Below, piece by piece: positions 1-64,000 of a stretch of DNA of 64,000 nt. Numbering within the stretch: position 1 is the first letter of the stretch; each line of letters begins with the position of its first letter. The notes under the pieces are model-generated. The model was not told the DNA's origin. It was given only the letters and a program-made list of their open reading frames with translations, and ran no database searches. The stretch is from an uncultured Candidatus Saccharibacteria bacterium (lineage in GTDB: Bacteria; Patescibacteriota; Minisyncoccia; Phycocordibacterales; Phycocordibacteraceae): contig CAZQGQ010000001.1 in NCBI GenBank assembly GCA_964593365.1, forward strand, positions 178,384-242,383, in the 5' to 3' direction. A program made the translations under genes and the position numbers.

Positions 1-1
1 C

Positions 2-460
2 GTGCTTGGTGCCGTCTCCTTCGTGTTCTCACTCGCTGCGCTTGGCATCCTCGCGTACGCAAGCATGCGCATGTATCAGATACGGGAACAGGAGCATCAT
101 GACAACCTTTCCAATCTCGATCCGGTAGAAGCCGAGCACGCGAAAGATCATTCGCGCTGGGCGCATATCCAGACGCTTATCGAGAGCGCTCATGCGCGCG
201 ATTGGCGCGAAGCCATCATGGAAGCGGATATTATGCTCGAGGACATGCTCGTCGAGCGCGGGTATGAAGGAGAGACGACCGCTGAACGCCTGAAGAAAGT
301 AAGCCAGGAGAAATTCAAGACGCTTCCGGAAGCATGGGAAGCGCACAAGGTCCGCAACTCCATCGCGCATGAAGGAATCGCGTACCCGCTTACTGACCAC
401 CTGGCATACCGAACTATCAAGCGCTACGAGGCGGTATTCAAGGAATTCGGAGAAATCTAG
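2..460 (+). CDS. hypothetical membrane-anchored protein (5' partial); contains an R-x4-H (HEPN-like) motif 'RNSIAH'
   Basis: ORF runs to the window edge; N-terminal hydrophobic helix; no family recognised. Confidence 0.4.
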   Translation: MLGAVSFVFSLAALGILAYASMRMYQIREQEHHDNLSNLDPVEAEHAKDHSRWAHIQTLIESAHARDWREAIMEADIMLEDMLVERGYEGETTAERLKKVSQEKFKTLPEAWEAHKVRNSIAHEGIAYPLTDHLAYRTIKRYEAVFKEFGEI

Positions 461-498
461 CTTGCTTTGGGCTCGAAATCCGTTATAGTATCGGCAAT

Positions 499-569
499 AG
501 CGGGGTAGAGGAGAGGTACCTCACGAGGCTCATAACCTCGGGACGCGGGTTCGATTCCCGCCCCCGCAA
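499..569 (+). tRNA. tRNA-Met (anticodon CAU); 1:72 A.A mismatch, possibly initiator-like
   Basis: Cloverleaf folded by hand: acceptor gcgggg/ccccgc, D-stem gagg/cctc, anticodon stem cgagg/cctcg with loop cuCAUaa, T-arm gcggg-ttcgatt-cccgc. No encoded CCA. Ends are +/-2 nt. Confidence 0.65.
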
Positions 570-606
570 CACGATTTAGCGTACGAAACGCCTAAGCATC
601 ACTACT

Positions 607-2277
607 ATGCACACAATCACAAAACAGCTGAGTTTGGTTGCTGCGATAGCGCTGTTTGCTATGCCTCTAGGCGGAGCATACGCCCAAGTAGGAACTGCGT
701 GTCAGGCTCCTACGATCAATCTCTCAAAGGGGAGCACCGACGCGACAACTGGTGGGCAAGTTTCGCGTCTGCAGCGATTCTTGGTTCAGCACGAGAGCGG
801 ATCAAGCGTACTCATTTCCGGCACGTTTGATGCAATTACCGAGTCGGCTCTTAAGCGTTTCCAAACAAAATACGGGATCGCAAACTCAGGTGCTGCAAAC
901 ACAACAGGCTACGGCGCGGTCGGTCCGCTCACTCGCGCCACGATGCAGCGCACATGCGGTGCGTCCATACCGACGACAACGAGCGTCACTCCTTTACGTA
1001 ATCTGACTCCAGAGGTCCAAGTCGAGACAGTAGCCGATAACAAAGTGGTGGGCCGCTATCAGAACCTCCCAGCTAATTCCCAGATCCTATTGATTGATTT
1101 CTACAGCGGGAAGCAAGTTACAGGCTCCGACACGATCTACGTTCGCGCAGGCGGAAGCGGTTCATTTTCTTTTACCATCGATGACGATTGGAATGACGGC
1201 TCAGGAAGCCTGTTTAAGGTACAGGCCATGCCAGCTGGCGCATCGTGGCCGATCCTTGCAGTGAGTAAGAACTTCCAAGACGCCCGTAACGTAAAAAAGA
1301 GCCCTACCTGCACATTCACCTCCAGCTCCTATCAGGTCCAAAGCGGCGAGCGGTTCAAGCTCTCCTGGTCAAGCAAGGGAGCGAAGTTCGTATTCTGGGA
1401 AGGCAAGGAGGAATCGAAGAAGGGAAGCACGTCTTTGATCGAGACCGAGCCTGGCGTCCATCAGTATCACGTCACTGCTCAGGGCGATACGCTCCAAGCA
1501 CTATGCTTCGTACACGTGACGGTGACGGGAACCGGGGGGACAAGTAGCCCGCTTCCTGTAAGTCCTGTTACGACAACGAAGCCGTCAGGATCTTTTAGTA
1601 ACTCGTCCCTTACCGCCTACGTTGAGAATCCCGTTATTTCCGGCGCAGCCAAGGGAGTGACGACAGTCGGCTTCTCGATCGGGAAGGGTGACAAGGTGTA
1701 CGGAAGCGGCGACATCCAAGTCATTAACGGGGTGTGGACGCACCGTGTCGGCACGTCGCTTGCAAACGGCAAATACGACATTACCCTCTCGTACTATGAC
1801 GCAGTCGGAAGGAAGAGCGTGACCCTCAGCAAGGAAACCTTGGTCGTCAGCGCGTACTCGGAAGCAAGGGAAGCAGCCGGGAGCCCGGTCATCGTAAGCG
1901 TCTATGAGAGCTCTTCATCGGACGGGACTATCGTAGTGCGCTTGGAAGGAAACGATCGAACCCTGCCGCAGCCGCTGGTGCTTTCTGCATCGCGTCCGGT
2001 TAAGTGGGTCGTCGAGAATCCAGATGATCTGCCTCTCACAAAGATTATCGTTGTTGAATATAGTGGACGTCAGACCGTGAGCGCACCACAAGGAGTGAAG
2101 ATTGAGTATCTCAACCACAATCCGGACAGCGATGATTCGTATTCGTCTAAGAAAGGGATCCGAGCGGACGATCTCCTTGCTCTGTTGAAACGAAAGTTCG
2201 GGTATGGCGTTAGCGGAGTATTCGAAGAAAAGCGGTCAACCAATTTCATCGAGCTTTACATGGGCATAAAAGGCTAG
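607..2277 (+). CDS. secreted protein with putative peptidoglycan-binding domain (PG_binding_1-like) and repeated Ig/beta-rich region
   Basis: Signal peptide; the segment 'LQRFLVQHESGS..FDAITESALKRFQTKYGI' resembles the PG-binding repeats also seen in the M23 peptidase at 25643-27043. Confidence 0.5.
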   Translation: MHTITKQLSLVAAIALFAMPLGGAYAQVGTACQAPTINLSKGSTDATTGGQVSRLQRFLVQHESGSSVLISGTFDAITESALKRFQTKYGIANSGAANTTGYGAVGPLTRATMQRTCGASIPTTTSVTPLRNLTPEVQVETVADNKVVGRYQNLPANSQILLIDFYSGKQVTGSDTIYVRAGGSGSFSFTIDDDWNDGSGSLFKVQAMPAGASWPILAVSKNFQDARNVKKSPTCTFTSSSYQVQSGERFKLSWSSKGAKFVFWEGKEESKKGSTSLIETEPGVHQYHVTAQGDTLQALCFVHVTVTGTGGTSSPLPVSPVTTTKPSGSFSNSSLTAYVENPVISGAAKGVTTVGFSIGKGDKVYGSGDIQVINGVWTHRVGTSLANGKYDITLSYYDAVGRKSVTLSKETLVVSAYSEAREAAGSPVIVSVYESSSSDGTIVVRLEGNDRTLPQPLVLSASRPVKWVVENPDDLPLTKIIVVEYSGRQTVSAPQGVKIEYLNHNPDSDDSYSSKKGIRADDLLALLKRKFGYGVSGVFEEKRSTNFIELYMGIKG

Positions 2278-2301
2278 CTTCGAGCTGCCTGCCCGATACC
2301 G

Positions 2302-3000
2302 CTAACGCCTTCTGAACGTCTCGATCTCTCGGATCGAGCGGTTGCGGTGAATCAGTTCGTCGTTACGAACTGTTTCAAAGAATTCGTATTCGCTTTTCAC
2401 CTCTCGTCCGTAAAAGGCGAGGAAGTCGGAGACGACGGGGTTTTTCTTCAGGTGCTCCTCATTCCGGTTTATGAACTCCTGGTACTGCTTGAACGCATGG
2501 CGCTCGAACAGGTAATTCAGTTCGAGCGATGCCCGATGCGAGAGCATATAGAGGAAGTAGATAATCCAAAAGTAGATGAGCGCGAACAAGAGCGGTACGA
2601 GCGTGTATTTCACGAACCCGACGCGACCATGCTTCTTTGCAAGGTGCGACATCAAGACGACGTGCATGGTCTCGTTGTCCTGGGCTGCGCGCGTGAATGC
2701 GGTTGTCTTCGTAAGACGCATCGCGTGGTCCTCATCCCCATGGAATGCGGAGAGAAGGGTGTAGCTTGCCACCTCCCATGACTGGTACGGAATACGAGCG
2801 ACTACCTCTAGCGCCTTGAATTTTCCATACGAAGGCCGGCGTCCGAAGAGAAGGTTCCCGAAAGTCATCAGTATCCAGCCAAGTACGGCCGGAACGACGC
2901 CTACCTTGTAGTGGTCGTAGGGCTTTGCGTACTCCTCGCGGAGCTTCGGGTCCATGAGCTCTCGCACCAGGTCCTCATGCGACTGAAAATCCTCTGTCAT
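2302..3000 (-). CDS. alternative oxidase (AOX/PTOX) family di-iron carboxylate protein
   Basis: Motifs NETMHVVLM (cf. NERMHLM), LELNYLFERHAF (cf. LEEEAxHSY) and RNDELIHRN (cf. RADEAHHRD) match the four-helix di-iron ligand pattern of AOX. Confidence 0.55.
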   Translation of the reverse strand: MTEDFQSHEDLVRELMDPKLREEYAKPYDHYKVGVVPAVLGWILMTFGNLLFGRRPSYGKFKALEVVARIPYQSWEVASYTLLSAFHGDEDHAMRLTKTTAFTRAAQDNETMHVVLMSHLAKKHGRVGFVKYTLVPLLFALIYFWIIYFLYMLSHRASLELNYLFERHAFKQYQEFINRNEEHLKKNPVVSDFLAFYGREVKSEYEFFETVRNDELIHRNRSIREIETFRRR

Positions 3001-3065
3001 GATCGCTACTGTAGCATGCTCGCGCTCTGGAATTAGATTGGTTTTGCCGTATAGTACCCAAGATT

Positions 3066-3785
3066 ATGCAGGTAGTTATTCTCGCCGCAGGACGCGGAAC
3101 GCGCATGAAGGACCTCACCGTGGAGCTTCCAAAGCCCATGCTCCTTGTCGCTGGCAAAACCCTCCTTGAGCGCAAGTTCAACGAGCTTCCGCCTGAGGTA
3201 AGTGAGGTCATTATGGTAATCGGCTACCAAGGGGATAAGATCCGTGAGTACTTCGGTGATAGCTTGAACGGGACTGCTATCCGCTACGTCGAGCAGGAGA
3301 CCTTGGACGGGACCGGAGGTGCGCTCTGGAAAGCACGTCCACTATTGAAGGGTCGTTTCCTCGTCATGATGGGGGATGACCTGTATTCCCGAGAAGACAT
3401 CGACAAATGCATCGCAACTCCAGGCTGGGTGATCGGCGTCGAGGAGCGCGAATCCCTTTCAAGCGGCGGCTGCATCATCACTAACGCAGATGGGACTATC
3501 GCGGACATACAGGAAGGCAATCACGGAGGCGCTCCGGGCTTTATAAGCACGAACCTCTTCGCGCTTGATATGAGCGTGTTCGACTATCCTCTTGTGCCAA
3601 AGAGCGCAGGAAGCGATGAGTACGGATTGCCGCAAAGCGTGCTCGCGGCTTCTAAGAGCGGTTCCGTCCCTTTTACTGCAGTTATCGCAACCGGCTGGTT
3701 CCAGGTGACCGATCCCGATGACCTCACCAAAGCGGAGGAATGGCTTGCTTCCCGAGGAGCGGTTGAAGGAGAGGCTAAGAAATAG
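3066..3785 (+). CDS. sugar-phosphate nucleotidyltransferase (NTP_transferase family)
   Basis: N-terminal 'VILAAGRGTRM' G-x-G-T-R motif and 'GGALW' typical of sugar-1-phosphate nucleotidylyltransferases. Confidence 0.7.
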   Translation: MQVVILAAGRGTRMKDLTVELPKPMLLVAGKTLLERKFNELPPEVSEVIMVIGYQGDKIREYFGDSLNGTAIRYVEQETLDGTGGALWKARPLLKGRFLVMMGDDLYSREDIDKCIATPGWVIGVEERESLSSGGCIITNADGTIADIQEGNHGGAPGFISTNLFALDMSVFDYPLVPKSAGSDEYGLPQSVLAASKSGSVPFTAVIATGWFQVTDPDDLTKAEEWLASRGAVEGEAKK

Positions 3786-3800
3786 TAAGGTGTTCTCACT

Positions 3801-3874
3801 GCTGGTGTAGCTCAGGTAGTTAGAGCATAGGACTCATAAACCTAAGGTCGCAGGTGCAAGTCCTGCCACCAGCA
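3801..3874 (+). tRNA. tRNA with CAU anticodon (Ile2/lysidine-type or elongator Met)
   Basis: Acceptor gctggtg/caccagc, D-arm gctc..gagc, anticodon loop cuCAUaa, T-arm gcagg-tgcaagt-cctgc (resembles the tRNA-Ile2 UUCAAGU T-loop). A.A mismatch at 31:39. Confidence 0.6.
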
Positions 3875-3893
3875 CACTGTTATACTCGCTCGT

Positions 3894-4145
3894 ATGGATG
3901 CAACCACCTTTATAGGTGTCCTTGGGGCGGGGATTCTCCTTATCGCGTTTATCGCGAACGAGACAGGGAAGCTCAGGGCTGAGACCTTCGCCTATGACCT
4001 CCTGAACCTCGTCGGGGCGGCTCTCTTGGTCTGGTACGCCCTTCTGCTTGAGTCCATCCCGTTCCTCATCCTTGAGGGCATCTGGGCCCTGGTTGCATTC
4101 CGGGACGTCTTCACGAAGCTTGCCGTACGGGGAAAAAACGGCTAA
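3894..4145 (+). CDS. small hypothetical membrane protein (2-3 TM)
   Basis: 83-aa hydrophobic ORF between two tRNAs. Confidence 0.4.
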   Translation: MDATTFIGVLGAGILLIAFIANETGKLRAETFAYDLLNLVGAALLVWYALLLESIPFLILEGIWALVAFRDVFTKLAVRGKNG

Positions 4146-4168
4146 AGTGCTCTTTGTTCGAAACGTTT

Positions 4169-4242
4169 GCGGTCGTAGCTCAACTGGTTAGAGCACCCGC
4201 CTGTCACGCGGGAGGTTGCGAGTTCAAGTCTCGTCGACCGCG
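4169..4242 (+). tRNA. tRNA-Asp (GUC)
   Basis: Acceptor gcggtcg/cgaccgc, anticodon stem-loop cccgc-cuGUCac-gcggg, T-arm cgagttcaagtctcg. Confidence 0.85.
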
Positions 4243-4246
4243 CAAA

Positions 4247-4290
4247 GCACAAAGCCACCCGAAAGGGTGGCTTTGTGCGTGTATACTTTT
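4247..4290 (+). terminator. perfect 14-bp hairpin (GCACAAAGCCACCC-gaaa-GGGTGGCTTTGTGC) plus U-tract; copy 1 of a ~45 nt direct repeat
   Basis: Inverted repeat read directly; a near-identical copy lies at 5071-5119. Confidence 0.6.
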
Positions 4291-4332
4291 CACATGCCTC
4301 CAGAAACTGTCTTCGCGCCTCGAAGCTCTGTA

Positions 4333-4986
4333 ATGATGCGAATCAGTATCTTCGTAGCACTGCTACTCACTTTTTTTGTTGGATGTATTGGAACCTACTT
4401 TATCCTCACTTCGCGCACCACGGAGGAGGTATCTATACCAACAAATACTGAAGATGGGCGTGTGTGGGTTACGTATTCGTCCATAGTAACTGCAACAACG
4501 ACCACACATGTCTCGGCAAATGGAGAGCCATACTCAATAGCACATTCTGCAGGCTTTAGTATTGCAGTGCCTGTAAGGGAGGCCTACGAAGCTGCCCTTG
4601 AAAGCTATCCCTTTCAAACCTCAATTGAAGTTCAGGATTCAGCGGTAACTTTCAGGGCTCCTGTAGGAACTACAGATTCCGAGTACAACACCTTTATTGC
4701 CCTATATCTTGAGAGAAATGATACGAGCGACTATACAACTCAGGAAAGTTGCGTTATGTGTCAATCCTATGTGAAGGAAGTAAATACTCAGGGAGTTACG
4801 TACTATCGTTATGGCGAGTATCGACGTGGCTTGAATGCACAATATCAGTTTCCAAACATAGATGATGCGGCCACGACGCTTCAGATAACGATTAATTCGC
4901 ATAAGGACTATACCGACGAAGAGATACTAAGAATTTTAAATAGCGTCAAGAAGATAACAGAGACTCAATCTCTTACTCACGACTAG
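4333..4986 (+). CDS. hypothetical N-anchored/secreted protein encoded in a low-GC cassette
   Basis: The ORF annotated from 4216 overlaps tRNA-Asp, so the start is moved to ATG 4333 (MMRISIFVALLL signal/TM). Composition is visibly AT-richer than the flanks. Confidence 0.5.
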   Translation: MMRISIFVALLLTFFVGCIGTYFILTSRTTEEVSIPTNTEDGRVWVTYSSIVTATTTTHVSANGEPYSIAHSAGFSIAVPVREAYEAALESYPFQTSIEVQDSAVTFRAPVGTTDSEYNTFIALYLERNDTSDYTTQESCVMCQSYVKEVNTQGVTYYRYGEYRRGLNAQYQFPNIDDAATTLQITINSHKDYTDEEILRILNSVKKITETQSLTHD

Positions 4987-5070
4987 TAAATTTCACAATT
5001 AGAGACTCTAGAGATAAGTGTCTCCGTGCTTTACAGCTCTAAATCTTAATTCCAACAACGTCCACTAGCT

Positions 5071-5119
5071 CGCGCAAAGTACAAGGCCATCTGAAAGGGT
5101 GGCTTTGTGCGTTATATAC
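5071..5119 (+). repeat. copy 2 of the ~45 nt direct repeat, with an imperfect hairpin (GGGTGGCTTTGTGC 3' arm conserved)
   Basis: 'cgcgcaaagtacaaggccatctgaaagggtggctttgtgcgttatatac' vs 4241-4283 'cgcaaagcacaaagccacccgaaagggtggctttgtgcgtgtatac'. Confidence 0.6.
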
Positions 5120-5127
5120 TCTCAAGC

Positions 5128-5631
5128 ATGACCACCAACCGTCGAAGCCTCTTTTTTGCTTTGGTTCTTATTGCCGTTGTCGTGCTCGGTATCTGGTATC
5201 TTACGAGCGTAAAGAGCGGAGAAGTGCCTGAAGAGACGTGGACGCATGAATATATTCCCTACCCTCACCCTCAATTCGTTCCGCAGTGGCCAAACGAGTT
5301 CCATAATGGTCTCGTCATATCGCCTCAGTCAGCATCAAGCGTAAAGGCGGACCAAGCGTATCTGGAGAGTCCCGGTTTTATTGTCGTGCATCGCGTAGTT
5401 CGGGATTCTCCTGAAGAAGTGTTAGGCGTAAGTTCGTATCTTGCTAATGGCCTTCATAAGGACGTGCCGCTTAATGCTTCTCTTGAGGCAAACTCAATCT
5501 ATTTCGCTTTTCTCTACGCGGATGACGGAGACAGGGTCTTTGACATTACCAAAGACGCAAGACTTAAGTTCTACGACGCGCCGAACAAGACATACCCTGA
5601 AAACCGGGTCGCTCAGTTTGAGACCCTATAA
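5128..5631 (+). CDS. hypothetical N-anchored protein
   Basis: Start moved to ATG 5128 (MTTNRRSLFFALVLIAVVVL TM helix); no known domain. Confidence 0.45.
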   Translation: MTTNRRSLFFALVLIAVVVLGIWYLTSVKSGEVPEETWTHEYIPYPHPQFVPQWPNEFHNGLVISPQSASSVKADQAYLESPGFIVVHRVVRDSPEEVLGVSSYLANGLHKDVPLNASLEANSIYFAFLYADDGDRVFDITKDARLKFYDAPNKTYPENRVAQFETL

Positions 5632-5634
5632 AGA

Positions 5635-6102
5635 TTAGGATGAGGTGCGGTTACTCACGAGAATAAACACGATTGCCAAGACCACGCCAAGAAGGCAGCC
5701 TGCGGCTACCTGAAGTGGCGTATGGACGCCAAGATCGATACGACTCAAACAGATGGCAATCGCTGCAATCGCGCAGGCGCCATAGATTACATGCCGTAGG
5801 GGTTTCTGCATATTCCGTGCGAGGTAGCAAAGCGCAAGCGCAAGGAATACAGATCCGGATGCATGTCCGCTCGGGAACGCATAGCCGGCGGCTTCAATAA
5901 GCGCGTCGTTTGGACGAGGGATACGGAGGGTTTCCTTCAGAATTTGCGTCGAGAGCATGAGACCGAGTGCGCTCATTGCGAAGCAAAACGCCCGTAGCGG
6001 ATTTCGTTTCGATATAAGCCATATAACAATGAGCGCTACAGCGACCAGAAAGCCTTCGGTGCTCGCGATCTTCGTGAAGAGAAATAGGTAGAGAGAATCC
6101 AT
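5635..6102 (-). CDS. PAP2-family phosphatase (phosphatidic acid / undecaprenyl-diphosphate phosphatase-like)
   Basis: PAP2 motifs 'FPSGHAS' and 'SRIDLGVHTPLQV' (SRxxxxxHxxxD) in a multi-TM protein. Confidence 0.8.
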   Translation of the reverse strand: MDSLYLFLFTKIASTEGFLVAVALIVIWLISKRNPLRAFCFAMSALGLMLSTQILKETLRIPRPNDALIEAAGYAFPSGHASGSVFLALALCYLARNMQKPLRHVIYGACAIAAIAICLSRIDLGVHTPLQVAAGCLLGVVLAIVFILVSNRTSS

Positions 6103-6188
6103 GTGTCATCTATTCTAACCTGCGTAGAAATTAACGCGCCTAGGTAAGGTGTTTTCCCATCAGTAGAACTTGGTATACTGCCACCACC

Positions 6189-6893
6189 ATGCCTCCGAAT
6201 GAGAGCTTTGCTGCGCTTCGAAGCAAAAACACAGCGCCGGCATTTCATACGCGCTTCGAAAAGGCGTTTACGTTTATCAAGGGACATGTTGAGGAGCCTG
6301 GAGAGCCGCGTTTGTTCCGTAAAGTGAATATCTCCAAGTTCGACGTCATTCCGCTTGGAGTGCCGGAACGAATGCAGATGCTCATCGATGAATGCGAGAT
6401 ATATCTCGCGATGCCTATGTGGACCGATAAGTTCGGCACGAACCATCATCGAGTGGAAGACGAGGGCGAGCCTGGACGGCGTGATTGGCGCAACGATCCC
6501 GCATCCATTGCCGAATACGGCGCTGACGTCATGAAGGTGCTAAGCGAAGAGAACCGCCTCATGGTCAACAATATGACCAACATCCAGATAGCCGCACGAG
6601 GCCTCTGGAACGCGATGAATAGCACCATAATCGAATCCCCGGACATTGACCGACTCAAAGCCTCCGTCGAGGCTCTCTATCGCGCGTTCGGGGAGCGCGT
6701 TATGACAGAAGAAGAGACCAAAGGCATGACCGACAGGGTTAAGAAGTACATGCGCGAGCAGGTTTTTACTCTCTTCATGACCAAGTACAAAGACTGGCCG
6801 AATCTTGCTGAGGACGGGATAAACGGGAAAGTTCCGTTCGTAAAGGAGTTCAGCGCGAAGCTGCGCGAGTACTTAGACGTCGCTAGCAGCTAG
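6189..6893 (+). CDS. hypothetical protein
   Basis: 234-aa soluble ORF; no family recognised. Confidence 0.4.
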   Translation: MPPNESFAALRSKNTAPAFHTRFEKAFTFIKGHVEEPGEPRLFRKVNISKFDVIPLGVPERMQMLIDECEIYLAMPMWTDKFGTNHHRVEDEGEPGRRDWRNDPASIAEYGADVMKVLSEENRLMVNNMTNIQIAARGLWNAMNSTIIESPDIDRLKASVEALYRAFGERVMTEEETKGMTDRVKKYMREQVFTLFMTKYKDWPNLAEDGINGKVPFVKEFSAKLREYLDVASS

Positions 6894-8053
6894 CGCGTAT
6901 CCTTGAGCCAAAGAGAAGGCAAAAGCCCGAGAAGCATCACGACGCCAAGCGCGATAAAAAGGTACTGAAGCGGGAACGCGAACAGGAAGAGGACGCCGAG
7001 CAGGGGACCGATGATGTAGGCGATAGGCCGGAGCATCCGGTACGCGCTCACTTCGCCCGAGTCTCCGCCGTGCACGTGCTTGAAGAAATACGCTTCGCTC
7101 CCGATATCAAGGAGCGCGGCCCCGACGCGTGTACCAAAGAGTGCGAGTGCCCATACCCAGACGCTCGTAGCGGTAATAAGAGCAAGTGCCGCTACTGCAA
7201 TTGCAGAGAGCACGAAGCCTGTAAGCAGCACCTCCTGTTCGCCCCAGGCAGAGTCCTCAAGGCGACCCACAGGAATCTCAAGCACGAGGAAAGGGATGAG
7301 CATCACCGCAAAGACGATCGCCATATGCTCAAGCGGCATGCCGATGTACTCGTGGAGATAGAGAGGGACATACACGACCATGACCGAATAAAAGATCTGC
7401 AGCAGGAACTGCACGCAAAAGATGCTCTGGAGATCCTTAGAAGCAGAGACCTTTCGGAAGACTGCGGGCCAGTCGGGGCGCTCGTACTCTGCGTCCTGGA
7501 ACTCTCGAAGAAGCCTTCCAGAAATGATCGCAAGCGCGAAGAGCATCAGGGAGCCAACCAGATACACGAATGAGAACGCGCCATTTGCAAGAAGCACGAT
7601 CAGAAGGATCTGCGCCGCTGCCAGTCCTCCGTTGACGAGCGTCACGTACATGCCGCGACGCCCGCCCGTCTTATGGATGTCGCCTGAAACGGTTGCAAGG
7701 AAGATATCGATTAGCACGTAGAGGCTCACCGAAAGCCCGATCGCCGCTGAAAGCAATAACGCGGAGACCAGTGGGATAGTACTCACTGCTACTGCAAAAA
7801 AGAGCGCTCCTGCAGCAACGAAGCCCATGACAAGCAGGTGCCGGTCTCCGAACATGCGAAGCGCGAACGGGACAAGGAGCATGAGAGCAAGCGCGACAGC
7901 GTAGCCCAAGGCTGAGATCATGCCGACGCCCTGGTCGGTAAACCCAAGCTCATCCAGATAGGATGAGTTCAGGAAGATAATGAGCCCGTACTGAAGGCTG
8001 TAGAGAAAGGAAAGTATGAAAATGTTCCTGCGAAGGACGCTTGCAACAGTCAT
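6890..8053 (-). CDS. MFS-type transporter (12 TM)
   Basis: Hydropathy pattern of ~12 TM helices with MFS-like loops; 4-nt overlap with the convergent upstream gene. Confidence 0.65.
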   Translation of the reverse strand: MTVASVLRRNIFILSFLYSLQYGLIIFLNSSYLDELGFTDQGVGMISALGYAVALALMLLVPFALRMFGDRHLLVMGFVAAGALFFAVAVSTIPLVSALLLSAAIGLSVSLYVLIDIFLATVSGDIHKTGGRRGMYVTLVNGGLAAAQILLIVLLANGAFSFVYLVGSLMLFALAIISGRLLREFQDAEYERPDWPAVFRKVSASKDLQSIFCVQFLLQIFYSVMVVYVPLYLHEYIGMPLEHMAIVFAVMLIPFLVLEIPVGRLEDSAWGEQEVLLTGFVLSAIAVAALALITATSVWVWALALFGTRVGAALLDIGSEAYFFKHVHGGDSGEVSAYRMLRPIAYIIGPLLGVLFLFAFPLQYLFIALGVVMLLGLLPSLWLKDTR

Positions 8054-8096
8054 GACTCTCCTTATTCTAGCACCTGACTTCCGCTACTTCTGCGTG

Positions 8097-8462
8097 CTAC
8101 TGGCCGCTACCTTCTTTGCGGATAGCATCGAACTCGCGTTCAAACGTATCGATGACCTCGTCGCTGCCGTCCTCGATATCGATGAGCTGGTTTCGCGCTG
8201 AGTCGATAGCCTTGATGAGCTCGTCGAGCTTGAGGTGCACGGCATGCGCATCGCGGTTCTGGGTGTTCTGAATGAGGAACACCATGAGGAAGGTAAGGAT
8301 TGTCGTACCTGTGTTCACCATGAGCTGCCAGGTGGTAGAGAAATGGAACACGGGTCCCAAGACTGCCCAGAGCACAATGAGTGAAAAGGCGACGACAAAC
8401 GCCCACGGGGATCCGGTAACGCCGCTCGTCCAGTGAGCTACTCTTCGAAATAGGTCATGCAT
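8097..8462 (-). CDS. small membrane protein of the low-affinity iron permease (Fet4-like) / DUF1003-type family
   Basis: 'TGTTILTFLMVFLIQNTQNRDAHAVHLKLDELI' resembles the conserved core of these small bacterial permease-like proteins. Confidence 0.45.
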   Translation of the reverse strand: MHDLFRRVAHWTSGVTGSPWAFVVAFSLIVLWAVLGPVFHFSTTWQLMVNTGTTILTFLMVFLIQNTQNRDAHAVHLKLDELIKAIDSARNQLIDIEDGSDEVIDTFEREFDAIRKEGSGQ

Positions 8463-8567
8463 ATGCCCACATCATACCAGCTTCATAAGAGAGAGGGCCT
8501 GTTATCCGACCGAGCAAAAGATTGAAATAACCCCGTAAATTGGTTAGGATTCCCAAGTTCGCATCTA

Positions 8568-8642
8568 GCCGATGTAGCTCAGGGGTAGAGCAACTCCATG
8601 GTAAGGAGTAGGTCGGCGGTTCAATTCCGCCCATCGGCTCCA
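8568..8642 (+). tRNA. tRNA-Thr (GGU), CCA encoded
   Basis: Acceptor gccgatg/catcggc, anticodon stem-loop actcc-auGGUaa-ggagt, T-arm ggcggttcaattccgcc, 3' CCA. Confidence 0.8.
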
Positions 8643-8666
8643 GGACATGGTCACCCGTGTCTGTGC

Positions 8667-8742
8667 GCCATCGTAGCTCAGTTGGTAGAGCATCTCACTC
8701 GTAACGAGAAGGTCGCCGGTTCAATCCCGGCCGATGGCTCCA
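8667..8742 (+). tRNA. tRNA-Thr (CGU), CCA encoded
   Basis: Acceptor gccatcg/cgatggc, anticodon loop cuCGUaa, T-arm gccggttcaatcccggc, 3' CCA. Confidence 0.75.
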
Positions 8743-8745
8743 AAC

Positions 8746-9522
8746 TCACTTCGATCCTTTTTGTCTCCAGAGAAAGTCGAAATATCGTTGGTAATTCTTT
8801 GCGATCTCGGAGTTGATTATCTCAACGACAAAATACGACCCGATATACGAGCGAATAGCGATGCGATCATCCATAATCGCCGTGCAACTCGTGTCGCTTG
8901 TGATAAGTGGATTCTGTTTGAACTCAGTTAAGCCCTTCGTTGTCTTGGCGTACGTTCGGTCTTTAGCCATAACGTCAGGAACGATATGCTTCAAATGGAG
9001 TTTCTTTTGCTTTTGCAGATCTGCGAGTTCTTCAACTACCCCGGGACCCATAATGTCGTACCACTGCGGGGACACACCAAGAAAGCGAAGGGTGCTACCG
9101 ACTTTCGCATTTCCGTACGTTCTGCGCTCGTGTTGTCGTATCTCATCTATTCCTTCGTACACGACAATCCCTTGGGCACTGCCTTTTGAAAGGGAAGAGA
9201 GTTCTCTGATAGCGTCTTTTGCGACGGCCTCCTTCTCATGGATCGCACTTAAGAGCTGAATGGGTGGGAGCGCTCGGTATACGGCAACCCCTTTTATTTG
9301 GGATACGGATATAAGCTTCTTATCAACAAGTTCCGAAAGAGCCGTGTATACAAGATTTCGGTGAAGTCCCGTGCTTTTGATAAGTTCTCCCGCTTTAGCC
9401 TCGCCTTCGCGCGAGAGTTTCAGATACACCGTTGACTGGTTGGGAGTAAGCCCGACCTTTTGCAAGTTCTGATATAAGGCTGTCATCAGGTATATGATAG
9501 CGTTCGCATAAACCAGTGTCAA
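8746..9522 (-). CDS. TrmB-family transcriptional regulator (N-terminal wHTH)
   Basis: N-terminal 'LTPNQSTVYLKLSREGEAKAGELIKSTGLHRNLVYTALSELVDKKLI' HTH typical of the TrmB family; gene lies in a lower-GC segment. Confidence 0.55.
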   Translation of the reverse strand: MTLVYANAIIYLMTALYQNLQKVGLTPNQSTVYLKLSREGEAKAGELIKSTGLHRNLVYTALSELVDKKLISVSQIKGVAVYRALPPIQLLSAIHEKEAVAKDAIRELSSLSKGSAQGIVVYEGIDEIRQHERRTYGNAKVGSTLRFLGVSPQWYDIMGPGVVEELADLQKQKKLHLKHIVPDVMAKDRTYAKTTKGLTEFKQNPLITSDTSCTAIMDDRIAIRSYIGSYFVVEIINSEIAKNYQRYFDFLWRQKGSK

Positions 9523-9592
9523 TATGACAAAGCTGTCATAAGGGGAGGTGTCATCATAAATATGTTGACTTTACTGGATTTTCTATGATATT

Positions 9593-10015
9593 TTGCCCTC
9601 GCTACATATGACACATTCAACACCGACATCGACAGGCGACCCGTTCGGTTACTTACTTACCCTTGACCTATACGGGTGCCAAGAAGGCGCCTGTGATGAT
9701 CTTGATCTCTGTTATCGCTTCCTTGTTGATCTTGTAGAGAAGCTTGGCATGCATAAACAGTCACCGCCTTTCATATTCAGAAGCGACGAACAGAAGTATC
9801 CAGATAAAGCAGGTCTCTCCGGATGGGTTCCGCTCATAGAAAGCGGTATTCAGATACACACACTTATCCCGAAAAACTTCATATCAGTCGACGTTTACTC
9901 ATGTAGGGAGTTCTCGACAGATGAAATCGCCGAATTTGCCAAAGGATACTTCGCCTGCGAGGAGGTCGAGATGAACTTTGTCCTTCGAGGTTTGAAATAT
10001 AACCAAATAACCTAA
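9593..10015 (+). CDS. speH: S-adenosylmethionine decarboxylase proenzyme, small bacterial/archaeal class (pyruvoyl-dependent)
   Basis: Aligns by eye to B. subtilis SpeD: 'LYGC', processing-site 'ESG' and 'IQIHTLIPKNFISVDVYSCRE' (cf. [24 protein letters not shown]). Confidence 0.65.
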   Translation: MPSLHMTHSTPTSTGDPFGYLLTLDLYGCQEGACDDLDLCYRFLVDLVEKLGMHKQSPPFIFRSDEQKYPDKAGLSGWVPLIESGIQIHTLIPKNFISVDVYSCREFSTDEIAEFAKGYFACEEVEMNFVLRGLKYNQIT

Positions 10016-10020
10016 ATCTC

Positions 10021-10836
10021 ATGACTCGCCCTGAAATGCCGTCTTCTGTAGAAACAGATCTTTCTGCGATTGAGAGCAAGGACTTCGGTACCTATTGGTA
10101 CTTGGTCCAGAAGTTCTATCACGAGAAGTTCTTCAACTCAGACTATCTGGGAAGCCTTATTGCGTATCTCGATAAACTACAGCCAGCTAGGGTCCTTGAT
10201 GCTTCCTGTGGCATTGGGTATCCAGCTATTGAACTGGCTCAGCATGGTTTCAATATCACCTGCAGTGACGGCGACGAATCGCTTCTCCGGGTATTTGAAA
10301 AGCGATTGAGAGAGAGCGATGTTGCGATACCCATCCATCACGCTCGTTGGGCAGAGCTCCCAGAAAAAATAGATGGAACGTTTCCGATTGTCCTGTGTCT
10401 TGATAGTTCGATAACGTATGCAAACTCATGGGGAAGTGAAGGAGAAATAAATCTGCCTCAGACTCGGGAAGAGATACGTAAATCCCTTCAGGGTTTCTAC
10501 GACATGCTCGAACCTGGGGGCAAAGCCGTAATAGGCCTTGGTGAGTACGCCTTTACCGATGATCGGGTAGAGGGAAAGATCGTCGATCTAGGCACCCAAG
10601 CGATAGGAGGCCAGACCGTTCAGCTTGTCTGGAAGCTTGAGTTTGACTATGAACAGAAGAAGAAAACCTGGCACTCAGTCTTCACTACTAACGGTAGAGA
10701 ATATACGCGGACATTCTATAGCTACATGCTCATGGCAGACGAGCTTGAGGAGCTATTACGAGAGGTTGGATTCACCGCTATAGAAACTGAGCCAACTCCG
10801 GGCGGGTACGACAGAAACGTTATCGCAACAAAATAG
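10021..10836 (+). CDS. class I SAM-dependent methyltransferase, glycine/sarcosine N-methyltransferase-like
   Basis: 'RVLDASCGIGYPAIELAQHGFNITCSDGDESLLRVFEKR' parallels GNMT '[40 protein letters not shown]'; downstream 'LCLDSS..GGKAVIG' also parallels GNMT. Confidence 0.6.
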   Translation: MTRPEMPSSVETDLSAIESKDFGTYWYLVQKFYHEKFFNSDYLGSLIAYLDKLQPARVLDASCGIGYPAIELAQHGFNITCSDGDESLLRVFEKRLRESDVAIPIHHARWAELPEKIDGTFPIVLCLDSSITYANSWGSEGEINLPQTREEIRKSLQGFYDMLEPGGKAVIGLGEYAFTDDRVEGKIVDLGTQAIGGQTVQLVWKLEFDYEQKKKTWHSVFTTNGREYTRTFYSYMLMADELEELLREVGFTAIETEPTPGGYDRNVIATK

Positions 10837-10840
10837 ACAT

Positions 10841-10866
10841 CGGTTCAATCCCGTCGATGGCTCCCG
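10841..10866 (+). repeat. direct repeat of the 3' end (T-arm plus acceptor) of tRNA-Thr(CGU); putative attR-like duplication
   Basis: 'cggttcaatcccgtcgatggctccc' vs tRNA 3' end 'cggttcaatcccggccgatggctcca' (8716-8742); 24/26 identity. Confidence 0.6.
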
Positions 10867-10896
10867 AGAGTTAGCAACATACGTTAATATAGGGGA

Positions 10897-11268
10897 ATGG
10901 CAGGCAATAACGGACGTAATGGACCTCCCCCTCCACCAAAACCCCTAGAAGATTGGGAGCGAATCGATAGGATACGGCGCATTCTTGAAGATCTCGAGCA
11001 GGAGGATCAGCACCAAGAGCAGAGTATTGCGTCGCAGGAAGAGCAGGTTGCAATCGATGAGAGCGAGACAAAGCGCCTTTATGATTCATGGGCAGGCGTG
11101 CCGGAGGGGAAAGAAAAGTTTAAGAAGAGCATGGAAGAGCATATTGCCGCCAAGCGGAAAGAGATCGCGCGCCGTCGCGAGGTGCTTAAGGAAAGCAAAG
11201 AAGGGATAAAGAAGTTGAAGGAGGAGCTTGAGCAAATCGCTCGAAACCTTGATGTAACCAAGCACTAG
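10897..11268 (+). CDS. hypothetical coiled-coil protein with N-terminal poly-Pro tract
   Basis: 123-aa charged helical ORF ending 5 nt before prfB, in the -1 frame relative to it. Confidence 0.4.
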
Positions 11269-11279
11269 GATTGTTTTCT

Positions 11280-12158
11280 ATGGCCGACGAAACAGTTAAT
11301 CCCCGCATTCTTGAGATTGAAGTGATGATGATGGAGCCCGATTTCTGGGCGGACAAAGACGCTGCGCAGAAAATCGTGCGCGAGTACCAGGCGTTGAAAG
11401 ACGGAGGCACGGGAGACCCGCTTCAAGACGGGGACGCGACGCTTGCAGTTCTTGCGGGAGCTGGCGGAGACGACGCGGAAGATTTTGCCGCGATGCTAAA
11501 ACGCATGTACGAAGGGTACGCGAAGATAAAAGGATGGGGCGTACGCTTACTAGATGAGAACGAGAACTCGCAGGGCGGATATCGAAGCGTTCTGCTTGAG
11601 ATCAAAGGTTCTGGCGTATACGGCCGTCTGAAGCATGAGGCGGGCGTGCATCGCCTTGTCCGCATCTCTCCTTTTAATGCAAACGATAAGCGTCAGACGT
11701 CCTTTGCGATGGTCGAGGTGCATCCGACGGAAGCTCCTAAAGATAAGATCGAGCTTAAGGCCGATGACCTCGACATCCAGTTCGCGCGCTCAGGAGGGGC
11801 AGGCGGACAGAACGTAAACAAACGAGAGACCGCAGTACGCATCGTGCACACCCCGACGGGGATAAGCGCTCACGTCTCAAGCGAGCGGAGCCAACTGGCT
11901 AACCGAGAGAAGGCCATGGAGCTCGTGAAGGCAAAGCTCTACAAGCTTCAGGAGGAAGAGCGTGAAGCGGAGACCGCAGGACGCACGCTTTCTAAGACGA
12001 CGGCGAACGAATGGGGCAGCCAGCGCCGTTCCTACGTCCTCCACCCCTATAAGATGGTGAAAGACCACGCCTCAGGGCACGAATCGGGGAATCCGGATGC
12101 GGTATTAGCTGGTGAGCTTGATGATTTTATAGACGCAGCTTCCGCGGGTGGGGTATAA
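11280..12158 (+). CDS. prfB: peptide chain release factor 2 (short form, no canonical +1 frameshift site)
   Basis: GGQ motif '[11 protein letters not shown]' and the RF2-specific 'SPF' tripeptide. ATG 11280 has AGGA 9 nt upstream (an alternative TTG start is at 11271). An in-frame TGA at 11250 blocks upstream extension. Confidence 0.8.
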
Positions 12159-12168
12159 TGCACCGGAC

Positions 12169-12849
12169 ATGATTTATTTCGACAATGTGACGAAGACGTA
12201 CCGCGACGGTACTCCCGCTCTTGATGAGATAACGCTCTCCATCTCTCCAAAAGAATTCGTCTCCATTGTCGGACACTCGGGCGCAGGCAAGACAACGCTC
12301 CTCAAGATGCTTCTCGTTGAGGATCATCCAACTACAGGCTCTGTCTTTTTTGAATCGACCGACATACATACGCTTCCGAAGAACTCCCTCCACCACTATC
12401 GCCGCAAGATCGGCACCGTCTTCCAGGATTTCCGCTTGATCCCGCACCGAACTGCCTACGAGAACATCGCGTTTGCGATGGAAGCCGCAGGACGCGCAGA
12501 CGATGAGATCGCGTCAGACGTTCCCTACATTCTTGATCTCGTTGACCTTGGAGATAAGGCGAATCATTTCCCTAACCAGCTCTCCGGAGGGGAGCAGCAG
12601 CGCGTTGCGATCGGCCGCGCGATCATCAACCAGCCGGACGTTATCGTCGCGGATGAGCCGACCGGAAACTTGGATCCGGTTAACACTTATGACGTCATTG
12701 AAATCTTGAAGAAGATTAACGAGCTCGGCACGACCGTCATCATCACGACGCACAATAAGGGCGTCGTTGATTCTGTCGGCAAGCGCGTCATCACGATGGA
12801 CAAGGGACGCGTGGTGCGAGACGACGCTAACGGCCGCTATAGCCTATAA
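12169..12849 (+). CDS. ftsE: cell division ATP-binding protein FtsE
   Basis: Walker A 'GHSGAGKTT', ABC signature 'LSGGEQQR', Walker B 'ADEPTGNLD'; immediately upstream of ftsX. Confidence 0.85.
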
Positions 12850-12851
12850 CT

Positions 12852-13778
12852 ATGAACTGGATGACCCTCAAGCGAATTGCAATTAACGGAGCGAGAAGCT
12901 TCGCGAGAAGCGGTGCGGTTTCGTTTGCGACCGTGCTCATCATGACCGTTACCTTGGGCATCATCGGCCTCTTGGTATTCTTGTCTGCTCTTTTGACCTA
13001 CACGCTGAACGAAATCAAGGATAAAGTCGACGTCAACATCTACTTTGCTACAAGCGCTGCAGAAAGCGACATCGTCGCGCTCCAGAAGGATTTGACTGAG
13101 CTTCCTGAAGTCGAGCGCGTTACCTATACCTCTCGCGAACAAGCACTCGAGGAGTTCCGCGAGCGCCATGCTGGCGATCAGCTCACCCTCCAGGCCCTCG
13201 AAGAGCTTGGTGATAACCCCCTTGGGGCCTCCCTTGCTGTTAAGGCCAAGGATCCTTCCCAGTACGAGCGCATCGTTACGTTCCTTGAGGATGAGCCTGC
13301 GCTCTCAGGAGATGGCACATCGATCATCGACCGCGTGAACTATTTCCAGAATAAGCTCGTGATTGACCGCCTCACAGGCGCTATCCGGGCAACGGAAGCC
13401 GCAGGCGCCCTCATCGTCATACTCTTTGCGCTTGCCTCAGCGGTCATCACCTTTGCTACCGTTCGTCTTGCCATCTACACGACTCGAGACGAGATCGGGG
13501 TCATGCGCCTCATGGGAGCCTCGAACTTCTTCATTCGCGGTCCGTTCATCGTGACGGGCATCATGGCAGGCGTTATCGCAGCCGTCATCGTCCTGGTCGC
13601 CCTCTATCCGATCTCCTGGTACGCAGGATCTGCGACAGCATCATGGCTTGGCGGATTCAACGTCTTCACGTACTACACTGCAAACTTCCCGCTCTTCTTC
13701 CTGACGCTTGTAGGAGCAGGTGTGTTGCTTGGAGGACTCGCAAGCTTCTTCGCCGTCCGTCGGTATCTCAAGATCTAA
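12852..13778 (+). CDS. ftsX: cell division permease FtsX
   Basis: 4-TM topology with a large periplasmic loop; directly follows ftsE. Confidence 0.8.
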   Translation: MNWMTLKRIAINGARSFARSGAVSFATVLIMTVTLGIIGLLVFLSALLTYTLNEIKDKVDVNIYFATSAAESDIVALQKDLTELPEVERVTYTSREQALEEFRERHAGDQLTLQALEELGDNPLGASLAVKAKDPSQYERIVTFLEDEPALSGDGTSIIDRVNYFQNKLVIDRLTGAIRATEAAGALIVILFALASAVITFATVRLAIYTTRDEIGVMRLMGASNFFIRGPFIVTGIMAGVIAAVIVLVALYPISWYAGSATASWLGGFNVFTYYTANFPLFFLTLVGAGVLLGGLASFFAVRRYLKI

Positions 13779-13779
13779 T

Positions 13780-15453
13780 ATGGCCATCAAAGGACACAAA
13801 TACATATTCGTCATCGGCGGAGTAATGTCGGGTGTCGGGAAAGGGATCGCCACATCTTCGATCGGCCTTATTTTGAATAGACGCGGGTTTGAAGTGAATC
13901 TTGCAAAGATTGATCCGTACTTGAACGTTGATGCGGGCACGATGAATCCGACAGAGCACGGTGAAGTGTTCGTGCTTAACTCGGGGCTTGAGACCGATCA
14001 AGATATGGGCAACTACGAGCGATTCCTTGGGCGCGACCTTGAGGCGCAAGACTACATGACCTCCGGCATGGTGTATCAGTCGGTGATCGCTCGCGAGCGA
14101 GCGCTTGAATACGGAGGCAAGTGCGTCGAGGCGGTCCCGCATGTCCGCGATGAAATTCTTCGAAGAATCGAATCCGCAGCTGCGCATAACGGAAGCCAGA
14201 TCTCGGTTATCGAAGTTGGAGGAACCGTAGGGGATTTCCAGAACGCTCTCTTTATAGACGCTGCTCGCGTTTTGAAGGCAAAGCATCCGGGAGACGTTCT
14301 TTTCGTGCTGGTGTCCTATCTTCCGGTTCCCTCGACTATCGGAGAGATGAAGACGCGACCGACCCAGCATGCTATCCGCGAGCTCTCAAGCTATGGCGTC
14401 CAGGCAGACTTCATCGTCGCTCGCGCGAACATGCCCCTCGATGACAAGCGCAAGGAGAAGCTTGCTATCTCGTGCTCGGTGCTTCCTGAGCGAATCATCT
14501 CCGCTCCTGACGTTGAATCAATCTATGACGTGCCGCTTAACTTTGAGAAGGATAACCTCGGAGACCTTCTGCTTGATGCACTCTCTCTTTCCACGTCAAA
14601 GCGAGCAAATCTTTCTGACTGGGAAGCGTTCGTGAAGCGCACGAAGATCAAGGAGCCGACGGTGTCGATTGGTATCGTAGGGAAGTATTTCGATACGGGT
14701 GACTTCGTCCTTTCAGACGCGTATCTTTCAGTCATAGAAGCTATCAAGTTCTCAGCCGCTGAGATAGGAGTAAAGGCGAACATTACCTGGTTGAATTCGA
14801 AAGATTCGAAAGCCCACGACGGGACAATGCAGGGCTGGGACGGCGAACGCTTGAAGGAGCTCGACCAGTTCGATGGAATCATCGTGCCGGGAGGGTTTGG
14901 CGAAACCGGCATTGAGGGCAAGATACGCGTTATCCAATACGCGAGAGAGAAGAAGATTCCATACTTCGGGCTCTGCTACGGCATGCAGCTTGCAGTCATT
15001 GAGTTCTGCCGTAACGTGCTCGGCCTCACAAATGCCCACACGGTTGAGATTAATCCTGCAACCGAGCATCCGATCGTTGATGTGATGCCTGAACAGAAAG
15101 ACGTGATCGCCCAGAGTAACTACGGCGGCACCATGCGCCTTGGGTCATATACCGCGGAGATCAAGAAAGGGACCATCGCTCGGGAAGCGTATGGCAAGGA
15201 CAAGGTAGAAGAGCGCCACCGCCACCGCTACGAGATCAATCCCGAGTATGTGGAGCAGATCGCCAAAGGAGGAATGACCTTCTCTGGAACCTCTCCAGAC
15301 GGCGTTCTCATGGAAATCGCTGAGCTTCCCAAAGACGTGCACCCATTCTTTCTTGGAACCCAGTTCCATCCAGAGCTCATAGCGCGCCCACTTACTCCGC
15401 ATCCGTTGTTCACGCAGTTCCTCAAAGCAGCGAAAGAGCGTTCAGGCAAATAG
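13780..15453 (+). CDS. pyrG: CTP synthase
   Basis: N-terminal 'KYIFVIGGVMSGVGKGI' and a C-terminal glutamine amidotransferase domain ('GLCYGMQ', 'HRHRYEIN'). Start moved to ATG 13780. Confidence 0.9.
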   Translation: MAIKGHKYIFVIGGVMSGVGKGIATSSIGLILNRRGFEVNLAKIDPYLNVDAGTMNPTEHGEVFVLNSGLETDQDMGNYERFLGRDLEAQDYMTSGMVYQSVIARERALEYGGKCVEAVPHVRDEILRRIESAAAHNGSQISVIEVGGTVGDFQNALFIDAARVLKAKHPGDVLFVLVSYLPVPSTIGEMKTRPTQHAIRELSSYGVQADFIVARANMPLDDKRKEKLAISCSVLPERIISAPDVESIYDVPLNFEKDNLGDLLLDALSLSTSKRANLSDWEAFVKRTKIKEPTVSIGIVGKYFDTGDFVLSDAYLSVIEAIKFSAAEIGVKANITWLNSKDSKAHDGTMQGWDGERLKELDQFDGIIVPGGFGETGIEGKIRVIQYAREKKIPYFGLCYGMQLAVIEFCRNVLGLTNAHTVEINPATEHPIVDVMPEQKDVIAQSNYGGTMRLGSYTAEIKKGTIAREAYGKDKVEERHRHRYEINPEYVEQIAKGGMTFSGTSPDGVLMEIAELPKDVHPFFLGTQFHPELIARPLTPHPLFTQFLKAAKERSGK

Positions 15454-15563
15454 CCAAAACCCGCACTTTCGTACGGGCCTTGGGCTAGTGGATTAAGAGC
15501 GCAACATTGCGCCCCGTGCGGATCCCGTACACCTGCGCAAGGCACACGGACCGCAACAAAGAA

Positions 15564-15587
15564 CAAAAAGGCGTACGGCAGGTACGC
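15564..15587 (-). terminator. rho-independent terminator for the kinase/regulator operon (GCGTAC-ggcag-GTACGC plus U-run on the minus strand)
   Basis: Hairpin and T-tract read on the minus strand just downstream of the kinase stop. Confidence 0.45.
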
Positions 15588-15632
15588 GTACGTACTATTG
15601 CACCATGCACCCAGTGAGGTGTCGATGAAGTT

Positions 15633-16799
15633 CTACTTTGAGAAGTCGATTGCTATCTCTCCTGGGCCCGATCCCGCTTCTTTCTCTTTGCGGTTCTTTC
15701 TGCAGGGAAGGGTGATGGTGACGATAGTCCCTTTGCCCAAATCACTTTTAATGGAGATGCTTCCTTTATGAATCTTGACGAGCTCGCTCACGATCGCAAG
15801 CCCGAGCCCCGAGCCTCCGCTGGCACGGTTTCTCGACTGGTCGCCTCGATAAAAGGGCTCGAAGATCCGGTCCAGGTCCTTCTCGCCGATACCGACGCCT
15901 GAGTCCTCGACGATAATGTCCATCTGTCCGCGGTAGTTGGGTTCGGTTGAGATCTGGACGGTCCCGCCCACGAGAGAGTAGTTAATGGCATTCTTGACGA
16001 CGTTGGAGACGATCTGTTCGATCGCTGAGGCGTTCCCCCAAACGAAGCAGTAATCGTTCTTGCTTACTACAATGCTTATACGCTTATGCTCAGCGAGGTC
16101 TTCAAGAGAGCTTGCGACACGCTCCAATATAGGGCTCATGTCGACGTTAGAGAATTCCATCTTCTCCGGACGAAGCAAGGCGTTCATTGAAAGGAGGTTG
16201 TTGATGATGTCTGAGATACGGTCGAGCTCTTCGATATTGCTTCGAAGCGTCTCCTGGGTATCCGTATCAAGGCGCTCATTGAAAAGTGCGACCTCGGTAT
16301 TGGTCTTGATGATTGAAAGGGGAGTGCGAAGCTCGTGGGCTACGTTCCCGACAAACTGCTTCTGGCTCTTGAGGGCGTTTCCAGCGGGGACGAGAGCGAT
16401 CCTCGTGATGAGGTAGCCAAACGTTGCAGCTACCGCTAAGACGCCTGAGCCTGCAAGCACCATGGCACGCTGCTTCTCGTACTCGAGGTTGTACGCGATC
16501 ATGGTGCTATCGAGGTTCGGGGCGGTTCCTGAGACGATACTCTTGGCGATGCTGTCGGTGATGCTGCTGATGAGGCCCGTGACGACCTCGTCATACATCA
16601 TAGATAGCGCGAAGAGCATGATGCCGAGCACCACGACGGCGAAGCCGACCTGTAAGAGGACGACGTTCCAGCCGGTTCGATAGAAGATGTCCCTGCGGTA
16701 CCTACGTGCGAAGGCGGTAACCGATTCCGCGAATGGTTTCAAATATGCTTGGAGCGTTCTTCTGATCGAGCTTTTGTCTGAGGTTTTTGATGTGGACAT
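15633..16799 (-). CDS. two-component sensor histidine kinase
   Basis: H-box 'HELRTPLS' and G-box 'GGSGLGLAIV'; 2 N-terminal TM helices. The annotated start overlaps the response regulator by 98 nt, so the true start is probably internal. Confidence 0.8.
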   Translation of the reverse strand: MSTSKTSDKSSIRRTLQAYLKPFAESVTAFARRYRRDIFYRTGWNVVLLQVGFAVVVLGIMLFALSMMYDEVVTGLISSITDSIAKSIVSGTAPNLDSTMIAYNLEYEKQRAMVLAGSGVLAVAATFGYLITRIALVPAGNALKSQKQFVGNVAHELRTPLSIIKTNTEVALFNERLDTDTQETLRSNIEELDRISDIINNLLSMNALLRPEKMEFSNVDMSPILERVASSLEDLAEHKRISIVVSKNDYCFVWGNASAIEQIVSNVVKNAINYSLVGGTVQISTEPNYRGQMDIIVEDSGVGIGEKDLDRIFEPFYRGDQSRNRASGGSGLGLAIVSELVKIHKGSISIKSDLGKGTIVTITLPCRKNRKEKEAGSGPGEIAIDFSK

Positions 16800-17376
16800 C
16801 GACGACGTTGCTGAAGGCTTCGTAATTGAAGTCCCATAGATGCGCGATGAAATCCTCGCGATTTATGACTTCGTTTGGGTGGCGCATGAAGTATTCCAGG
16901 AGCCTGAACTCTTTGAGGGTGAGGGCCACTTCCTTGCCGTCCTTGGTCACCTTGTGCTGCACCGGATCAAGTTCGATGTCGTCAGCCTTGAGGACTGTCG
17001 GCAGCGCTTCCGATGGTCGGCGCAGTATAGCCTGGATGCGAGCGATGAGCTCATCGAAGGAAAACGGCTTCACCATGTAGTCGTCAGCCCCAGCAAGAAG
17101 AAGTTCTACCTTATGTTCGGTTTCGTTTCTCGCTGTTAGGACGAGAATAGGAGTGGTCACCCCCTGTTCCCGGGCTTCTTTGCAGATCTCATTGCCCGTC
17201 TTGGAAGGGAGCATGAGGTCGAGGATGATGAGGTCGTAGTCGCCTGCGTGGACCAGGATCCTCGTGAGGGCCTCCTGGCCGTCCCCAAGCGTGTCTACGG
17301 CGTACCCCTTGGAGGTGAGGCCCTTGGACACGATGTTCGCAAGCTTCGGTTCGTCTTCAACGAGAAGTATTCGCAT
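16702..17376 (-). CDS. OmpR-family response regulator (receiver plus winged-helix)
   Basis: 'MRILLVEDEP..DLIILDLMLP' receiver domain and C-terminal '..GYRLRT' winged helix. Confidence 0.85.
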   Translation of the reverse strand: MRILLVEDEPKLANIVSKGLTSKGYAVDTLGDGQEALTRILVHAGDYDLIILDLMLPSKTGNEICKEAREQGVTTPILVLTARNETEHKVELLLAGADDYMVKPFSFDELIARIQAILRRPSEALPTVLKADDIELDPVQHKVTKDGKEVALTLKEFRLLEYFMRHPNEVINREDFIAHLWDFNYEAFSNVVDVHIKNLRQKLDQKNAPSIFETIRGIGYRLRT

Positions 17377-17437
17377 GGATCCTTGTTAGTGGCGGGTAAG
17401 TATCGCCAGGGCGATAGGGCTACTCTCACAGATGTAC

Positions 17438-17505
17438 CATGAACGCTTCATGAAGCTTCTTCATATTATCATAAAAGAGGGCCTAGATATTGAATATTTC
17501 ATGAA
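17438..17505. promoter_or_regulatory. direct repeats of CATGAA at 11-bp spacing upstream of the response-regulator gene (candidate OmpR-type autoregulatory boxes)
   Basis: CATGAAcgcttCATGAAgcttcttCATattatCAT .. ttCATGAA, read directly 60-130 bp upstream of the regulator start codon. Confidence 0.35.
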
Positions 17506-17575
17506 TATCGATTGAAGAATCGGCTTGACTACGGTATTGTCAGGAAACCACTGGCCACACTGGCCTTTGTGTCTT

Positions 17576-17646
17576 TGCGAGATCGTCTAATGGTAGGACA
17601 ACGGACTCTGAATCCGTTTATCTAGGTTCGAATCCTAGTCTCGCAG
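17576..17646 (+). tRNA. tRNA-Gln (CUG)
   Basis: Acceptor tgcgaga/tctcgca, anticodon stem-loop acgga-cuCUGaa-tccgt, T-arm ctaggttcgaatcctag. Confidence 0.7.
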
Positions 17647-17658
17647 CAGTCATGAATA

Positions 17659-17726
17659 CCCTGTCTGGTGACCTAGACAGGTAACAGTCCGAAACGACCC
17701 GTCTAATGACCTAGACGGGTCGTTTC
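17659..17726 (+). repeat. two tandem hairpins sharing the loop core GACCTAGAC (7-bp stem and 15-bp perfect stem) between tRNA-Gln and the island
   Basis: cCTGTCTggtGACCTAGACAGg and GAAACGACCCGTCTAatGACCTAGACGGGTCGTTTC. Confidence 0.55.
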
Positions 17727-17851
17727 GTTCTATCTACACAAACTACGAAGATAGGTGCTCTTAACGCTATGGGTCAATAGAGATCCATTTATATGGGATC
17801 TTTATTGTGATAGAATTACTGGAAGGTTATATTCAGTAGCCTAACAATTTT

Positions 17852-19390
17852 ATGAGTAAAAAAGACAACAAGAAGACACTCAAAGTCCCTGCACTTAGGG
17901 TGAATCAGTGGCTAAAGAAGTGGGACGGTATTAAGTGGGATATCGGACAACACAGAAGGAAGCCGGAGAACTGTTTCTATGTTTTTTCGCTGTCAGCAAA
18001 GCAACTCAGAGCTCTTTCAGGTGTTTATAGGCGAGATACGCAAACGCGTACTGGTCTGCAAAGAACCCATGAGCCAAAGCGATCCGAGAATATCGGTAAG
18101 TACGTTAAATATGGATACCCTTGGTCTGACTTAACAGACGATCAGAGAAAGGAAGGGCGTTTTGATCATTTACAGAAACCGGGATGGCTACCTACAGCAA
18201 TTGTGGTAAACATTCTTACAAAGGACGATTCACGCAATGGGAAAAAAGTTGCAGCTGAAGATTTGATCAAAATCATAAGTGACACACAAAAAAATACTCA
18301 AATAGAGCTTCCAAAATCATTTACAAATTCTGAAACATGGAAAGTAAAACAGGAACGCCCCATCGAGATTATTGATGGGCAACATCGCTTGTTGGCTTTT
18401 GACGATGACGAGATATCCGGTGATTACGAATTACCAGTAGTTGCATTTTATGGACTGGATATTAGTTGGCAGGCATATCTATTTTGGACGATCAACATTA
18501 AGCCAAAACGAATCAACCCAAGTTTAGCTTACGATCTTTATCCATTACTGCGTACAGAGGAATGGTTGGAGCAGTTTGAAGGGCATAAAGTTTACAGAGA
18601 AGTTAGGGCACAGGAACTTGTTGAAATGCTTTGGTCAGAAGAGAAGAGTGCATGGTATCGAAGAATTAATATGTTGGGAGAAAGTGGCGGCCCTTCAGTT
18701 ACTCAGGCTGCGTGGATTCGAGCTCTTACTAAAACTTTTATCAAATCATTTGAGGGAGGAAAGAAAAATAAAATTGGAGGATTGTTTGGTGCGCCGGTTG
18801 GAAAAGACAAAATTGCAATTCCTTGGAATCGCGCTCAGCAAGGAGCGTTGTTGATCCATTTATGGAATGAGATAAGTGAGGCCGTTGAAAATTCCAAAGA
18901 AAGATGGGTAAAGGAGCTTCGTGATAAAAAGAAACAAGAATACAAGCGAGGGATTGATGGAGATGTTGCTTTATTCGGGCCGTATTCGTTGTTGACTAAT
19001 GACCAAGGTGTCTCCGTGGTTCTAAATATTAGCAATGACCTCCTCTTTCTGGAGAAAGACAAGCTTAACCTACAGGAGTGGGAATTTGATGCCGAGGGTA
19101 GCGTTACCGAAGCGCTCAGTTCACTTACAAAAAAACAAAAAAAGTTATCAGAATACGTATCTCGTCTCGCTAAAGCGATAGCAACTTTTGACTGGAGAAC
19201 ATCTGCAGCTGTGGGCTTAACGGAAAATGAACGGACGCAGAAACTTTCTTATAGAGGTGGTAGTGGGTATAAGGAATTTCGCAGGCAACTTCTTAAGCAT
19301 CTTATCAATGATGCTCATTTTGGTGACTCTGCAAAGGAGATCTATCAAGCTCTAGGATATGCCAAGGAAGACACCAAAAAAATCAAATAA
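17852..19390 (+). CDS. DGQHR-domain protein (DndB-like, ParB/sulfiredoxin fold)
   Basis: Signature 'EIIDGQHRLLAF'; low-GC gene, first in a four-gene overlapping operon. Confidence 0.65.
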   Translation: MSKKDNKKTLKVPALRVNQWLKKWDGIKWDIGQHRRKPENCFYVFSLSAKQLRALSGVYRRDTQTRTGLQRTHEPKRSENIGKYVKYGYPWSDLTDDQRKEGRFDHLQKPGWLPTAIVVNILTKDDSRNGKKVAAEDLIKIISDTQKNTQIELPKSFTNSETWKVKQERPIEIIDGQHRLLAFDDDEISGDYELPVVAFYGLDISWQAYLFWTINIKPKRINPSLAYDLYPLLRTEEWLEQFEGHKVYREVRAQELVEMLWSEEKSAWYRRINMLGESGGPSVTQAAWIRALTKTFIKSFEGGKKNKIGGLFGAPVGKDKIAIPWNRAQQGALLIHLWNEISEAVENSKERWVKELRDKKKQEYKRGIDGDVALFGPYSLLTNDQGVSVVLNISNDLLFLEKDKLNLQEWEFDAEGSVTEALSSLTKKQKKLSEYVSRLAKAIATFDWRTSAAVGLTENERTQKLSYRGGSGYKEFRRQLLKHLINDAHFGDSAKEIYQALGYAKEDTKKIK

Positions 19391-20717
19391 CACCTTTCCT
19401 TCGAATGCATATTCAAGGGAAGCGACCCAGGCAACCTTCAATAGACTGAAGGCTTATCTTGATGATGATCGCTGGCTTGCGCGAGGGAATCGATATGCGA
19501 TCAAATGTGTTGATCGTATTCGAAAGGACTATAAGCAAGACTCTAGAACGAAAGTAATTACAAACGATATAGTCGAGAAGCATCTTGCTGAATATATAGC
19601 TGCTTCTGCGCCTGTCCACGCAATAGATGGGTGGGGTTTTTTAGGGAAAGCAATCGCAAGTCACTCAATTGGAGATATTGAGGCATGTAAGCATTTTGCT
19701 TATTATGCGCAGCTTCGAGCTGTCATGTCACTGATGGCCAGTGAAGGTATTGGAGTTTTTGATAACAAGCATTTTGCAATAAAGAATGCGGATCGGAGAA
19801 CTTCGTCTGTGACAGCCCCGAAAAAGAGTTCCACGCATGATTTTGCAGGTTCGCAGTTTAGATCATGGGCAAAATCAAAGAGTTCCGGAGCTCTGCTTGA
19901 GAAGATAATTCGACCCAGAGGTATCTCTCTTGAGGAATGGTTTAAGGAAATTTCACCAACAAAAGTTAGTTGGCTGGCTCAAGACTGGCTTGATCATTGG
20001 GGATATGACTTAAATAAATTTAAGAAAGATCAAGATGCTCGAAACAGAGCAAGTTATAGACCAACAATTCTAGACCGTGACTTAAATTATCGAAACGCTT
20101 CAGTTGTAAGTGACTCGATTGAACTTGTGGATGCGATCTGGAGAATGTGTTCACCTGATAGCGTCGGTGGTTTCAGCCTGGATTTGCAGCTAATGAGAGT
20201 TAGTTGGGATGAATATTCGCGTATGAGAGGAACGACTCCGACTCGAGCTGATAGAGAAAAGGTTTTAAGTGACTTAGGTATCTTGCAACCAGAATTAGGT
20301 AATCTAGTCGACTTTTTTGAACGTACAACTTCATCCGTAGATTCAATCATCTTAACTGAAGCACGTAAGAAAGGTTCACCCGAAGATGTCGATTATCACT
20401 CGCAAATGCTATGTCGTGCCACAATTCTGCTACGTCTTGCCACTGGGGCATCAGCTTCTCTTATAGCAAAGGCTAAGTTCGATAAGGATGATTTGAAGTT
20501 TTGGTCAGATTTTGTTGGTGAGAACTCGGGCTTGTGGGAGTCAGGTGCTCCAAACCCTATTACAGATATGTGGAACGAAGTTGAAGAAGCTTTGCATGAC
20601 CTCAACGTTAAAGCACCCTCAATTAATAATCATTATAAATGGCGTTCTGAACTCGCAAATGAAGTACTGACCTTGTCTGGGTGTGAGCGTATTGGTTTAG
20701 CCCGATTTTGCCTATGA
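19359..20717 (+). CDS. hypothetical protein, no recognisable domain (island component 2)
   Basis: 452 aa; 32-nt overlap with the upstream gene and 10-nt overlap with the downstream one. Only a weak P-loop-like 'GWGFLGKA'. Confidence 0.5.
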   Translation: MPRKTPKKSNNTFPSNAYSREATQATFNRLKAYLDDDRWLARGNRYAIKCVDRIRKDYKQDSRTKVITNDIVEKHLAEYIAASAPVHAIDGWGFLGKAIASHSIGDIEACKHFAYYAQLRAVMSLMASEGIGVFDNKHFAIKNADRRTSSVTAPKKSSTHDFAGSQFRSWAKSKSSGALLEKIIRPRGISLEEWFKEISPTKVSWLAQDWLDHWGYDLNKFKKDQDARNRASYRPTILDRDLNYRNASVVSDSIELVDAIWRMCSPDSVGGFSLDLQLMRVSWDEYSRMRGTTPTRADREKVLSDLGILQPELGNLVDFFERTTSSVDSIILTEARKKGSPEDVDYHSQMLCRATILLRLATGASASLIAKAKFDKDDLKFWSDFVGENSGLWESGAPNPITDMWNEVEEALHDLNVKAPSINNHYKWRSELANEVLTLSGCERIGLARFCL

Positions 20718-21961
20718 AATACATGGGCTCAAAACGTTATATGTTAAATAACGGTCTTGGTACTTTGATACGAGATCAGTTACCTCATGCTAACAGGGTG
20801 ATAGATCCATTTTGTGGAGCAGGATCAGTAATTCAATTTGCAGCAAAGAATTCTGATAAGGAGATAATTGCCGGCGATCTTCAGCAGTATGCAATTGTAC
20901 TCGCAAGGGCTGTTATTGAACGTACAAAGCCAGTTGATGTGCCTATGTTACAGACTAGTTGGTTACTTAAGGCGGAAGAACAACTGTCGAGATCTAAGCT
21001 TTTTCTGCAAGCAAAGAAGAACGACATTAATTATTCCCAAAATGTAGAAGAGTGGGTAAAAAAATCTCGCCAACTATGTGAGATTCCTTCAAAGATTGGA
21101 CCTGTATGGGGTGCTTACGGTGGTCATTACTTCAGTCCTAAGCAAGCGCTTATTATTGATTATCTTATTAAGTGTTTGCCTGAGAAGACCACTGACCGGA
21201 ATGTCTGTTTAGCTGCCCTGATAACTGCAGCTTCAAGATGTGCTGCAGCTCCGGGACATACAGCCCAGCCTTTTCAACCTACTGAAGGTGCTTCTAAGTT
21301 TATAAAGATCTCTTGGAACATGGATGTGCTCAAGTCTTGTTTAAATGCTTTGACTGAGATCGCACCGCTACATGCCAAAACAAATGGTGCTGCATATGTT
21401 GGAAGCGCTGAGAAGCTCACACAAAAAATGCAAAAAGGAGATCTGGTAATAATTGACCCTCCTTATTCAGGGGTACAATATAGTCGTTTTTATCATGTAT
21501 TAGAGACCATCGCGCGTGGCAAATGCGGAAAGGTAGAAGGGGTAGGGCGTTATCCTGTATTGTCAGAGCGCCCTCAGTCGTCTTTTAGTAATGTTGGTCA
21601 ATCTGTCGAAGCTCTCGATATTCTTCTAAAAAAGTTATCAGAGAGAGAAGTTGTCGTAATTTTTACTTTCCCTAAGGGCGATTGCAGTAACGGTTTATCC
21701 GGAAAGGTGATTGCAGACAGTGCAAAAAAGTATTTCACAATAGATAAAAAGAGCAGAACACACCATCATGTAGTGAAGGGTAAGTTCAGCACTTTAGGTG
21801 GAAATAATAAACTTAAACTAAAAAACAACGAGGTTAAAAGATCTCGAGTGACCTCTGAGGAGCTTATCCTCCTTCTTAAGCCGAGAGTATCAAAGTCAGT
21901 ATCACGTAGCAAACAAAAACAAAAGATAAAAACACGTAAGAGCTATGCACAATATCGGTAA
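20708..21961 (+). CDS. D12-class (Dam-like) N6-adenine DNA methyltransferase with a Lys-rich C-terminal tail
   Basis: 'YMGSKRYML' (cf. KWAGGKR), 'DPFCGAGSV' (FxGxG) and catalytic 'IIDPPYSG' (DPPY). Confidence 0.7.
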   Translation: MPMKYMGSKRYMLNNGLGTLIRDQLPHANRVIDPFCGAGSVIQFAAKNSDKEIIAGDLQQYAIVLARAVIERTKPVDVPMLQTSWLLKAEEQLSRSKLFLQAKKNDINYSQNVEEWVKKSRQLCEIPSKIGPVWGAYGGHYFSPKQALIIDYLIKCLPEKTTDRNVCLAALITAASRCAAAPGHTAQPFQPTEGASKFIKISWNMDVLKSCLNALTEIAPLHAKTNGAAYVGSAEKLTQKMQKGDLVIIDPPYSGVQYSRFYHVLETIARGKCGKVEGVGRYPVLSERPQSSFSNVGQSVEALDILLKKLSEREVVVIFTFPKGDCSNGLSGKVIADSAKKYFTIDKKSRTHHHVVKGKFSTLGGNNKLKLKNNEVKRSRVTSEELILLLKPRVSKSVSRSKQKQKIKTRKSYAQYR

Positions 21962-22823
21962 AAAGATAACTATATATCTCGTTACAGGACTTCCAAAAGG
22001 AGTTCGAGAGGCCCGTATCGATCAGTGGAGTGGTAAAGCAGTTTGCGGTCCTCGAAACGCATTAAAAGAGATAATCGCTTTGCCTGAAGTTGAGTCGGGC
22101 GCATGTATATATTTTCTTATAGGCATTCCAGATGACGGAGGGTTGCTTGATGTATATGTTGGAGAAGCAGATGGGTTTAAAGAAAGAATTAAACACCATG
22201 ACTACAAGAAAGAGTGGTGGCAAGACGTTGTAGTATTTGTCAGTCAAGATAAATCACTTACAAAAACGGGAATTCAGTATCTTGAGAGTGTTTGTATCGA
22301 GCGTCTAAAGCAGATTGGCAAATGTAATCTTAAGAATGGTAATAGTCCCTCTCTACCTACAACGCCTAAGGAAGACTTAAGTGGTCTCGAACTGTTTTAT
22401 ATGAATCTTGCAACAATTATGCCCTTGCTTGGTTATGATATCTTTGTTCAAAACGAAAAATCACCTGGTAAGAATACGGTAGAGAGTCCAGTTTTTACGT
22501 GCAAGAAAGGAGTGAATATTGTTGCGGAAGCATATTTACTCGAAGATGGAAAAATGCGTGTTTTAAAAGGGTCAAAAGCGTCAGCAGAAGAAACACCTTC
22601 TTTTCAAAGCCATCCATATAAAAAACTAAAAAATGAGTTAATAAAAATCAATCGCTTGGTACCTCAAGGTGACATTCTTATCTTTTCTGATGATTACGTT
22701 TTTGACAGCTCAAGCGCTGCATCAGCCGTTATACAAGCTCGATCTTCACCGGGACCTATAGAATGGAAACTGAAAAAGGGAGGTAAAACTTTGAGAGAGT
22801 ATCTAAACTCAAAGATTCAATGA
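21945..22823 (+). CDS. GIY-YIG nuclease domain protein with a C-terminal DUF4357-like domain
   Basis: 'ACIYFLIGIPDDGGLLDVYVGEADGFKERIKHH' fits GIY-(10-11 aa)-YIG plus the Arg/Glu pattern; 17-nt overlap with the methyltransferase. Confidence 0.55.
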   Translation: MHNIGKKITIYLVTGLPKGVREARIDQWSGKAVCGPRNALKEIIALPEVESGACIYFLIGIPDDGGLLDVYVGEADGFKERIKHHDYKKEWWQDVVVFVSQDKSLTKTGIQYLESVCIERLKQIGKCNLKNGNSPSLPTTPKEDLSGLELFYMNLATIMPLLGYDIFVQNEKSPGKNTVESPVFTCKKGVNIVAEAYLLEDGKMRVLKGSKASAEETPSFQSHPYKKLKNELIKINRLVPQGDILIFSDDYVFDSSSAASAVIQARSSPGPIEWKLKKGGKTLREYLNSKIQ

Positions 22824-22956
22824 GAGTTATAACTGCAGAAGCCATATTTTAATCTTCTCAGGTATTGAGACACGTCGCTTTAAACACTTCATACAACAGT
22901 ATAAGTTATTGATCTCACGCAATTTTCACGACCCTTTTTGTATCCTTCATAGCGTG

Positions 22957-22995
22957 AAAAACACCCGTGTCTTCAAGCAAGAAACGGGCGTTTTT
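22957..22995 (+). terminator. rho-independent terminator closing the island operon
   Basis: aaaacacccgt..aacgggcgttttt hairpin followed by a T-tract. Confidence 0.5.
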
Positions 22996-23024
22996 CATTT
23001 TCTTATCAGCTCATAACAAAAACT

Positions 23025-23537
23025 ATGACTTATAAGAACACGCAGGTTCTCACAGGATTCTCGATCATTATGGCCGCCGCGGTACTTGCCGCCGCTGCAG
23101 CATCCCTCCCATCTCAAGCTGCTGCAGACAATGGGTCTAAGGCAATGAAGCTTGATAACGGGCTCTCAGTATCAATTGGAACTAACGGCAACGTGCTCGT
23201 GCGAGGTGCGGAAGTGGAAAAGGTCTCAGGAGGCGTCGTGACCGCACGAACTGCCTGGGGCGACACGGATATATCCTGGCGCGTCCAAACGGATAGCGAT
23301 ACGGATATCCTTACCAAGTCCGGATCTAACTCGTCCTTCGCTGACGTAACCGTTGGCGACGAGATCAGCTTCAGCGGATCGCTTGATTCCAATGACGGCT
23401 CCTTCGCTGTCGATGCAAGCGTCTTGAAGAACTGGTCTGAAGACGATGAGGATGACAAGCCACAAGGAAATGCGTGGGGTTCATGGAAGAAATGGGGCGA
23501 CAAGGTCTCTAACTCCTTCAGCTTCTGGCATAAATAG
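23025..23537 (+). CDS. secreted hypothetical protein
   Basis: Signal peptide (AAAVLAAAAAS); Ser/Asp-rich; preferred over the antisense ORF 23114-23608. Confidence 0.45.
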   Translation: MTYKNTQVLTGFSIIMAAAVLAAAAASLPSQAAADNGSKAMKLDNGLSVSIGTNGNVLVRGAEVEKVSGGVVTARTAWGDTDISWRVQTDSDTDILTKSGSNSSFADVTVGDEISFSGSLDSNDGSFAVDASVLKNWSEDDEDDKPQGNAWGSWKKWGDKVSNSFSFWHK

Positions 23538-23651
23538 CCAAAGCTCTCTAAAAGGCATCTGACGCACAAACCCGGCTTCTGCCGGGTTTGTTGTATAGCG
23601 ATCTCCACGCTTCATAAAAAGCGCATACGGGCCCTTGGTACAATTTAAGAT

Positions 23652-24077
23652 ATGTCACATTCAGCAACTGCATCAACCATTATCAACGCCCCCAAGGAGA
23701 AGGTTTGGGACGCCCTTACCAAGCCTGAGCAGGTAAAGGAGTACTTCTTCGGGACAGATCTCGTCACTACCTGGGAGCCAGGAAGCCCGGTGTATTTCAG
23801 GGGCGAGTGGGAAGGGAAGAAATACGAGGATAAGGGAACAGTGCTCACCTTCAACCCGCCCGAGAGCATGTCGTATGACTACTGGAGCAACTTAAGCGGA
23901 GACGAGGATATCCCTGAAAACTACCAGCTCCTTTGCTACACCCTGGAGGACGTTCCAGAGGGTACGAAAGTAACGATCGATCAGTCGAACGTGGACACGC
24001 AAGAACGCGCTGATCACTCAGCGGAGAACTGGAAGGGGGTCCTCAAAGGACTGAAGTCGTTTGTTGAAGGAGCTTAG
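23652..24077 (+). CDS. SRPBCC-superfamily protein (AHSA1/polyketide-cyclase-like)
   Basis: 'INAPKEKVWDALTKPEQVKEYF' typical of AHSA1/START-like folds. Confidence 0.55.
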   Translation: MSHSATASTIINAPKEKVWDALTKPEQVKEYFFGTDLVTTWEPGSPVYFRGEWEGKKYEDKGTVLTFNPPESMSYDYWSNLSGDEDIPENYQLLCYTLEDVPEGTKVTIDQSNVDTQERADHSAENWKGVLKGLKSFVEGA

Positions 24078-24277
24078 GCTCGCTTCACGTTGCCTGCGTA
24101 CGGGCCCTTCTTGCTCGGGATCACAGTGAAGGTGACTTTGTCGCCTACCTTGAGTTCCTTGAAGTCGACTCCGACGACGGCATCTGCATGGAAAAACAGT
24201 CGGTCCTTGAGACCTACGCGCTTGATGAAACCTGATGATCGGTCGCCGAGTTCAGCGATAACGCCTTTGTTGTGCAT
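24074..24277 (-). CDS. cold-shock domain protein
   Basis: 67 aa, 'GVIAELGDRSSGFIKR..FFH' cold-shock-domain RNP motifs. Confidence 0.75.
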   Translation of the reverse strand: MHNKGVIAELGDRSSGFIKRVGLKDRLFFHADAVVGVDFKELKVGDKVTFTVIPSKKGPYAGNVKRA

Positions 24278-24343
24278 GGAAAAGAGAGTTTGTGTGACGT
24301 ACCAGGTGCCGAAAGCGCCCTTTCGGGCGCTTTCGATTGTCGG

Positions 24344-24544
24344 TTAGACGCGGCTGACGCGAACTGCCTTGGGTCCTTTCGGGCCCTCCTCAACTTCGAA
24401 AGTCACCGAGTCGCCCATCTGAAGTTCTTCGAACTTCACGTTCACGAGTTCGTTGAGGTGGAAGAAGAGATCTTTTTCCACTCCGTCTCGCTTGATGAAG
24501 CCGAAGCCTTTTTCAGTCAGGCCCGCAATTGTTCCTTGCTGCAT
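24344..24544 (-). CDS. cold-shock protein (CspA family)
   Basis: 'KGFGFIKRDGVEKDLFFH' canonical RNP1/RNP2 motifs. Confidence 0.85.
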   Translation of the reverse strand: MQQGTIAGLTEKGFGFIKRDGVEKDLFFHLNELVNVKFEELQMGDSVTFEVEEGPKGPKAVRVSRV

Positions 24545-24671
24545 GAGAGTCGTATGTGTCGATACACCTGATAAACATCAAGTGCAGGAGGCTGACCATC
24601 GAAACCCGACTCGCTTCTTGTATACAGCTCTGCGATTGACCTACGGATACTAACGTAAAAGAGGGATTTCG

Positions 24672-25529
24672 TCAATCAAACACCTGTTCCGGGTACACAT
24701 GCTCTATCTCAGGCAGCACGTCAGGGATGGTGCTCACGGTCTCTACTGTTCCTGCTTCCTGGTCGATATAGAGGAGCGCGCTCGCCACATTGTTGTCATA
24801 GCGCAGTTCCTCAAGGCGAAGAAGCGGGTTCACGTTGAAGGTCAGGCGGTATTCTCCGGTCGGAAGATCAGTGATATCCAAATCCTGGTCCGGGTAGTCG
24901 TAGAAGTAGGTGTCACCCCAGCCGATCGAGACTCCTTGGAGCTCTTTCCAGCACACCTTGTAGAGCGCGTCTTCTGAGCGGTTAGGAAGATCGAGCGCGA
25001 CCCGGCTGATGTCGCGGAGGCAGAACGTCGCCTTCTCGCTCCAGGTTCGCTTCTCGCTCTCATCTCCTTCGGTCGAGAGCGAGTACTCTACGAAATCGCT
25101 GTAATGGTAATGGAGATGCTCTTGGTGCCAAAGGAAGTTCCCGACGATCCTGTCTCGGTACGCGTCATCGTTTCGGTAGATGCGCTGGAACACGTCACGC
25201 TCGATGTCTTCGCGGATTCCTGCGGTAGCTTCGTCTGCGCGAAGCTCCATGACTCCGTCGCCTTGGTTGTAATAGACGGTACTGAAAAGAAGATAAGTTC
25301 GGCCGGCAGATTCCTGGACAACGACATCTTGGGGCGGAAGGGGAACAAGATCAGGGAGCAAATCTCCTGAAGCGCGTCGTTCATCCAGAACCTCTTGGGT
25401 TTCTGGCACGATCACTTCTTTCTTAGGAGCGTTCTCCATAATGGCAAACGCCGCTACCGGTATCAGGGCTACCAGCAGGAGAATGAGAAGGGGATGGCGA
25501 CGAATCGTTCCTTTTATATCGTGGGACAT
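24672..25529 (-). CDS. lysyl oxidase-like copper amine oxidase (secreted)
   Basis: 'FLWHQEHLHYHYSDF' matches the LOX copper-binding W-H-x-x-H-x-H-Y-H motif; start moved to the signal peptide at M19. Confidence 0.45.
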   Translation of the reverse strand: MSHDIKGTIRRHPLLILLLVALIPVAAFAIMENAPKKEVIVPETQEVLDERRASGDLLPDLVPLPPQDVVVQESAGRTYLLFSTVYYNQGDGVMELRADEATAGIREDIERDVFQRIYRNDDAYRDRIVGNFLWHQEHLHYHYSDFVEYSLSTEGDESEKRTWSEKATFCLRDISRVALDLPNRSEDALYKVCWKELQGVSIGWGDTYFYDYPDQDLDITDLPTGEYRLTFNVNPLLRLEELRYDNNVASALLYIDQEAGTVETVSTIPDVLPEIEHVYPEQVFD

Positions 25530-25642
25530 GAAAGTATCAGAACTTAGTCCCCTCATAATGACCTTGAAACGAGCTAGATGCAATTCGAACTAGTTCATCA
25601 AGGCTTCATGCAAAGTTGCTATATTCTTGCCATACTTACTCT

Positions 25643-27043
25643 ATGAACATATTCCATCGCTTGGGCGTCATCGCCTTCATCGCTGTCTTCTTTATTCTTT
25701 CGCTTCCAGCTGCTACTAACGCTCAGTCGAGGAACCGTTCCTATGATCGCGACGCATGGGAGCAGTGGCGTGAGCAGTGGGAAGATTCTGAGGAAGGAGA
25801 CTCAGATGACGGGGACGAAGACAACGAAGAGCGCTATTCGGAGTCCCGCCGCACTTCAAGCGCGATGCGAAATAAGATAAACGACCTTGATGAGGACGCG
25901 GTCGACAATATACCGATCCCGATACTCTTTGGCGTCGAGGTACGAGACCTCTTCCCGAACTTCGGAGATCCTCGAGACGGAGGAAGTCGCTCGCACGAGG
26001 GCTTCGACATCATGGCCGCCGAAGGCACGCCCATCGTCTCCCCGACTGAAGCAGTCGTGCTCCGGACGAGCAAGGGATCAAGCGCAGGAAACTATGTCAC
26101 GACCGCAAACCCGGGCGAGGAAACCTTCGTCTACATGCACCTTGATGAGATTGCAGACATCGATGACGGGGACGTGCTCAAAGTAGGAGACATCATCGGC
26201 TACGTCGGTAACACCGGAAACGCTTCCGGAGGACCAGCGCATCTCCACCTTGAGATTCGCGATGATGATCGCGATCCGACCGACCCGTACCCACGCCTCT
26301 CTCGCGTCTTCTCGCTTGAAGACAAGATGGAGTATCTCGAAGACATTCTCAAAGACGTCGATGACGAAGAGGAATTCGCGGAGTTCCTAGTCGCCCAGTA
26401 CCGAAACGATTTCGTAGCAGCGCGTAACGCCTCTATCGAACTTCCGGAAGAGATTGAAGACGCGCTTGGAAGTTCAGCAGGGATTGTTGTCACGGCAGCA
26501 GCCGGAGACGATCTTACGCTCGGTTCACAGGGCGCGAAAGTCACCGCGCTCCAAAGCTTCCTGATCTCAAACAACGCAGGGGTGAGCGCCCGTGCGCTTG
26601 CAAACGCTGGCGCAACCGGCTACTTCGGCCCCATCACGCAGCAGGCGCTTATCGAATACCAGAAATCAGCTGGCATCACGCCTGCAACCGGCTACTACGG
26701 CGCAACGACCCGCGCACGCATTCTGAAGACCGAAGTGCCTAAGCCCCCAACCGCAAGCTCGTCAGCCTCAGAAACGATTCCTGCTCCTGCAGGACAGATG
26801 CCAACGACTGACCTCGTGCTCGGTTCTCGCGGAAGCGCAGTCGTGTGGCTCCAGGACTACCTCATCAAGAAGAGCGTCGGCCTTGCAGCAGAAGACCTTA
26901 AGAAGGCTACCGCAACCGGCTACTTCGGTGCGATCACGCAGAAAGCCCTCATGGAGTACCAGAGCGCAAATAGCATCACTCCTTCAAACGGAAACTTCGG
27001 TCCAGAAACGCGAGCGCATATCGCGGCGACCGAAGCCCTCTAA
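25643..27043 (+). CDS. M23-family peptidoglycan metalloendopeptidase with two PG-binding repeats
   Basis: 'HEGFDI..', 'GNTGNASGGPAHLHLEI' (HxH) and two 'LQxxL..GYFGxxTxxAL.EYQ' PG_binding_1-like repeats. Confidence 0.8.
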   Translation: MNIFHRLGVIAFIAVFFILSLPAATNAQSRNRSYDRDAWEQWREQWEDSEEGDSDDGDEDNEERYSESRRTSSAMRNKINDLDEDAVDNIPIPILFGVEVRDLFPNFGDPRDGGSRSHEGFDIMAAEGTPIVSPTEAVVLRTSKGSSAGNYVTTANPGEETFVYMHLDEIADIDDGDVLKVGDIIGYVGNTGNASGGPAHLHLEIRDDDRDPTDPYPRLSRVFSLEDKMEYLEDILKDVDDEEEFAEFLVAQYRNDFVAARNASIELPEEIEDALGSSAGIVVTAAAGDDLTLGSQGAKVTALQSFLISNNAGVSARALANAGATGYFGPITQQALIEYQKSAGITPATGYYGATTRARILKTEVPKPPTASSSASETIPAPAGQMPTTDLVLGSRGSAVVWLQDYLIKKSVGLAAEDLKKATATGYFGAITQKALMEYQSANSITPSNGNFGPETRAHIAATEAL

Positions 27044-27049
27044 GCCACA

Positions 27050-27673
27050 ATGAACTCAGGACGCATCATCGGGTTTATCATTCTTGGACTCTTCCTCTTA
27101 TTCTTCTGGTTCCTCATGGAGAAGGGAGCAGAAGTAGCGCCTGAAGTGCCCATCGAAACAGTGGAGAATGAGCCCTACGGCTACCGCTTCTCGCATTCTT
27201 CCGGCTATTCAATGTATGACCACGGCTCTGAGTATCTTTCAGTCGGGACACCGACCGAGGATGGGTTCGAGTCTGCAGTTGACCTTATCGTGAGCGAGAA
27301 CGGAACGGACACGACGTTCGAAAGCTTCGATGCGTTCGCGCTCTCTCGGGCACAGACCTTCTGCGCCGCAGACGGGCCGGGCGAATCGATGAGCTGCACG
27401 GACATCATGGAGCGCAACTCCTTCACGACCGAAAGCGGTCTAAAAGGAGAAGAGCTCTATCTAACCTTGGTCCGTACCAACCTGCGAGACGGCACATCGG
27501 TCGAAGGAAGGTTCGGCCCCGTGTTTGTCTTTGACATAAGCAATCACGCGATGGGCTCTGAGTATGCGGCGCTGTTCGTGTATGAGCCTCTCTACTCCTT
27601 CTTCGAGAACCCGAACCCAGACCTCGTGCGCGATATCGCAGCATCAGTGGAAACCTTCGAACCGAGGCGCTGA
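27050..27673 (+). CDS. hypothetical N-anchored protein
   Basis: TM helix followed by an acidic extracytoplasmic domain; no family recognised. Confidence 0.45.
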   Translation: MNSGRIIGFIILGLFLLFFWFLMEKGAEVAPEVPIETVENEPYGYRFSHSSGYSMYDHGSEYLSVGTPTEDGFESAVDLIVSENGTDTTFESFDAFALSRAQTFCAADGPGESMSCTDIMERNSFTTESGLKGEELYLTLVRTNLRDGTSVEGRFGPVFVFDISNHAMGSEYAALFVYEPLYSFFENPNPDLVRDIAASVETFEPRR

Positions 27674-27688
27674 CCCCGTGCTATCCTA

Positions 27689-28123
27689 GTGCGCATGACC
27701 CCCGACCTACTCGTGTTTGGCCCGCTTGAGATGCAGTTCACGTTTAGCCTCGTGCTTGCCTTGGTGCTCGGGCTTGTGATCGGCGCTGAGCGCGAGACGC
27801 GCGGCAAGGATGCCGGCATCTCAACGCACATACTCGTTATCGCAGGAGCGATGCTCTTTACGCTTATCTCCAATATCGTTGACCCGCTCTCAACCTCCCG
27901 CATCGCTTCCCAGATCGTCGTTGGTATCGGCTTCCTTGGCGCCGGCCTCATCTTGAAGGATGGCGTTACGGTCCGTAACCTCACGACCGCGGCAAGTCTT
28001 TGGTTTTCAGCTGCGGTTGGTATGGCAATCGGCTACGAGTTCTACACAATAGCGATCATCGGAGGCATTGCGGCAGTCATCATCCCTCGCATCCCAAGCC
28101 TCAATAAGCACGGAGGTGAATAA
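27689..28123 (+). CDS. MgtC/SapB-family membrane protein
   Basis: 'GAERETRGKDAGIST..' and 'GIGFLGAGLI..TTAASLWFSAAVGMAIG' MgtC signature. Confidence 0.75.
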   Translation: MRMTPDLLVFGPLEMQFTFSLVLALVLGLVIGAERETRGKDAGISTHILVIAGAMLFTLISNIVDPLSTSRIASQIVVGIGFLGAGLILKDGVTVRNLTTAASLWFSAAVGMAIGYEFYTIAIIGGIAAVIIPRIPSLNKHGGE

Positions 28124-28161
28124 CGCTCCTTTCTCCTTTTCTTCGGGCTACCATTACCTCT

Positions 28162-28923
28162 ATGAGCCTGCGCCGCGGTCTTTTGCATAACGCTTTCCAA
28201 AACGAGAAGGCGAAGGTCTTCTACGTTGTTAACGACCTGGTTGCGCTTGTCATCCTCGCTTCCGTCACGACTGTCATTTTGGAGACGGTTCCTGAGCTCT
28301 TTTCTCGCTACCAAGGCGTCTTCGTCACGATAGAAATCTTCTTCCTAGTCTTCTTTACGGTCGAATACATACTGCGCATCTATACCGCACCCAATAGGCT
28401 CAAATACATATTTAGCCCGCTTGGTCTTTTGGACGCCATCGCGCTTCTACCGAGCCTCTTCCTGCTTGGCGCGACGACCGAGCTCCATCTCCTATGGGTG
28501 TTCCGCCTCCTTCGCATCTTGCGATTGCTTCGCACCGCGCGATTGGTACGCTTCCTTGCTCCACGGAAACAGGACCGCGAGCGGATCACTCGCATTGCAA
28601 GCAATGTCCATTGGATCAACATAGAGATTTATCTCTTTGCGCTCATGCTTGTCGTCGTATTCTCGGCGACCCTCATGCACTTTGCTGAAGGCATGCTTCC
28701 CGGAAGCCACTTCGCCACTATTCCTGACGGCATGTGGTGGGCGATCGTGACTATCACCTCGGTAGGGTATGGAGACGCGGTACCAGTCACTGCGCTTGGA
28801 AAAGTGATCGCATCAGGCACGATGCTCGCGGGCCTCGCGCTCTTTGGCATCATGCTCGTGGTTGTCGGCAAGAGTTTGCAGGAAGCCCTGTTCGGGTCCG
28901 AGGTTGTAAGTCATAAGAAATAA
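28162..28923 (+). CDS. voltage-gated potassium channel (6TM, S4 sensor plus TxGYGD filter)
   Basis: S4 'LRILRLLRTARLVRF' and selectivity filter 'TITSVGYGD'. Confidence 0.8.
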   Translation: MSLRRGLLHNAFQNEKAKVFYVVNDLVALVILASVTTVILETVPELFSRYQGVFVTIEIFFLVFFTVEYILRIYTAPNRLKYIFSPLGLLDAIALLPSLFLLGATTELHLLWVFRLLRILRLLRTARLVRFLAPRKQDRERITRIASNVHWINIEIYLFALMLVVVFSATLMHFAEGMLPGSHFATIPDGMWWAIVTITSVGYGDAVPVTALGKVIASGTMLAGLALFGIMLVVVGKSLQEALFGSEVVSHKK

Positions 28924-28924
28924 T

Positions 28925-29245
28925 ATGGCAGACGCATCTGGAGCAGAAGCTTTTACTGCAGGCGCACCTCCTTCTGAAGAAGCGCTCACGAAGAAGTATG
29001 GAGAGAAGATCGAACTCTTCCCGATCACGCATAGCTCGCAGGGACTTATTCCTATAGACCAGCTCCAGGTCATTCTCGCCGGTCGCCCGCTTGAAGTGCG
29101 AAAGATCTTGGAAGTAGATTCAAGCGCCAGACTCTATGGCTTTACTTTTTTCATAGACGGCAAGCTCTATCTGGAAACGCATCGGGAGCCGACCCTGGGA
29201 GCCGCCGCAAAGCGCGTTATGGCTGCTTTGCAGCAGTCTGCGTAG
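28925..29245 (+). CDS. hypothetical protein
   Basis: 106 aa, start coupled to the channel gene stop; unknown function. Confidence 0.4.
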   Translation: MADASGAEAFTAGAPPSEEALTKKYGEKIELFPITHSSQGLIPIDQLQVILAGRPLEVRKILEVDSSARLYGFTFFIDGKLYLETHREPTLGAAAKRVMAALQQSA

Positions 29246-29312
29246 TCCCTTGTATCAACAGCTTGCAGCTACTACCCGAGGAGTATACTGAAGGGGTACG
29301 TTATAAACCTTA

Positions 29313-29756
29313 TTGTTATCCATGAACAACATTCTTGATTGCCAGTGCTCGAGCAAGTGGGCAGGTTTTGCTCCGCTCGTGCTTCGCCTTGTCACAGGTA
29401 TTATTTTCGCTCTTCACGGTTATCAGAAACTCACGGAAATGGGCATCGCAGGAACTGCAGGATTCTTGGATGGGATCGGATTCCCAGCCGCACCGTTCTT
29501 CGCAGTCGTCCTCATCGTTGCTGAACTTCTCGGCGGTATCCTCCTTATCCTCGGCGTATTCACGCACTGGGTAGCTAAGATCCTCGCTGTTGTCGCAGTC
29601 GTCGCTTTGGTGACCGTTCACCTTGGAAACGGCTTCTTCATCTCAGGAGGAGGCTACGAGTACATCCTTCTCATCCTTGCCGCTTCTATCTCCCTCATGA
29701 TCACTGGTCCAGGGAAGTGGGCGCTCGATGGAAAGATCTTCAAGCGAGGAGAGTAG
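29313..29756 (+). CDS. DoxX-family membrane protein
   Basis: 4-TM protein with 'LRLVTGIIFALHGYQKL' DoxX N-terminal motif; terminator hairpin at 29776-29796. Confidence 0.65.
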   Translation: MLSMNNILDCQCSSKWAGFAPLVLRLVTGIIFALHGYQKLTEMGIAGTAGFLDGIGFPAAPFFAVVLIVAELLGGILLILGVFTHWVAKILAVVAVVALVTVHLGNGFFISGGGYEYILLILAASISLMITGPGKWALDGKIFKRGE

Positions 29757-29901
29757 TCACTCTTCGCGAAGCATAAAGGCCCCGTAAGGGGCTTTTGTGC
29801 TATTCACCTCTCCTTCATCGGAGGGTAGGTACTATTTTCTCCGTACCGATCCGACAGCGTGTCGGATGCGGGGGCCTAGCTAATTAACACCTCTACTATT
29901 T

Positions 29902-30588
29902 ATGACTCTACGTAAGATCCTTACGGCGCTTACGGTGGTTGCGCTTGTTCTTCCAGCAGGAGCAAGCCTCGCCGCCGAAGCTAACGACACCAGAGGAAGT
30001 GCAGCACTTGAAGTACAGGGAACAGGCGGAGGTGCAACCATTGACCTCGATGCCAGTGTTTCTGGCGACGCTGCTACCGGAACGGAAGCAGAAGACACAA
30101 GCGACACGAACGAAACGAACGCAGGCACAGACGGCTCGCTTCGCGTGAATGCGCTTGGCATTCCTGTCCTTACGTCAGCGCAGGTGACAACTGACGCAGA
30201 CCTCGAGCTCTTCCGAGAGAACATGCGTCTTGAAGACAAGAATGTCGCAGCAGTGAACCTCGACTCTGAGGAAGAGGTTACAGTCGAGTACTGGCACAAA
30301 GGACATCTGCTCGGACTCTTTCCCGTCAGCATTAAGTCAACGACTTCTGTCATGGAAGGCAGTGATGGACGAGCAACGGTGCAGACCCGGATGCCGTGGT
30401 GGAACTTGTTTGTGACTGGCACCGGACGCATTGGAAGCTCGGTTGATTCCTCGCTTGGAGGGTCAACGACCTTGCAGGGAGACTTCGGCCTCTCTGCAGA
30501 CGCAGCTGCACGGGCACGGGTGCTTGAAGCGATCGCACGGGCGCATGCGCAAGCCTCAACGAAGACAAGTGCTGCGGTAATTCAATAG
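29902..30588 (+). CDS. secreted hypothetical protein
   Basis: Signal peptide; Thr/Asp-rich; terminator at 30599-30625. Confidence 0.45.
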   Translation: MTLRKILTALTVVALVLPAGASLAAEANDTRGSAALEVQGTGGGATIDLDASVSGDAATGTEAEDTSDTNETNAGTDGSLRVNALGIPVLTSAQVTTDADLELFRENMRLEDKNVAAVNLDSEEEVTVEYWHKGHLLGLFPVSIKSTTSVMEGSDGRATVQTRMPWWNLFVTGTGRIGSSVDSSLGGSTTLQGDFGLSADAAARARVLEAIARAHAQASTKTSAAVIQ

Positions 30589-30676
30589 CGCAGACAAAGA
30601 AAAGCCGCTCTTTTGAGCGGTTTTTCTATGCACCAGCGTATCTTCTCCCCGAGAAAACAGGTGGTACGATGAACCT

Positions 30677-31147
30677 ATGCAAAACAATACTATGGCTTGG
30701 ATCTTGGGAATCGTGCTTGTCGTCGTCCTCATTGGAGGAGCCTATTACGTAGGCAAGAAAGAAGCCGTTGCGCCGACAACGGAGACGCCAACCGAAACGA
30801 CGCAGGACACGACCTCGGAGAAAATGATCGCGCCGAAGTGGACCTTTATCGACAAGGGCGAGGATGCGCAGACAGGCGCCCCTATGACGCAGGTGTCAGT
30901 TACGTTTGCGGGAACGACCCGCGATCTTGGCGTGCATCAGGGATCGTGCTCTACCATCGAAGGATCGTCCTGGACCTTGGTTGATGGAGAACTATCCGGC
31001 GCCATCTGCTGGTTTGCAGGAGGCGGAGTTGAGTTCGGCATCTTCAAGGAAGGAAACAATTATGTAGTGAAGCAGGGAGACTTGGATGAGGGAAGCGCGG
31101 AAGACCCGGGTCTTCGCGGTAACTTCCGAACGCTCGTAACTTTCTAA
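30677..31147 (+). CDS. hypothetical N-anchored protein
   Basis: Single N-terminal TM helix; unknown function. Confidence 0.45.
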   Translation: MQNNTMAWILGIVLVVVLIGGAYYVGKKEAVAPTTETPTETTQDTTSEKMIAPKWTFIDKGEDAQTGAPMTQVSVTFAGTTRDLGVHQGSCSTIEGSSWTLVDGELSGAICWFAGGGVEFGIFKEGNNYVVKQGDLDEGSAEDPGLRGNFRTLVTF

Positions 31148-31151
31148 TCAT

Positions 31152-31706
31152 ATGAAAACAGTCATAACAGCAATCGTCGTCGTACTCGCGCTTATCATCG
31201 CCGGCTATTTCTTCTACGCAGGGATGATGCCGTGGCAGCAGCAGGGAGCTCCGCTGGGGGTTAACTTCTACGCAAACGGCACGCAGGGAATCTCATTCGA
31301 GTATCCGCAGACCTACATCCTCACGGAGCGCGAAGTCGGAAACGCCGAGCGCGCCCACTACGCCATCACGCTCATCCACGAAAGCGATGCGCAGCCTCGG
31401 GAAAACTCCGAAGGGCCTCCAGCAGTCGCAATCGACATCTACGAGAACACGACCAATCAGACCTTGGAGCAATGGCTCACCACGAGCGAATCGAACCGCA
31501 ATCTTGGCAGCAGCGCTCTGGTCGAGCGAACGGTCGACGGGGCAGACGCCGTCTCCTACCACTGGTCAGGCCTCTATGAGGGCGACACGACAGCATTCCT
31601 CCACAATGGATCGATCGTCGTTGTCTCAGTGACGTATATCGCTCCAGAGGATGAGATACGAGCCGTGTACGTAAAGATCCTGAGCTCGCTTGACCTTGTT
31701 CCCTAG
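31152..31706 (+). CDS. hypothetical N-anchored protein
   Basis: Single N-terminal TM helix; unknown function. Confidence 0.45.
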   Translation: MKTVITAIVVVLALIIAGYFFYAGMMPWQQQGAPLGVNFYANGTQGISFEYPQTYILTEREVGNAERAHYAITLIHESDAQPRENSEGPPAVAIDIYENTTNQTLEQWLTTSESNRNLGSSALVERTVDGADAVSYHWSGLYEGDTTAFLHNGSIVVVSVTYIAPEDEIRAVYVKILSSLDLVP

Positions 31707-31748
31707 GGCTCAGCCAATCTTCACGAGAGAGGAGTATCCTTAGAGGAT

Positions 31749-32171
31749 ATGCACTTCAACAACCTGACAGGCCTTCAGAAGCTTCTTCTTGGCGTTCTCC
31801 TTCTTATCCTTATCGGCCTTGGTGCGAGCATGCTCTTTGGAAGAGAGGGAACGGAACTGCTTCCGGAAGAAGAAAAGGCTGCGCTTATCCCGGGACCCCG
31901 GAGCTTCGACGGAACGTATGAGTGCCTTCCGCATAGAGATACGAGCGGACCGCAGACGCTTGAATGCGCGTTTGGCATCCAAACCGATGACGGCGATCAC
32001 CACGGCCTTAGCTTGACCGCGCTCGCGCCTTCGCTTGCCGATACGCTCCAGACCGGAACTCGCATACGCGTGCAGGGCGTGTATGTGCCAGTGGAAGCAC
32101 TGAGCTCTGACGCCTGGCAGCGCTATGACATAGAAGGCATTCTCCAGGTGGATACCCTGGAGCTCATATAA
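31749..32171 (+). CDS. hypothetical N-anchored protein
   Basis: Single N-terminal TM helix; unknown function. Confidence 0.45.
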   Translation: MHFNNLTGLQKLLLGVLLLILIGLGASMLFGREGTELLPEEEKAALIPGPRSFDGTYECLPHRDTSGPQTLECAFGIQTDDGDHHGLSLTALAPSLADTLQTGTRIRVQGVYVPVEALSSDAWQRYDIEGILQVDTLELI

Positions 32172-32213
32172 GCGGTGCTAGACTTATACGCATAACAAAC
32201 TAATCATTTCCCT

Positions 32214-32636
32214 ATGGAAGTACCTATCAACTATGTAGCGGTTCTGCTTGCGGTCGTAGCTGCGGTTATCATCGGGGTGCTCTGGTATGGGCCTTTGTTC
32301 GGTAAGGCGTGGATGAATCTTATGGGATTCACTGCTGAGAGCATGAAGGCCATGAAGATGAGCCGCACAGGAGCGTTCATCGGTATTATCGTCATGTCAT
32401 TCTTGACGGCATACGTGCTTGCGCACGGTCTTGTCTTTGGCAACGCCTACCTTGGCATGTCAGGAGTCGGAAGCTCTATGATGGGAGCATTCTGGTACTG
32501 GCTCGGGTTTGCCGTTCCTCTCACTGCGGGATCGTATTTGTGGGAAGGAAGGTCTTGGAAGCTGTGGGCCTTGAACGCGGCGTACTACTTGGTGTCGTTC
32601 CTTGTTATGGGCGCGATACTCGGAAGTTTCGCTTAG
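32214..32636 (+). CDS. DUF1761-family membrane protein
   Basis: 'INYVAVLLAVVAAVIIGVLWYGPLFGKAW' matches the DUF1761 N-terminal pattern. Confidence 0.55.
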   Translation: MEVPINYVAVLLAVVAAVIIGVLWYGPLFGKAWMNLMGFTAESMKAMKMSRTGAFIGIIVMSFLTAYVLAHGLVFGNAYLGMSGVGSSMMGAFWYWLGFAVPLTAGSYLWEGRSWKLWALNAAYYLVSFLVMGAILGSFA

Positions 32637-33246
32637 GCGTCTCCATTCCTGCAGGCAGCGTGCGAAAGGTAATTGAATAGCGAAGGCCTTCAACGGCCGG
32701 GATTGAATGCTGGAAGTTCCAGCGGCTTTCGCTTTGCATGATGTACGCGCTCCGGGGCTCAAGCGGAATCGCGATGATGTCCTTAGTGCTTCTCTTGGCT
32801 CCTCGCATACGGGAGTTGATGGGCCGAAGACGCATCTTGCACCAGCTTCCAAGCGAGATGCCGATGACCGTATCGAAGGTCTCGTTGTCTCGGTGCCACC
32901 CGATCGCGCTCCCGGGCGAGTATTCGGTCACCAGAGCCTCGACCACCCGCGTAACGGGAAGATCGAGCCACTTGGCGACCTTGCGCTGGATGGGACGCAG
33001 AAAGATCGGAAGCGGCGGGCCTTTCATAAGCTTCTCTTTCTCAAAGTCATAGCTCCAGCCGAAGTTCATGACGCGCCGCTTAGCGGCGTATTCCTCGGTC
33101 AGCGGATGCTCGAGAGGAAGATCTTCAAAGTAGCCAATGAGCTCGCGCTCTTCGGCCTCGGTAAGGAATTGCGGGCGATACACGAAGCCGTTCGGGAGCG
33201 TCGTCCCGATATCAAAGAGAGTTCCTTGGTCTTTAGCTCGCGGCAT
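32605..33246 (-). CDS. AlkB-family Fe(II)/2-oxoglutarate-dependent dioxygenase
   Basis: 'IGWHRDNE' (HxD) and 'RYSITFR' 2OG-binding motifs. Confidence 0.7.
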   Translation of the reverse strand: MPRAKDQGTLFDIGTTLPNGFVYRPQFLTEAEERELIGYFEDLPLEHPLTEEYAAKRRVMNFGWSYDFEKEKLMKGPPLPIFLRPIQRKVAKWLDLPVTRVVEALVTEYSPGSAIGWHRDNETFDTVIGISLGSWCKMRLRPINSRMRGAKRSTKDIIAIPLEPRSAYIMQSESRWNFQHSIPAVEGLRYSITFRTLPAGMETPKRNFRVSRP

Positions 33247-33502
33247 GGAGAGCTATTGTAACAAAGCGGTCATATCTTAATCCTCACCTCATCAAGGCTT
33301 TCGTATGGTTTGCGTCTAGAGGTCGATTTTATCCGGAACTCACACTGCCCATCTTTATGCTTTATGACGGAACTCGCCGGGATAACGGCGACAGCGAACG
33401 CGATCCGAATACGACGGGCGATGACGGCGGAACGGCCGGCACGACAAGCGGAGGAGAGGACACGGAACGAACGGACGAGATGTAGACCCCTATAAGGGGA
33501 AA

Positions 33503-33534
33503 GAAAAAGGCGCGAGAACTCTCGCGTCTTTTTC
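33503..33534. terminator. bidirectional rho-independent terminator (A-run, CGCGAG-aact-CTCGCG, T-run)
   Basis: Read directly in a 525-bp non-coding gap. Confidence 0.5.
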
Positions 33535-33771
33535 TATTCACGTATTCTTCAGGCGCCTTTGTGTATGCTTTCAGCTATGAAAGCACCACAACACACAACC
33601 GGAAACGAGTTCTGCATGTGCGCTTCCTGCGGCGGACCCTCATACACGACGCTCGACTTCAGTAGCGTCTTCGATTCCGCACCGCTCTTGGCTTCTTAGT
33701 AATCCCAGCTGAGATCTGCGAAGCCAAAGGGAAGACAGAAATAGCAAGAATGGTCTAGGACGATTGGAATT

Positions 33772-34749
33772 CTAGTCTAAATCCTCGATAGCTATACCAA
33801 TCTTTGAATAGACTTCCTTCAATACAGACTCACGAGTCGGGTTACCTCGAACATCAATAGACATTGCTCGTAATACTGCCTCGCCATGGCTTAAGCTGAA
33901 CTTACTCTGTTCCTCGAGTTTGTCTGAGAGATTATGGGCGGCTCGAAGGATCATCTGACCTCCAGCTTCCTCGTTCGGGTCGCCTTCCAAAGAAACACGC
34001 TTTAGTTCAACGGTCCAAAGTATGGCCAGGAGAAGACTATCCATGTCTTTAAAAGGATTAAACCTGTCAGAGAGTAGATACGAGGTAAGTCCAGGAGACT
34101 GATAAATAGCATGCTTTATGATTTCGGCTAAACCTATCTGAATCTGGTCTGTTGAGAGGTAAGAAAGGAAGTCCGGATCAATGATAACTAATGACGGTTC
34201 GTAGAAGCTCTTGTATGCGTGTTTTACATAGCTTCCGTTCTCAATCTTATTGACGCGTACCTTGCCTCCAACCGCTGTATCAGACATGGAAAGGACTGTC
34301 GTTGGTACAAGCACAAGATCCAAAGACAGCTTCTCTGCGATATACGCGGCACAATTGAGAATGATCCCTCCTCCAACGGCAACGATACGCTGATTTTCAG
34401 ATGTCAGCTTATTAGCAAGATCATCTAGATAGTCCAAGGTCTTCAGCTCACCCTCTATGGGGTTGAAGACCAGGAAGCGCCCAACCTTATCTTTATACGT
34501 TGCTAGGTATGGCTCCACCGCTTTATCTATGAGCAAGAGGTCACTGCTTTTAAAAGAGAACTGGCTAAGACCTTGAACTACTAATTTATAGTGAGGCAAT
34601 GTGCTGTAGCGAGGGTGATTGGCAGGTATAGAAAATAGGAGCGGCTCATTTGCTCTTGGGTCAAAGCCAGGAGAGGCGAGACCCGTAGACCATTTGTGGT
34701 CTACGGGCAGCGATCTCTCTAAGAGCTCTTCGTATGACGCTAGGCGCAT
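33772..34749 (-). CDS. 3-dehydroquinate synthase-like sugar-phosphate cyclase (orphan; lower GC)
   Basis: 'VAVGGGIILNCAAYIAEKL' and 'LVLVPTT' nucleotide-binding motifs of the DHQS / iron-ADH fold; no other shikimate genes nearby. Confidence 0.5.
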   Translation of the reverse strand: MRLASYEELLERSLPVDHKWSTGLASPGFDPRANEPLLFSIPANHPRYSTLPHYKLVVQGLSQFSFKSSDLLLIDKAVEPYLATYKDKVGRFLVFNPIEGELKTLDYLDDLANKLTSENQRIVAVGGGIILNCAAYIAEKLSLDLVLVPTTVLSMSDTAVGGKVRVNKIENGSYVKHAYKSFYEPSLVIIDPDFLSYLSTDQIQIGLAEIIKHAIYQSPGLTSYLLSDRFNPFKDMDSLLLAILWTVELKRVSLEGDPNEEAGGQMILRAAHNLSDKLEEQSKFSLSHGEAVLRAMSIDVRGNPTRESVLKEVYSKIGIAIEDLD

Positions 34750-34789
34750 TTTCGTATCTTACTACGGAGCTTCGCTAGACGGGACTTGT

Positions 34790-37700
34790 CTATACGGTTT
34801 CTGTCGGCTCCTTAGCGAAGCGCGCACGTACTGACTTGCCTGGCCAGCGATGGTAGAGGACGGGGATGAGTACGAGCGTGAGAACGGTTGAGAACGCAAG
34901 ACCGAACATGATGGTGAACGCGAGTGGTCCCCAGAGCGCCGAGGCAAGAGAAAGCGGAATCATACCGACGACCGTCACGATGGTCGTGAGGATGATCGGG
35001 CGGAAGCGGGAAGCCGCAGCTTCAACCACAACGTCAGTCAATGTGCGTCCCGGGTGCTCTCGCCCGATGCGCCCGATCGAGTCCATGAGAATTATGGCGT
35101 GGTTAATGATGACGCCCGCGAGCGCTATGATGCCGAGCATCGATGGGAAGGAAAGAGGGGCGCCCGTTACCATGAGCCCAATCAAGGCTCCAATAAGGGA
35201 GAGCGGCACCACGGAAAGAAGGTAGAGGGAGAGGCGGAAGGAGTTGAACTCGAGCACGAGGATGGCGAGCATGAGCGCGATGCCGGCCAAGAAAGCGACA
35301 CCCATTTCTGCAAACGACTGGTTCACGTCTTCGGTCTCGCCGCCGATCTTCATCTCGACGCCAGGGGCGAGCGGCTCTTCGCTCATGCGCTTGTTGAAGT
35401 CGGAAACCAATTGCAGCGGGTTTGCGGTCGGGACGGCGCCTGCTTCTACGGTTGCGACGCGCGTGCCGTCTTCGTGCCGTATCACGCTTTCCGCCTGCTC
35501 GTACTCGATGCTTGCGATCGAGGAGAGGGGGATATAGCCAGTAGCGCTCGGGATCCCGAGCGAGCGCACTGCGTCGATGGTCGTGTGATTCGTCTCTTCA
35601 GGGCTCTGATAGTTCGGGTTCAGATCAAGCTTGGTGCGCACTTCGATCTCTTCTCCGTTTGCCCGGATGGTCGCTGCTTCGCTTCCAAAGAGGGCAGCGC
35701 GAAGGGTCGCAGAGACTACGGCAGGAGAGACACCGGCTGCTGCGGCTTTTGCCGTATCAAGGCGGACCACAAACTCAGGGCTATCGTTACGCGTTGATGT
35801 CGTCACGTTCACCGTTCCTGGCATATCAGCAAGGATGCGCGCGGCGCGCTCCGTCGTCTGTGAAAGAGCGGACAAGTCGTCTCCGGTAAAGGTCACGAGG
35901 ACCGCGGCGCCCGTTGGAGGACCGCCTGCAGGCTCTTCGATCTTTACGCGTGCAGAGGTGACTTCTTTCACGCGCTCGCGAAGCTCAGAAACAACCACGG
36001 CGCTCGTCTCCTTACGATCCTTATCGAGGTTCAGTGTGATGTTGGCGACGTTTGCGCCTGAGCCTCCCGTTCCGCTAAAAAAGCTGCCAGATCCTACTTC
36101 AGACACGAAAGACGCGATGCGTCCGTCCGCATACAAGAGCTCCTCTACTTCGCGAACCGAAAGGTCCGTCTGGGCGAGCGTCGTCCCCTGAGGCTTCTCC
36201 ACTTCGATGTACGCGAGATCGCTGTTTTCCGGAGGGAAGAAGATGACCTTCACTGCTCCGACCATCGGGAGGATCAAGACGAGAACGAACAATCCGATGA
36301 TGCCCCAGAGGAAACGGTTCTCCTTCTTTCGGTCTCCGAGGATGCCGCGAAGGAACTTCTTGTACCACTCCTGCGCCTTCTCGTTATAGTCCTCCTGGAT
36401 ACGTTCGATGCGGCTCAAGGTCGGGCGGATGATGTAGAGGGCGTACAAAGGAACGAGACCAAGCGCCACAATAATCGAAGCAATGAGTACGAAGATAACG
36501 GTGTAAGGAATAGAGGCGACGAATTTGCCCAAGATGCCTGAGAGGAAGAACAAAGGTACGAATACCGCAACGGTGGTCATCGTGCCTGCGATAAGCGGCC
36601 AGGCGTATTCCTGGATCGCGGCGACCGCAGCTTCGCGCTTGTCCCCGTATTTCACGAGACGCGTGTGTATTGCCTCGACAACCACAATCCCCGAGTCGAC
36701 CAAGATACCGATCGCAAGGATGAGCGAGAACAAGGAGATGAAGTTGATCGTGTTCCCGGACGCCGCGATGCCGATGAAGGCGATCAAGAACGAGAGCGGG
36801 ATGGCAAGCGCTGCTGCAAGAGATTCTCTCCAGCCAAGAGTAAGGAGGAGCATGAGCATAACGAGCGCGGTCGTCTCAAGCCCGACGCGCGTGAGCTCGG
36901 TCAGGTCATGGTTCACATCATCTGCCGCGTCATACGAAATAACAGTCCGCGTTCCAGCCAAGGTCGTCTCTTCAAGCTCTGCAATCTTCTTTTTGATTTC
37001 TGATCCTATGGAAACGATGTTGCCTCCGCGGCTCTTGAAGACCGAGAAGGTAAGTGCAGGCTCTGACGGATTTCCTTCAACTGATACGCGTGAGAACGTG
37101 CGCGGGTCCTCGAGCCCGTTCACGACCTCTGCGACGTCTCGAATATAAATAGGTGCGCCGCCAGCTCCCCGAAGGGCAACGCCGGCAACGTCATCCGGGC
37201 TCGTGATTCCTGCTTCAAGCCGGACCGCGTACGCGATGTTGTCGACCGTGATGGACCCTGCAGGAGCGCCGATCCCTGAAAGGCGAAGCGCTGTCGTTAT
37301 GTCTGAAAGGGTGAGTCCCTGCTGGCGAAGGCGTGCTTCAGAAACGATCACCTGCACTTCGCGGGCTCTCACCCCTGAGATCGAAACACTTGAGACGCCC
37401 GCAATGCGCTCGATCTCGTTTTGAATCTCATCTCCAAGGGCAGTGAGTTCTTCCGGAGCAAGGTCGCCAGACACCGATGCGATCATGATCGGCTGGTCGG
37501 CGAAGTTAACGTCAGTGACGGTAGGGTCTTCGGCGTCTGCAGGAAGTTCGGGGCGGACCTTATCAACTTCGTCTTTCAGAAGCTGGATGGAACGTTCGAT
37601 GTTTGCTGAAGCATCGAACTCGACCGTGACGTTTGAAACCCCTCCGCCAGACGAAGAGGTAACTTTGGAAACGCGTTCAAGGCCGATGACCTTGTCTTCT

Positions 37701-37903
37701 ATCTTGTCGGTGATGAGGCGCTCGACGTCTTCTGCGCCTGCGCCTGGGAGTATGGTCGTGACGATGCCGACCGGGATCTGCACCTCAGGCGAAGATTCCT
37801 TCGGAATGATGATAACGGCGTACACCCCTGCAAGCAGGAGTACGACAGACAACAGGATCGTGAAGTGATGCTTGTCGAGGAAAAACGTCCAGAACTTCGT
37901 CAT
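34790..37903 (-). CDS. RND-family efflux transporter (AcrB/HAE1-like)
   Basis: 1037 aa, 12 TM helices with two large periplasmic loops. Confidence 0.9.
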   Translation of the reverse strand: MTKFWTFFLDKHHFTILLSVVLLLAGVYAVIIIPKESSPEVQIPVGIVTTILPGAGAEDVERLITDKIEDKVIGLERVSKVTSSSGGGVSNVTVEFDASANIERSIQLLKDEVDKVRPELPADAEDPTVTDVNFADQPIMIASVSGDLAPEELTALGDEIQNEIERIAGVSSVSISGVRAREVQVIVSEARLRQQGLTLSDITTALRLSGIGAPAGSITVDNIAYAVRLEAGITSPDDVAGVALRGAGGAPIYIRDVAEVVNGLEDPRTFSRVSVEGNPSEPALTFSVFKSRGGNIVSIGSEIKKKIAELEETTLAGTRTVISYDAADDVNHDLTELTRVGLETTALVMLMLLLTLGWRESLAAALAIPLSFLIAFIGIAASGNTINFISLFSLILAIGILVDSGIVVVEAIHTRLVKYGDKREAAVAAIQEYAWPLIAGTMTTVAVFVPLFFLSGILGKFVASIPYTVIFVLIASIIVALGLVPLYALYIIRPTLSRIERIQEDYNEKAQEWYKKFLRGILGDRKKENRFLWGIIGLFVLVLILPMVGAVKVIFFPPENSDLAYIEVEKPQGTTLAQTDLSVREVEELLYADGRIASFVSEVGSGSFFSGTGGSGANVANITLNLDKDRKETSAVVVSELRERVKEVTSARVKIEEPAGGPPTGAAVLVTFTGDDLSALSQTTERAARILADMPGTVNVTTSTRNDSPEFVVRLDTAKAAAAGVSPAVVSATLRAALFGSEAATIRANGEEIEVRTKLDLNPNYQSPEETNHTTIDAVRSLGIPSATGYIPLSSIASIEYEQAESVIRHEDGTRVATVEAGAVPTANPLQLVSDFNKRMSEEPLAPGVEMKIGGETEDVNQSFAEMGVAFLAGIALMLAILVLEFNSFRLSLYLLSVVPLSLIGALIGLMVTGAPLSFPSMLGIIALAGVIINHAIILMDSIGRIGREHPGRTLTDVVVEAAASRFRPIILTTIVTVVGMIPLSLASALWGPLAFTIMFGLAFSTVLTLVLIPVLYHRWPGKSVRARFAKEPTETV

Positions 37904-37904
37904 A

Positions 37905-39443
37905 CTACGGCGCCTCTATGATGGTGACTCGTTCGCCCTCGGCAAGGCCGCGTGCGTCTGCAACGATGCGAAGTGATGGATCAAGGGCTGTTGTGATCTC
38001 AATGCGTCCTCCGCGAACGGCACCAGTCTCAACCAGGATGGCTGCAAGGCGTCCTTCCTCGTTTACGGTAAAGACGACACGATCATCAGCGCGAAGCTTC
38101 ACGCTTGCAAGCGGAAGGAGTATCGGGCCTTGGGTTACTTCGCTTGTGGCGGCACCAGGAAGCGCGACGCGAACCGAAGCGCCGTTCGTAAGATTGGATG
38201 ACGCATCGATGGCGATACGGATCTCGACTTGCTTGGTGACCGGATCAAGCGCAGGGGAGATCGCCGTCACGATTCCCTCGTGTGTTTCTTCTACAAAAAC
38301 TTTCGTACCGACTGAAAGCGCTTCTCGATCGGCTTCTGAGATATACGCGACTACTTCAAGCGCGTTGTTTTGCGCGACCGTTGCAACGTGGGTGAGCGCG
38401 GTGACGTAATCGCCTCGCTGGATTGGGAGGAAGTTTATCGTGCCGCCAATTGGAGCGCGTACGACGGTCTGCTCCAGGTTTGCCTGGGCCGCGCGAAGCG
38501 AACCAAGTGCTGTCTTTACGGATGCGTCTACGCTTGCGGTTGCGCCCACTTCGCCGCTTCGGAACGCCCCGCGCGCAGCTGAAAGGGAAGCAAGGACGCT
38601 ATCGACGGTTGCTCTGGCTGACGCAAGTCCTGCAGCTTGCGCGGGGCTTGTTCCCGCGTCGCGGCGGTTTGCAGAGTCTGCAAGTCGAGTAAGGAAATCA
38701 GAGACGCGGCGCACCACTCGTTCCGCCTCGTCAAGCAAGGTTTGCGGATTCCGGTCCTCAGCGCCTTCCAAATTGCTCTGCCAAGTGTTCATCTCTCGCG
38801 AGAGTTCGGCGCGCTCGCGGGAGAGCCAGTTGCGGTCGGTGCCGTTGGCCGTGATGCGGAGCGTCGGACCGATGCCGGTCGGAGCGCCAAAGAACAGATC
38901 GATATCGTTTTCCATCGTGACGTCGATGTTGGTGTACGCGCTTCGGTACGCGTTTTGCGCGCTTATCACCTCCTCATCCAAGGAAGTCGCATTTCTCGCC
39001 GCGACTGCTGAGTCGTAATTTCCTTCAGCCTGGAGGACTGCAGCGCGTTCGCGCGCGTTCTCGAGGCTCGCGATCACGTAGCCTGCTGGCACGCTTGCGC
39101 CAAGGGAGGTGTTTACGCGCTCGACGGTGCCTCCAGTCTTTGCAAGGATCTTCGCTTCTGCAATCGAGTGGACGGTACCAAGTACGTTTCCGCCGCTTCC
39201 AGCTCCCGAGAGCTCGTTCAAGGGGCGAAGCGAGACAGCGCGAAGGGACGAGGTGTCTCCTGCAGGAGCGCCTCCGCCAGCAAGCGCAAAGCCCGCGATG
39301 ACGAGAACGGCGAGAAGCGCCGCGATGCCGATCTGGAATTTCTTTGAAAGCCCGCGATACCCGCGCCAGAGTGCGCCAAACAGAGCGCCCGTATCTTTTA
39401 CAAGACGAGTGGCTGCGTTACCGATGGATGAAAAGCGGTTCAT
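37905..39443 (-). CDS. RND efflux periplasmic adaptor (membrane fusion protein) with long coiled-coil
   Basis: N-terminal TM helix plus barrel/lipoyl/coiled-coil architecture; stop adjoins the RND pump start. Start probably M15 (39443). Confidence 0.7.
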   Translation of the reverse strand: MNRFSSIGNAATRLVKDTGALFGALWRGYRGLSKKFQIGIAALLAVLVIAGFALAGGGAPAGDTSSLRAVSLRPLNELSGAGSGGNVLGTVHSIAEAKILAKTGGTVERVNTSLGASVPAGYVIASLENARERAAVLQAEGNYDSAVAARNATSLDEEVISAQNAYRSAYTNIDVTMENDIDLFFGAPTGIGPTLRITANGTDRNWLSRERAELSREMNTWQSNLEGAEDRNPQTLLDEAERVVRRVSDFLTRLADSANRRDAGTSPAQAAGLASARATVDSVLASLSAARGAFRSGEVGATASVDASVKTALGSLRAAQANLEQTVVRAPIGGTINFLPIQRGDYVTALTHVATVAQNNALEVVAYISEADREALSVGTKVFVEETHEGIVTAISPALDPVTKQVEIRIAIDASSNLTNGASVRVALPGAATSEVTQGPILLPLASVKLRADDRVVFTVNEEGRLAAILVETGAVRGGRIEITTALDPSLRIVADARGLAEGERVTIIEAP

Positions 39444-39536
39444 ACGTTGTACTAAAAGGCGTAAGTAAACGGCAGTATAACACAATGGGCGTTTCCGGAG
39501 TTGGGCGCATCTAATGCGGTATACTCGAAAGAGCTC

Positions 39537-40559
39537 ATGAGAATTCCGTCGTTCGTCCGTCGTTTCCTCGACTCGAATGCAACGCGCGTTTCAAATCCGC
39601 GTGGCAAAGTGCTGCGACTGTTAGGTGCGCTCGCGCTTCTTCTGGTCGCGCTCTTGCTCGGGTACTCCGAACTCTTTGGTCCTCCGCACCGGGACGATCA
39701 GGAACTCTTCGAATTCATCGTAACGCCGGAAGCTGCGGAAGGGGACATTGCCGCATTCCTTGAGGAAGCGGGCATCGTCCGTCACGCGGTCGCGTTCCGT
39801 ATCGCGAACACCGGGGCAGAGCGCGGAGTCGTTCGACCCGGCGGGTACCGCATCTCGCTCTCGCAAGATGCGTGGACAGTCGCGGACACGCTTTCCAAAG
39901 CGCCCTACCTAGCGTGGGTCACCATTCCCGAAGGGTATCGGAAGGAGCAGATCGCTGAGATGCTCTCGGAAACGCTCGCATGGTCCCCGGAAGAGGTGGC
40001 GCTCTGGAGCGCGGCTTCGTCAGGGGGACTGCGTGAGGGCTTTTATTTTCCTGACACCTATCTCATACCGTCAGACCAGACGCCAGAACAGATCACTGAG
40101 CGCTTCCGCGGGCGCTTCGAAGATGCGTATGCTCCCTATGCCGCAGAAGCGGCGGAGCTTGGCATGGACTGGACGGAAGTCGTCACGCTCGCATCCCTCA
40201 TCGAGCGCGAAGCTGCCAAAAACGACAAGGAGCTTGTCGCAGGCATACTCCTGAACCGTCTTGAGCGCGGCATGCTCTTGCAGGTGGATGCGACCTTGCA
40301 GTACATACGAGGCGCACCAGGCAAGTGGTGGCCGGTACCGCGCTCGCAGGATAAATATCTCGAGTCTCCCTTTAATACGTATCGGCATGTAGGTCTTCCG
40401 CCCCAGCCGATAGCTAATCCGTCCCTCAATTCCATCGTAGCGGTGCTGCGGGCGGATGAGACGAGCTGCCTCTATTACCTGCATGACGCGAAGGGGCGCA
40501 TCCACTGCTCGCCTAACTACCAAGGGCACGTGGACAACATCAATATCTATCTGCGCTAG
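39537..40559 (+). CDS. mltG: endolytic murein transglycosylase MltG (YceG-like)
   Basis: 'ASLIEREA..', 'LQVDATLQY' and 'YNTYRHVGLPPQPIANP' YceG signature. An alternative TTG start is at 39501. Confidence 0.75.
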   Translation: MRIPSFVRRFLDSNATRVSNPRGKVLRLLGALALLLVALLLGYSELFGPPHRDDQELFEFIVTPEAAEGDIAAFLEEAGIVRHAVAFRIANTGAERGVVRPGGYRISLSQDAWTVADTLSKAPYLAWVTIPEGYRKEQIAEMLSETLAWSPEEVALWSAASSGGLREGFYFPDTYLIPSDQTPEQITERFRGRFEDAYAPYAAEAAELGMDWTEVVTLASLIEREAAKNDKELVAGILLNRLERGMLLQVDATLQYIRGAPGKWWPVPRSQDKYLESPFNTYRHVGLPPQPIANPSLNSIVAVLRADETSCLYYLHDAKGRIHCSPNYQGHVDNINIYLR

Positions 40560-40625
40560 CCTTGCTTGCTTGAGGTTCCGTTCCGCGCTATCTTTCCTTA
40601 TATAGGGCCTGCCGGCCTCTTTTTT

Positions 40626-42428
40626 ATGGAAATACGAAACATCGCGATCATCGCTCACGTGGACCACGGCAAGACAACCTTGACGGACGCCTTGCTGCGC
40701 CAGACAGGAGCTGCGGTCGAGGGCGTATCCATGGACTCGAACACCCTTGAGAAGGAGCGCGGCATCACCATCTACTCCAAGAACGCCTCGGTCACCTATA
40801 AGGGAACGAAGATCAACATCGTCGACACCCCGGGCCACGCGGACTTCGGTTCTGAAGTGGAGCGCGTCTTGCGTTCCATCGACTCCGTGCTTTTGGTAGT
40901 CGATGCGCAGGAAGGGCCGATGCCGCAGACCCGCTTCGTGCTCAAGAAGTCTTTGGAACTTGGATTGAAGCCTATTTTGGTACTGAATAAAATTGATAAG
41001 CCAGCAGCTGATCCAGCTCGCGCTGAGGAGCAGGTGCTCGAACTCTTCCTTGACCTCGGAGCTAGCGACGACCAGGCAAACTTCACGACCGTGTACGCGA
41101 TCGGACGCGATGGCGTTGCCGCAAAGACCCTCGACGATATGCCCTCTAACGGAGGATCGGCGATGGACCTGACAGCGCTTTTGGACACCGTGCTTGAGAA
41201 GGTTCCCGTAGCATCCTCCCCTGAAGCCGCTGCTAAGCCGCTTCGCTTGCAGGCTTTTAACCTCGCCTACGACAACTTCTTGGGACGCCTCGCAATCGCG
41301 CGCGTGTACGAAGGAGTCGTGAAGGCCGGAGACGCAGTGACGGTCAAAAAGCCAGACGGCACTCCTCGAACCGGAAAGATCACCAAGATCTTCACCTTCA
41401 ACGGCCTTGAGCGCGTTGACGCGGCGTCAGCTGAGGCAGGCGACATCGTCATCATCGCGGGTCTTCCTGACATCTTTATCGGAGAGACCATCTCGACTGA
41501 TCCCTCAGTGGAGCCGCTTCCAGCGATCGCAATCGATGAGCCGACCATCACGCTGAACTTCCTCGTCAACAACTCTCCGTTTGCAGGAAAGGAAGGAAAG
41601 TTCGTCACCTCCCGCCAGCTTCGCGAATACCTCGAGCGCGAGCTTGAAGTGAACGTCGGGTTGAAAGTCGACTTCGTCTCGCCAGACTCATTCAAGGTCT
41701 CCGGACGCGGCGAGCTCCACATCGCCATTCTCCTTGAGAACATGCGCCGCGCAGGGTATGAGCTCCAGGTCTCCCAGCCGCAGGTCATCATCCGGGAAGA
41801 GGAAGGCCAGAAGCTCGAGCCGTACGAGGAAGTCATCATCGACACACCAAGCGAATTCCAGGGATCGATCATCGAGCGCCTTGGAACGCGCGCATTCGTG
41901 TTGCAGAACATGGTGCAGGAGGGAAGCGGCGTCCGTATCACCCTTGAAGGACCTACCCGCGGTATTTTGGGATACAAGAACCAGTTCGTTATCGATACAA
42001 AAGGAGAAGGAATTCTTTCCTCACGCGTCTTGGGCTTCAAGCCCTACGCAGGCGAGATCAAGAAGCGCCAGGTAGGCTCGATGATCTCCATGGCAAGCGG
42101 GAAGGCCTTGGGCTACGCGCTCTGGATGCTCCAGGATCGCGGCATGCTCTACATCGGCCCTGCAACGGAAACGTACGAAGGCATGGTGATCGGCAACACC
42201 TCCAAGGGCGAAGAGATGATGGTGAATCCGACCAAGGGAAAGAACCTCACGAACGTCCGCTCATCTGGAAACGACGAAGCTATCACGCTCGTTCCTGCCT
42301 TCACGCTCACCATCGAGCGCGGACTCGAGATCATGGCAGTGGATGAGTATCTTGAGATCACTCCTGCAAGCGTGCGCCTTCGCAAGCAGTTCCTCACGGA
42401 AAGCGACCGCGCCAAGGCAAGACGCTAG
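40626..42428 (+). CDS. typA: translational GTPase TypA/BipA
   Basis: 'IAIIAHVDHGKTTL', 'DTPGHADF' and 'NKIDK' G-motifs with the BipA-specific C-terminus. Confidence 0.9.
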   Translation: MEIRNIAIIAHVDHGKTTLTDALLRQTGAAVEGVSMDSNTLEKERGITIYSKNASVTYKGTKINIVDTPGHADFGSEVERVLRSIDSVLLVVDAQEGPMPQTRFVLKKSLELGLKPILVLNKIDKPAADPARAEEQVLELFLDLGASDDQANFTTVYAIGRDGVAAKTLDDMPSNGGSAMDLTALLDTVLEKVPVASSPEAAAKPLRLQAFNLAYDNFLGRLAIARVYEGVVKAGDAVTVKKPDGTPRTGKITKIFTFNGLERVDAASAEAGDIVIIAGLPDIFIGETISTDPSVEPLPAIAIDEPTITLNFLVNNSPFAGKEGKFVTSRQLREYLERELEVNVGLKVDFVSPDSFKVSGRGELHIAILLENMRRAGYELQVSQPQVIIREEEGQKLEPYEEVIIDTPSEFQGSIIERLGTRAFVLQNMVQEGSGVRITLEGPTRGILGYKNQFVIDTKGEGILSSRVLGFKPYAGEIKKRQVGSMISMASGKALGYALWMLQDRGMLYIGPATETYEGMVIGNTSKGEEMMVNPTKGKNLTNVRSSGNDEAITLVPAFTLTIERGLEIMAVDEYLEITPASVRLRKQFLTESDRAKARR

Positions 42429-42493
42429 TCCTCATACTTTTTTCACGCAAAGAGAGCTATAAGAAGGGGGTTACCAGCAATAACCCGTAATCC

Positions 42494-42652
42494 ATGCTTC
42501 TTACTATCGCAGTCCTTCTTATTGTTCTCTGGGTACTTGGCTTTGTAACCTCCTATACGCTTGGAGGATTCATCCATCTCCTTCTTCTCATCGCGATCGT
42601 CATGGTCCTTGTCCGTGTCATCCGGGGGAAGAATCCATTGCCTCCCGCATAG
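42494..42652 (+). CDS. lmo0937-family small membrane protein (52 aa)
   Basis: Hand-translated 'MLLTIAVLLIVLWVLGFVTSYTLGGFIHLLLLIAIVMVLVRVIRGKNPLPPA'. Absent from the ORF track, which lists an antisense ORF here instead. Confidence 0.55.
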   Translation: MLLTIAVLLIVLWVLGFVTSYTLGGFIHLLLLIAIVMVLVRVIRGKNPLPPA

Positions 42653-42889
42653 TCTCTTTTGAGTGTAGGCAACGGGCGCGCAGCACACCTGCGCGCCCTT
42701 GCTGTATCGGGGTTGCCGTGCTATTGTATGGCTACAACGATCCTCCTCACTGGTTTATCGTCTTGGGAGTTACTCAAGACCGCCCTGAAGAAATAGGAGA
42801 ACGGGCGAAACTCTCGAGGCGTTGCTTAGAAACCACATAGGGCGCGGCTTCTTCTCTTTTCCGCCGTACCCTCAAACCTTACATTCAGT

Positions 42890-44212
42890 ATGGCAACTAC
42901 ATACATCGTGCGAAAGAACAGCCGGAACGACCTCGCAGGTCGCCCGGGATATGAGCGCTTTGGCGCTAAGCGACGTGGACCTGGAGGTCCTAGCAAGAGC
43001 CGTGGACCAAGTTCCAGCGGTGGCGGCAGTCGCGGTCGCGGAGCTCCCTCACGAGGGGGTCGCGGCGGAGGACGAAACAACCGCCAGGAAATGGCAGTCG
43101 ACCTCACCAAGCTCGTTAATAAAGCAAAGCCAGGAGTAGTCGAGGCACCATTTGTCCCGATTCACACCTTCGCGGACTTCCCGATAGACACGCTCTTGAA
43201 GGAAAACATCATCACGAAGGGCTACCTTCTGCCAACACCCATCCAGGATCAGTCGATCCCGCATGTGCTTAAGGGCGAAGACGTCGTCGGACTTGCAAAC
43301 ACCGGAACCGGAAAGACGGCAGCCTTCCTCATTCCTCTTATCGATAAAGTAATGAAGCTTCGCGCGCTTAACGAAACGGAACGGGTACTCATCATGGTCC
43401 CGACCCGCGAGCTTGCGATCCAGATCGAGGCTGAGTTCTGGGGCTTTGCAAAGCGCCTCAACATGAACGCCGTCGTCTGTGTCGGAGGAGCAGGCATCGA
43501 GCCGCAGATCCGCGTGCTTCGCCGCTCACCGTCATTTGTGATCGGTACGCCAGGACGCTTGAAGGACCTCATGGAGCGCCGAGAGCTTAACCTCTCAGAC
43601 TTCGGTACCGTCGTTCTCGACGAGGCTGACCGTATGCTCGACATGGGCTTCATCGACGACATGCGTCAGATCCTCTCGAAGATGAAAAGCGAGCGTCACA
43701 CGCTCTTCTTCAGCGCGACCATGGGACGCGATGTCGAGCGGCTCGTAAACGACTTCTTGAAGAATCCGGTTCGCATCTCGGTTAAGACCCGCGACACGGC
43801 CGCAACCATCGATCAGGACGTCATCTACGCGACCCGAGACAACAAGTTCGACAAGCTCATGGAGCTTCTCAAGAAGCCCGAGTTTGATAAGACCCTGGTC
43901 TTCGGACGCACCAAACACGGCGTTGAGCGTCTCTCAAAGGACATCAGCCGCGCTGGCGTTCCCGCTGAATCGATTCACGGAGACAAGACGCACGGACGCC
44001 GCCAGAAGGCACTCGGTCTTTTCAAGAAGGACCATGTGAAGGTGCTGGTCGCAACTGACGTTGCTGCTCGCGGCCTTGATATCTCAGGTGTCTCGCACGT
44101 CATTAACTTCGACTTGCCAGCGACCTATGAGGATTACACGCACCGAATCGGCCGAACAGGCCGCGCCGGACTCTCTGGAAAGGCTCTGACCTTCATCGAG
44201 TCTCCACGATAA
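42890..44212 (+). CDS. DEAD-box ATP-dependent RNA helicase with N-terminal RG/RGG-rich extension
   Basis: Q-motif 'PTPIQ', 'ANTGTGKT', 'DEAD', 'SAT' and 'HRIGRTGRAG'; terminator at 44237-44272. Confidence 0.9.
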   Translation: MATTYIVRKNSRNDLAGRPGYERFGAKRRGPGGPSKSRGPSSSGGGSRGRGAPSRGGRGGGRNNRQEMAVDLTKLVNKAKPGVVEAPFVPIHTFADFPIDTLLKENIITKGYLLPTPIQDQSIPHVLKGEDVVGLANTGTGKTAAFLIPLIDKVMKLRALNETERVLIMVPTRELAIQIEAEFWGFAKRLNMNAVVCVGGAGIEPQIRVLRRSPSFVIGTPGRLKDLMERRELNLSDFGTVVLDEADRMLDMGFIDDMRQILSKMKSERHTLFFSATMGRDVERLVNDFLKNPVRISVKTRDTAATIDQDVIYATRDNKFDKLMELLKKPEFDKTLVFGRTKHGVERLSKDISRAGVPAESIHGDKTHGRRQKALGLFKKDHVKVLVATDVAARGLDISGVSHVINFDLPATYEDYTHRIGRTGRAGLSGKALTFIESPR

Positions 44213-44288
44213 CGCCTCTACACTTAACTTCATTGAGAAAACCGAAATCGATCAATTCTATTTCGGTTTTTTCATACCCTAACCACCC

Positions 44289-44558
44289 ATGAACGACTTT
44301 CTCAAGATGGATATCTTCTTCGTCGTAGCGACGATAAGCGTTATAGTAGTTGGGGTTCTTCTGTCGCTTGTCCTTTGGTATGGACTTCGGCTCGTTAAGA
44401 CCTGTGATCGCATATTGCAGGAAGTCGAAGGGGAAGCGAAAGCACTTCGCGCTGACATTGCAGAGACTAGGGCAAACCTAAAGCGTGAAGGGCGAGCGCT
44501 CTCCCGACTCATTGACTTCGTTGTGTCATCCGGACGGAAACTCTTGAAAGGTAAATAA
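44289..44558 (+). CDS. small hypothetical membrane protein
   Basis: N-terminal TM helix then a coiled segment. Confidence 0.4.
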   Translation: MNDFLKMDIFFVVATISVIVVGVLLSLVLWYGLRLVKTCDRILQEVEGEAKALRADIAETRANLKREGRALSRLIDFVVSSGRKLLKGK

Positions 44559-44572
44559 CTAATCGACTCATT

Positions 44573-45010
44573 ATGGCTACAACTAAAAAGAAGGCAGCAG
44601 CAAAAGGAAAGAAGAAAGGACAGGGCGCAGCTATCGCAGCAGGCGTGCTTGCTGCAGGAGCAGCCGCAGCCGCAGGGTATTACTTTTATGGCGCAAAAAA
44701 CGCCAAGCAGCACCGCACCAAGGCTGTTAAATGGGCAAAGGAAATGAAGCGAGACGTTGTCCGCGAAGCCAAGAAGCTCCAGAAGATCGATGAATCGGTC
44801 ATGCATGGCGTTGTCGACCGCATCGCAGGAGCGTACAAGGGCGGCAGGGGAATTGACGCAGCCGATCTGAAGCAGGTCGTCAGCGAACTCAAGTCCAACT
44901 GGCGCAAGGTGAAGAGTGAAGTTACCGGCAAGGGCAAGGCAAAGACCGCCAAGCGCTCAACGAAGAAAGTCGCAAAGAAGTCAGCAAAGAAGACCGCCAA
45001 GAAGCGCTAA
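44573..45010 (+). CDS. Lys/Ala-rich hypothetical protein (histone-H1-like basic tails)
   Basis: KKxAKK repeats at both termini. Confidence 0.45.
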   Translation: MATTKKKAAAKGKKKGQGAAIAAGVLAAGAAAAAGYYFYGAKNAKQHRTKAVKWAKEMKRDVVREAKKLQKIDESVMHGVVDRIAGAYKGGRGIDAADLKQVVSELKSNWRKVKSEVTGKGKAKTAKRSTKKVAKKSAKKTAKKR

Positions 45011-45019
45011 GCTCACTCT

Positions 45020-45214
45020 ATGAATTCAAACACCAACATCATCGTCGTCATTATCCTCGTTCTTCTGGTCGGCTTCGGCGTCTGGTACTTTACCGCCCGC
45101 CAAGCACCAGCGCCACAGGCGCCAGCCCAGGAAGCAAGCGATATACAGATTGAGATTGGCGGCGAAGCCGAAGGGCCAGCGCAGCCAGCAGAACCAGCAG
45201 AACCTGCTCAGTAG
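45020..45214 (+). CDS. small membrane protein with PA/PAE repeats
   Basis: 64 aa, N-terminal TM helix. Confidence 0.35.
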   Translation: MNSNTNIIVVIILVLLVGFGVWYFTARQAPAPQAPAQEASDIQIEIGGEAEGPAQPAEPAEPAQ

Positions 45215-45286
45215 CAGCACTCGGGAAGGGGAAATAGGGATGGGGTATACTGGTTCCTACACTACTCATAACCTGTTTCTTGCATC

Positions 45287-45988
45287 ATGGCATCAACGAA
45301 AGACAGTGCGTTCAACGAGAAGTACCTAACACCGCTCGCGGTCATCTTAGGTGCAATCATTATTGCTCTCGCGCTTGCCTTCGGGCGAGGCGGAGTTGAA
45401 CCGGCTCCAAACGAAGGAGAGCCTATGGTCGTCGACATCGCTGAGGTCAACACTGAAGCTTCTCCGTCAGTAGGAGAGAAGAATGCTCCGGTCACGATCG
45501 CAGTCTGGTTCGATTACCAGTGCCCGTTCTGCAAGCGCTTCGAGCTTGATACGCTCGAGCAGGTGTACCAGAACTACGTCGTCGACGGGAAAGTCCGCAT
45601 CGTCTACAAGGACTTCCAGTTCCTCGGTCCTGACTCAGCAACGGCAGCCCTCTTTGCCCGCGCAGTATGGGACGCAGAGCCTACGCACTTCCATGACTGG
45701 TATCTTGCCGTCATGAACGCGCAGGACGAGGAGCACGGAGGATTCGGTAACCTTGAGTCGCTCACTACCCTTACGCGAACCATCGAAGGAATCGATACGG
45801 ATCGCGTCTTGAAGGTCATGAATGACAAGAAGGCGGAGTTTGAGGCTGCTATCGCCGCAGACCGCCAGGAAGGAGCTTCCTTCGGCATTAACGGAACGCC
45901 AGGCATCGTCGTTGGAACGACCTTGCTCGCAGGCGCACGTCCGTACGCTGAAGTAAGCGCCCTTATCGACGCCGAACTCGCTAAGTAA
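45287..45988 (+). CDS. DsbA-family thiol:disulfide oxidoreductase
   Basis: 'YQCPFCKRFE' CxxC within a thioredoxin fold. Confidence 0.8.
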   Translation: MASTKDSAFNEKYLTPLAVILGAIIIALALAFGRGGVEPAPNEGEPMVVDIAEVNTEASPSVGEKNAPVTIAVWFDYQCPFCKRFELDTLEQVYQNYVVDGKVRIVYKDFQFLGPDSATAALFARAVWDAEPTHFHDWYLAVMNAQDEEHGGFGNLESLTTLTRTIEGIDTDRVLKVMNDKKAEFEAAIAADRQEGASFGINGTPGIVVGTTLLAGARPYAEVSALIDAELAK

Positions 45989-46061
45989 GAAGATATACGT
46001 GCTTGGTAACGCGCTCGGAGAGATCCGGGCGCGTTGCTTTTATGTGGTATACACTCATTCG

Positions 46062-46484
46062 ATGACCGAAGAGGAATTCAAGGCGCTTGCCGAATCTGTG
46101 TGGCAGGACCTCCCAGAGAAGTTTGCAGCGCGCATCAAGAATGTCGCGCTCTTGATCGAGGATGAGCCGGACGAAGAGACCAGGAAGGAAGAATGCCTTC
46201 TGGAAGGGGAATCCTTGTATGGGATCTACCGCGGCGTACCCAATACGCTTCGGGGCGCCGATTATGGAGTAGGCGGGACCCTTCCTGACACCATTACCCT
46301 GTATCGACTCCCCATACTGGAGGAGGCGAGAGAACTTACCGACACCGATACGAACATGTTCAAGGATATGGTGACAAAAGTGGTGCGAGAGACGGTCTGG
46401 CACGAGGTCGGCCACTATTTTGGCCTAGATGAGGATCCGATAAACAAGCGGGAAGGAGAGGGAACGAACAGGTTTGAGTCCTAG
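46062..46484 (+). CDS. zincin-like metallopeptidase family protein (DUF1025-type)
   Basis: 'TVWHEVGHYFGLDE' HExxH motif; start moved to ATG 46062. Confidence 0.55.
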   Translation: MTEEEFKALAESVWQDLPEKFAARIKNVALLIEDEPDEETRKEECLLEGESLYGIYRGVPNTLRGADYGVGGTLPDTITLYRLPILEEARELTDTDTNMFKDMVTKVVRETVWHEVGHYFGLDEDPINKREGEGTNRFES

Positions 46485-46511
46485 GCTGTCAGCTCGATAT
46501 ATACTGTTTGT

Positions 46512-46940
46512 ATGAAAAAGTTTTACTACCTCGGCACGTTGGTATTTGTTTTTTTGGTTCCTACAGTCGTTGCCGGATTCTTTCTTTCTAACTTTATTTC
46601 CCTTGAAGCACTCGTGCCGTTTGTAATATTAGTCACAATCATAGGAAGTATCTGGGATGTGTGGGCTACTCGTCACGGAAGAAAGGATCGAGTATGGCTT
46701 TGGCAATTTAATCGTAAGAATACGCTTGGTCCGCGATTCCTTGGCTTACCAATTGAAGAGTATTTGTTCTATGTCGTGAGTAGCGTGTACGTAATCTTTA
46801 TGTGGGAAGGACTGAAACTTATGCTCGCAGGAACCGTCTCCCAGGTGTATTGGACTATTGCCGCATTAGCCGGATGGACTCTTGTCTCTTTAGCAGCGCC
46901 ATACATTCTAGCGCCCAAAGGCGATAAGGTACTGAGCTAG
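46512..46940 (+). CDS. lycopene-cyclase-domain membrane protein
   Basis: 'LGLPIEEYLFYVV' within a 4-5 TM protein resembles CrtYcd-type domains; low-GC gene. Confidence 0.4.
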   Translation: MKKFYYLGTLVFVFLVPTVVAGFFLSNFISLEALVPFVILVTIIGSIWDVWATRHGRKDRVWLWQFNRKNTLGPRFLGLPIEEYLFYVVSSVYVIFMWEGLKLMLAGTVSQVYWTIAALAGWTLVSLAAPYILAPKGDKVLS

Positions 46941-46989
46941 AAAATTTCCAACATCGTCCCAGAGAGCCAGCAATGCTAAGCTGGTTTAC

Positions 46990-47532
46990 ATGAAAGAAGG
47001 CCATGTCATTTTCGATTTCGACCTCACGATTTGCTCTCTTGTAACAGACTGGGTTGAATGGCGAAAAGGAGTATGGAAACTTGTTAAAGAATTTGATCCT
47101 TCCTCTAATTACGAAGTAGAACAAATCAGGCATGCAACTCAGAACGATCTCATACATAAGTATGGTCTGGTCTTTAAAGCGCAGCTCGATAAAGCCAATG
47201 AAGAGCTCGAGCTGAAGTATATCGAGGGTTTTCTACCTAACGAAAAAGTAGTGGATTTCATACGAACCACAGATAAGAATCTTTACGTCTGGTCCTCTAA
47301 TTCGCGTGCAACTGTAGTGAAGCATCTGCAAGCTCTTGGCATAGAAGATAAGTTCCAGAAGATAGTGGCGCGAGAGCATGTGCATCTACTCAAGCCATCT
47401 CCTGAAGGCTTTTCCTTAATTTATAGTCCCCACAATATGTTAAAAGAGTACGTCCTCGTTGGCGATAGTGCATCGGATGCGAACGCAGCCTTAAATGCTG
47501 GAATTCGCTTTTTGCAGGTTGATTCCTTCTAA
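46990..47532 (+). CDS. HAD-superfamily hydrolase
   Basis: 'FDFDLT' motif I and 'VGDSASDANAALNAG' motif IV. Confidence 0.65.
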   Translation: MKEGHVIFDFDLTICSLVTDWVEWRKGVWKLVKEFDPSSNYEVEQIRHATQNDLIHKYGLVFKAQLDKANEELELKYIEGFLPNEKVVDFIRTTDKNLYVWSSNSRATVVKHLQALGIEDKFQKIVAREHVHLLKPSPEGFSLIYSPHNMLKEYVLVGDSASDANAALNAGIRFLQVDSF

Positions 47533-47598
47533 CCAGGCTCCAACATCGTCCAGCCAGCCAACTTGAGGCAGGCTCAGTGTCTAAGGTCGATGGTCTCG

Positions 47599-48699
47599 TC
47601 ATTCAGCTACTTCTGTCGGTGGAGCAGGAACTCTCGCTATTGCTTCCTCAAGAGCGTTATTAATCTGTTCAAGGATAGTCACAGCAGAACCAGAGCTTCC
47701 TATCGCATCCTCGCCTCGTATGGCAAAGGTCGATTTAGCCACCTTGAAATGAGTGAGTCTGAATTTGCGCAGGAATAGAAGACACTTTCGTAAAGATTGT
47801 GCCGATGCATTCTCTCCACCATGTCCATGCTGTAGCAGCTTTGATAGCGCAGAAGGCTTACCTAAAAGCTGTGCTGCAAACTCTCTGTATACGCGGGGGC
47901 CATTAGCAGCGCTGTGGGTAATATGCGAGTTGTACCACTCCTGGTTGGAATCTGAGCTCCAGAGAAGTAGGTCAACGAGATATATAGGGACTTGCGCACC
48001 TCCAGGGCCAAAGTATTCCTTACCTTCGAACTTGATAGGATCTGAATAGGGTCGGATGCTGTTCATGAATACGTCAGGCGGAATATTGCGCGCCTCTCGC
48101 ATGCCCTCGACCATTCCTCCAAGTCCGGTAACGATTTTCTCGCAAAGAGAGACGTACTCTGCCGAGTTCTCAGGCGTGCGGCTGAGCTGTTCAGCACTCT
48201 CGATCGCTAGGAATAACGAATCCATACCTATCTGGAAACCACGAAGAAGCGCACGTTCATGCTCGCTACTTGAGAAGGTACGCAGGCGCTCACCAGGCGG
48301 ATTTCTAAAGATGTAGGTATATACGGAATCACGCGGTGATTCTCCAGTTAGTTCTATGAGCCGGCGAGCTGTATCCCGTATTTCCGGATGGGCTTCAATA
48401 TCGACACCGCGTACGCCAAGAGCAGTTGTTAGGAAGCAGAAATCGCGATGCACAGCGAAGAGCTGTTCTCGGGTATGAGGACTCGCGAGGAATGCGTCAG
48501 TGCGCTTAGAAAGGGATATCGCTTCTTGCAGGAGCTCCTCCATATTTCTTGACTCATTGAGCTCCCGGAAGCGGGTTTTGAAAAACTCGTCTGCCTCAAG
48601 CGGGTCATATTCTCGAACACGCTCATCAAAATTCACCCATTCGTTGATTTGCTCAACGTTGTTTTTGGGTTTATTGGAGCCTGCTTCAGGATCAATCAT
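47599..48699 (-). CDS. hypothetical protein (366 aa)
   Basis: Low-GC; no confident family match (faint resemblance to PrnB/IDO-like helical proteins). Confidence 0.4.
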   Translation of the reverse strand: MIDPEAGSNKPKNNVEQINEWVNFDERVREYDPLEADEFFKTRFRELNESRNMEELLQEAISLSKRTDAFLASPHTREQLFAVHRDFCFLTTALGVRGVDIEAHPEIRDTARRLIELTGESPRDSVYTYIFRNPPGERLRTFSSSEHERALLRGFQIGMDSLFLAIESAEQLSRTPENSAEYVSLCEKIVTGLGGMVEGMREARNIPPDVFMNSIRPYSDPIKFEGKEYFGPGGAQVPIYLVDLLLWSSDSNQEWYNSHITHSAANGPRVYREFAAQLLGKPSALSKLLQHGHGGENASAQSLRKCLLFLRKFRLTHFKVAKSTFAIRGEDAIGSSGSAVTILEQINNALEEAIARVPAPPTEVAE

Positions 48700-48812
48700 T
48701 GGGGCAATAATACCATTTCAAAATAAAGGACAAACCTCGTACATTGGCCACCTAGACAGAGCCTGGCATAGATTGCATTTGGGTTCCACCATCGTCCCAG
48801 ACAGCCAGCAAG

Positions 48813-49250
48813 GTGCTGTATTCTAAATACATGGATATTTTTGAAGAAGTACGAAAGCAGAACTTCCCATCAGGGCACTACATAGTCGTTGGAAGCGGCA
48901 TTATGGTTGTAAAAGGAATTAGAGATACACAGGATCTAGATATTGTAGTTTCAGAAGCATTATTTGAGCAGTGTAAGGCTGAAGGCTGGGAAACCCATGA
49001 ATGGACCAAGGCTCATATTCCCGGTAAACCCTGGCTTAGAAAAGGAAACGTGGAGCTCTACATTGAGATCAGTAGAAAAACGGGCGGCATACCTCTCGAA
49101 GGTCTTCTAGCCGAAGCAGAAGTAATTCAAGGAATACCGTTCATTACCTTAGAAAGACTCATAGATTTTAAAAAAGAGTACGGTCGTCAGAAAGATTTTG
49201 AGGATATAGAAATGATCGAGCAGTATTTAAGAAATACTCAAAGTTCTTAG
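48813..49250 (+). CDS. hypothetical protein
   Basis: GTG start at 48813 (ATG alternative at 48831); unknown function. Confidence 0.4.
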   Translation: MLYSKYMDIFEEVRKQNFPSGHYIVVGSGIMVVKGIRDTQDLDIVVSEALFEQCKAEGWETHEWTKAHIPGKPWLRKGNVELYIEISRKTGGIPLEGLLAEAEVIQGIPFITLERLIDFKKEYGRQKDFEDIEMIEQYLRNTQSS

Positions 49251-49298
49251 AACAGCTCCAGCATCGCCTCAGCCACCCGGCGGGGGTATAATTTCTAT

Positions 49299-49706
49299 AT
49301 GCAAAAGGTTGTTAGGAAGGTCACTTTCGCAGACGTAGTAGTGGCTATTCTGTTTCTCGTAAGCCCGGTGGCTGGTATTTATTTCAGAACCCTGAGAGCG
49401 ATATATTTTGACTACTACACGGGGCTTATAAATGACCCTGGCCATCGATGGGTAGCAACCTTCAATAAGATTCTCGTCATTCTCGTCGCTGCTGGCACTG
49501 CAATTTTATACAATCTCAACCGTGACAATCCTTCAAACTGGATCTCCTATTTCAGCGACGACGTGTTCCTTAACATGGCTTTTGCTCAGACTGCTGGCTG
49601 GCCAAGCTTCTTCATCCTCTATGCGCTTTCGGCGATGTTGTATTTCTATGGGAAGTATAGAGACGTTCTTATCAGGAAAATAAACGAGAATGCCAAAGTC
49701 TGGTAG
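49299..49706 (+). CDS. hypothetical membrane protein (4 TM)
   Basis: Hydrophobic 135-aa ORF. Confidence 0.4.
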   Translation: MQKVVRKVTFADVVVAILFLVSPVAGIYFRTLRAIYFDYYTGLINDPGHRWVATFNKILVILVAAGTAILYNLNRDNPSNWISYFSDDVFLNMAFAQTAGWPSFFILYALSAMLYFYGKYRDVLIRKINENAKVW

Positions 49707-49755
49707 TAGATGTAAACGTCGTTCCCGAGAGACAACAGCCTGTTAGTATGACCAC

Positions 49756-50223
49756 ATGGTTTCCCTTTGCTCGATGAAGAATATTCTAATCACAGCCGCA
49801 GCACTCATTCTCGTCGGAGGCGCTGCTTACTTCCTTACGCAGGAAGAGTCGCAGGTTCCGCCTACAGACATGCCTGCACCCGAGCAGACTCGCGGTGCGC
49901 CAGTATTCAAGTGGTCTTTTGAAGAGGGTGAAGAGGAAGGCATTCAGCAGACGAGCATCAGCCTCACCGCGACCTACGAGAATGGTACATCTGACACCAA
50001 GCTCATTGCCGCGATAGAAGGAGGCTGCAACAGCTACGAGAATGCGGATAGCGACGTATACGAGCACTCTACAATGATCATCTGCTACTACGCTGGGCTT
50101 GGCCGGTACTTCAAAGTGATTGAGGACGGGGAAGGATATGTTGTCCAGCAGCGGATGTTCGAGGAAGCATCACCTGATTACAATCCGCCACAGCGTCCCT
50201 ACGAAAATCTCACGCGATTCTAG
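49756..50223 (+). CDS. secreted hypothetical protein
   Basis: Signal peptide/anchor then a Cys-containing domain. Confidence 0.4.
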   Translation: MVSLCSMKNILITAAALILVGGAAYFLTQEESQVPPTDMPAPEQTRGAPVFKWSFEEGEEEGIQQTSISLTATYENGTSDTKLIAAIEGGCNSYENADSDVYEHSTMIICYYAGLGRYFKVIEDGEGYVVQQRMFEEASPDYNPPQRPYENLTRF

Positions 50224-50226
50224 CCT

Positions 50227-50589
50227 CTACTTTCGCAAGATCTTCTCCATCGCCTTTCCTTTGGCCAGTTCGTCGATGAGCTTATCCAAATAGCGAATTG
50301 CCTGCATGGTCGGCTCCTTGATATCTTCCACTCGAACGCCACATACGACGCCTGTTATCAGGGCGCGTGAAGGATTGAGCTTCGGAGCTTCCGCAAAGAA
50401 CGTTTCAAAATCTACTTTCTTCTTTATCTGAGCTCCGAGCTCCTTCTGGCTATAGCCTGTCAGCCAACGAATAGCCTCATCGACTTCTTTCTTCGTACGT
50501 CCTTTTCTCTCTGCCTTAGTGACATACAAGGGATAAACGCTCGCAAAACTCATTGTAAAGATTCGATGTTTTGCCGTTGTGTTCTTCAT
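50227..50589 (-). CDS. DUF2200-family protein
   Basis: '[37 protein letters not shown]' matches the DUF2200 core. Confidence 0.6.
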
Positions 50590-50643
50590 GGTCTTGATGA
50601 AAGGCTAGCACGAAGGTGTACCTGCATCCACCAAACAATCGTC

Positions 50644-50922
50644 ATGCTACGATTTGCCTACGACATGCCTGCGTATTTCGTCTATCTCCTTGAATGCAGC
50701 GACGGGAGTATCTACACCGGTATCGCAACTGACGTTGCACGAAGGTTTCAGGAGCACCAAAAGGGCATCGGTAGCCACTTCACGCGTGCTCGGAAAGTGA
50801 AGAACGTGTTATACACGGAAAAGCACCCGACTCGAAGCTCGGCCTTGAAACGAGAGTATGAAATAAAGGGCTGGACGAGAAAGAAGAAGCTCCTCCTAGT
50901 GCAGCAAGGCGGACCCGCATAA
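50644..50922 (+). CDS. GIY-YIG nuclease superfamily protein (UPF0213/YhbQ-like)
   Basis: 'YFVYLLECSDGSIYTGIATDVARRFQEH' GIY..YTG..R..E motif. Confidence 0.65.
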   Translation: MLRFAYDMPAYFVYLLECSDGSIYTGIATDVARRFQEHQKGIGSHFTRARKVKNVLYTEKHPTRSSALKREYEIKGWTRKKKLLLVQQGGPA

Positions 50923-50969
50923 GGCTCATTTGATATACTTGGAGGAAGTTACATATAACCTCTATCCCT

Positions 50970-51455
50970 ATGCAAAAGATCACTCCCAACCTCTGGTTCG
51001 ATACTCAGGCGGAAGAAGCCGCGAACTTCTATGCTTCTTTGTTCAAGGATTCAAAAATCGGAAGGATAAGCCACTACGACGAAGCGAGCGCAAAGGTTTC
51101 TGGAATGCCCGCGGGCTCGGTTCTCGCGGTCGAATTTGAGCTTCAGGGGCAGCAGTTTGTCGGCATAAACGGCGGACCGGTGTTTAAATTCAACGAGGCC
51201 GTATCGTTTGCGATCGACTGCAAGGACCAGGAAGAAGTGGATTACTTCTGGGAAAAGCTCACCGCAGGAGGAGGAGAGGAGAGTGTCTGCGGATGGCTCA
51301 AGGACAAGTATGGCGTATCGTGGCAGGTAACCCCGACGATACTCAACGAAATGCTTGCGGATAAGGATCAGGTAAAGGCAGGACGAGCAATGAAGGCGAT
51401 GCTGGAGATGAAGAAGATCGACATTGCAAAGCTAGAAGAGGCCTTCGAGGGATAA
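50970..51455 (+). CDS. VOC-family protein (PhnB / 3-demethylubiquinone-9 methyltransferase-domain-like)
   Basis: 'ITPNLWFDTQAEEAANFY' and 'YGVSWQV' typical of PhnB-like glyoxalase-fold proteins. Confidence 0.7.
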   Translation: MQKITPNLWFDTQAEEAANFYASLFKDSKIGRISHYDEASAKVSGMPAGSVLAVEFELQGQQFVGINGGPVFKFNEAVSFAIDCKDQEEVDYFWEKLTAGGGEESVCGWLKDKYGVSWQVTPTILNEMLADKDQVKAGRAMKAMLEMKKIDIAKLEEAFEG

Positions 51456-51472
51456 GTGCTAAACTGGGCAGC

Positions 51473-51862
51473 ATGAAGAAACTCATCATCGCGGTGCTAG
51501 TTCTGGCTGCCCTTGTCGCGCTCTTTTACGCCTTTAACGCGTATATCTACAACGAAAAGCAAGCAGACACCTCAATCTATTCCTTTGGTTCCTACGGCTA
51601 CCGCTGCGGCGACGGAACGGAATTCACCATGTCACCCTCAGAAGACATGGAGAGCATCCTCCTTATCCCAGCCACGAGCGTCGAGCGCATTCCTGAAACG
51701 ATCATCTCACGAACTGAAAGCGAGACCGGAGCGCGCTATGAAGGGAACGGCATCGTCTTCCACGCCCATGGGGAGACGGTAGCTCTCTCGACTGATGAGT
51801 TTGAGACGACCTGCCTTCCGATGACAAGTCAGGACGAAGCTCCGTTTAACTTTGGCGACTAG
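51473..51862 (+). CDS. MliC-like lipoprotein (membrane-bound lysozyme inhibitor family)
   Basis: Signal/anchor, then 'YRCGDG..' and 'TGARYEGNG..' with a second Cys (MliC pattern). Confidence 0.5.
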   Translation: MKKLIIAVLVLAALVALFYAFNAYIYNEKQADTSIYSFGSYGYRCGDGTEFTMSPSEDMESILLIPATSVERIPETIISRTESETGARYEGNGIVFHAHGETVALSTDEFETTCLPMTSQDEAPFNFGD

Positions 51863-52404
51863 GAGGCGCTTTGCAGAAGCTGCGCAAACTCCTTCTGCAC
51901 CTTCTGAAGCTTGGGGGCGATGATCACTTGGCAGTATCCCTGCGACGTATTCCGTTCGTAGTAATCCTTGTGGTATTCCTCAGCAGGGAAGAAGCGTTTC
52001 AAAGGCTCAACTGTCGTCACGATCGGATCACCCTCAGCAGCTGACGCTTCAAGCTCAGCGATGAATGTCTCTGCTTCGGTCTTTTGCTCAGCAGAGGTAG
52101 AGAAGATAACGGAGCGATACTGCGTCCCCACATCATTCCCTTGTCGGTTTAATTGCGTCGCATCATGGGAGGCGAAGAAGATGGTAAGAAGGGTCCGGTA
52201 GGAGACCTGGTCGGGATTGTATTGCAAACGTATTACCTCAACGTGATCGGTATCTCCTCGAGACACTTCTTCATACGTTGGATTGTCGGTGCGGCCTCCT
52301 GCATATCCAGGCTCGACTGAAGAGACGCCGCGAAGCATTTTGAAGACCGCTTCGGTGCACCAGAAGCACCCGCCTCCAAATACTGCTGTCTGAAGTTTAG
52401 CCAT
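51859..52404 (-). CDS. msrA: peptide methionine sulfoxide reductase MsrA
   Basis: 'AVFGGGCFWCTEAVF' active site; start at M8. Confidence 0.9.
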   Translation of the reverse strand: MAKLQTAVFGGGCFWCTEAVFKMLRGVSSVEPGYAGGRTDNPTYEEVSRGDTDHVEVIRLQYNPDQVSYRTLLTIFFASHDATQLNRQGNDVGTQYRSVIFSTSAEQKTEAETFIAELEASAAEGDPIVTTVEPLKRFFPAEEYHKDYYERNTSQGYCQVIIAPKLQKVQKEFAQLLQSAS

Positions 52405-52408
52405 GCAC

Positions 52409-52816
52409 TTAGGCTTTCTTCTCAAAAGCTAAGCAGACGGAATTGATGCAATAGCGCTTGCCTCCTTTTTCTTCAGGCCCGTCATTAAAGAGATGCCCCA
52501 AGTGCCCTCCGCATTTCTTGCAAAATACCTCAGTGCGGCGCATGCCAAAGGAATCGTCGAAGCGAGTGCCTACGTTTTCTGCGACTGCGGGATCCGTAAA
52601 GGAAGGCCAGCCGCTGCCAGAATCAAACTTCGTGTCAGACGAAAATAGCATGTTGCCGCAAGCGCGGCAGTGATACATGCCTGCTTCCTTGTTATCTATA
52701 TATTTCCCTGAGAAGGGAGCTTCGGTCCCATGCTCTCGAAGCACTTCGTATTCCTCCGGGGAAAGCTCTTTCTGCCATTCTTCTTCAGACTTCTGGACAG
52801 GTTCCATACGCCCCAT
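52409..52816 (-). CDS. msrB: peptide methionine sulfoxide reductase MsrB
   Basis: Two CxxC zinc sites and the catalytic 'RTEVFCKKCGGHLGHLF' motif; start at M52 of the annotated ORF. Confidence 0.9.
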   Translation of the reverse strand: MGRMEPVQKSEEEWQKELSPEEYEVLREHGTEAPFSGKYIDNKEAGMYHCRACGNMLFSSDTKFDSGSGWPSFTDPAVAENVGTRFDDSFGMRRTEVFCKKCGGHLGHLFNDGPEEKGGKRYCINSVCLAFEKKA

Positions 52817-52835
52817 GATACTATATCGAGCATCG

Positions 52836-53285
52836 ATGGCTAAGAAATATCTCATCGCGCTCGTTCTCGCGCTTGCGTTCCTCGGCCTTCTCGACTCCTG
52901 GTATCTTGCCCAGAGCGCTGTCTCAAATAGCCCCATTGTCTGCGACATAGACGGGTTAAACGACTGCAATACCGTCGCGCAAAGCCCGTACTCAAAACTC
53001 CTCGGTATTCCGCTTGCTGTCTACGGCATAGTCTTTTACGGGGCGCTCATACTCGTTTCCGTTATGCTGCTTCGCCTCGAGACCCGAAAGCTCTATCAGG
53101 TACATATGGCAGTAGCCGGAATAGGTGCTCTCGCTTCCGTCTACTTCATTTTCGTCCAGATGACCCTTATCCGGGCCTTCTGCATCTACTGCATCGCGTC
53201 AGCCGTCATAAGCTTTGTGGTCTTAGGCCTTTCCCTCTACCTCTATCGCCGTTTCGCCCCGCAACTGCCTGCTGTGGTACCATAG
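52836..53285 (+). CDS. vitamin K epoxide reductase (VKOR) family protein
   Basis: 4 TM, loop Cys pair 'CDIDGLNDC' and active-site 'CIYC'; start moved to ATG 52836. Confidence 0.7.
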   Translation: MAKKYLIALVLALAFLGLLDSWYLAQSAVSNSPIVCDIDGLNDCNTVAQSPYSKLLGIPLAVYGIVFYGALILVSVMLLRLETRKLYQVHMAVAGIGALASVYFIFVQMTLIRAFCIYCIASAVISFVVLGLSLYLYRRFAPQLPAVVP

Positions 53286-53289
53286 CTTC

Positions 53290-54426
53290 ATGAGAGCGTG
53301 CCTCCTTCTTCTGGCGCTCATATCGCTTCCAGCGTCTTCGTTTGCGGCGACCGTGAGTGCGGACCGTTCCGTAGATATCTCCGTTTCTCCTTCAGACAAC
53401 GCCTACCTTGCCGGAGGTGATGTACGTATCCAGGCACCGCTTCCCGCTGACCTTCTCGCTGCCGCAGCAACGCTCCGGATCCTTGCTCCTGTGGGCGGGG
53501 ACATCTTCGTCGTTGGCGGGACCATCGAGCTTGGAGCCCCTGCTGCAGGGGATATGCGCGCGGCTGGCGGCCACATCGTCATAAACGACATGGTCACAGG
53601 GGACCTTGCGGCGCTCGGTGCCTTCGTGAAGGTCATCGGGCAAACGGGCAATGTGAACGTCGCTGGAGGGACAGTAGAGCTTCTTGGAGGATCGCATGGA
53701 GCGGTGAACGCTTACGGAGGAACGGTAACGCTTGCAGGAACCTATGACGGGAACGTGCACGTGGTCGCTTCCGACCGGATCATCGTCAGCGACAATACAG
53801 TGATCCGGGGCGTACTTGAATACAACGCGCCTCAGGAAGCCCAGCTACCTGAATCAGCGATCGTCGAAGGGGGCGTTCGCTATGTAGGCTCGGCATCGTT
53901 CTTGCCGACTGCAGAAGAAGCGCAGGCCTTTGCGCTTGCAGGAGTTGGCATATTCCTCGTTGTCCGTCTCCTTGCCTTCATGCTCGTTGCCGGACTTCTG
54001 ACCGGGCTCTTCCCAACCTTCGCTCGAAGGCTCGTGGACGAGACGCTCGCGCATTCGTTCGAGGGCTTTATGAAAGTAACGGCAATCGGCCTCATCCTCA
54101 CTGTCGTTACGCCACTCATCATCCTGCTCCTCCTCGTCTCCTTCGTCGGGATGGGCGTCGCGCTCTTGCTTGGTGCCGCGTATGCGCTTCTCTTGGTGCT
54201 CGGCTATCTGTACGCCGCAACGCTTGCAGGAAGCATGGTCGCGCGAAAAGTATTCAAGCGAGATACGGTTTTGTGGAGGGACGCGGTGATCGGCGTTGTG
54301 ATTTTATACGTGATCGGCATGATTCCCGTCATAGGCTTTGTTATCTCCTTCGTGCTTGCGGCAGCGGCCCTTGGCGCGCTCGCTTCCTTGTTCTACTCCT
54401 TTGCATATAAGCGAGATGACGTCTAA
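53290..54426 (+). CDS. secreted/membrane protein with bactofilin-like beta-helical repeats and a C-terminal 4-TM domain
   Basis: Signal peptide; many 'GG.V.V.G' repeats; hydrophobic C-terminal third. Confidence 0.4.
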   Translation: MRACLLLLALISLPASSFAATVSADRSVDISVSPSDNAYLAGGDVRIQAPLPADLLAAAATLRILAPVGGDIFVVGGTIELGAPAAGDMRAAGGHIVINDMVTGDLAALGAFVKVIGQTGNVNVAGGTVELLGGSHGAVNAYGGTVTLAGTYDGNVHVVASDRIIVSDNTVIRGVLEYNAPQEAQLPESAIVEGGVRYVGSASFLPTAEEAQAFALAGVGIFLVVRLLAFMLVAGLLTGLFPTFARRLVDETLAHSFEGFMKVTAIGLILTVVTPLIILLLLVSFVGMGVALLLGAAYALLLVLGYLYAATLAGSMVARKVFKRDTVLWRDAVIGVVILYVIGMIPVIGFVISFVLAAAALGALASLFYSFAYKRDDV

Positions 54427-55087
54427 GAACGTACCTGACGAACGGAAGAAGCGTGCGCTAGCGATCGTTCGCTACCTCAAGAAAGCGTACCCCGACCCCG
54501 CAACCGAGCTCCACTACCAGACACCGTTCCAGCTCGTTGCGGCGGTCATGCTTTCGGCCCAGTGCACGGACAAGAACGTGAACCGCGTTACCGCAACGCT
54601 CTGGAAGAAGTACAAGTCGATCGATGACTTTGCCGCAGCAAATCTCACGACGCTTACTAAAGAACTCTCTTCGATTCCGTTTTATAGAAATAAGGCGAAG
54701 GCGATCAAGGGAGCCGCTACGAAGATCAACGAGTCCTTCAAAGGAAAGGTCCCGAAGACCGAAGCCGAGCTCGTCTCGCTTCCCGGGATCGGGTACAAGA
54801 CCGCGCACGTGGTCTTGGGAGAGCTCTTTGATCAGTGGGAAGGAATTCCAACCGACACGCATGTGAGGCGCTTCGCGCTTCGTTTTGAGCTGACGAAACA
54901 GACCGACCTCACGAAGACCTCCAAGGACCTCGAGGCTCTTATCCCGAAGAAAGACTGGAGGTACGTGAATAACGGCCTGGTGCTCTATGGCCGCTACGTG
55001 TGCTCTGCGCGTCCCCACGACTGCCTTGCGCACCCACTCACTAAGCTCTATCCGAAGGCTGCCAGCATTTGGCCTAAGGCAAAATAA
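54416..55087 (+). CDS. nth: endonuclease III
   Basis: HhH-GPD fold ('LPGIGYKTAHVV') with a C-terminal [4Fe-4S] Cys cluster ('C..ARPHDC'). Confidence 0.85.
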   Translation: MTSKNVPDERKKRALAIVRYLKKAYPDPATELHYQTPFQLVAAVMLSAQCTDKNVNRVTATLWKKYKSIDDFAAANLTTLTKELSSIPFYRNKAKAIKGAATKINESFKGKVPKTEAELVSLPGIGYKTAHVVLGELFDQWEGIPTDTHVRRFALRFELTKQTDLTKTSKDLEALIPKKDWRYVNNGLVLYGRYVCSARPHDCLAHPLTKLYPKAASIWPKAK

Positions 55088-55103
55088 CGGTAGGATAAGG
55101 GTA

Positions 55104-55793
55104 ATGGAAAAGCGTCCGGTAGCAGTGTTTGATATAGACGGGACTGTCTTCCGCTCATCATTGTTTCTTGAACTTCTAAAACGGCTCGTAAAGAAAGGAG
55201 TGCTCCCGGCTGATTTCAAGGAAGCATACGAACAGGAACGATTGCGGTGGATGGATCGCCAAGGAGACTATGAGGTGTATGTTGCGAAAGCGGTGCAAGC
55301 CTTCGTTTCCAATATCAAAGGCATTTCATACGAAGAGGTCGCGGATATCGCAGGGGAGATAATCGAAGAGAAGAAGAATCGCGTCTACCGCTATACGCGG
55401 GATCTGGTGCGCGAGCTAAAAGGGAAAGGATACTTCTTGCTTGCGATCTCGCATTCGCCGCGCTTCATCGTCGACGGCTTCTGCCACGAAGCAGGATTCG
55501 ATAAGACGTACGGCTTTTTCTACGAGACGGGGCCTTCAGGGAATTTCACAGGAGAAGTAGCAGACGTCGATGTCATCAATAATAAGGCAGCCATTCTTCA
55601 GCGCGCTGTGCGCAAAGAAGAACTGACGCTCGAAGGCTCGGTTGGAGTAGGAGACACGGAAAGCGATATCCCGATGCTTGAGATGGTAGAGACCCCAATC
55701 GCATTCAACCCAAACCAAAAGCTTTTGGATCACGCCAAAAAGCGAGGATGGAAAGTGGTCGTTGAGCGCAAGGATGTCATTTACGAGCTCTAA
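55104..55793 (+). CDS. HAD-IB family phosphatase (phosphoserine-phosphatase-like)
   Basis: 'VAVFDIDGTV' motif I and 'VGDTESDIPML' motif IV. Confidence 0.65.
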   Translation: MEKRPVAVFDIDGTVFRSSLFLELLKRLVKKGVLPADFKEAYEQERLRWMDRQGDYEVYVAKAVQAFVSNIKGISYEEVADIAGEIIEEKKNRVYRYTRDLVRELKGKGYFLLAISHSPRFIVDGFCHEAGFDKTYGFFYETGPSGNFTGEVADVDVINNKAAILQRAVRKEELTLEGSVGVGDTESDIPMLEMVETPIAFNPNQKLLDHAKKRGWKVVVERKDVIYEL

Positions 55794-56592
55794 GCTAGCG
55801 TCCTTCCGAAAGACGGTGTGGGATCACTCTAAAGCGCATGGCAGGCATGCGCTTCCATGGCGAGCGACCACAGACCCGTACAAGGTTCTGGTGTCAGAAA
55901 TCATGCTCCAGCAGACGCAGGTAGAGCGCGTCATCCCGTACTACCAGGCCTGGCTGAAGCGGTTCCCGAACGTGAGCTCACTCGCACAAGCTCCTCTTAG
56001 TGACGTTCTTCGCTTGTGGCAGGGGCTCGGCTATAACCGCCGCGCAAAGAACCTGCATGCGGCCGCGAAGGCAATCGCGAAAGGCGGCGCATTCCCGAAG
56101 ACTGTTTCCGAACTTGAAGCGCTCCCTGGCATCGGCCCCTATACGGCCAAGGCAGTGGCAGCATTTGCATACAACCAAGACGTTACTTTTGTCGAAACGA
56201 ATATACGCACAGTGATAACGCATCATTTCTTCCCACAAAAGAAAATTGTGGAAGACAGGGAGATTGAAGCTGTCCTTTCCAAGGCTCTGCCGAAAGGAAA
56301 GTCGCGCGAGTGGTACGGGGCGCTTATGGATTATGGAAGCCATCTAAAGCGTTCAGGAATTAAGTTGAACGCAAAAGCCAAAGGCTACACGAAGCAATCC
56401 AGGTTCGAGGGCTCTGCACGCCAAGCACGCGGCATGATCTTGAAGGCGCTCGTTAAAGGCGGACGTTCAGGAGAATTTCTCGTGGATCTGTTAGGAACCA
56501 AGCGACGGATGCAGATGAAAAGCCAGATCGCGATCCTCACGAAAGAAGGGATGGTAGAGCTTTCTAAGGGAAAGTTTAGACTTCCTAGATAA
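55774..56592 (+). CDS. HhH-GPD DNA glycosylase, MutY/adenine-glycosylase-like N-terminal domain (no NUDIX, no Fe-S Cys cluster seen)
   Basis: 'LVSEIMLQQTQV', 'LPGIGPYTAKAVAAFAY'; terminator at 56596-56624. Confidence 0.6.
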   Translation: MSFTSSKLASFRKTVWDHSKAHGRHALPWRATTDPYKVLVSEIMLQQTQVERVIPYYQAWLKRFPNVSSLAQAPLSDVLRLWQGLGYNRRAKNLHAAAKAIAKGGAFPKTVSELEALPGIGPYTAKAVAAFAYNQDVTFVETNIRTVITHHFFPQKKIVEDREIEAVLSKALPKGKSREWYGALMDYGSHLKRSGIKLNAKAKGYTKQSRFEGSARQARGMILKALVKGGRSGEFLVDLLGTKRRMQMKSQIAILTKEGMVELSKGKFRLPR

Positions 56593-56639
56593 ACGCAAAC
56601 CGCCGCTTTTTAAAGCGGCGGTTGCTCTACAGTTTCTTC

Positions 56640-58574
56640 TTATACTCCGATCAAGACCGGGATAACCATCGGTGCCTTGTTGGTTCGAGAGAACAGATAG
56701 CCTGCCATGGTGTCGGTAAGCTGGTTCTTCACGAAATCAAGGTCAACCGGGTTCATTCCCTCAGTCGAGTCCTCGACTGTCTTCTTGATGAGAAGGCGGG
56801 CTTGGTTCAGAAGATCCTGAGACTCTCGCAGATAGATGAATCCGCGGGAGATGATATCAGGGGACTTCCGCAGTTTGCCGGTCTTTAGGTGCACGGTCGC
56901 GATGATGACGAACATGCCGTCCTTGGCGAGCATCTGGCGGTCGCGGATCACGACCTCCTGCATGTCGCCGATGGCGAATCCGTCGACAATCAACGGAGCG
57001 TTTGGCACCTTATCCTTGTGGATCATGAGGCGCTCGCCGTCCACGATGTCGATCACCATGCCGTTATCGGCAAGGACGATGTTCTCGCGAGGGAAGCCTG
57101 CCTGCTCGACTGCCTTTGCGTGTGAGCTTGTCATAGAGTAGTAGCCGTACGCTGGCATGAAGAACTTCGCGTTCACCTGCTTGTTGATCCAGACCAACTC
57201 TCCGGTTTGTCCGTGTCCTGTGGAGTGCACGTCAGAGGAGCGGTAATGGATCAGGGTGACCTTGTTGCGGAAGAGGTTATCCTTCAAGCGCTGCACGGCG
57301 ATCTCGTTTCCAGGAATAACCGATGACGAGAGCACGATAGTATCTCGCTCGTTAAGCGTGATGCTCTTGTGCTGCTTGGTTGCGATGCGCATAAGCGCTG
57401 CGAATTCCTCACCCTGCGCGCCTGTTGCCAAGACGACGATCTTGTCTGGCGGATAATCGCCTATCTCGGTCGCGGGGACAACGGTTCCCTTGGCGATCTT
57501 GAGGAGGCCGGTCTTCTCTGCGATCTCAAGGTTCGTCTTGATCGAACGGCCTTCCATAACCACCTTCTTCCCGAGTCGCTCGGCGATCTGGATGATATGG
57601 ATCATGCGCTCGAACTGGGACGCGAAGGTGCCGATAATGAGGCGTCCTTTCACCGTCTTCACGATCTCCTCCAAGGTCTCATGGACCTTTCGTTCGGGGA
57701 TCGAGAAGCCGTCCTTCTCGGCGTTTGTTGAGTCTGCAATAAAGAACAGGTTGTTGTCCTTTCCGATCTCGCCCCACTTCTTGGCTTCTGCTTCAGTGGC
57801 GACGCCATCGACATGGTCGAGCTTCAAGTCTCCTGTCGCAACGACGTTGCCGTAGGGCGTCTCGATCGAGATACCCATCGAGTCAGGGATAGAGTGCGTG
57901 ACTGGGAAGAACTTCACTCGTGTTCCTCCAATGGTGTGCGTTGACCCAGGCTCAACCACCACGAGGTTTGGAGCGGGCATCTCAGGATATTCTTCCTGAC
58001 GCTTCTGGATCATCACGGCAGAAAGGTTCTGCGTGTAGATAGGGGGGTTCCCGAATCGGTTCATGAGGAACGGGATGCCGCCGATGTGGTCGAGGTGGCC
58101 GTGGGTAATGAAGACCGCGCGTACGCGTTCTTGGTTCTTCTCAAGGTAACTGGTGTTAGGGAGCATGTAGTCGACGCCTGGAGCCGTGTCTTCGGAGACG
58201 AACTGGAAGCCCACGTCGCAGACGAAGATATCGTTGCCGCTTTCAACGGCAAACATGTTGCGTCCCACTTCCTCGACGCCGCCAAGAGGCACGATGCGAA
58301 CGACGTTTGGTGCGACTGGGTCAGGGAAGTAATCAGCTACTTTTCGGACTGTTGGGGCCGAGGGGGATCGGCGCATGCCGCCGCGGCGCATGTCGCGCTG
58401 CTTTCCTCCGGATCGTCCGCCTGCTGCGCGAGGTCCTCCGGTTCGAGGTCCGCGAGACGGGCCCTGGGGCCCTGCTCCGCGATTGCCGCGGAAGGGAGGG
58501 CGTCCACCTGCCTGATCGCCGCCTTGGCGGGAATCTGGAGCGGGTGCTGGGGCCGGTGCTGGTGCAAAGTTCAT
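56640..58574 (-). CDS. rnj: ribonuclease J (metallo-beta-lactamase/beta-CASP) with ~90-aa N-terminal RG-rich extension
   Basis: 'FITHGHLDHIGG' HxHxDH motif, beta-CASP and C-terminal domains; N-terminus 'PAPAPAPAP..RGNRGAGPQG'. Confidence 0.85.
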   Translation of the reverse strand: MNFAPAPAPAPAPDSRQGGDQAGGRPPFRGNRGAGPQGPSRGPRTGGPRAAGGRSGGKQRDMRRGGMRRSPSAPTVRKVADYFPDPVAPNVVRIVPLGGVEEVGRNMFAVESGNDIFVCDVGFQFVSEDTAPGVDYMLPNTSYLEKNQERVRAVFITHGHLDHIGGIPFLMNRFGNPPIYTQNLSAVMIQKRQEEYPEMPAPNLVVVEPGSTHTIGGTRVKFFPVTHSIPDSMGISIETPYGNVVATGDLKLDHVDGVATEAEAKKWGEIGKDNNLFFIADSTNAEKDGFSIPERKVHETLEEIVKTVKGRLIIGTFASQFERMIHIIQIAERLGKKVVMEGRSIKTNLEIAEKTGLLKIAKGTVVPATEIGDYPPDKIVVLATGAQGEEFAALMRIATKQHKSITLNERDTIVLSSSVIPGNEIAVQRLKDNLFRNKVTLIHYRSSDVHSTGHGQTGELVWINKQVNAKFFMPAYGYYSMTSSHAKAVEQAGFPRENIVLADNGMVIDIVDGERLMIHKDKVPNAPLIVDGFAIGDMQEVVIRDRQMLAKDGMFVIIATVHLKTGKLRKSPDIISRGFIYLRESQDLLNQARLLIKKTVEDSTEGMNPVDLDFVKNQLTDTMAGYLFSRTNKAPMVIPVLIGV

Positions 58575-58605
58575 ATAATGAATGCTAAGAAATAAATAAT
58601 TCTCT

Positions 58606-60348
58606 CTACGGTTTCGGCAGTGGCTGCCTTCCGTGTACTAAAAATGGCCAAACGGCTTCCGTGCGGCGATACCACTCGGACACTCCCTGGAAGCGGTCCG
58701 AGGGCGAAGCAACCTGCGCAATCGATACTCCTTTCAAACTCTCGGGAATCGCGTACAGGAAGTCCGGTGCGTGGGTGAAGACCGCCGGGAAGTCTTCCTT
58801 GATAAGCGTGTCTACTTTCTCAAGATCTTCCGTAACGCCTTCAGCATCTGCTTCTTCGCGGATTCCTACCAGAAGATCGTCTACCGCGCTGTTGGTGTAC
58901 ATCGCGATATTCAATCCCGGGTCGTTTCGCTCGGAAGAGTGCCAGAACGCGAAGAGGTCTTGATCGCGTCCTACCACCATGCCAAAGAGAAGTGCCTCGT
59001 AGCGGCGCGGGCGGATCACGCTTACCGCAAGGTCTCCCGGCTCGTAAAACTCGATCGAGACCGGAACCCCGAGCTTCTCCCAGTCAATGCGAAGCCGCTC
59101 GCTGATCGCTTTGAGCTCCGTGACGTTCGAGGTCTTCACGGTAATCGAAAGCTCAAGCTCTTCTTCCTCGTGCTTCCAGATCCGAGACTCCCCGTCATAA
59201 CTCCAGCCGCTCGCCTCGAGGATGCGCGCAGCTTCAGCAATCCGATCCGCTTCAATTTGCGCTGGAGGCGCAGAAGGAATACCGCTTCCGGGAGGGACGG
59301 GTCCCCACACCGGCGTTGCGTATCCTCCAAGCACGCTCTCCGCAATGCTCTCTCGATCGGTTGCGACTGAGAGCGCACGGCGAACTTCAAGGCGGGTAAA
59401 CAAGGGATTCTGGTTCTGGTTGAAGAAGACGCCGAAGATTCTCGAGTAGGGAGCGCGAAGCGCGCCCTCCTGCGGAATCCCGTACGCGCTTTCAACCCGT
59501 CCTCCCTCGAGCGCTCGCGCAAGGTCTTCGTTTTTTGCAAAGAAGACCATGCGGATCTCATCGAGGTAGGCGCGTCCAGTCGCGTAGCCGTCATAGGCTT
59601 CAAGGTCGTAACGCTCAATCACTCCATCCTTATCCCGGTCAACGTTCTCGACTTTATAGGGTCCCGCACCAATAGGGCGAGCCATATAGGGAGAGAACGG
59701 AAACTCTTCGTTGCTTATGTCACGCCATACGTGCGAAGGGAGAATCCCAAGAGTTACATCCTCAAGGAAAAATCCATACGCCCTAGCAAGCGTGAACTCC
59801 ACTGTCCGCGAATCAAGGCTCTCAACCGCAACTCCCGCCCAGTCCGCAAGCCGAGGGCTCTTGAGTCCCGGATCCTGCGCTTTGCGGACCGTGAACACAA
59901 CGTCTTCGGCAGTGATAGGCGAGCCGTCTGAGAACTCGAGATCCTCCCGGAGCGTGAACGTGTAGGTCTTACCGTCTTCAGAAATCTTATAGGACTCGGC
60001 AAGGACGGGAACCAGGGTTCCCTCTGCAGAACGCCCCATAAGGCCTGCATACGTAAGCGCTACCAGGTCACGATCGGTGTCAGACAAGGCAAGCAACGGA
60101 TTCACGAAGCGTGGCGCGCCAAGCGCTCCTTCAGTCAACGTCCCTCCATAGGAAGGAACTTCAACGAGAAACGTTCGCTCGATGGCGTAGAGACCCCAGA
60201 GCGCAAAGAGTGCGACACAAGCGCCTAGTACTCCTGCGATCAGTTTGTCGCCTGGAGACAGCGTTTGCACGTACGCAAAAAGGCGTCCGAAGGAACTTCG
60301 CCACGCGGAAGACCAGGTCTCCCGCAGCTTTGAAAGCCGCTCATTCAT
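58606..60348 (-). CDS. ABC transporter substrate-binding protein, family 5 (oligopeptide/dipeptide)
   Basis: N-terminal anchor then a ~530-aa SBP_bac_5-like domain. Confidence 0.65.
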   Translation of the reverse strand: MNERLSKLRETWSSAWRSSFGRLFAYVQTLSPGDKLIAGVLGACVALFALWGLYAIERTFLVEVPSYGGTLTEGALGAPRFVNPLLALSDTDRDLVALTYAGLMGRSAEGTLVPVLAESYKISEDGKTYTFTLREDLEFSDGSPITAEDVVFTVRKAQDPGLKSPRLADWAGVAVESLDSRTVEFTLARAYGFFLEDVTLGILPSHVWRDISNEEFPFSPYMARPIGAGPYKVENVDRDKDGVIERYDLEAYDGYATGRAYLDEIRMVFFAKNEDLARALEGGRVESAYGIPQEGALRAPYSRIFGVFFNQNQNPLFTRLEVRRALSVATDRESIAESVLGGYATPVWGPVPPGSGIPSAPPAQIEADRIAEAARILEASGWSYDGESRIWKHEEEELELSITVKTSNVTELKAISERLRIDWEKLGVPVSIEFYEPGDLAVSVIRPRRYEALLFGMVVGRDQDLFAFWHSSERNDPGLNIAMYTNSAVDDLLVGIREEADAEGVTEDLEKVDTLIKEDFPAVFTHAPDFLYAIPESLKGVSIAQVASPSDRFQGVSEWYRRTEAVWPFLVHGRQPLPKP

Positions 60349-60360
60349 GAATCAAGGGAT

Positions 60361-60627
60361 TCAGATGAGAAAACCAAGGATCGCGGTAAGGGTGAAGAGA
60401 ACGGCTATAACGATAGTCGCCTGGAACAGGAATTTCTCTGCGCCTCTGCGCTTATAGAATGTCGATGCGAAGTTGTCGCCTCCGAAGGCTCCTCCTAGAG
60501 ATGCACCGCGATTTTGCAGCACGATCCCGGTTATAAGGAGGAGGGAGAGGACTAGTTGCGCATACGGCAGCATTGCCTTGAGAGTCTCCATCTGTAGGGG
60601 AGAGAATAGCATACGAAAAAGGGCCAA
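60361..60627 (-). CDS. secG: preprotein translocase subunit SecG
   Basis: 'LQNRGASLGGAFGG..FYKRRGAEKFL' SecG signature, 2 TM. Confidence 0.7.
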   Translation of the reverse strand: MALFRMLFSPLQMETLKAMLPYAQLVLSLLLITGIVLQNRGASLGGAFGGDNFASTFYKRRGAEKFLFQATIVIAVLFTLTAILGFLI

Positions 60628-60691
60628 GCAACGGGGTGTGGAAAGCAGAACGGCGCACCCCTAGAGTTACGCCGTTCGCCTCGCCGAGAGC

Positions 60692-61000
60692 CTACCAGGC
60701 CTGGCTGGTCAGGAAGAGCAGAGCCGTCAGCAGTAGCGGACCCGCGAACATGTAGCAGAAGAGCCAGGGAACCTTCGTTTCAAGGACGTGTTGAGGGCCG
60801 AGTTCTGGGATTGACTCGACCCGCACGCCCTCTACATACTGAGGCTTTGGATTCGGCGGTGTCCACGTGTTGTACCAGTGATGTCTTCGCACTCCCACGA
60901 CCAGCCAGTAGAGGCCGGCAGCGAGGCAGATTAGGCCAATCCAGTCGCCAAGGCTTATTCCCCGGGCGGTTTCGATCAGCGAATTCAGAGTCTGTAGCAT
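60692..61000 (-). CDS. hypothetical membrane protein
   Basis: 102 aa, 2-3 TM. Confidence 0.4.
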   Translation of the reverse strand: MLQTLNSLIETARGISLGDWIGLICLAAGLYWLVVGVRRHHWYNTWTPPNPKPQYVEGVRVESIPELGPQHVLETKVPWLFCYMFAGPLLLTALLFLTSQAW

Positions 61001-61164
61001 TCTCTCGGCCCTCCTTAGGCCTTAATAATATAATGTTACGAAAAAGAGAGAATGTCAATCTTGTAGCGACTCGCTCATTTACCTATACTTCATGCACGCC
61101 ATCCGAGCAGTCTCGGATTCGGGCACAGACTCGAACGCTTTTATAAAGCTAATTTTCTAATCAC

Positions 61165-63112
<1,948 letters not shown>

Positions 63113-63180
63113 TAAAAGAAGAGATGTGAGAACGGCGGTCGCACGTATGCGGCCGCCGTTTTCGTTGGAGTGGTTGGGGC

Positions 63181-63573
63181 TTACTTCCTCCCGCCAGATG
63201 CCGCGCCGAAATCCATGCCGCGCAACACGTTGATGCTAAGCGAACAGACTTTCAGTGCAGTCACACACGTAAGGAGTGTGCCGAGGACGATCGTATTCGT
63301 CGCTCTGAAATCAATCATCCACAAATCACGGTTATGCCCGGCGTACCAGACGCCGGCCGCGATCAGGACGAGTGAGATGACTGCGCCAATAGGTGTCTGC
63401 TGCTTATGGCCCTCGATAAAATAGTAGAGGACCTTCACCGACGCGCCGATAACGACGAGGGCTACGACTGCGGCTTCGCTCATGCTGAATCCCAATCCGA
63501 AAATGAGGGACACGATAACGAACCCGACGAGAGCAAGCGCGATGCCTGCCAACCAGTTAATGAACCTGAACAC
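63181..63573 (-). CDS. hypothetical membrane protein (HdeD/DUF308-like, 4 TM)
   Basis: Hydrophobic 130-aa ORF. Confidence 0.4.
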   Translation of the reverse strand: MFRFINWLAGIALALVGFVIVSLIFGLGFSMSEAAVVALVVIGASVKVLYYFIEGHKQQTPIGAVISLVLIAAGVWYAGHNRDLWMIDFRATNTIVLGTLLTCVTALKVCSLSINVLRGMDFGAASGGRK

Positions 63574-63677
63574 TTGCGTGCTCCTTCTCTACGACCAGCT
63601 CCAACAACCGGTCCATAACGGCAACTTCACCATAGATAGCGATATGTGTCAAAAGGGCAACGAAAACGGGACACTCC

Positions 63678-63818
63678 CTAAGAAGTGTCCCGTTTTTGGT
63701 CAGCTGACTGCCATACCCATACCGTGAAAGCGGCACAGAATACGGCGAGCAAGATGGCCGGCGTGTTGTCGCAAGCATACCCCGCAAGGAGCGCCGCGAC
63801 GCCAAGGAGTGTGCGCAT
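63678..63818 (-). CDS. putative 46-aa hydrophobic peptide (not in ORF track)
   Basis: Hand translation MRTLLGVAALLAGYACDNTPAILLAVFCAAFTVWVWQSADQKRDTS. GGAGGG sits 8 nt upstream of the ATG; the 3' end overlaps the 63667-63699 hairpin. Confidence 0.3.
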   Translation of the reverse strand: MRTLLGVAALLAGYACDNTPAILLAVFCAAFTVWVWQSADQKRDTS

Positions 63819-63906
63819 GAATTTAACCCTCCGCGGTCACCTTACTGCCACCGTTCCTTTTTGCAACTACAGGATTTGCTATACTAAGGAGATAACCCCT
63901 ACACCA

Positions 63907-64000
63907 ATGACTATCTTCTACATCGTACTCGGCATTGCAGTCCTCATCGTGCTCTGGCTCGTGTTCGCCTATAACGGTTTCGTCGCGCTTGTTAACCGCG
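63907..64000 (+). CDS. LemA-family protein (3' partial)
   Basis: 'MTIFYIVLGIAVLIVLWLVFAYNGFVALVNR' matches the LemA N-terminal TM/helix; runs off the window. Confidence 0.5.
   Translation, partial: MTIFYIVLGIAVLIVLWLVFAYNGFVALVNR

Follow-up and report, generated by a model that had tools for sequence, protein, structure and literature searches.

The window, i.e. the whole 64-kb stretch of DNA that was analysed, contains a Zincin_1 gene (45999-46484) followed by an array of small genes. At the array start, a B-type (attB-like) site, GGTTTGAGTCCTAGGCTGTCAGCT (46471-46494, plus strand), overlaps the final codons (RFES*) and the stop codon of the Zincin_1 gene. Downstream lie (i) cassette 1 (46495-46973, plus strand), with a -10 box (TATACT) and an ORF (46512-46940; G+C 0.44) encoding a 142-aa membrane protein with a borderline Pfam match to Lycopene_cyc, which terminates in site A and has a homolog after Zincin in L008 only, among the relatives compared, (ii) cassette 2 (46974-47562, plus strand), encoding a HAD_2 hydrolase (46990-47532; Pfam HAD_2, 3.5e-20) and terminating in the truncated site B, (iii) cassette 3 (47563-48811, minus strand), in which the gene is inverted and encodes a PrnB-like protein (47599-48699; Pfam PrnB, 5.4e-13), with site C at its right end, (iv) cassette 4 (48812-49284, plus strand), encoding a 139-aa protein (48831-49250; G+C 0.40) without a Pfam match and terminating in the degenerate site D, and (v) cassette 5 (49285-49742, plus strand), composed of a membrane protein ORF (49299-49706) and the doubtful relic site E. 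A possible sixth cassette (49756-50223, plus strand) encodes a 155-aa secreted protein; no recognisable site lies 3' of this gene, which is missing at the homologous position in all relatives compared. The cassette genes have their own -10 boxes, 6-8 nt 5' of each ATG. An earlier reading made from the sequence alone had named a HAD hydrolase and a lycopene-cyclase-domain protein, both recovered by Pfam (the latter at borderline level), while its unknown protein on the minus strand is the PrnB-like one. The same reading described the array genes as AT-richer than the flanks, which is confirmed by a G+C of 0.40-0.50 (0.53 in the sixth ORF) against 0.54-0.56 in the left-flank genes.

The repeat separating these genes is non-random, far beyond chance. 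Indeed, a 28-mer search allowing up to three mismatches detected copy A (46946-46973) with 0 mismatches and copy C (48784-48811) with 1, and no match is expected by chance (none in 100 shuffles). On a position matrix derived from 238 copies in other genomes, A scores 46.0 bits and C 43.9 bits, for a shuffle maximum of 5. Both belong to intact P-type sites on the plus strand, namely site A (46938-46974, TAGAAAATTTCCAACATCGTCCCAGAGAGCCAGCAAT) and site C (48776-48812, CATTTGGGTTCCACCATCGTCCCAGACAGCCAGCAAG). Site B (47538-47562, plus strand, CTCCAACATCGTCCAGCCAGCCAAC) is truncated: its first 14 nt are identical to the motif and are followed by an internal deletion, and it is 7 edits away from the 30-mer, a distance of 8 or less being reached by shuffles in 0-1 cases. 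Site D (49248-49284, plus strand) is degenerate and scores 15.7 bits on the 238-copy matrix, more than every shuffle (maximum 5); the match lies at about 49256 and not at 49266, where it had been placed. Site E (49716-49742, plus strand, AAACGTCGTTCCCGAGAGACAACAGCC) was absent from the earlier reading; it was spotted by eye and taken alone is not significant against shuffles, either on the 238-copy matrix or in the edit-distance test. Three of the five sites of the array (B, D and E) are thus degraded, and the initial description of four near-identical copies was too strong, since two are intact, one is truncated and one is decayed. The copies had also been placed after one ORF and before the next, which is correct for A and D; the genes on either side of B are convergent, the next one (47599-48699) being on the minus strand, and those flanking C are divergent.

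The analysis establishes a site family that extends well outside the window. An exact 18-mer scan of metagenomes matched at least 119 stretches and, after removal of 12 chance matches in phage CDS, 238 copies of a ~35-nt element, A.AAAGGTTCCAACATCGTCCCAGAC.GCCAGCAA, were counted among the matches listed, on more than 100 Patescibacteria/Paceibacterota contigs. The matrix of these copies contains 43.8 bits and the flanks are random past about 35 nt; the host G+C of the motif-bearing loci ranges from 0.28 to 0.63. The copies are co-oriented, both strands being used in only one locus, and follow each other at a median spacing of 530 bp, an interval usually containing a single small gene unrelated to the others. 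Elsewhere than in the window, 52 intervals contain one plus-strand gene, 33 one minus-strand gene and 32 no ORF of at least 60 aa, so that the gene is inverted in 33 of the 85 single-gene intervals (about 39%). Arrays hold up to 14 units, mostly single genes of about 0.5 kb. The cassette proteins form 173 clusters, only 8 of which are common to different loci, and belong to families such as NUDIX, HAD (the second commonest) and GNAT; there is no recombinase among the 25 families listed, out of 32 Pfam families.

Variable occupancy of the locus is likewise established. A DsbA-Zincin...MsrA backbone is conserved, whereas the content between Zincin and MsrA is different in every relative: on one common backbone, the site is empty in L023, occupied by one cassette in L017 and by about twelve in L013. 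The sequence CnnCCAGCA is found once in the empty site of L023 and at both ends of the insert in the occupied site. A DUF218-like cassette is fourth in L013, first in L017 and third in L110, and its homology begins directly after CCAGCAA and terminates with the motif. The comparison of L017 with L023 shows that the first-insertion site and the motif have only about 10 nt in common. At the array start position, relatives carry ggttcgaatccTAGtctgtcagca (L015) and ggttcgataccTAGtctgccagca (L013). The idea of a cassette array with one gene per repeat is borne out by this variable content, by the empty, one-cassette and ~twelve-cassette sites and by the DUF218-like cassette found at different positions in three arrays, and synteny with relatives shows an array that is not invariant, its content varying on a conserved backbone. 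In this tiny-genome (CPR) bacterium, the repeats mark the joints between small genes that were inserted separately and now form a stack.

The tRNA origin of the motif, overlooked by the sequence-only reading, is also established. The B-type site has its archetype in the 3' half, GGTTCGAATCCTAGTCTCGCAGCA (17625-17648), of the tRNA-Gln(ctg) gene of this genome (17576-17648, plus strand). The array-start site (46471-46494) differs from this 3' half by 5 mismatches over the 24-mer and shows 2 mismatches to the degenerate 16-mer TCCYAGWCTSNCAGCA. In a MAFFT alignment, the tRNA-Gln sequence GGTTC-----GAATCCTAGTCTCGCAGCA aligns with the motif sequence TTTCCAACATCGTCCCAGAGAGCCAGCA with an offset of exactly 5 nt. 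The GGTTC block is offset by exactly 5 nt when either the tRNA-Gln or the Zincin end is compared with motifs A and C, only the left half-site being assessable. Repeat and tRNA share only the last 10-18 nt and the remainder is a non-tRNA arm. The motif is a modified copy of the tRNA-Gln 3' end in which the outer GGTTC block is shifted 5 bp outward. A P-arm-like site, TTCCAACAACGTCCACTAGCTCGCGCAA (5050-5077, plus strand), closes, on the right, an insert of one gene (4244-5077) that adjoins a tRNA-Asp gene (4169-4243). A related copy had been reported at this place and its 13-mer does match, with 1 mismatch; what had escaped attention is that the conserved arm is here joined to the end of tRNA-Asp, the 3' part of the site matching that end and the downstream sequence. 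The same 5-nt GGTTC offset separates the tRNA-Asp end from the site at 5050. Furthermore, B-type sites are present at the head of 24 of the 47 arrays with enough upstream sequence, with 38 same-strand against 0 opposite-strand sites. Of the 52 loci scanned, 10 contain a tRNA-Gln gene, while the other tRNA genes, 16 in number, occur in 6 loci. The arrays appear to start at a tRNA-Gln gene or at a look-alike of its 3' half, which in the window is the 3' end of the Zincin gene (46471-46494).

A link to elements encoding a large serine recombinase (LSR) is established in relatives. LSR genes with Resolvase, Recombinase and zinc-ribbon domains are linked to the site in L118, L126, L179 and L180-L187. 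In L118, the order is tRNA-Gln, LSR, Rep, HTH and array, and the LSR contains Resolvase (1e-20), Recombinase (2e-15) and Zn_ribbon_recom domains. Of the 11 LSR genes examined, nine adjoin, or extend into, a tRNA 3' end (Gln, Lys, Ser) or a pseudo-Gln half-site on the opposite strand, and in 8 of these 9 cases the conserved arm lies 3.5-6.5 kb away. The near end of these elements consists of the tRNA and then a conserved arm coding for the LSR C-terminus, and the far end is a hybrid junction of the conserved arm and the 3' end of the abutted tRNA (Gln, Lys, Ser); in the Lys and Ser elements, the arm is indeed fused to the 3' end of the same tRNA, as GGGCGGAC and CACACTCTCCGC. In LSR sites, the ZD-binding motif of attB lies closer to the centre than that of attP, by 5 bp (PMC3783163), and the 5-bp shift of GGTTC corresponds to this attP/attB half-site offset. 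A variable dinucleotide of the motif is array-specific (within-array identity 0.446 vs 0.172 +/- 0.025 for the null), which fits both a crossover dinucleotide and covariation with the host tRNA. Some observations sit less easily with LSR sites. The motif is without visible dyad symmetry; typical LSR sites are imperfect palindromes. In the flank alignment, no conserved right half-site was found, the mini-cassettes showing only CCAGCA and an AT-rich tail. No LSR is encoded in the 64-kb window, nor in most array loci, so that action in trans is assumed. To our knowledge, recombination of attL or attR by canonical LSRs requires a directionality factor. Repeated insertion at one site needs an extra assumption. 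Nor would simple integration at a tRNA yield the B-type half-sites that are joined to the ends of unrelated protein genes, and the degraded state of three of the five sites in the window is a further point against LSR sites.

Other explanations of the array were weighed. A classical integron or CALIN, in which the repeats would be attC sites recombined as folded single strands by the tyrosine integrase IntI, was the kind of system that the sequence-only reading had named, beside other site-specific cassette arrays. One small unrelated gene per repeat, integron-like sizes (median 530 bp), very diverse content and the sequence TTCCAAC, which fits 6 of the 7 positions of the RYYYAAC box, agree with it. 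Yet the motif does not fold as an attC-like hairpin would (free energies of 0 and -0.3 kcal/mol on the two strands), and its flanks fold no better than shuffles (z-scores of -0.7 to +1.1, from both strands of the consensus and of four genuine copies taken with their flanks); it also lacks an inverse GTTRRRY partner, conservation stopping at about 35 nt. Without a fold and an inverted-repeat partner, the motif was rejected as an attC site. Moreover, the cassettes have their own -10 boxes, 39% of them are inverted, and the linked enzyme is a serine recombinase. The cognate tyrosine recombinase that an integron predicts was not found: tblastn with an approximate query sequence gave no Xer-like match in the window or in loci totalling about 900 kb, no R-H-R-Y-type signature was seen near the arrays in the loci examined, and Pfam scans of 30 window proteins gave no tyrosine recombinase. 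An integron can practically be dismissed. It is also very improbable that the motif is a shared promoter, operator or terminator co-regulating small genes with no role in DNA rearrangement, the alternative offered earlier. Each intact window copy does lie 15-20 nt 5' of a -10-like box and an ATG, and a conserved protein-binding site could account for the strong sequence conservation; but there is no fixed register: the -10 box follows the motif end at 0 to more than 20 nt, and the spacing to the ATG also differs by copy. Copies are found 5' of minus-strand genes as well (33 of the 85 single-gene intervals have an opposite-strand gene), no plus-strand gene lies downstream of copy B, the genes to be regulated are functionally unrelated, and the empty and occupied sites and the homology to tRNA ends would be left without explanation.

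Two further readings accept recombination in some form. The repeats could be inert scars of full LSR elements that integrated serially at the same tRNA and were each deleted to one cargo gene. LSR elements are indeed located at the tRNA-proximal array head in L118, L179 and L182, as successive integrations predict, many sites are decayed (window sites B, D and E included), and tandem integrations of tycheposons are separated by partial tRNAs (10.1101/2020.12.28.424599). This history remains unlikely, as it needs dozens of independent deletions, each sparing one gene, its promoter and its site, for units whose sizes are tightly distributed; furthermore, the same single-gene unit with the same boundaries occupies different positions in three arrays, and L017 has one isolated cassette at the Zincin site, where no remnant of an LSR element is seen. 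The repeats could otherwise act as portable homology, cassettes being swapped after DNA uptake by RecA-dependent recombination between 30-35-bp repeats with no dedicated recombinase. Competence and type IV pilus genes are common in Patescibacteria, the repeats are direct, about 35 bp long and nearly identical across genomes, and most arrays have no nearby recombinase. We regard RecA-dependent swapping as quite improbable, however, for it does not account for first insertions at sites with only about 10 nt of the motif (L017 vs L023), nor does it explain why the motif is offset by 5 bp from the tRNA, why LSR genes with tRNA-matched ends are physically linked to it, or why conservation has sharp edges.

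The reading that we consider likely is that the repeats are LSR att sites bounding non-autonomous single-gene cassettes, and that the window carries an LSR-less stack of them behind the Zincin gene. The arm A.AAAGGTTCCAACATCGTCCCA would be an attP-type left half-site travelling with the inserted DNA, and the block GAC.GCCAGCAA reproduces the acceptor strand (3') and the discriminator of tRNA-Gln, the target. The attB-type partner would be the tRNA-Gln segment that runs from the T-loop to the 3' end, or a similar sequence, for example the final codons of Zincin together with about 10 nt; its outer GGTTC block would lie 5 bp nearer the crossover. Autonomous elements, 4-7 kb in size and composed of an LSR, a rolling-circle Rep, an HTH regulator and cargo, would integrate at the tRNA, the LSR presumably cutting P-type and B-type sites, with the crossover probably within or next to the variable dinucleotide in the 3' block; LSR-less cassettes would be moved in trans. 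The window would represent the LSR-less form, with five or six single-gene units inserted as a stack after the Zincin gene, each with a leaderless-type promoter and each predicted to terminate in a P-type site. Given the decay of sites B, D and E, some of this array has probably lost its mobility.

Several known systems resemble this one in part. Integrons reach the same outcome, in that small and unrelated cassettes, mostly of one gene and each with a terminal recombination site, are stacked in order; they also have in common with this system one primary anchor site and a very diverse content. They differ by folded attC sites and a tyrosine IntI, whereas the sites described here appear to act as double-stranded serine-recombinase sites; in addition, the present cassettes have their own promoters and lie in either orientation, and the anchor is a tRNA gene end instead of an attI beside an integrase gene. 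Among SCC elements, tandem composite islands and recombinase-less pseudo-SCC units occur. In SCC/ECC (CcrAB), LSRs insert cargo at the 3' end of a conserved gene, leaving direct repeats at the joints (PMC6222049). LSR-type insertion at a gene 3' end and a direct repeat at each joint are common to both systems, which are set apart by target and unit size: SCC/ECC islands of 20-60 kb are inserted at rlmH, and units here are single genes of about 0.5 kb at tRNA genes (Gln, also Lys and Ser, probably Asp) or look-alikes. The array was not assigned to SCC/ECC, its targets being tRNA genes and look-alikes and not the rlmH 3' end; unlike in SCC/ECC, the arm is also conserved across a phylum-level group. 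Phage serine integrases (A118/LI, phiC31, Bxb1) have the same Resolvase, Recombinase and zinc-ribbon domains, and their outer motif is similarly shifted by 5 bp between site types (PMC3783163). In contrast to their sites, only the left half-site is visibly conserved here, and many tandem P-type sites beside one B-type site are not predicted by a strict attP x attB to attL + attR reaction; no directionality factor was identified here either. Finally, according to 10.1101/2020.12.28.424599 and PMC3146451, serial integration at a tRNA or tmRNA gene pushes older inserts outward and leaves tRNA-derived repeats. Tycheposons of Prochlorococcus, Islander-type islands and Dehalococcoides ssrA islands resemble the arrays by such repeats between modules. 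Tycheposons, however, have tyrosine recombinases and plain partial-tRNA repeats, whereas the repeat here joins a fixed non-tRNA arm to about 10 nt of tRNA, the modules are single genes and arrays also start at non-tRNA look-alikes. With a serine-type recombinase and a non-tRNA arm in the repeat, the array was not classified as a tyrosine-integrase island or tycheposon.

In summary, since the motif bounds similar stacks in many relatives, some of them beside an LSR gene, the array looks like an undescribed integron-like gene-capture system. Tentatively, and with some doubt, we propose a patescibacterial gene-capture platform convergent with integrons, in which one LSR would join the B-type site to the P-type sites of free single-gene cassettes and the left half-site alone, through the 5-bp shift, would set site identity. 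Recombination between a B and a P site would then regenerate one B and one P site. If true, this regeneration would permit repeated insertion beside the anchor and block excision without a directionality factor, and minimal genomes would share an exchangeable pool of small housekeeping and metabolite-repair genes.

From 46.5 to 50.2 kb, the window contains six short ORFs with a G+C content of 0.40-0.53, against 0.54-0.56 in the genes of the left flank, which bears out the low G+C content noted in the sequence-only reading. According to Pfam, they include a membrane protein with a borderline Lycopene_cyc match (46512-46940), a HAD_2 hydrolase (46990-47532) and a PrnB-like protein (47599-48699), and three of the six have no Pfam family. 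The HAD assignment made from the sequence alone thus held and the lycopene-cyclase domain is borderline, whereas the protein left there as unknown is PrnB-like and lies on the minus strand. A -10-like box is found 6-8 nt 5' of the ATG of every plus-strand gene of the array, and these are therefore taken to be leaderless-type promoters. No match to the 28-mer proposed as the intergenic repeat is expected in the window from shuffles. Of the four near-identical copies described, copy A (46946-46973, exact match) and copy C (48784-48811, 1 mismatch) are intact, whereas copy B (47538) is identical over its first 14 nt only and is then truncated by an internal deletion (edit distance 7), and copy D is degenerate and lies at about 49256 (15.7 bits with a matrix built from other genomes, for a shuffle maximum of 5). 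Site E (49716) is a possible relic but is not significant, and a gapped scan with the full 30-mer gave no confirmation of it. As three of these five sites are decayed, the array of the window may be partly fossil. The variable region may extend to about 51.9 kb, taking in the DUF2200, GIY-YIG and 3-dmu-9_3-mt genes. In a related locus (L015, 13235-13270), a copy of the motif (P-type, i.e. attP-like, site) adjoins the ATG of a GIY-YIG (URI-domain) gene; in the window, a possible relic (50590-50640; ATCCACCAAACAATCGTC) lies 5' of a GIY-YIG homolog (50641-50922), but it is not significant and was not confirmed by the gapped full-30-mer scan.

The motif is nearly unchanged in distant relatives, whose DsbA is about 50% identical, with 10 copies directly 3' of the Zincin gene in locus L013 and 5 copies in L016. 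Metagenome contigs scanned with the exact 18-mer TTCCAACATCGTCCCAGA yielded at least 119 stretches, 12 of which (L045, L050, L065, L078, L086, L089, L107, L111, L113, L129, L133 and L142) were excluded from the statistics because the 18-mer matches there by chance, with no relation to the cassette arrays, within a protein-coding region that GC-rich phages conserve. The 35 viral-contig matches (IMG/VR, L144-L178) all fall in this same region and were likewise set aside as unrelated. The 238 copies retained give a consensus TAAAAAGGTTCCAACATCGTCCCAGAC.GCCAGCAAT of 43.8 bits, with a per-position identity above 93% in the 5' block and of 55-88% in the 3' block, and no conservation beyond about 35 nt. 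Host G+C content ranges from 0.28 to 0.63, the motif occurs on both strands in only one locus, and its median spacing is 530 bp. The intervals between motifs hold one plus-strand gene (52 cases), one minus-strand gene (33) or no ORF of at least 60 aa (32), so that 39% of single-gene cassettes are inverted, and the stop codon of the upstream ORF typically lies 1-6 nt 5' of the 18-mer. The cassette proteins form 173 clusters, just 8 of which are found in more than one locus. Pfam families in 75 single-gene cassettes include NUDIX (7), HAD (4) and GNAT (2), and, in one case each, deformylase, Ham1, isochorismatase, asparaginase and others; no recombinase is present among the 25 of 32 cassette families listed. 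Genes recurring next to the arrays were considered as a clue and dismissed, only ordinary backbone genes (dnaX, serS, pilB-like) being recurrent.

A locus identical to that of the window is present in the Logan assemblies of runs SRR6448204-SRR6448219. The DsbA-like protein encoded nearby, used as a query against species-representative genomes, matched 19 loci (47-73% identity), all from Patescibacteria/Paceibacterota MAGs. The relatives share a DsbA-Zincin...MsrA backbone, and the content between Zincin and MsrA, over a gap of 66 bp (L020) to 5.4 kb (window), is different in every genome; the array is thus variable, and not syntenic and invariant, which was the condition for refuting the sequence-only reading. 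Three relatives have in common the Zincin gene and, downstream, one and the same convergent gene: (i) in L023, nothing lies between these two genes and the site reads Zincin-TAA-acctaatcttccagcag|aaaacaac..., (ii) in L017, a single cassette is present, with the junctions Zincin-TAG-tctcccagcaa|promoter-ORF-TAG-gattctaacatcgtcccagaccctcagcat|aaaataca..., and (iii) in L013, about twelve cassettes are present. The empty site thus has a single CnnCCAGCA block, and the occupied site has one at either end of the insert. The 5' block arrives with the insert. Furthermore, a DUF218-like gene forms the single cassette of L017, the fourth of L013 and the third of L110, and its nucleotide homology begins directly after ...CCAGCAA and stops with the motif, the flanks being unrelated.

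The arrays open with a different, shorter site, GGTTCGAA.CCTAG.CTGCCAGCA (B-type, attB-like), positioned at the stop codon of the preceding gene or overlapping it; this gene is Zincin (L013, L015, L017, L024 and the window), Ung (L026, L067), a gene of 227 aa (L016) or a gene of 225 aa (L056). This array-start site corresponds to the 3' half of tRNA-Gln. The tRNA-Gln(ctg) of the window ends with ctaGGTTCGAATCCTAGTCTCGCAGca, and a MAFFT alignment of the tRNA-Gln end, the Zincin end and motifs A and C matches an outer GGTTC block and an inner TCC(C/T)AG.CT..CAGCA block, which are set apart in the motif by exactly five extra nucleotides (CAACA) relative to the tRNA-Gln and Zincin ends. Of 52 motif loci, 10 have a tRNA-Gln gene according to ARAGORN, mostly 0.2-0.6 kb before the first motif; all other tRNA types combined amount to 16 genes, in 6 loci. 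Where enough upstream sequence was available, a B-type site was found within 1.5 kb before the first motif in 24 of 47 loci; 38 B-type sites are on the motif strand and none on the opposite strand. Some loci have two such sites: in L056 (2535/5619), each is at the head of a separate short series of P-type sites, and in L025 (7822/7921) and L061 (5194/5346) they correspond to a tRNA plus a tandem partial copy. This doubling suggests excision scars or nested arrays.

Several other natures were considered for the motif. The integron reading proposed from the sequence alone implies attC-like hairpins, but the motif was found to be essentially unstructured on both strands and, having no such fold, is not an attC site. 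Permissive E-value scans of the window and of the L013 arrays against Rfam returned chance-level matches only. A tRNA T-arm/acceptor fold acting at the RNA level would need an upstream partner strand, which is missing, with stop codons in its place, and the site therefore acts at the DNA level only. A dif/Xer-type site (28 bp, as in pdif modules) was rejected, as the motif lacks dyad symmetry and each genome has numerous copies in the same orientation, and as tblastn (about 900 kb, approximate probe) detected no Xer-like gene near the arrays. Finally, the shared promoter or operator given as the alternative in the sequence-only reading does not account for a spacing to the -10 box that varies, nor for the 39% of inverted single-gene cassettes, and the motif is therefore not a promoter element in fixed register.

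Regarding the recombinase, no tyrosine recombinase or resolvase was detected with approximate probes or signatures in about 900 kb, tblastn with approximate sequences of E. coli XerD and gamma-delta resolvase giving no matches. The window is devoid of a large serine recombinase (LSR), and no recombinase was found among thirty of its proteins scanned with Pfam. An LSR encoded on contig L118 escaped a first serine-recombinase signature, which was too strict, and was recognised from lists of ORFs adjoining tRNA-Gln. This protein has 486 aa and matches Resolvase (1e-20), Recombinase (2e-15) and Zn_ribbon_recom in Pfam. The gene order on L118 is tRNA-Gln, a partial tRNA half, the LSR (opposite strand), a rolling-circle-type Rep (REP_ORF2-G2P), an HTH_3 regulator and cargo genes, a degenerate motif and a six-copy array. 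The LSR has 2584 homologs at E <= 1e-30, and those with a source name carry the label Parcubacteria or Paceibacterota. Genomic contexts were retrieved for eight further homologs. In L179, L184, L185 and L187, the last LSR codons overlap the 3' end of an opposite-strand tRNA-Gln; in L182, a pseudo-Gln half-site occupies the place of the tRNA; the adjoining tRNA is tRNA-Lys in L180/L181, and tRNA-Ser in L183 as well as at the second LSR of L186. The conserved arm is present at the far end of the element, 3.5-6.5 kb away, in 8 of the 9 cases of an LSR adjoining a tRNA or half-site, and further copies lie beyond it in L179 (7) and L182 (13). The elements at tRNA-Lys and tRNA-Ser have the arm joined to the 3' end of the respective tRNA (AAAGTTCCAACATCGTCCCATAGGGCGGAC and AAGGTTCCAACTTCATCCCACACTCTCCGC), so the 5' block is an arm that the elements bring with them and that the LSR family shares, and the 3' block derives from the target. 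No right half-site is conserved in the mini-cassettes; the LSR elements do have a conserved one, which is the sequence coding for the LSR C-terminus. In L179 (11440-11470), as in L180, L182 and L183, the strand opposite the tRNA 3' end encodes the final 4-6 codons of the LSR together with its stop, and after excision as a circle the reading frame would instead continue through the conserved arm (L179: ...EIMLTVWDDVGTYLLS*). The LSR C-terminus would then differ between the integrated and excised forms, and the arm would double as coding sequence.

Rutherford et al. (PMC3783163) described a motif bound by the zinc-ribbon domain in attP and attB half-sites, located 5 bp nearer the centre in attB. 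The motif (P type) and the tRNA end (B type) differ here by a 5-nt offset, as predicted by this rule. Only one dinucleotide of the motif varies freely, and it is specific to the array (identity within arrays 0.446, against 0.172 +/- 0.025 in 2000 permutations); this fits matching of a crossover dinucleotide between partners, but could equally reflect variation in the acceptor stem of the host tRNA-Gln. Canonical LSRs do not act on attL/attR. Because long tandem arrays adjoin a single B-type site, it is suggested that the left half-site alone would set site identity, B x P recombination regenerating one B and one P site.

Other inserts and tRNA peculiarities are present in the window. At 4169-5135, an insert with a single gene (ORF 4294-4986, G+C 0.45, without a Pfam match) comes after tRNA-Asp and terminates in the P-arm-like TTCCAACAACGTCCAC; the related motif copy reported at 5050 is indeed the P-arm-like site closing this insert. 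In the MAFFT alignment, the tRNA-Asp end relates to site 5050 as the tRNA-Gln end does to the motif, and the insert looks like a product of the same recombination system at tRNA-Asp. A 42-nt stretch (terminator hairpin and -10 box) is duplicated there (4239-4280 and 5071-5112, 90% identical). A low-GC insert of 2.1 kb (8667-10870) lies between tRNA-Thr(cgt) and a partial 3' copy (about 10823-10870) and encodes a TrmB-like regulator, an AdoMet decarboxylase-like protein and a methyltransferase; as it has no P-arm, it was probably made by a different integration system. A 5-kb island (17576-23000, G+C 0.39-0.42), 3' of tRNA-Gln(ctg), looks related to defence, with genes for a DndB-like protein, an unknown protein of 452 aa, a D12 N6-adenine methyltransferase and a DUF4357 protein; neither a P-type site nor a recombinase was found at its far end. 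Lastly, ARAGORN predicted a tRNA-Phe of 104 nt (58179-58282, minus strand), about 30 nt over the normal length, which suggests an intervening sequence; introns in tRNA genes of Patescibacteria have been reported (PMC13011429).

In a full-text literature search, no paper was found to contain the 18-mer or to describe, for Patescibacteria, cassette arrays, integrons or islands with serine recombinases at tRNA genes. Among the nearest known systems are the SCC/ECC elements, whose LSRs insert at the 3' end of a gene and leave direct repeats behind (PMC6222049), and the tycheposons, which are tRNA-anchored tandem islands; integrons are a functional analogue only. The arrays are classed as integrative elements of serine recombinases that have been reduced, across the phylum, to arrays of cassettes with one gene each. 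With its fixed arm and target-derived core, the system provides a natural matched set of attB/attP-like sites of a single enzyme family (tRNA-Gln, -Lys, -Ser and probably -Asp), useful for the study of serine-integrase site choice and direction and for engineering, and the motif is a simple annotation marker of horizontally acquired genes in Patescibacteria. The genomes of these bacteria (CPR) are very small and, to our knowledge, little is known of the routes by which they gain and lose genes. The cassette stacks, which encode enzymes such as NUDIX, HAD, GNAT, deformylase, ITPase and similar proteins, are linked to a widespread LSR family, and such conserved stacks, anchored at tRNAs and with one gene per cassette, would be a main path for the flux of accessory genes in this large group.
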